Below are positions 1 through 23,175 of a stretch of DNA of 23,175 bases, piece by piece. Location of the stretch: contig JBNKUM010000018.1 in assembly GCA_050298595.1 (NCBI GenBank), positions 1 through 23,175 on the forward strand. Direction: 5' to 3'. Both the position numbers and the translations under genes were made by a program. Within the stretch, counting starts at the first letter, position 1; every line of letters begins with the position of its first letter. Source of the stretch: Gammaproteobacteria bacterium. GTDB taxonomy: Bacteria > Pseudomonadota > Gammaproteobacteria > GCA-001735895. The notes below the pieces were generated by a model. That model did not search any database, was not told the origin of the DNA, and saw only the letters and a list, made by a program, of their open reading frames with translations.

Positions 1-63
1 GTTGAGCTTTCATCTCTCCCCGTTAAACATTTCAACGGTCGTGCTCTTTGAAGCATATATGAC

Positions 64-144
64 GCTCAACAACGTCATCAACTCGGACGTGCAAAAGAGC
101 CGCTTCGCTATACTTTTGCACGCCGGTTACGGTAAACGTTATAA
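64..144 (+). other. attC site 1
   Basis: R'' GCTCAAC 64-70, inner palindrome CGTGCAAAAG...CTTTTGCACG, R' GTTATAA 138-144. Confidence 0.9.
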
Positions 145-430
145 CTAAAAAGAAAATTGGTCAGGTTGTTTCTTAAAAACAATCACAGGTTTTGAAATAT
201 CGGTTTCAAAACAAACAGTCAAAAGCATGCGGGTATAATCATTAACTGGCGAGCTTTGAACCAGAACGGTCTCGGTAACAAAAAAGCATTTGAGTCTCGG
301 TAACCGTTAAAGAGAAAAGGCTTACGAAACTAAGTTCTTGCTTTTATTCGAGTAGAGCGGTAGTTTTCATAAATCGAAAAAAACAAAACCTACCCGCTTC
401 AAGGGTCTGAGGCAACATGCACATTAGCGG
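145..430. other. Body of an ORF-less (non-coding) cassette
   Basis: Bounded by matching GTTATAA (138) and TTATAAC (431). No ORF of 60 aa or more in the track. Contains hairpins and a direct repeat. Confidence 0.75.
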
Positions 431-520
431 TTATAACAAGTGGCTTAAAACGGACTCGCGGCACCAGGGTTCCGCTCACGTTACCAAAGGCGGCGCGAGC
501 CGCTTAGCCAAGCGTTAAGT
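431..520 (+). other. attC site 2
   Basis: R'' TTATAAC 431-437, pairings TGGCTTAA/TTAGCCA and CTCGCG/CGCGAG, R' GTTAAGT 514-520. Confidence 0.9.
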
Positions 521-530
521 GTAAAAGACT

Positions 531-1226
531 ATGAAACATGACCTTAAGACATATGGAATATTGTTAGGCATTTTTTTATTGTCATTGATTGGCATGTTAG
601 TAACTGACGATAGTGATGATTTATTGCAGGCAGTAGTAGCTTCTCCAGGAGTTGTTGCATTGCTTTCTGCTCTATTCCAATTGCTCAGGGATCAAGCAGC
701 TTATGAAAAGCAACTGGACATACAGAACAAACAATTCAAATTCACGCTTGGGGCTGCATCACATATGGCTAACACGGCCTTTGATAAGCATGTTCGGTTT
801 TGTGAGCTTTATGTGACTGAAATCCACGAAGCGTTTTTAACGATATTTCGAGAAGGCTCCACTCCAAAGGCATTAGAACATGCTGGGAGGCTTTTTCAAT
901 TACGCTTGGATCATGCAGTGTGGTTAACTAGTAAAATAAATTCAGATCTTGAGGTTTTTGAGAGTGGGTTAAGAAAGCTTGGAGCTGGTTCTGAGTTTGT
1001 TCGTTCAACACATGGAAGTACTGATTATGCGGAACAACGCCAAAAATTCATAAGTAGCAACCACAAGCTTTTTATCGAGATACTGGGTATTGACGAAAAA
1101 AAAGAAATAAATGAAAAGTATGCAGTTGAGGCGGCTAAGAAAAAAGTGAGGTCGATTTTGGGCGTTGAAGAACTTACAAATTTGCGAGAACACCTGATTT
1201 CCGAAGCTATGAAAGCAATTTCATGA
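531..1226 (+). CDS. Cassette-encoded hypothetical protein with two N-terminal hydrophobic segments
   Basis: 231-aa ORF filling the cassette, ATG 10 nt after R'. Hydrophobic stretches YGILLGIFLLSLIGMLV and AVVASPGVVALLSALFQLL. Confidence 0.85.
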   Translation: MKHDLKTYGILLGIFLLSLIGMLVTDDSDDLLQAVVASPGVVALLSALFQLLRDQAAYEKQLDIQNKQFKFTLGAASHMANTAFDKHVRFCELYVTEIHEAFLTIFREGSTPKALEHAGRLFQLRLDHAVWLTSKINSDLEVFESGLRKLGAGSEFVRSTHGSTDYAEQRQKFISSNHKLFIEILGIDEKKEINEKYAVEAAKKKVRSILGVEELTNLREHLISEAMKAIS

Positions 1227-1232
1227 AAACAC

Positions 1233-1293
1233 ACTTAACAAATGCCTTCAGCGGAACTCGCTGTCGCTCATCCGCTGAGGCGAGGCGTTAGAC
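1233..1293 (+). other. attC site 3 (short, 59-base-element-like)
   Basis: ACTTAAC 1233-1239, GCCTTCAGCGGA...TCCGCTGAGGC, GTTAGAC 1287-1293. Confidence 0.92.
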
Positions 1294-1309
1294 TTCAGTC
1301 GAAAATATT

Positions 1310-2137
1310 ATGCACCCAAACACTTACCTTAGATCTTTTTGGCAGCCAAAGACAAAAAATCAAGTTTTTGTAGCTATGAGTTTTGAGCAACGCTTTACAG
1401 AGCGGTTTGATAATATTATTAAACCGGCTATAGAGAATGAATTGATTGCTGGAGTTCAATTATCGGCTTTCAAAGTAGATAATTCTCAAACTGGCGATTC
1501 AATATTAACTGATATAGCTGATGGTATAGTTCACTCTGCATTATTTCTAGCAGATGTATCAGTAATAGATGAAGGTCGTTACGCGGAACAACCGATTAGA
1601 AATGGTAACGTTATGTATGAGGTGGGCTTAGCGCTAGCAAGCCGTCAACCTTCTGAGGTATTACTAATTAGAGATGATGCTAAGAAATTTTTATTTGATG
1701 TAAGTACAATACCTCATATTACAATCGATTTTACTGATCATGATACTGCGGCTAAAACAATTAGACTCGCATTATCTGATCGTATTACTGAAACGAATAA
1801 AATATACGATGCAAGGGTTTCAATCGCAATGAAAGGGTTGACTCCGCTAGAACTACAAGTTTTAGAATCACTAACATTGCTTCAGCCTGGCGTGGCCCGA
1901 GACTTTTCATTAAAAGACTCAGGACAATTGAGCATTCCTCTTGAAAGAGCAATTTCTTCGTTGCTAATTAAAGGTTGTATCGAGTCAGTTGCTAAAAATG
2001 AAAAAACTAACGGATTGTTTTACTGTATGACTATATTTGGCGCTAATGTCGCTAATGCAGGGAAATCCCTACTTCCGAAGGTAAAGCCAGACAACCAAGA
2101 AGGACAAAGTGAAAGTGAAGATCAGTCTAACAATTAA
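1310..2137 (+). CDS. Nucleoside 2-deoxyribosyltransferase/TIR-like Rossmann-domain protein with a possible C-terminal winged helix
   Basis: Motifs QVFVAMSF, IKPAIE, FLADVS, NGNVMYEVGLALA and LLIR are typical of NDT-like/TIR-like domains. The stop codon lies inside attC4. Confidence 0.7.
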   Translation: MHPNTYLRSFWQPKTKNQVFVAMSFEQRFTERFDNIIKPAIENELIAGVQLSAFKVDNSQTGDSILTDIADGIVHSALFLADVSVIDEGRYAEQPIRNGNVMYEVGLALASRQPSEVLLIRDDAKKFLFDVSTIPHITIDFTDHDTAAKTIRLALSDRITETNKIYDARVSIAMKGLTPLELQVLESLTLLQPGVARDFSLKDSGQLSIPLERAISSLLIKGCIESVAKNEKTNGLFYCMTIFGANVANAGKSLLPKVKPDNQEGQSESEDQSNN

Positions 2138-2228
2138 AATTCACACGGAAACAGCAAAATTGGCACGCCATTTTGCTGTCGCAAAAGCCGCGACCAATTT
2201 CACTGTTCCGGTGATTTAGACGTTAGCC
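2125..2228 (+). other. attC site 4
   Basis: GTCTAAC 2125-2131, CGGAAACAG...CTGTTCCG and AAATTGG/CCAATTT pairings, GTTAGCC 2222-2228. Confidence 0.9.
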
Positions 2229-2250
2229 TAAAATCTAGACACTATTTATA

Positions 2251-3315
2251 ATGAATCAAGAATTTGAAAGCGTAAGCAATCAACAAACGAATATTAATGT
2301 TCGTGATTTTCAATCGCCAGGTGAGGTTGAGTGGGACTTGCCTTCTTGGAATCATCCTTTGGCGCAAGGCATTATGCCGCTTTGTGCAATCGTTAACCAA
2401 CATTTAATCCCTATTGGCACTGCTGTTATTATTAGTAAACTTGGTGTAATTGCCACTGCAGCTCATGTAATTTCGGAAGCACTACGTAATGACCCCACAG
2501 TTCATAAAGAGGTATTGAAAGGAAATTGTGAAAAAGAACATCAAGTAAAGCATGTACAACTTGCAGTTTTGCATCATAGGATGATTAGCAGTGAAACCAC
2601 TCAATTTAATATTTGGCCATTAGAAAATGTTCAAATTGCCCACCCAACCGATCTTGCTTTTGGTTTTTTAAAAGTCCAACAATCGTTTCAATACATGTCT
2701 TTCACTCTTAGTCCTGCAGCTCCTCGAATAGGAGAAACCGTTTTTTCTCTTGGTTACTGTGACAATCAATTTCCCGAGGATGGCATTCCTTTACAAGAAA
2801 TTAAGAATAGCACCTTCAATTGGAATGAAAATTTTTCACATCTCTTCCATGTCTCTGAAGGAAAAGTTAAGGCTTTATTTGTTCGTCGTTTTGCACAAGG
2901 TTATGCAGATGGGCCATGTTTTCTAATGGACTCAAATGTAAGACATGGTCAAAGCGGTGGACCTGTGTTTAATTCCTACGGCAACATATGTGGTATAAAT
3001 CTTGGCGGTGCATCAGTTATAACCAATGAACAAAATAGTTTGGCCTCATTAATATATCCAGCTCTGACCATTAAACTCAGTTTTACTTTACAACTTGCCA
3101 AACAATTTACCTTTAACGCTCAAAGTCCTCTGATCAGTCTTGTCTCAAGCGGTGGGATAAAAACAGATGGAAGCGAGAGGCTTACAAATATTTCAGGGGA
3201 AGATGATAAATTTCGAATTTCTCCATTAATTCATCGAGATGACAAAATAAATACTTTTGATGATTTTCACGGCTATCAGGATTCAAAGCCATCTGTTCCT
3301 GTGCAGGCTAAATAA
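2251..3315 (+). CDS. Trypsin-like (S1) serine protease, no obvious signal peptide
   Basis: Catalytic motifs TAAHV (His), PTDLA (Asp) and GQSGGPV (Ser). Confidence 0.88.
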   Translation: MNQEFESVSNQQTNINVRDFQSPGEVEWDLPSWNHPLAQGIMPLCAIVNQHLIPIGTAVIISKLGVIATAAHVISEALRNDPTVHKEVLKGNCEKEHQVKHVQLAVLHHRMISSETTQFNIWPLENVQIAHPTDLAFGFLKVQQSFQYMSFTLSPAAPRIGETVFSLGYCDNQFPEDGIPLQEIKNSTFNWNENFSHLFHVSEGKVKALFVRRFAQGYADGPCFLMDSNVRHGQSGGPVFNSYGNICGINLGGASVITNEQNSLASLIYPALTIKLSFTLQLAKQFTFNAQSPLISLVSSGGIKTDGSERLTNISGEDDKFRISPLIHRDDKINTFDDFHGYQDSKPSVPVQAK

Positions 3316-3324
3316 TGACAGCAA

Positions 3325-4136
3325 GGCTAATCGGGTAACTGGGGGTCTCTAACCCCCAGTCCCCACAACACCCTGCATGCGGGTCCGCACAGGGCGTTTC
3401 CCAAAAATGTTTAAAGCAAGCTGGCCGATTAGCTCCGACTTACCCCAATGCTGGCTTCTGTTTTTGCGCCAATGCCCCTAAGCCCGGTCGGGTACGGAGA
3501 ATTGAGCTGCACAGGCTCCTCACTGATCTTCAGGTTCAGGCCTTCACCATGTCCCAGCCATTACACTGGGCGTTGGGCTACTATGCCGTCTGCTGACTTC
3601 TGCTTAATCACCCTCAGAGTTACCCCTGCTGGCGCTATCGGTTTCCATCTCGTTCGCTCAGACCGGTCGATGATTCCGGCGTGCCTGGACTTTTGATCAA
3701 CCAGTAGCCCTTTCTGGTATTTTACCGATCGCCCCGTTAAGCAGATCTCCCCGAATAAGAACATTAACTTTCTCTGCACAACTGCATCATTTACGGTGGC
3801 CGTTAAATCACATGGCTTCGTCGTCTTGTGCCAACTCGCCTCCAGCCTACGCCTCATATGATGTTCTTGTTCATCAGCTCGCAGTTTTGCTAGCGGCTTC
3901 CTTCAGACCTTTCCTCACGGATCGGCCCTTGCCATTCGCTAGTAGTTATCATCTAATAACCATCAGGTTAAAGATGGTGATCTTCCTACAGAGGACTTTC
4001 ACCTCATTAGTTAATGCCCATGTCGGGCGTACACAAGAGCAATCGAGAGGGACAAACCTCCGCGGAGCGAATTTTTGTGCTTGAATAGCACAAAAATCAC
4101 GCCACTACGGTTTGCCCCTCATTGCTGACGTTATTC
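3325..4136 (+). other. attC site 5, interrupted in its R'' box by the intron (parts 3325-3329 and 4033-4136)
   Basis: Joining GGCTA (3325-3329) to ACAAGAG (from 4033) restores GGCTAAC, complementary to GTTAGCC at 2222. Palindrome ATTTTTGTGCT/AGCACAAAAAT. R' GTTATTC 4130-4136. Confidence 0.92.
3330..4032 (-). mobile_element. Group IIC-attC intron lacking an intron-encoded RT/maturase ORF
   Basis: On the minus strand: 5' end GTACGCCCGACATGGGC; DIII-type GAAGTCAGCAGA...GAAGGCCTGAAC (~3534-3600); DV GAAACGCCCTGTGCGGACCCGCATGCAGGGTGTTGTGGGG (3361-3400) with CGC triad; DVI ACTGGGGGTTAGAGACCCCCAGTTACCCGAT. Inserted at TTGT/TA of the attC bottom strand. Confidence 0.93.
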
Positions 4137-4152
4137 CTCTTAAGGAGAAATT

Positions 4153-4725
4153 ATGGATATAAATTTCAAGCTTAAGGAATTAGATGGTTCTGATATTCCT
4201 GAAGATAAAGTGGACTTACTTAAAGCTTCTCTTAATATCAATGACGACTCACAACTACAGCCAATATTAAATAATTTAGCTCAGGCTAGTCTTGCTGACT
4301 ATATTGAAATGCTAGTTGGCAAAGGAATGCCCAACCGGGCAGATGAGTCAAAACAAGATAGGCTGCTTTATCTTATAAAAAAGGTTTATTCTCCAAGGCT
4401 TCCTGGAGAAGACGAGATATCGATGATGTTTCAACTAACTAGCACACAGTCTAAAACTCTACTAAGAAACACCCTTTCAAGGTATAGAACAAAACTGAGT
4501 AGCGAGTTGAATGAGACATTAGAAAATATATTCCGTTCTGCTATACATAACAAGGAAGGCTGGGAGGTTACTATAAGTTCTGAAATTTTTGTGGAGCAAT
4601 TGAATTTGATAGTGGCTAAAGAGGGGCCCGAATACAATCCTGTAAAAAAACGCTCTGTTGGAACAAGAAAATATTTTATTGCCGCCGATACCCATACAGC
4701 ATTAGGAAATCATTTTGGAAACTAA
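4153..4725 (+). CDS. Hypothetical protein, gene 1 of a two-gene cassette (possible HTH segment)
   Basis: 190 aa, strong RBS TAAGGAG. The segment LPGEDEISMMFQLTSTQSKTLLR looks helix-turn-helix-like (inference). Confidence 0.8.
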   Translation: MDINFKLKELDGSDIPEDKVDLLKASLNINDDSQLQPILNNLAQASLADYIEMLVGKGMPNRADESKQDRLLYLIKKVYSPRLPGEDEISMMFQLTSTQSKTLLRNTLSRYRTKLSSELNETLENIFRSAIHNKEGWEVTISSEIFVEQLNLIVAKEGPEYNPVKKRSVGTRKYFIAADTHTALGNHFGN

Positions 4726-5113
4726 TGTCGCAAATTCGATATCTGCTCTAAGTGTAGTGTTTGGTGTTGCTGTATTTCACTTGGGGGCTTCATCAGAAGT
4801 TATAAAATCAACCTTAAATATAGAAAACCCGTCTAAGACTCTAGAAAAAGCCAGAGAACAACTTAGGGGGGATATTGTCAGGGTAATTACCGTAAATAGC
4901 TTGCCAAACCTCGTAATGCTTTTAGCAATAGCGTTTGTCATGTTGCCCCAGTTTGTAAAGCATATTTCCCATTACAAACTAGAATTATGGGATTTCGATT
5001 TTATGATAACCCTCTATCAGATAATTGGTGTGATTGTATTCTTTTATTTACTAATGTCCGCAAAAAACACAATATTTCTTTTAGGTAAATGGTGTCGGTT
5101 AAAATGGGCATAA
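4715..5113 (+). CDS. Membrane protein with about 3 hydrophobic helices, gene 2 of the two-gene cassette
   Basis: TTG start after AGGA, 11-nt overlap with the upstream gene, stop TAA inside the R'' box of attC6. Confidence 0.75.
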   Translation: METNVANSISALSVVFGVAVFHLGASSEVIKSTLNIENPSKTLEKAREQLRGDIVRVITVNSLPNLVMLLAIAFVMLPQFVKHISHYKLELWDFDFMITLYQIIGVIVFFYLLMSAKNTIFLLGKWCRLKWA

Positions 5114-5216
5114 CAATCGCGTTGAGTCGGACATACCTCCGCGGTGCTAATTTTGTGCTTAAAAATAGCACAAAATTAGCACCACTACGGAATGCCGCTC
5201 ACGCAGGGCGTTAAAA
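5108..5216 (+). other. attC site 6 (last of the array)
   Basis: GCATAAC 5108-5114, palindrome GGTGCTAATTTTGTGCT/AGCACAAAATTAGCACC, GTTAAAA 5210-5216. No further attC seen downstream. Confidence 0.92.
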
Positions 5217-5321
5217 TGTAGCTTTGGTTTATCAGAAGTTATTGAAGGTCTGAACTACTACAGTTAAATGTCCGGATTGGGTCGTAAATTGCCGTCTAGT
5301 CTGTATTGATGAATGACTGGT

Positions 5322-5813
5322 TTATTTTCGTTTAGCTCTTCGAAATTCCCAGGGAGCAACAGCCGATTCAGACCATAACCCAAGTCGGCTCCGCCTAGCT
5401 CGAACCTCAGAAGAGCTATATAGTTTCCTATCCTCAACTGACTGCTCTTTCTCATATTGCTTATAGTGCCAGGCAAGGCCATCCTTTATCTGTTGCAGGT
5501 TGATATCTCTCCCATTCAAAACAAGCTTCCCTATAATACGTCCATAACGATCACGCTTATCATATTCAACTTCGACGCTCTTACCTGCAACATACCCGGC
5601 AAGATTCTCACTCGACCTTTTACCGAAAGCTTGCTTTTTTTCTGGTGCATCTATACCAGCCAGTCTTATCTTGTGCCTCACACTTTTTTGATCAAGGACA
5701 TGGACTGTATCCCCGTCTGTCACTTTCACAACTTTACACGGACATTGAAGCCAATCTGAAAATGCCTGAGTTGAAAAAATTAGTAACAGGCAGCTTAATA
5801 TAGAAGCCCTCAT
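5322..5813 (-). CDS. Secreted thermonuclease (staphylococcal nuclease family)
   Basis: Motifs VTDGDTV, IRLAGIDAPE, DRYGR and GLW. Signal peptide MRASILSCLLLIFSTQAFS from ATG 5813, which overlaps the HNH stop (ATGA). Confidence 0.92.
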   Translation of the reverse strand: MRASILSCLLLIFSTQAFSDWLQCPCKVVKVTDGDTVHVLDQKSVRHKIRLAGIDAPEKKQAFGKRSSENLAGYVAGKSVEVEYDKRDRYGRIIGKLVLNGRDINLQQIKDGLAWHYKQYEKEQSVEDRKLYSSSEVRARRSRLGLWSESAVAPWEFRRAKRK

Positions 5814-6225
5814 AAAATTCGAGCCTTCAACTCTTCGATAGATAACCACGGTTTCGACCTATGGATCATTCTATGACAGTTAGCGCACACGATAGCAAAA
5901 TCCCTCAATTTCGTTTTCTCGCCCGGCACTAAAGACGAGACCGCCTTTGTATGATGACACTCAGCAAAACCCTGACCCAAATCTCCATATACCTCTTGAA
6001 AATCAAAACCACAGGCTTCACATTCAAGCTTACCTGTGTCATTAAGCGCCTCTGTTTTTTTCTTTTTGACAATTCTCTGATTACGCTCTCTGGCCTGATG
6101 AACACGGGTTAACACCCGGCCTTCTGAGGCTTCCATATCTTCGATTTCAGACGCTTGGATTTACCCCTTAGCTGAGTCGCCTGAATTTGCTTTAATAGCA
6201 TCATCGACCGTATGCAACCGCTCAC
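5810..6225 (-). pseudogene. McrA-like HNH endonuclease, 5'-truncated with an in-frame stop (open part 5810-6136)
   Basis: CEACGFDF...ECHH...CANCHRMIH. The frame continues upstream as RERLHTVDDAIKANSGDSAKG*IQASEIED, with TAA at ~6160-6162. Confidence 0.75.
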
Positions 6226-6353
6226 GACACCACCTATTGGGGAATCGAACCTGCGTCCTAAATATTATATTTTGCTTAAAATTTATAAGTAAGATTTATT
6301 CATTTACAACTTGTGCAGCTTTATAGTAAGTTCTTTTTTTATTATTCACTAAA

Positions 6354-6376
6354 GTGTCACACTTTGGTGTCACACT
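6354..6376. repeat. Direct repeat GTGTCACACT x2, candidate integrase arm-type sites
   Basis: Copies at 6354-6363 and 6367-6376, about 60 nt from the att-like core. Confidence 0.55.
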
Positions 6377-6406
6377 AAAAGATGCGAAAATATATTTAAC
6401 CTTATA

Positions 6407-6419
6407 AATCAATTGGTTA
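6407..6419 (+). promoter_or_regulatory. IHF consensus site
   Basis: AATCAATTGGTTA matches WATCAANNNNTTR and lies between the arm-like repeat and the att core. Confidence 0.55.
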
Positions 6420-6432
6420 TACTATATTTAAT

Positions 6433-6462
6433 CGAGGGGTCCGTTTCCCCCCGTCTCCACCA
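6433..6462 (+). other. Isolated tmRNA (or tRNA-Ala)-like 3' end fragment, probable att site of an integrated island
   Basis: CGAGGGGTCCGTTTCCCCCCGTCTCCACCA is a degenerate T-arm plus acceptor strand ending TCCACCA, with no 5' half upstream. Confidence 0.7.
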
Positions 6463-6466
6463 AATT

Positions 6467-6501
6467 AAAAAAGGGTTACCCGTTTAGGGTAGCCCTTTTT
6501 T
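6467..6501. terminator. Bidirectional intrinsic terminator
   Basis: AAAAAAGGGTTACCC-GTTTA-GGGTAGCCCTTTTTT. Confidence 0.85.
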
Positions 6502-6559
6502 ATTTATAAAGTAGAGTGGATAACAAATTAAACTGGATCAAATTCGAACATCAACCAGC

Positions 6560-8032
6560 CTAAAACTCAACCCGATTACGCCCCCCCTCCTTCGCACGAC
6601 AAAGCGCCTTATCAACGCGGGCCAAAAGTGTGTTGGTATCTTCATGACCTTGATGGACTGCAACCCCGAAGCTCGCATAGATTGTACCAATTTCGGAAAA
6701 ATTATATTCCGCAATCCGTTTGCGAAGCCTCTCGGCCAGGATCTGACAGCCTTCTAAGCCAGTATCAGGACAAATGATGAGAAACTCTTCACCGCCCCAG
6801 CGCCCGATAATATCGCTTTCACGGATAGATTTTTTTATCAGAAAACAAACCGTTTTCAGTACTAAATCCCCAATGAGATGGCCAAAAGTATCATTAACCT
6901 GTTTGAAATTATCTATATCCAGCATGATGACTGAAAAATCACCTTTCATACGTTTCTTCCTTTTGATGGCATAATTGATGTCATCATCCAGCTTAATACG
7001 ATTGTAAACTCCGGTTAGTCTGTCAGTAAGCGACTGCTTTCTAAACAGCCTGTTTTGAACCTTTAGCTGTCTCTGAACATCATGCAACTCGCTAACAGTC
7101 TCACGAATTTTCCTGTTCGCCTTAACCAGATGTCGGATCCAGTAAAGCGAAACAATCAGGATCGTTCCTAACACCGCCAGGGTTTGCCATAACACGGTAT
7201 AGTCCGTTACCTTCTCAATCGTGATTCCGATCCACTTATCGCGAATACGCTGCGCTTCCTTTGGATCAAGGTGTAAAACCGCTTTTTCAAATGCGCTTCC
7301 CAGCAACGGCTCATCTTTGCGCGTAGCAACAGACAATTCGTAGCGTAGCGGCAGGCTACCCGTTACCGCCAGTTTATCCAGATCAAGCGACTGAATGGCA
7401 AAGGCAACAGCACCCTGTGCAGCGATATAGCCAAAGACCTCACCGTCATGTACCAGACTCAAAGCCTCAATATTATTCTTAACCTCGACCAGTTCGGCTG
7501 CTGGATATCGTTGCATAATTTTTTCAATCGCAATATCGCCCTTGATCACCGCAAATCGAGCCCCGGCACTTTCAAGGCTTTCTTCAACAAAAATATGGTC
7601 AGAGCGAGTAACAACAGCTAAAGGCAGGTAGAGATACGGGGTGGTAAAATCCAGAAAGGCTTTACATGCTTCACTCGTATTAATCTGAGAAACCACGTCA
7701 CAGTCACGACTCTTTGCCTTTACCATCAGATCATCCCTGTCACGCACCTCCGTCAAAACCATGTCGACATTTAACATGCGCGAAAAAATTTCAAAATAAT
7801 CTTTTGAAAGGCCTTCATGTTTGCCGTTTTCATCTACCCCATCAAAAGGCAAGCGGTCAGGATCCACACAAACACGTAACTCTTTCTTATCGATCAAATA
7901 GGCTCGTTCAGCCTGAGTCAATCCAATATCAGTTGATGATTGGGAAAATACAGAGGGCGTGTTAAGGGTAAACCAGCATGACGCTAAAATAAAAAACAGC
8001 CTTCTGGTGTGTCGCTTTTGGCTAAGGCTCAT
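6560..8032 (-). CDS. Diguanylate cyclase with a periplasmic solute-binding sensor domain
   Basis: Signal/TM segment, PBP-like domain (LRVCVDP...FTTPY), TM segment, then DRLTGVYNR, LDIDNFKQVNDTFGH, I-site RESD and RWGGEEF. Confidence 0.93.
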   Translation of the reverse strand: MSLSQKRHTRRLFFILASCWFTLNTPSVFSQSSTDIGLTQAERAYLIDKKELRVCVDPDRLPFDGVDENGKHEGLSKDYFEIFSRMLNVDMVLTEVRDRDDLMVKAKSRDCDVVSQINTSEACKAFLDFTTPYLYLPLAVVTRSDHIFVEESLESAGARFAVIKGDIAIEKIMQRYPAAELVEVKNNIEALSLVHDGEVFGYIAAQGAVAFAIQSLDLDKLAVTGSLPLRYELSVATRKDEPLLGSAFEKAVLHLDPKEAQRIRDKWIGITIEKVTDYTVLWQTLAVLGTILIVSLYWIRHLVKANRKIRETVSELHDVQRQLKVQNRLFRKQSLTDRLTGVYNRIKLDDDINYAIKRKKRMKGDFSVIMLDIDNFKQVNDTFGHLIGDLVLKTVCFLIKKSIRESDIIGRWGGEEFLIICPDTGLEGCQILAERLRKRIAEYNFSEIGTIYASFGVAVHQGHEDTNTLLARVDKALCRAKEGGRNRVEF

Positions 8033-8304
8033 ATAAACAATCTTTCTCTCAAGATGTAGTCCAGTGATTAATTAGTAACAAAAAATAAATTTAACCCGAA
8101 TACGTGGTTTCAGGCTTAAGACATCTTATTAGCATAGAGTTGTTTAAAAAAAATGTTGCGATAATTCAATCAACAATAGAGGCGATGAGCGAAGTTCATG
8201 ACAACATGAGCAGACTTTCCTCATGTTACCTGTGTATGAAGAAATACATTGCAACAATATAGACGCCTGTTAAGCCTCCTCGAAGTGAAAAAATATTGTG
8301 GCCC

Positions 8305-8459
8305 GAATGGCACTTACTTAAGCTCAAAGCTAAAAGAATTCGTCATTGCGAGGAGTGCGCGACGTGGCAATCTCAACGGCATGACGCCACCTTTAGTAGA
8401 TTACCGCGTCGCAAGCTCCTCGTAATGACGGTGCATCAAGTCTTAAGTAAGTGCCATTC
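8305..8459. mobile_element. 155-bp MITE with IS4-like ends
   Basis: Perfect 18-bp TIR GAATGGCACTTACTTAAG (8305-8322; complement 8442-8459). 11-bp target duplication TATTGTGGCCC (8294-8304 and 8460-8470). Confidence 0.88.
8341..8430. repeat. REP-like long palindrome inside the MITE
   Basis: CGTCATTGCGAGGAG.TGCGCGACGTGGCAATCT pairs with AGATTACCGCGTCGCAAGCTCCTCGTAATGACG. Confidence 0.8.
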
Positions 8460-8566
8460 TATTGTGGCCCCATATAGCAAGGGTTTTACGTATTATGGAC
8501 TCTACAAAGACCTTTTATAGGGCATTTTTCCCAAATTTTTTTAATATATTACGAAATGGAGCTCGT

Positions 8567-8935
8567 ATGGCGACCCAGTATTTTTATCCCCCATCATGAG
8601 CAAAAACATAAAAGTGATAGCTGTTGTTGCAGGTAAGCGCGATACCCTGCCAGGTGTCGCAAAGTATAACAACATCAGAATCTCCTTCGAGTGTGAAGAC
8701 GATGAATGCGGCTCATGCCTGGTAAAAAATCAGTCATCTTGATGGCGAGTACGTCAAAGCCGTAGCACTGACCGACAAAGAGAGAACGGTTCTCAAGTCA
8801 ATCGGCAAATTACCAAAGAATGAAGAAGTTCGTGCGAATGTAAAAGATATTTCCCCAACCTTCCGCCTGGCATGTCAGACCATAGCGACTGACGTAGATC
8901 TTCTACGCTGCATTGCCGTCAGGTGGATCTGTTAA
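8567..8935 (+). pseudogene. fesII: Frameshifted [2Fe-2S] ferredoxin resembling nitrogenase-protective FeSII (Shethna protein II)
   Basis: Stitched across frames: MATQYF / [47 protein letters not shown] / [59 protein letters not shown]. This closely follows the Azotobacter FeSII sequence as I recall it. RBS GGAG present. Shifts fall near the T-run at ~8581 and the A-run at ~8724. Confidence 0.82.
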
Positions 8936-9359
8936 GGAATCCTTGATAGTTGCCTCAGCCAGTAACTCACCCTCGTAAAAATGTTGGAAGGCGTCGTAAC
9001 TCCTGTTCAAACCTACGAATCCGGGTTTCAGGTTACGATTCCAGGGTACGATCGTTAACCCCATGGTTTTCATTAACAAATCGATAACAAACCAGCCTGA
9101 AAATACCATTTGCGGCCAAAATCAAATGTACCCAGCACCGCTATCAATAGCTGCAAAACAAAAATAATTATCATTTTTGAAATTAGATACGTGTTGAAAA
9201 AATATTTAAATTGGGATAAGGTTCCCAAATACCTTGTGTTTTATAGGGATAATTTTTTATTTGATATAACTGTCAAATCGGGCTCGAAACCAAAAGGGAT
9301 TGTGTTAACCAGTATTTTTCAAATCCCTGATAAATTAATAATTTTCAGAGGTATTTAAC

Positions 9360-11987
9360 ATGCTGTTAAAAAATAAATCTATCATATTTATGGGCCGGGC
9401 AGGTTTGCTCGGATTGACCAGTCTAATGCTTGCAGCCTATTCGGGAGTTTCAGTATCCGATTCAGGCAACGACAAAACTAAGAGTAGTCGAGATGGCCGC
9501 AAAAGCTCATCTTTCAGTATTAAAGAAGCGAAATGGGACAGCAAAAGAAATCGTATCACTGTTACAGGCAAGGGTGATGACGGGCGACGGGTAACCGTCT
9601 ATAGCGTGGCATCAAATACGCTAATCGGAAGGGATAGAGTAGATAATGACGAATGGAGAATTAGAGAGTCAGACCTGGACAGTATTCCCTGTCGAGTAAG
9701 AGCCGAACAGGAAAATGGTAAGTCAGAAGAAAAGGATGTTAAAAATGCTCCTTCAAACTGTGATGATACCGTCGTTTCTGATAACGATCATTCACATGAT
9801 GACCATTCTGATGACGACCATTCTGATAACGACCATTCTGATAACGATCATTCTGATGATGGTGGAAATACTGGTGATGGTGGAAATACTGGTAACGGCG
9901 GAAATACCGGAAATTATACTGTCTTAGCTGCCAATGATCTGGGTATGCATTGTGCTGATCAGGATTATCGTATCTTCAGTATTCTTCCTCCTTACAACGT
10001 TATCAATGCTCAGGTATTGCAGAAAGGTGGTGAGCCAAAATTGATGTCACCAGTGGATGGTATTCATGTTACCTATAAGGCAGTAGATTCAAATTACTTC
10101 ACTGATTTTAACGATGCAAATCGAGCGCCGGATGCTACCGATTCAGTCACAACAACTTCATTGAATACTCTGAATTACTATAAGAGCAATTTCTGGGATG
10201 TCACGGAACCCTCTGCTACAGGCATCGATAAAATCGGATTTCAGGCCTACGAGCCTTTGTATCCGCCTGAAGTCCTGTCGACATTTCCATCGACTCCTGA
10301 CTTAGGATTGCCGGCGCCCGATCTTGCCGAGTTACACCTGCTGGGTGGTACTCTACAGGCTGAACAGGCTGCTATGCCTGGTGCTTCCAATACACCTCAG
10401 GAATTCCACGGTTATGTTGAAAATTTGCCATTCTTCAGCAGTTTTCCTTTTGGCACAGTAGTGAATAACTTCAATCGATACACCGCTGAAGGTGTGCCTA
10501 TCACGCCAGTGGATGATAAGGGCCGTTCCAATCCGTACCCATTACTCAGAATAGAAGCAAGAGATGCAGCGGACAATGTTCTGGCGTCAGTGGATACGGT
10601 AGTGCCAGTGGCTGCTGAAGCGAATTGCGCAATCTGTCATGCGAGCCAGGAAGTGTGCGATGTTGATACTTTACAAGGCCTGGCGTGTAATGAAATTGCT
10701 AACACAAATTATCCGGAAGAGATTTTCGTGAATACAGCGTCACAGGCTGAAGCGGTAATAGGTGCAACTCCAGAGCAAAAGGTCATCAATAGTGCGAAGA
10801 TAAATATCTTACGTTTACATGATCAAAAACATGGTACCACCCTCGCAGGAACTGAAACAGATGGGTCGAATGGAGCAACAACACCGAATATAGTTTGCGC
10901 CAACTGCCATTATTCTCCAGCGCTGGATCTGGCCCATTTAGGTCCTAATGATGCGAATGGTAAAGAGCAAACCCAGCACATCACTATGTCGCGTGCAATG
11001 CACGGTGTACATGGCTCGTTGCCGCAGAGTAGTGATCCCCTGTATAAAGATTTATTTCCAATTATGCCACCTCCAGGGCCCAGTCGGGACCCGGTTGTCA
11101 CTGAAGAAATACTGATGAATACCTGTTACAACTGTCATCCAGGCAAAAAAGCGAAATGCCTGCGTGGAGCGATGGGTGGCTCAGGAACCGTGTGTCAGGA
11201 TTGCCATGGTCAGTTAACCCAGGTGGGTGATGACTTTAGCGAAGGATTCCCAGATAAGGGATTTCCAGCAGGTGCTGATTTGACGAAACGTGTGCCATGG
11301 GGTTCAGAGCCTTCCTGTGATAGCTGTCATGTAGGTGATGTGATGCAGGTAGCCCAGTTAAAGCAAACCGGCATGCTGGCAGACACAGTAGTCAATGTTA
11401 ATGATGCACTGAATAATGCTGACGGTTTACGCCTGTTGATGACATACAAGTTATCTAACCATAAGTCCAACAATGGTCCAGATAATCTGCCGATCATGAA
11501 GTTCCCTGAGTCTCGTTTTGCAACCACAGAAGCTCTATATCGTTTAAGTGGTGCAGATAACAGTACCGATGGTGGTCTGAAGAAGGGTCATGGCGGTTTG
11601 AGTTGTGAAGGTTGTCATGGTAGTACACATGCTATCTGGCCCAATAAAAACCCCTATTCAAACGATAACAAGGCTGCAAATGATATTCAGGGTCATACGG
11701 GTCCGATCATTGAATGCAGTAGCTGTCATGAGGGCAATCTCGGGAATACTCTGGAAGGGCCACATGGTATGCACCCAGTCGGAAATACCTCATTCTCCGA
11801 TGGAGGTCATGAAAATATCGCAGAAAACAATGGCGATGCCTGCCGAACCTGTCATGGAATGAATGGTGAAGGTTCAGTGTTATCCAGAGCTGCTGCCGAC
11901 CGTAACCTGAGTAATGAAGGTAAAACGGTGAATGTGGCAAAAGGAGAGGTTATTACCTGTAGTCTTTGCCATAAAAATAAGCTGTAA
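9360..11987 (+). CDS. Exported multiheme cytochrome c (9 CxxCH) with a His/Asp-rich linker
   Basis: CAICH, CANCH, CYNCH, CQDCH, CDSCH, CEGCH, CSSCH, CRTCH, CSLCH. Signal-like N-terminus, LAANDLGMHC motif, RBS GAGG. Confidence 0.92.
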   Translation: MLLKNKSIIFMGRAGLLGLTSLMLAAYSGVSVSDSGNDKTKSSRDGRKSSSFSIKEAKWDSKRNRITVTGKGDDGRRVTVYSVASNTLIGRDRVDNDEWRIRESDLDSIPCRVRAEQENGKSEEKDVKNAPSNCDDTVVSDNDHSHDDHSDDDHSDNDHSDNDHSDDGGNTGDGGNTGNGGNTGNYTVLAANDLGMHCADQDYRIFSILPPYNVINAQVLQKGGEPKLMSPVDGIHVTYKAVDSNYFTDFNDANRAPDATDSVTTTSLNTLNYYKSNFWDVTEPSATGIDKIGFQAYEPLYPPEVLSTFPSTPDLGLPAPDLAELHLLGGTLQAEQAAMPGASNTPQEFHGYVENLPFFSSFPFGTVVNNFNRYTAEGVPITPVDDKGRSNPYPLLRIEARDAADNVLASVDTVVPVAAEANCAICHASQEVCDVDTLQGLACNEIANTNYPEEIFVNTASQAEAVIGATPEQKVINSAKINILRLHDQKHGTTLAGTETDGSNGATTPNIVCANCHYSPALDLAHLGPNDANGKEQTQHITMSRAMHGVHGSLPQSSDPLYKDLFPIMPPPGPSRDPVVTEEILMNTCYNCHPGKKAKCLRGAMGGSGTVCQDCHGQLTQVGDDFSEGFPDKGFPAGADLTKRVPWGSEPSCDSCHVGDVMQVAQLKQTGMLADTVVNVNDALNNADGLRLLMTYKLSNHKSNNGPDNLPIMKFPESRFATTEALYRLSGADNSTDGGLKKGHGGLSCEGCHGSTHAIWPNKNPYSNDNKAANDIQGHTGPIIECSSCHEGNLGNTLEGPHGMHPVGNTSFSDGGHENIAENNGDACRTCHGMNGEGSVLSRAAADRNLSNEGKTVNVAKGEVITCSLCHKNKL
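9777..9914 (+). repeat. In-frame tandem repeats: 15-nt (DHSDD/N) and 18-nt (GGNTGD/N) units
   Basis: About 5 GACCATTCTGAT(G/A)AC-like units, then 3 GGTGGAAATACTGGTGAT-like units. Confidence 0.9.
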
Positions 11988-12524
11988 ATCCAAAATATAG
12001 TATCCAATAAGCCAGGGACGGCTACATGGATGAAAGAATATTGGGAATGGGCAACGTTAAAGGGGTCGGTGTGAACCCACCCCCAGATTAACGGCCACTT
12101 TGCTTCGGAGTTCTTCCCTTCCCTGTTGTATGCCACTGAAGGGTGCTGAGGAACGAGGCGCATCTTCCCAACACCATCACAATTGATGCATTTCGAAAAG
12201 CTCAGCATATCCTTCAAATTCGATAGACAGTGTCTCTCGTTTTAAAGAACCCAAATAGTCAGCCAAGCTCAACTCAGTACACACTGTGTTCAAAATTGAG
12301 TACTGTACATGAAGGCTCGTATAGAGATATCGGGTACAATGGACATGTTATCAATGCCGACTAGTACGACATTTCAGGGCAGGATACTTGCCTAATAGGT
12401 TAAATTTTCACCGGAAGGTCTAAAACCAGTGCTACTGCTTCTTCTTTATATTCTTTAGAATATAGTTTAGAGGTTCGTTTCTGACTCATTCTGACACCTT
12501 GATAATTGATAAATATTATCTCTT

Positions 12525-12896
12525 ATGAAAGTGTCCGGTGCTATTAGACCACTACAGCAAGCCCTGGCCTGGTATCGCCATACATTGCATGCTGACTGGA
12601 GCTCGCCTGCTGATGTAAAACAGGACTTCAGGAATGCCAGCATATTAAAAGAAAGCTTGCCCCATGAGCGAAGCGATTGTTTTGGGTATGGTCGAGTTGT
12701 ATTTAATATTGCTGGCAACAAGTATCGTCTTGTGGTTTGGATTAACTACACCTACCGGGTTGTTTATATCCGCTTCATCGGTACTCATGCCCAGTATGAA
12801 AAATTCGTCTGGAACTAATTTTAACGAGCGCAGCAAGCCTGAAGGGTGAGGCTCAGGGAAGAGCCGAAGAAAAAGATTGATATACAAACTATTTAA
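12525..12896 (+). pseudogene. higB: HigB-family toxin disrupted by two insertions, with an aberrant N-terminus
   Basis: LAWY...ADWSSPADVKQDFRNASILK[insert]GRVVFNIAGNKYRLVVWINY...IRFIGTHAQYE[insert]KIDIQTI* (tail 12873-12896). Confidence 0.8.
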
Positions 12897-12919
12897 CCTA
12901 ATGCACCGGAGGACTAACT

Positions 12920-13288
12920 ATGGACATCAAACCCATTAAAACTGATGCCGACTACCGAGCGGCATTGAAAGAAGTTGAAAACCTGATGATAGCTACACCT
13001 GATACACCAGAGGGAGAAAAGCTGGATGTGATGGTTACGCTTATTGAGGCCTACGAAGCAAAACATTTCCCAATGGAACTGCCTGACCCTGTTGAGGCAA
13101 TCAAATTCGAGATGGAACGCAAAGGCTTAACAGTGAAAGATTTAGAACCCATGATAGGCAAAAGCAATCGTGTTTATGAGATTCTAAATCACAAACGTAC
13201 TCTTACCCTGAAAATGATCTGGAAACTTCACGAAGGACTGGGTATTCCAGCCGAGTCTTTGATTAAGCCACCGCAACTCCAGGCTTAA
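12920..13288 (+). CDS. higA: HigA-family antitoxin (HTH transcriptional regulator)
   Basis: MDIKPIKTDADYRAAL...LIEAYE...PDPVEAIKFEME...NRVYEILN...GLGIPAESLI. RBS GGAGG. Confidence 0.92.
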   Translation: MDIKPIKTDADYRAALKEVENLMIATPDTPEGEKLDVMVTLIEAYEAKHFPMELPDPVEAIKFEMERKGLTVKDLEPMIGKSNRVYEILNHKRTLTLKMIWKLHEGLGIPAESLIKPPQLQA

Positions 13289-13302
13289 ATAACGACAGGA
13301 CT

Positions 13303-15738
13303 TTGGTTTTGGACCGCTTCGCCTCTGGAACAAAAAGCATCGTGGATAATGTGGATGAGAGCAAACCCTGCGAAGATACGTTTCATGATATTTCTGCCAT
13401 TGATGCTCGGCTAGTTGAACTCGAACAAGAAAAACAGAATCTAATTGCACTCAAAGACGAGCTGCAGAAATCGAAGCGAACGTCTCCTGTCTCCGACTCT
13501 TTAACACCAGAACAAAAAATCTCTATTTTCAGAAACTTGTTTCGTGGCCGTACAGATATCTTTGCTAATCGTTGGCAAAACAAGCAAGGTCGAAGTGGCT
13601 ACTCGGTTGCTTGCAACAATGAATGGGGTAAGGGGATCTGCCACAAACCTAGAGTTAAATGTACCGATTGCAAACACCGACAATTTAGTGATCTGAACGA
13701 CAAAACTATTTATAACCATCTCGCTGGCCAACAGGTTGTGGGGCTTTATCCTTTGCTGCATGACAATACCTGCTACTTTCTTGCCGCCGACTTTGATAAG
13801 ACAGGCTGGCAAGAAGAAGTCAAGGCAATGTCCCGAGCCTGCAGCAATTACGACATCCCCCATACGATTGAAATATCCCGATCTGGAAACGGTGCGCATC
13901 TTTGGTTATTTTTTGACCAAAAGGTGCAGGCAAAGGACGCTCGATTATTGGGTTTCGGACTTCTCGACAAAGCAATGGAGATATACCCAAACCTGTCTTT
14001 TGATTCCTATGACAGGTTATTTCCCAACCAGGATATTCTGCCTGAGGGCGGGTTCGGCAATTTAATAGCGCTACCACTGCAACGTGAAGCAAGACTATCT
14101 GGCAATAGTTCGTTTGTAGACGCTAACTTGAACGTCATCCAGGATCAATGGCAGCATCTGGCTCAGATGAAAACAATAACCGCTCAGGACCTGGTTCATC
14201 TACTCACAAAAGTTTCACCCCGCTCCAATCTCTTTACTGAACAAGAGGTCGTTGAAACTAGACCACCCTGGGAGATTACGTCTAAGTCTAAACCTTTGAT
14301 ATTGGACAATCCGCCACAAAAGGTAACGATAACTCTAGCTAACCATATATATTTCAACCTTAGTGAACTGCCTACCACTCTTGCCGCTAGATTAAGGCGA
14401 TTAGCCAGCTTTTCGAATCCTCTTTTCTTCAAAACTCAGGCACTTCGCTTTTCAACTCATGGCATCCCACGATTTATTTCATGTGCTCAAATTGAGCAAG
14501 GCTATCTGGCCATACCGCGTGGTTGTCTGGACGATGCTCTTTCGTTATTGAGAGAGAACCGTATAGCTGTCGAAATTGATGACAAGCGAGAGTCAGGAAT
14601 GAAACTTAAAGGATTGAAATCGTTGGTGAAGCTACGGAAAAACCAACAATCAGCTGTAAGAGCAATGAGCATACACGATGCAGGAATACTTCACGCACCC
14701 ACTGCATTCGGTAAAACAGTTACCGCTATCGGTCTTATAGTTAAACGAAAAACAAACACTCTAATACTGGTACATAGCCGCCAGTTGCTTGACCAATGGC
14801 AGGAAAGGCTTCACTCCTTTTTACCCGAAACCGAAGTGGGTGTTATCCGAGGCGGAAAGAAAAAGCCCAGCGGTGTTATCGATATTGCAACTTACCAAAG
14901 TTTGCTCAACAAGAAAGACAATACTGTATCGGAAATTATTCAAGATTACGGGCATGTCATAGTAGATGAATGTCATCATGTATCAGCACCGCGTTTCGAA
15001 ATGGTATTAAATGAAGTCAGAGCCAAATACATACTTGGCCTTACTGCCACTCCAGAAAGACAAGATGGTCACCAGAAAATCATCTTCATGGCTGCTGGCC
15101 CTATCCGTCATAAAGTAAAAAACACGCACCAGGACAAATTTACTCAAGAAGTCAAAGTACATCAGTTATATGATGCGCCACCAATACTACTACGCCAATC
15201 TGATGAACGCCCCAAGATTTCAGATGCATACCGCTGGATCATGGAAAACGAAGATCGAACTCAGCGACTCGTTCGGGATGTGGTGAAAAGCATCGAACAA
15301 ACCAAACACCCTATTGTCTTGACCGAAAGACGTGAGCATGCAGAGGCGATCAACTCCATTCTTCTTGAACAGGATATCGACTCCGTCGTTTTGAAAGGTG
15401 CAATGGGGGCAGCCGAGCGTAAAAAAGTTGAAAAGTCTCTTCCTACAGCACAGGTGGTTGTTGCTACAGGAAAATATATTGGTGAAGGTTTTGATTTGCC
15501 CAGGTTGGATACCCTGTTTCTAGCAATGCCAATTGCCTGGAAGGGATCGCTCGCACAATACGCAGGCCGTATTCATCGAGAGTCAGATGGCAAAGACTGT
15601 GTCACTATTCACGACTACGTTGACTGCTCACTCCCCATGCTTCAGCGTATGTTCAATAAACGAGAAAAGGGATATAAAGCTATGGGCTACAAAATTGAGT
15701 ATACAGATCAGTTAACTACTTATCCTCCAAGCCCCTAA
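13303..15738 (+). CDS. AEP primase-like domain fused to an SF2 (DEAD/DEAH, ResIII-like) helicase; TOTE-conflict-system-like architecture
   Basis: AEP-type motifs AADFD, SRSGNGAHLW, GNLIALP. Helicase motifs APTAFGKT, DECHH, LTATP, GEGFDLP, QYAGRIHR. Start codon uncertain. Confidence 0.82.
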   Translation: MVLDRFASGTKSIVDNVDESKPCEDTFHDISAIDARLVELEQEKQNLIALKDELQKSKRTSPVSDSLTPEQKISIFRNLFRGRTDIFANRWQNKQGRSGYSVACNNEWGKGICHKPRVKCTDCKHRQFSDLNDKTIYNHLAGQQVVGLYPLLHDNTCYFLAADFDKTGWQEEVKAMSRACSNYDIPHTIEISRSGNGAHLWLFFDQKVQAKDARLLGFGLLDKAMEIYPNLSFDSYDRLFPNQDILPEGGFGNLIALPLQREARLSGNSSFVDANLNVIQDQWQHLAQMKTITAQDLVHLLTKVSPRSNLFTEQEVVETRPPWEITSKSKPLILDNPPQKVTITLANHIYFNLSELPTTLAARLRRLASFSNPLFFKTQALRFSTHGIPRFISCAQIEQGYLAIPRGCLDDALSLLRENRIAVEIDDKRESGMKLKGLKSLVKLRKNQQSAVRAMSIHDAGILHAPTAFGKTVTAIGLIVKRKTNTLILVHSRQLLDQWQERLHSFLPETEVGVIRGGKKKPSGVIDIATYQSLLNKKDNTVSEIIQDYGHVIVDECHHVSAPRFEMVLNEVRAKYILGLTATPERQDGHQKIIFMAAGPIRHKVKNTHQDKFTQEVKVHQLYDAPPILLRQSDERPKISDAYRWIMENEDRTQRLVRDVVKSIEQTKHPIVLTERREHAEAINSILLEQDIDSVVLKGAMGAAERKKVEKSLPTAQVVVATGKYIGEGFDLPRLDTLFLAMPIAWKGSLAQYAGRIHRESDGKDCVTIHDYVDCSLPMLQRMFNKREKGYKAMGYKIEYTDQLTTYPPSP

Positions 15739-15880
15739 CCAATACTTCCTCCTAACCAACTTGTAAATAAATATACATCGAATAATCCCTGTAAGAAGGG
15801 ACATTTTCCTTTTCCAACCTGCTACTCTGCGTAGCTACAAGTCATCAAAGACTTTAATTTTACCAATGCAATATTTTCAT

Positions 15881-15934
15881 TTGGACGGAGCTAAACTTTC
15901 AATTGGACGAGTTTAAACTTACACTTAGACGAAT
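15881..15934. repeat. Imperfect direct repeats with a 22-bp period
   Basis: TTGGACGGAGCTAAACTTTCAA / TTGGACGAGTTTAAACTTACAC / TTAGACGAAT. Confidence 0.7.
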
Positions 15935-16002
15935 CACCTCAGATATCAATCTACAATTTTGGCCGATATATAGCTTGAGAGGTTTGTAAAGAAATTTTCT
16001 TT

Positions 16003-16335
16003 TTCATGCGGCGATATTTCGATGCACATGTATTTCTTGCCAACTGGGGCGATGCCATCTTCATGCTACGCCTGCCCAGAGAAGCCATCGATCAGAAGAC
16101 GCTCAAGGCCTTCTGCGACAATCCACATTTGGAGTTCGAGGCATTGCCAAAACACTGACTGTTGACCTGGTCACTGGAGGAAACAGAGGATTACGATCAT
16201 TTTTGCGATATAGAAGGTAGCGGCTGGATGGCCCGCCTGGCCCCGTTACGTGAAGAATTAATACGCGGTGATCTACGCGGGCTCTATATTGGCTGGTTAA
16301 AATCTATCCTCTACATAGGATCCTTTATAGCTTAA
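16003..16335 (+). pseudogene. Internal fragment of a conserved hypothetical protein with an in-frame TGA
   Basis: FMRRYFDAHVFLANWG...MLRLP...PKH*LLTW...GSGWMARLAPLREELIRGDLRGLYIGWL, TGA at 16156-16158. More GC-rich than its flanks. Confidence 0.65.
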
Positions 16336-16398
16336 AAAGCAAAACACCCGGCTGAATAGTCACGGGTTTGTCACCTTTTTATAGTCAATTTCCTTTTC

Positions 16399-19300
16399 TT
16401 AGCCCTGGGGTTTATTACCCCTATTTCTCCCCATCGTAATTTTGTTGCGAGTCATCCATACTTGATTTCCAATCGATAAAGTCAACAGCATCATCATACT
16501 GAGTAACAACTGGATGTCTATGGCTCCGCCTCCACCGCCGCTGCCTGAGCTGCCTGATGTCGCAGGTGTAGTTGGTGTGGGTGTAGTTGGTGCTTTAGCC
16601 ACCGCTACACCACCAGGATCTGTGATGACACCATTTCTGAGTAGATCACTATCATTTGGACCTCCATCTTCAATCAGCATCTGTATGCAGTATTCGCCAG
16701 GTTCTAAGCCGGGTAGATAATCACTGGACCCAGGTGATGGACAGACCCCATCGGCTCCTGGAGCTGATGACAGTTCATTCGCTGCATCTTCTACAAAGTT
16801 CGACCAGCCTGTATCAGGGCTGTATTTCCGATAAGCCGCCTGATCAGGAATGGGCGATAACAATGGGATGACCAGCTTGACTGATTGCCCGTGTGTTGTT
16901 AGCCCGTTGATGGTGAAATCCAGATATCCATCATCTGCGGTGAAGTCACTATCATTAGGATCTAATGCATCAGTAACTCGTCCTAAATTAGCAAACTGTG
17001 CCAATTCAGCCGGTGTTAAATTAGCAGCGTATTTTTCACTGAGCTGAGCAATTTTTCCCAGACGTAAGCTCAGGCCTGATTGTGTAGCGAGAACCGACTT
17101 GTTTGATTGACCCACCTGCATTTGCAGTAGCTCAGGTTGCCCATCAATAGCATCGAGATAGTTTGGTACTCCATCGTTATCGTCGTCATAGTCTCCTTCC
17201 AGAGCATCTTCTATACCATCATGATCGGAGTCTGTTCCTGCGGGTGGATTAAAATCCTGCGTTTTAATGCGTAGGTAGATTTCATTCTCAGCTTTAAGAG
17301 CACCGCTATCGACGACTTTGATACCTATTCTGTAGTTGCCATCAAGCAGGTTACTGGGATCAATCTCAAACGTGTTAACTGAACCTGTAGCAGGAACTGA
17401 AAGATTATTGTCTGTTGTTGACCAATCCAGACTATGTGTATCGCCCTGATTAGTATCATGGATATTAGCCGTAACTGTAACCGGCCCATCATTGGTATGC
17501 AGGTTTTTGGTCGGCTTACCATTCTGTGTCACTTCGATATCAACTATAGGTGCAACATTAGTGTCAATCAGTGTAATCGTATGAGTATCATCAAATCCAA
17601 CGACAGCATTCTGTACACTGACCAGGCTGAATGTAATGGTATCTGTAGTAACTAGATTTGGTGGTAGTTGATAATCAATAACACCAGATTTGGCACCTGA
17701 TATCGTTACCACATCACTGCCCGCGATGATTCCATTAATACTCCAGTTATAGTCAATAGTGACAGGGTACTCTGGAGCTAATCCATTCATAGTCAATGCG
17801 ATCTGAACCGAAGCCTGCCCGATTTCAGCCTGTTGATCAAGCTGGAAATTCACCATTGGTAGCACATCCACCGTCTGAGTAGCTGTAACCGTGTTATTAC
17901 CACTGTCAGTAACACTCCAGGTGATTACATGACGGCCTGTGGTAAAGGGGCCGGTGTTATCGGCAGTTGGTTGTAGAGCGCCATCTTCAGGGTCAGTGGC
18001 TGTCGCAACACCCAGATTGACAGGAGTCAAATAACCCGTTGAATCCACACTGATATCTGCAGGTACTGTGATAGTTGGTGCAACGTCTACAGGTTCCTGA
18101 GCAGTTATGACGACGGTATCTGCAGTACTCTTTACGTTACCATCATCAACAATCAGTTGTGAAGTATAAACACCCGCTACATCAGCAGTGAACTGAGAGG
18201 TTACCGAAGTCGCCTGAGTTAATGCTGCTGCACTGCCAGTGGGTACAGTCAGCGCCCATTGGTAAGTCATATTATCTCCGTTAGCATCACTGGATAGAGC
18301 TCCATCCAGAATGACAGAGTCACCAACAACTACTGTCCTGTCAGTACCTGCATTGGCTACAGGTGCGTTGTTAACCACTGTGATGGTTACTCTGCTGGCA
18401 AGACTTCTTGAATTGTTACTATCGGTTACGATCAGTTGAGCTTCATAGACACCAGACTTGTCCGGGTTAAAAGATGCAATTTGCATAGTTGCCTGAACTA
18501 CATCTATCTCACTCACACTGCCCTGCGGTTTAGAGACCAGAGTCCACTGGTAGGTAATTACGTCCCCATCAGGATCACTGGAAGCACTGCCATTAAGTGT
18601 CGCAGGGCTTCCGGCAGATACTGTTTGTGGGCTACCTGCATTCGCTATAGGAGCATGATTGACAGTGGCATCTATCACTGTGACGTTAAAGCTACCGACA
18701 GTCGTGTTATTTGCTCCATCAGTTGCACTACAGTTCACGATTGTTGCGCCTAATACGAAATTGCTACCACTGACTGGTGAACAATTAGGCACGATAGGTC
18801 CATCAACAGCATCAGTTGCGGAAGCGGTAAAGCTAACGATAGCACCTGTTGATGCAGTGCTTTTAACACTGATATCCGCAGGTAGTGTTAAAGCTGGCCC
18901 AGTGGTATCGACCACTGTTACGCTGAAGCTGCCTGATGTGGTCTGATTAGAGCTGTCGGTTGCACTACAGTTTACAATGGTATCTCCCAGTGCAAAAGTA
19001 GTCCCAGACAAAGGTGTGCAAGAAGCTGTTAAGGCACCATCCACTACATCACTGGCGGTTACAGTGTAACTCACTAATACACCACTTGCTGATGTTGCTT
19101 CTGCTGTGATATTGGCTGGCAAGCTTAATGTTGGTGAACCGATGTCGGTAATGGTAACGATTTGAGTTGCGCTTCCAGTATTATTCGCGTTATCTGTAGC
19201 TGACCAGTTTATGGTATGAACACCGACGACAAAGGGGCCAGTGTTATCAGCCGTTGCTGGTAATACGCCGCTTACAATATCAGTTGCAGTTGCAGTGCCC

Positions 19301-22300
19301 AGCGCTACCACGGTAGTCGTACCAGAAGCTTCCATTGAAATATTGGCCGGTGCGGTAACCGTGGGTGCCTGAGTATCTACAATAGTGACGTTGAAGCTAC
19401 CTGTTGTGGTTAGTTTCGCAGCATCTGTGACACTACAGCTCACAGCGGTGATACCTAAGGCAAAGGTACTGCCCGATACCGGTAAACAGCTGGCAGTCAT
19501 AGCGCCATCAACGATATCGTTTGCTGAAACGCTATAGTTGACTACAGCGCCTGCTGCTGAGGTAGCTTCCTGAGTGATACCTGTAGGCATAGATAACACC
19601 GGTGCTGTTGAGTCCGTAATAGTTACTGTTTGTATCGCTGTACCAGTGTTATTGGCAGCGTCTGTTGCACTCCAGGTTATGGTATGCACACCTACGGTAA
19701 ATGGGCCGCTGTTACTGGCAACTGGAGTCAGGGTGCCGCTCACCAGGTCACTGGCTGTAGCAATACCCAGAGTAACTGGCGTAGTGGCTCCAGTAGCTTC
19801 CACATTGACATTGGCTGGAGCTGTAACATCCGGTGTAGTGGTATCCACTACTGAAACGATAAAACTGCCATTCGATGTGTTTCCTTGCAGATCCTGTGCA
19901 CTACAGTTAACGACATGATCTCCCAGGGCAAATGTACTGCCCGAAGCTGGTAAGCAGCTCGCTGCTAGTGGACCATCAATGACATCACTTGCTGTAGCTG
20001 AGTAGGTCACTATGGCACCGGTAGATGCGGTGGCTTCGGTCGAAATATTAGCCGGTAAGCTTAACGTGGGTGCCCCGGTATCGGTAATGGTGACGTTAAA
20101 GCTTCCTGTCGTTGAATTATTAGAGCTATCACTTGCACTACAGTTGACCGCAGTTGTGCCCAGCGTAAAGGTACTACCTGATACAGGAGCACAACTGGCC
20201 GCGACGATACCCTCAGCTATATCGTTTGCTGTAACAGTATAGTTAACCACTGCGCCGGTTGTTGAAGTTGCCCCCTGACTGATATTTGCAGGTAAGTTTA
20301 AGGTTGGCGCTGCTGTATCTGTGATAGTAACGATCTGAGTAGCAGTACCCGTATTATTAGCTAAATCAGTAGCACTCCAGGTAATAGTATGAACACCTAC
20401 GGCAAAGGGGCCTGTATTATTAGCTGATGGAGTTAAAGTGCCACTCACGACATCACTGGCACTTGCACTACCAAGGGTCACAGCGGTGGTTGCCCCCGTA
20501 GCTTCCATGGTGATATTCAAAGGTGCTGTCACAACTGGTGCTGTGGTATCGACAACATTGACAGTAAAACTACCTGAAGCTGAATTACCTGCTGTGTCAT
20601 TCACACTGCAATTTACTGTAGTTAATACCAGACCAAAGTTCACGCCACTGGCCGGTGTACAGACTCCAGTAATTGAGCCATCAACCGTATCTGTTCCCGT
20701 TACTGAGTAACTTACAATGGCGCCAGTGGGACCCGTGGCCTCTACTGTCATATTCGCGGGTAAACTTATTGAAGGTGCTGAAGTGTCAATTATTGTGACA
20801 GTTTGAGTGGCACTGCCAATATTCCCGGCACTATCTATGGCGCTCCAGATGATGGTATGCACTCCAACAGAAAAAGGACCCGTATTATTCGGTAAAGGAG
20901 TTAGTGTCCCACTCACTAGATCACTCGCGGCAGCTACATTACCACTATCCAGAGTCACAGCGGTAGTTACAGCTGTTGCCTCACGGACAATTGCAGGGGG
21001 TGCAGTTACAACAGGCGCGGTAGTATCACTTACCAAAACAGTGAAACTACCTGTGGTAGTCAGGTTGCTGCTATTGGTGACACTACAATTTACCGTAGTT
21101 GTCCCAAGAGCAAAGTTACTGCCACTGGCTGGAGAACATCCCGATGGAAGGTCGCCATCAGTAACGTCGGTGGCACTTGATGTATAGTTTACAGTAGCAC
21201 CCGAAGCAGAAGTCGCCTCTGCTGTGATGTTGCCCGGTAAGTTTAACGTCGGCGGAGGTTGTGTAACCGTTAACTGGAAGTTCAATACAGTGCTTAATCC
21301 TGGATATCCATTGTCTGTAATAGTGATAGTTACTGGGTAAGTTCCAGTCGCATCTACAGGTGAAAACCATCGTATTCTGATACTGCCATCATTTTCAAAT
21401 AAACGTGGGTTCGTAGTACTCGCGATGGGTATTCCAGTGAAGGTAGTACTTATAGCGTCGCCATCAGGGTCACTAACTGGAATAGTAATATCGAATACAC
21501 CTCCAGCCTCTATGGTTTGATCAGTAACAGCGGCTATCACCGGTGCCTGATTCGCATCAGCCGCATTGCGAGAGACCAGATAAAAATCATCTCCAAAAAT
21601 GAATAGCGGTTGTCCAGTTTTACCGTCGATGTCACGGAACTGGAAACTGTTAAAACCCGCAGTATTGATAACACCGTAGAACTGGTGAGCTGGTGTCACC
21701 AGCTTGCCGATATTGTTGGGTACCCCGCCGTCAGTAATAATTTCGATATTGGCAGCACTATTGCTACCCTTAATATAACCGCCTGCAGCATATAGCAAAG
21801 TCGTGCTCGTACCACTGACCCCATCGTAGGGCAAACATTCTGGAGGAACGACACCATTATTCGCTGTTTCAAGAGCCTGGCATTCTCCTGTTGAGGTATT
21901 AGTTGCATAGCCGTGATCTGGATCAAAAATCCCATAGGTACCTGTATAAGCGCTGCCTGTTGAAGTAGAAATAAAGTTGGTGGCAGGATGGTTTGAGGAC
22001 CAGTCAATTCCCTTGCTAGTGATAGTTGTTGCCTGATTATATATCCAGTTAAAATTTGCATCCTGGTAAGACCTGTAATTGTTCCATGCTGCCCCTTCAA
22101 AGCCTTCGTGCTTAACATAGTAAGGATTTTGTGGATCTTCAGTTGCAGCCAGTGCATCGAAAAAAGAGCCTTCAGTCCAACATATAGTTTCTGTGCCTGT
22201 GGTTGAACAGGCTTTGAGAAAGACCGTAGTTTCGGCAAATTCATAAGTGCCTAATCCAACATCCACTTCGAGCTTATAGGTGAAACTATCAACACCACTG

Positions 22301-22620
22301 AATGTAGTGGGAGAAACTGTAAAATTGAAAGAGCCATCAGCACAGATGGTATTAACCTCAGTGCCACACTTCAAAGTACCTTCTGTTGGAGGTGTTACAA
22401 CCGTAATGGTATGATTCTTTGCAATATCAAGTACAAATTGAGGGGTATTATCAACGTCATTCATGGTGTCATTGGCAAGGACACCATCAGGTTCTACTGC
22501 CAGAATACCGTCAGCAGGTATACTGTATGTGTCAGCATTAATACCAATAGCTGCCTGTGCAGCAAATGGTGTCAAGGCGAGGAATAAATTCACCCATAAT
22601 AGTCTTACATGAATCTTCAT
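16399..22620 (-). CDS. Large surface protein/adhesin: signal peptide, Ig/cadherin-like domains, 12 HYR-like repeats, 2 PKD-like domains, Ca-binding Asp motifs, GlyGly-CTERM-like tail
   Basis: AQA signal cleavage motif, GVLANDT, repeated D-T-x-P...EAT units, two APxANAG domains, DSDHDGIED/DDDNDGVPNYLD, DGGPNDSD...ITDPGG, then GGGGGAI plus a hydrophobic helix and basic tail. Confidence 0.9.
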   Translation of the reverse strand: MKIHVRLLWVNLFLALTPFAAQAAIGINADTYSIPADGILAVEPDGVLANDTMNDVDNTPQFVLDIAKNHTITVVTPPTEGTLKCGTEVNTICADGSFNFTVSPTTFSGVDSFTYKLEVDVGLGTYEFAETTVFLKACSTTGTETICWTEGSFFDALAATEDPQNPYYVKHEGFEGAAWNNYRSYQDANFNWIYNQATTITSKGIDWSSNHPATNFISTSTGSAYTGTYGIFDPDHGYATNTSTGECQALETANNGVVPPECLPYDGVSGTSTTLLYAAGGYIKGSNSAANIEIITDGGVPNNIGKLVTPAHQFYGVINTAGFNSFQFRDIDGKTGQPLFIFGDDFYLVSRNAADANQAPVIAAVTDQTIEAGGVFDITIPVSDPDGDAISTTFTGIPIASTTNPRLFENDGSIRIRWFSPVDATGTYPVTITITDNGYPGLSTVLNFQLTVTQPPPTLNLPGNITAEATSASGATVNYTSSATDVTDGDLPSGCSPASGSNFALGTTTVNCSVTNSSNLTTTGSFTVLVSDTTAPVVTAPPAIVREATAVTTAVTLDSGNVAAASDLVSGTLTPLPNNTGPFSVGVHTIIWSAIDSAGNIGSATQTVTIIDTSAPSISLPANMTVEATGPTGAIVSYSVTGTDTVDGSITGVCTPASGVNFGLVLTTVNCSVNDTAGNSASGSFTVNVVDTTAPVVTAPLNITMEATGATTAVTLGSASASDVVSGTLTPSANNTGPFAVGVHTITWSATDLANNTGTATQIVTITDTAAPTLNLPANISQGATSTTGAVVNYTVTANDIAEGIVAASCAPVSGSTFTLGTTAVNCSASDSSNNSTTGSFNVTITDTGAPTLSLPANISTEATASTGAIVTYSATASDVIDGPLAASCLPASGSTFALGDHVVNCSAQDLQGNTSNGSFIVSVVDTTTPDVTAPANVNVEATGATTPVTLGIATASDLVSGTLTPVASNSGPFTVGVHTITWSATDAANNTGTAIQTVTITDSTAPVLSMPTGITQEATSAAGAVVNYSVSANDIVDGAMTASCLPVSGSTFALGITAVSCSVTDAAKLTTTGSFNVTIVDTQAPTVTAPANISMEASGTTTVVALGTATATDIVSGVLPATADNTGPFVVGVHTINWSATDNANNTGSATQIVTITDIGSPTLSLPANITAEATSASGVLVSYTVTASDVVDGALTASCTPLSGTTFALGDTIVNCSATDSSNQTTSGSFSVTVVDTTGPALTLPADISVKSTASTGAIVSFTASATDAVDGPIVPNCSPVSGSNFVLGATIVNCSATDGANNTTVGSFNVTVIDATVNHAPIANAGSPQTVSAGSPATLNGSASSDPDGDVITYQWTLVSKPQGSVSEIDVVQATMQIASFNPDKSGVYEAQLIVTDSNNSRSLASRVTITVVNNAPVANAGTDRTVVVGDSVILDGALSSDANGDNMTYQWALTVPTGSAAALTQATSVTSQFTADVAGVYTSQLIVDDGNVKSTADTVVITAQEPVDVAPTITVPADISVDSTGYLTPVNLGVATATDPEDGALQPTADNTGPFTTGRHVITWSVTDSGNNTVTATQTVDVLPMVNFQLDQQAEIGQASVQIALTMNGLAPEYPVTIDYNWSINGIIAGSDVVTISGAKSGVIDYQLPPNLVTTDTITFSLVSVQNAVVGFDDTHTITLIDTNVAPIVDIEVTQNGKPTKNLHTNDGPVTVTANIHDTNQGDTHSLDWSTTDNNLSVPATGSVNTFEIDPSNLLDGNYRIGIKVVDSGALKAENEIYLRIKTQDFNPPAGTDSDHDGIEDALEGDYDDDNDGVPNYLDAIDGQPELLQMQVGQSNKSVLATQSGLSLRLGKIAQLSEKYAANLTPAELAQFANLGRVTDALDPNDSDFTADDGYLDFTINGLTTHGQSVKLVIPLLSPIPDQAAYRKYSPDTGWSNFVEDAANELSSAPGADGVCPSPGSSDYLPGLEPGEYCIQMLIEDGGPNDSDLLRNGVITDPGGVAVAKAPTTPTPTTPATSGSSGSGGGGGAIDIQLLLSMMMLLTLSIGNQVWMTRNKITMGRNRGNKPQG

Positions 22621-23028
22621 TTATCCCCCCCTGGAACATAAAGATCAAACTTCTTATGGCTGCATTGTTGTAGACGCAGCTCACAATTATGTTTATTTTA
22701 TCGACTATACGCCCATTAATTGACTTATGTTATAGGGATGCCACTACTCTAAAGTGAGATATTTTCTTATTGCGAGGTAGATTTTTTCTACCTTTTGGAA
22801 TTTTATTGCCGTAGTTTGGCGGGCATCCACGCCACAAAAAACAATACAACAAACTCCCTGACAGAAAAGATGAAAATCAGCTCTTTGGTAGAGAAGTTAA
22901 AATGGGTAGCCGACAGAATGTCCGTTATCCGCTCTGCAGAGAAAGCACTATGGTATTAACAGATATCCTCATGTCGGGCCTGTTAACACGTGTTAATTAG
23001 CTCTGTTGAGGTTTAAAAACCGCCAATC

Positions 23029-23175
23029 TAGTGTACTGTCCTAAACTGTATGTAGATTATAGAAGCCCCCAAATTTCCCAAGACAAGGCGCAGTTCGCAG
23101 GCAATGGCGCCTCCCTTGTCAAGAACTGCAACGCCGGATTGGGGGATTTGGGGGCTTCCCTTCGGGCGAGACGGG
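23029..23175. repeat. Palindromic intergenic repeat/MITE-like element, cut by the window end
   Basis: GAAGCCCCCAAAT (23062-23074) pairs with ATTTGGGGGCTTC (23146-23158), enclosing nested GCAGTTC/GAACTGC stems. Left boundary is approximate. Confidence 0.6.

Follow-up and report, generated by a model that had tools for sequence, protein, structure and literature searches.

An ORF-less group IIC-attC intron in an integron attC site belongs to a dispersed lineage that is probably mobilised in trans

How does a group II intron that encodes no protein come to sit exactly in the recombination site of an integron cassette, and does it still move? The question is raised by a 23,175-nt stretch of DNA, here called the window over its whole length, in which a first-pass annotation had described a 703-nt minus-strand ORF-less group II intron within an attC site and had proposed either a ribozyme mobilised in trans or a copy that had lost its ORF in place. 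Our analysis leads us to regard it as an intact member of an ORF-less IIC-attC lineage whose members would be mobilised in trans by the reverse transcriptase (RT) of related introns, a reading to which we give a probability of roughly 0.7.

The Rfam scan and the folding of domains I to VI (DI-DVI) that had been suggested were both run, and they confirm the intron as described. Three Rfam models match above their gathering scores, each on the minus strand and each within 3330-4032: RF02001 at 3760-3924 (137 bits, E 1.3e-28), RF01998 at 3539-3634 (62.9 bits) and RF00029, covering DV-DVI, at 3330-3399 (48.2 bits against a gathering score of 40). In the consensus fold of the family to which the intron belongs, all six domains are present (Table 1); a GNRA-capped hairpin in DII shows covariation in 8 of its 10 pairs in the family alignment, and the unpaired A of DVI is nt 697 (window 3336), 6 nt from the 3' end. 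The end consensus of group II introns is GUGYG / AY; the window copy reads GUACG / GAU, and the ends GTACG and CCCGAT are common to it and 17 other copies. It deviates from the family in 13 of the 466 columns conserved at ≥90%; DV, J2/3 and the ends are free of such deviations. The complementarity proposed between the EBS1 loop and the exon end TCTTGT was likewise recovered, with 6 of 6 pairs formed.

Table 1. Features of the intron and its surroundings, in window coordinates. Intron nt = 4033 - window coordinate.
Feature	Position	Strand	Basis or remark
Upstream cassette ORF, Trypsin_2 domain	2251..3315	+	attC of this cassette is invaded
Left portion of attC R'' (GGCTA)	3325..3329	+	on the intron strand, the 3' exon starts at 3329 (IBS3 position)
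ORF-less group IIC-attC intron, 703 nt	3330..4032	-	Rfam RF02001, RF01998, RF00029; boundaries GTACG...CCCGAT
Domain VI	3333..3364	-	consensus fold; helix with 5 covarying pairs in the family
Domain V, nt 635-666	3367..3398	-	RF00029; zero deviation from family consensus
Domain IV stub, nt 499-633, no ORF	3400..3534	-	signature CTGAAGATCAGTGAGGAG at start; covarying helices
J2/3 and domain III, nt 435-496	3537..3598	-	RF01998 match
Domain II, extended, nt 288-434	3599..3745	-	consensus fold, covariation
Domain I, nt 6-283	3750..4027	-	RF02001 match, consensus fold and column map
EBS1 loop AACAAGAA, hairpin 3859-3876	3864..3871	-	6/6 pairs with exon end TCTTGT (4033-4038)
Promoter-like TTGCCA-17-TCTAAT in DI, aimed at next cassette	3929..3957	+	1 match, 0/100 shuffles
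5' end GUACG	4028..4032	-	direct read; almost invariant in family alignment
IBS1, TCTTGT on minus strand	4033..4038		pairs with EBS1 loop
Remainder of split attC: AC of R'', L boxes, R' GTTATTC (4130-4136)	4033..4136	+	
Downstream cassette ORF	4153..4725	+	no Pfam family

In the bottom strand of the attC the intron occupies TTGT/T, and it runs antisense to the cassette array. Its excision joins GGCTA to AC (4033-4034) and gives GGCTAAC, exactly the R'' box that removal had been said to restore, and the restored bottom strand folds into a single long imperfect hairpin (-30.3 kcal/mol) with TAAC/GTTA closure. The hairpin and the antisense orientation match the description of IIC-attC introns in PMC7923331, where they are placed at TTGT/T in R'' of the attC bottom strand and opposite to cassette transcription. 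A similarity search with the restored attC recovered nothing beyond that site itself, so attC sites were sought by structure and motif, and at least five further attC-like sites were found 3' of plus-strand ORFs in window 1-5216; empty attC sites near the intron lie at 1233-1293, 2125-2228 and 5108-5216. The judgement that too little room lies between DIII and DV for an RT also stands: DIV measures about 135-140 nt, the three ORFs overlapping the intron (82, 98 and 90 aa) match no Pfam family at E≤0.1, and an ORF of conserved length inside the intron is absent among 18 copies.

Those 18 aligned full-length copies, drawn from named gammaproteobacterial genomes and metagenome contigs, occupy different TTGT/T sites and have in common a DIV stub of about 140 nt; a further ORF-less copy lies on pPBPR1, a conjugative plasmid of Photobacterium profundum. 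Family copies are 71-89% identical to the window copy. DIV is 139-154 nt long in 19 of 19 ORF-less copies; in the RT-bearing relatives it is 1361-1406 nt (4 of 4). The stubs align with one another. They carry a derived 18-nt signature, CTGAAGATCAGTGAGGAG, on the 5' strand of the DIV basal stem; among loci holding this 18-mer, the stub was found at 13 of 37 on genome contigs and 37 of 77 on metagenome contigs. The copies have distinct target sites with IBS/EBS pairing, as in the TeI3 type of ORF-less intron. Sixteen distinct copies have a 5' flank, and in 15 of them it ends in TTGT; the 3' flank begins with T in 16 of 16, and the flanks are all different; family-wide conservation of the exon end TCTTGT is limited to TTGT. 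In minimum free energy folds of the relatives' restored sites the TAAC/GTTA closing pair is clear in 11 of 21, the other 10 being ambiguous and possibly attC as well.

Global alignment of the stub with the whole DIV of an RT-bearing relative, L026, gave scattered short blocks, and end-wise alignments were used instead. With these, the 5' 92 nt of the stub run colinear with the opening 100 nt of the RT-bearing DIV (60-63 identical; scores of 11-18 versus about -10 to -12 in shuffles, sd about 4.7), while the last 48 nt have no detectable homology to the 3' end of the ORF, so that the record of a single, simple deletion is only half complete. The architecture of the ORF deletion, with its 5' remnant kept, is identical across copies, again as in the TeI3 type. 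Judged from these alignments, the DIV stub is of single origin.

Two other explanations were considered. A collapsed or chimeric contig might have dropped the ORF: the source genome is a 119-contig draft, and in public runs the summed depth is 5- to 20-fold higher within the intron than in the flanks, an excess that we ascribe to the many relatives present in the runs; in some runs parts of the intron have no exact cover. However, in run X1 an exact 435-nt unitig spans 3391-3825, from DV through the whole stub, DIII and DII to part of DI, with 0 differences and at a depth of 24.4, the flanks standing at 22.1 and 29.1; contigs of 2903 nt (2900-3390) and 4324 nt (4008-4500), also with 0 differences, reach into the intron from both flanks. 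Among the pieces listed from the public runs, no single one covers the intron end to end. These contigs support the assembly of the locus, the collapse against which the first-pass annotation had warned did not appear, and the same architecture recurs in unrelated records, complete replicons among them, which leaves an artefact with a negligible chance. (An RNA run, X15, contains contigs 90-97% like portions of the intron; these come from relatives and do not indicate transcription of the window locus.) The second explanation, a private deletion in a once full-length intron at this locus, can point to the deletion derivatives that are common in the window's genome, namely a mini copy of about 397 nt on contig C74 and fragments on contig C56. 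It is refuted by the stub itself, which is present, with its signature, at the many genome and metagenome loci counted above and in 18 aligned full-length copies elsewhere; loss of the ORF in place, the other half of the original proposal, is accordingly very improbable.

Is the RNA of these ORF-less introns under selection? Compensatory double changes occur in 45 of 193 pairs, versus 22.4 ± 2.7 in shuffled alignments (0 of 500 reach 45) and 5-16 in slid controls, and 97.5% of alignment cells at paired positions remain paired. The covariation spans DII, DIII, the DIV stub, DV and DVI, and supports selection on RNA structure after the ORF was lost.

Candidate partners that could supply the missing protein are found beside the ORF-less copies in a Shewanella sp. 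genome (G063). It holds five ORF-less copies, in unrelated attC-like flanks, among which S1-S4 are 99.7-100% identical over the entire 702 nt, and two same-family RTs that are intact (open frames 456 and 458 aa long) and share 70-71% identity with the L026 RT (437 aa, with RVT_1 and GIIM only). Near-identical copies together with two intact RTs fit mobilisation in trans, and the near-identity of S1-S4, cores included, is better accounted for by the copying of one ORF-less master than by separate conversions. The situation is different in the window's own genome (98.6% complete), where no same-family RT was detected, the best matches being 48% identical to the family's RT and broken by a TGA and an insert (contig C75) and 42% identical (contig C13). 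Genomes G061 and G062 likewise gave no same-family RT and G064 a fragment only. Of the six genomes searched that carry a full-length ORF-less copy (G000, G061-G065), three thus gave no such RT and a fourth gave a fragment alone, with the caveat that the named MAGs are possibly incomplete. In runs X2 and X4 joints were seen from 3400-3402 to 3533-3534 with unknown letters between; these hint at RT-bearing kin within the community, and an unassembled same-family RT intron may exist in the window's genome. The near-identical ORF-less attC copies and the RT-bearing relative that had been predicted to support mobility are therefore found, but in other genomes, the window's own offering only a 172-nt 5' fragment, 99% identical, at a second site on C56. 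The repeat that interrupts this C56 copy recurs on six further contigs, and the part of contig C20 examined for it contains no ORF of ≥120 aa.

Taken together, the distinct TTGT/T sites, the covariation and the G063 copies lying beside RTs make mobilisation in trans, as read from these comparisons, well supported for the family rather than for the window copy itself. With no cognate RT detected in its genome, this intact copy is most likely stranded and is probably an orphan at present.

The two parts of these elements have different histories. ORF-less ribozyme cores cluster with local RT-bearing introns: those of Shewanella are 94.8-97.5% identical to them versus 83% to the window copy, and an AU test on the cores rejects a split between ORF-less and RT-bearing introns. 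Since the cores track local RT-bearing introns and the stub has a single origin, cores and stub recombine, and the mosaic shows these elements to be subject to recombination at the level of DNA or cDNA. In genome G011, most of DI-DIII is missing from two derivatives (96% identical) that share one internal junction and lie in unrelated attC sites; an intact ribozyme is hence not required for a variant to arrive at several sites, gene conversion being a possible route.

Such mosaicism suits an immobile relic that has ceased to retrotranspose and is spread as DNA only, through gene conversion of resident full-length introns, in which the stub takes the place of the ORF, and, between hosts, through cassettes moved by the integrase and through plasmids. 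The core identities and the rejected split, the ribozyme-dead G011 derivatives with one junction at two sites, the copy on a conjugative plasmid and the half of the genomes checked that are without an RT would all follow from it. However, S1-S4 are nearly identical throughout, whereas the Shewanella RT-bearing cores are 3% apart and 2.5-5% from them; in G063 there are five ORF-less copies for two RT-bearing ones; and the compensatory changes in DV, DVI and the stub demand a continuing selection on RNA that an inert relic would not experience. We consider this account unlikely. The intron might instead be kept because it is useful to the host, with the ribozyme incidental, if an outward promoter drove the next cassette or if the split attC locked two cassettes together. 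The promoter-like site on the cassette strand lies 196 nt upstream of the ATG at 4153, and its hexamers and spacing are those of P1out in Table 3 of PMC3001079, which gives them for several IIC-attC introns and is accompanied there by activity in E. coli for some P1out; the complement of the -35 falls in invariant columns of our alignment. A conserved P1out in DI, a feature of IIC-attC introns, would thus be present here as a putative promoter. A simple sigma-70 promoter and terminator scan of 3250-4250 called no promoter, because it demands an A at position 2 of the -10, which here is C. Even so, a promoter requires about 30 nt, not 700, and would leave the covariation of DII, DIII, DIV, DV and DVI unexplained, which makes host benefit a still more improbable reason for the intron's conservation, and by some distance; promoter function is compatible with mobilisation in trans as a side effect.

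How, then, might a trans-mobilised ribozyme of this kind have arisen and spread? An RT-bearing IIC-attC ancestor would have lost nearly its whole ORF once, leaving a compact folded stub in which the 5' part of DIV was kept. In other group II introns this part contains the main binding site for the protein. We infer that the stripped RNA folds as a ribozyme and would be spliced wherever the RT/maturase of a related full-length intron is expressed; the spliced RNA would then reverse-splice into the single-stranded attC bottom strand at TTGT/T, and the borrowed RT would copy it into DNA. Occasional recombination, by a mechanism that we also infer, would place the stub on the core of a resident full-length intron, and cassettes and plasmids would carry copies between hosts. 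More tentatively, and at slightly under an even chance, the family may be a SINE-like lineage of attC sites in several gammaproteobacterial genera, in which one compact DIV module recombines onto the cores of resident autonomous introns and so remains recognisable to the local RT, hops between hosts on cassettes and conjugative plasmids, and persists as intact "seeds" in genomes without a driver.

Should these elements indeed be moved by a borrowed RT, the lineage would form a bacterial parallel to SINE/LINE parasitism whose parasite has to be a catalyst itself, and it would provide small (about 700 nt) natural ribozymes targeting attC hairpins for mechanistic study. Integron biology would gain a further layer, since each insertion divides an attC and introduces a promoter-like site that faces outward. 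Class 1 integrons on clinical plasmids commonly hold RT-bearing members of the family, so whether ORF-less copies can be driven there is a practical question.

The nearest known elements are IIC-attC introns with an intron-encoded protein (IEP), of the S.ma.I2 type and those with ltrA in class 1 integrons, which have the same bottom-strand TTGT/T target and antisense orientation; the IEPs of the IIC-attC clade have RT and X domains and lack an endonuclease domain. Over intron nt 1-520, identity to plasmid copies is about 83%, and one plasmid copy of the family, on inspection, was located in a class 1 integron; the L026 RT is 83% identical to plasmid ltrA genes, and the P1out hexamers are the same. 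A plasmid match, H2, consists of three pieces adjoining an ltrA gene. The window intron differs in having no IEP, a DIV of about 140 nt rather than about 1.36-1.4 kb, and the derived 18-nt signature.

Elements of this kind are already known, and some member of the lineage may stand in an earlier catalogue. The closest parallel is TeI3 of Thermosynechococcus elongatus, an ORF-less intron shown experimentally in PMC2882425 to be mobilised in trans by TeI4 IEPs; that account likewise describes a single ORF deletion with common breakpoints and a remnant of the ORF N-terminus, many occupied sites, ORF-bearing copies outnumbered, and reliance on a related IEP. TeI3 is, however, a IIB1 intron (PMC8643678) with long EBS/IBS homing pairings, and all its copies are in one genome. 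The window lineage, known here from sequence, targets attC hairpins with cores that track local partners, and has members, at 71-89% identity, in several named gammaproteobacterial genera, on a plasmid and on many contigs from metagenomes; the closely related IEP-bearing intron in the same genome that marks the TeI3 type was not detected in the window's genome and is present in Shewanella G063. According to PMC4424553 and PMC3245105, ORF-less introns nearly always adjoin a closely related IEP and non-mobile derivatives are short-lived; here an ORF-less lineage targeting attC is found in several genera, diverged to about 71% with its fold kept, and also in genomes without a detected driver.

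The ORF-less dnaN introns of Trichodesmium are similarly served by the RT of a related, ORF-carrying RIR intron, but as presented in PMC12584367 they interrupt a housekeeping gene and their splicing is essential to the host, whereas the window intron lies antisense in a non-coding recombination site, so its conservation cannot be put down to a host requirement for splicing. C.te.I1 of Clostridium tetani, an independent ORF-less intron, likewise lies in a genome without a related IEP; in the description of PMC4424553 it is a lone gene-resident splicing element rather than part of a multi-copy lineage with RT-bearing kin. By analogy only, the elements recall MITEs and SINEs in being short and protein-free and in outnumbering, in at least one genome, an autonomous partner on whose enzyme they apparently depend; unlike these, an element of the window type must itself be the catalyst, a ribozyme, in order to insert.

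The minus strand of the window carries a group II intron at 3330-4032. An Rfam search gave three matches above the gathering score, all within this interval and in the correct order (table below), and direct reading gives GTACG and CCCGAT as the 5' and 3' ends, with the unpaired A of DVI at intron nt 697 (window 3336), in agreement with the 703-nt intron with DIII, DV and DVI reported by the first-pass annotation. The length of domain IV (DIV) leaves no room for a reverse transcriptase (RT), as had also been noticed; the three ORFs overlapping the intron (82, 98 and 90 aa) matched no Pfam family at E<=0.1, and no ORF of conserved length was found across 18 aligned relatives.

Features of the intron, its attC site and the other genes of the window
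Feature	Position	Strand	Detail
RF02001 (part of DI)	3760-3924	minus	137 bits, E 1.3e-28
RF01998 (DII-DIII region)	3539-3634	minus	62.9 bits
DIV	3400-3534	minus	about 135-140 nt
RF00029 (DV-DVI)	3330-3399	minus	48.2 bits
Promoter-like site in DI	3929-3957	plus	TTGCCA-17-TCTAAT; points toward the next cassette ORF (start 4153)
Partner box GTTATTC	4130-4136		
attC-like palindromes	about 64-140; about 440-520; 1233-1293; 2125-2228; invaded site; 5108-5216		
Overlapping SNase-domain and HNH-domain ORFs	5322-6136	minus	opposite strand, directly beyond the array's last attC
Multihaem cytochrome	9360-11987	plus	875 aa; cytochrome c7 and MtrC/MtrF-like domains
Small HTH protein, then 811-aa protein	12920-15738	plus	AEP-TOTE primase domain (330 bits) and ResIII/DEAD helicase; predicted TOTE-type conflict-system pair
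Surface protein	16399-22620	minus	2073 aa; HYR and PKD repeats

The window's start falls within a cassette array, in which an attC-like palindrome follows each plus-strand ORF. Excision of the intron fuses GGCTA (3325-3329) with AC (4033-4034) into GGCTAAC, the R'' box that its removal had been said to restore, and on folding the restored bottom strand forms a single long imperfect hairpin of -30.3 kcal/mol with TAAC/GTTA closing. In the window the intron occupies the bottom-strand position ...TCTTGT|TAGCC and runs opposite to the cassettes, like group IIC-attC introns, whose signature is described as antisense insertion at TTGT|T on the attC bottom strand (PMC7923331). The loop AACAAGAA (3864-3871), proposed earlier as EBS1, makes 6/6 pairs with the exon end in the window copy; across the family only TTGT of the exon end is kept. 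An outward-facing promoter in DI, P1out, is listed for several IIC-attC introns, some being active in E. coli (PMC3001079), and the promoter-like site of the window intron has identical hexamers and spacing. With 703 nt now between R'' and the remaining attC, the recombination hairpin would be expected to fold less readily. No integrase was found on the contig, which is the window itself; elsewhere in the genome (G000) integron integrases are intact on contigs C89 and C75 and broken on C99. At C75:87838-92203 the intact integrase (374 bits, TIGR02249) lies 1.5 kb from a different RT-bearing intron, whose ORF has an in-frame TGA and a small insert.

The missing ORF could be an artefact of assembly collapse, the outcome that the first-pass annotation had set against its own reading, or the result of ORF loss in place, which it had offered as an option. 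Contigs containing the stretch from three public DNA runs were compared with the window. In run X1, a 2903-nt contig equals 2900-3390, a 435-nt unitig 3391-3825 and a 4324-nt contig 4008-4500, all with 0 differences. Since the unitig runs through DV, the entire stub (the short ORF-less DIV), DIII, DII and part of DI, at a depth of 24.4 against 22.1 and 29.1 in the flanks, the ORF-less architecture is no assembly collapse. None of the pieces listed bridges the whole intron, and no contig linking 3329 to 4033 was seen among those of the runs compared; summed depth in the intron is 5-20x that of the flanks because the samples contain many relatives.

Loss in place at the window locus is ruled out by the presence of the same stub in other copies at differing flanks. 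The window shares with loci L028 and L030 a short DIV starting with CTGAAGATCAGTGAGGAG, where RT-bearing copies differ. When this 18-mer was scanned as an exact pattern across public genome and metagenome collections, homologous intron DNA was present at 13/37 loci in genome_contigs, all 13 records being labelled Gammaproteobacteria, Motiliproteus, Thiotrichaceae or Shewanella, and at 37/77 metagenome loci; the other loci were discarded as chance matches. The 19 full-length ORF-less rows correspond to 17 distinct copies, every one with different flanks; where the flank was available, its 5' side ends in TTGT in 15 of 16 copies and its 3' side starts with T in 16 of 16. DIV measures 139-154 nt in 19/19 ORF-less copies versus 1361-1406 nt in 4/4 RT-bearing relatives. 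One of the RT-bearing relatives (L026 in genome G023; 1921 nt, ...TTTGT|GTACG...CCCGAT|TAGC) encodes a 437-aa product with RVT_1 and GIIM as its only domains; identity between its RNA and that of the window intron is 85% for nt 1-524 and 94% for nt 633-703. Stub nt 1-92 are colinear with DIV nt 1-100 of L026 and L076, a stretch that takes in what used to be the ribosome-binding and start-codon region (60-63 identical positions; score 11-18 versus about -10 to -12 in shuffles, sd about 4.7), and alignment detected no similarity of the last 48 nt to the ORF 3' end.

In a tree of the ribozyme cores (DI-DIII plus DV-DVI), the four RT-bearing introns do not form one group but are nested among ORF-less copies; forcing them together, a grouping chosen after the first tree was seen and with long-branch rows L125 and L127 omitted, costs 201 log-likelihood units (AU p about 1e-43). 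In Shewanella, ORF-less cores share 94.8-97.5% identity with the RT-bearing cores of that genus and only 83% with the window core, whereas the stubs attached to them show homology to every other stub and do not resemble DIV in the RT-bearing Shewanella introns. The stub therefore has a single origin, and cores are exchanged with local full-length introns, presumably by recombination that would keep the parasite suited to the RT present locally.

Alignment of the window copy with 17 others, each 71-89% identical to it, points to an intron RNA that stays under selection since the ORF was lost. RNAalifold predicted 193 pairs, with 97.5% of cells pairing versus 93.3% in shuffles. At least one compensatory double change occurs in 45 pairs, versus 22.4+-2.7 in shuffles (reached by 0/500) and 5-16 in slid controls; the structure is predicted from the alignment itself and related rows inflate shuffle tests, so that the slid controls, also far lower, are the fairer comparison. 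Covarying pairs lie in DV (3), DVI (5), one DII hairpin (8/10) and the stub (6, helices 28 and 31). The window copy deviates at 13/466 highly conserved columns, several of them in a DII branch that it has in common with its sister L068, and none of the 13 in DV, J2/3 or the ends.

Photobacterium profundum SS9 has an unannotated ORF-less copy, 81.8% identical, on its conjugative plasmid pPBPR1. Because the 18-mer is altered in that stub, searching for the exact pattern underestimates the size of the family. A 231-nt query made up of the stub and DV-DVI was run against 400 genomes drawn evenly from the window's class; it matched in 24, including unpublished G080 and G182, and across the stub in only two (G000 and G148), with at most two candidates scored per genome and G288 left unscored; the lineage is thus widespread yet sparse.

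Copying at the DNA level also has to be weighed. Genome G011 holds two derivatives without most of DI-DIII, sharing one internal junction, 96% identical (529/551) and in unrelated attC flanks, which shows that DNA-level processes can place a variant at several sites; this ribozyme-dead variant may have spread by gene conversion or been copied as DNA in some other way. The two (L032:1501-2062 and L042:1501-2051) lie 4.3 kb apart on C118 and have lost all but about 136 nt of DI, the final third of the RT ORF, DV and DVI. Recurrent hairpin-like inserts of about 25-55 nt, which look like small repeat elements favouring intron DNA, were seen within intron copies, some occupying an identical position in DI in more than one intron: in G000 on C74, C75 (two places) and C56, elsewhere in L103, L155, L088, L104 and L084, and also within RT ORFs (e.g. 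two places in that of L076).

In G000, decayed intron pieces lie on C56, C74, C103, C85 and C108. C56 also has a second site with a 172-nt 5' fragment, 99% identical and cut short by an unrelated repeat. That repeat (C56:1-67), probably an insertion sequence or a dispersed repeat of another kind, ends the contig and recurs on C20, C91, C102, C76, C99 and C61. L003 (C74:12670-13066) is a miniature derivative, about 397 nt long, in which DI runs straight into the 3' half of DV, with small inserts; the same joint, 3389->3777, is present in contigs of three public runs. A separate RF00029 DV-DVI match (L012, C74:13630-14650; 45.6 bits) adjoins a gene for an IS200-like Y1 transposase (263 aa, PF01797) that faces the other way. 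A search of G000 with the L026 RT found no same-family RT; the best matches, on C75 (48%; in-frame TGA, small insert) and C13 (42%; intact), belong to introns that BLAST with the 703-nt query did not detect. Six genomes carrying a full-length ORF-less copy were searched (G000, G061-G065): the same-family RT is intact in G063, present in G065 as many copies, at least some broken, and a fragment in G064; none was found in G061, G062 or G000, where the MAGs may be incomplete. These missing RTs count against movement in trans.

The RT-bearing kin are known IIC-attC introns. The 703-nt query matched 375 plasmid records, with nt 1-520 about 83% identical in the best-ranked ones, and plasmid ltrA genes match the L026 RT at 83% identity. 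On one inspected plasmid (L214, Klebsiella pneumoniae NZ_CP132695.1, 147318-150643), two introns of the same family with identical ltrA proteins stand in tandem in a class 1 integron, flanked by dfrA1 and qacEdelta1 and adjoining intI1. ORF-less bacterial group II introns (PMC4424553, PMC3245105) and their mobilisation in trans (PMC2882425) have been described. A full-text literature search of main articles found no description of ORF-less attC-targeting introns; in excerpts of a 2022 survey ORF-less introns are counted in bulk and attC is unmentioned (PMC8919778). The pPBPR1 copy, for instance, may already have a catalogue entry.

The intron of the window is thus an intact representative of an ORF-less IIC-attC lineage that is dispersed, and judging from sequence we put the probability that this lineage is a non-autonomous retroelement at roughly 0.7. 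The earlier proposal of a protein-free ribozyme mobilised in trans is well supported in its main line for the family, through the shared stub and the copies of Shewanella sp. G063; for G000, the second-site fragment on C56 agrees with it, but no same-family RT was found and the window copy is probably an orphan in its own genome. Shewanella G063, reached via L084, has what had been proposed as a check, near-identical ORF-less copies in different attC sites together with RT-bearing relatives. Its five ORF-less copies (S1-S5, at 1.69, 2.80, 2.81, 2.83 and 3.01 Mb) each lie in a differing attC-like flank ending CTTGT|; S1-S4 are 99.7-100% identical, with a 25-nt insert in S4, and S5 is 96.6-96.9% identical to them. 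The same genome carries two intact same-family RT-bearing introns, one of them 476 nt away from an ORF-less copy, with RT reading frames open over 456 and 458 aa and 70-71% identity to the L026 RT. The same pattern has been described in Thermosynechococcus: its ORF-less introns have deletion breakpoints in common, and related IEPs were shown to mobilise them (PMC2882425).
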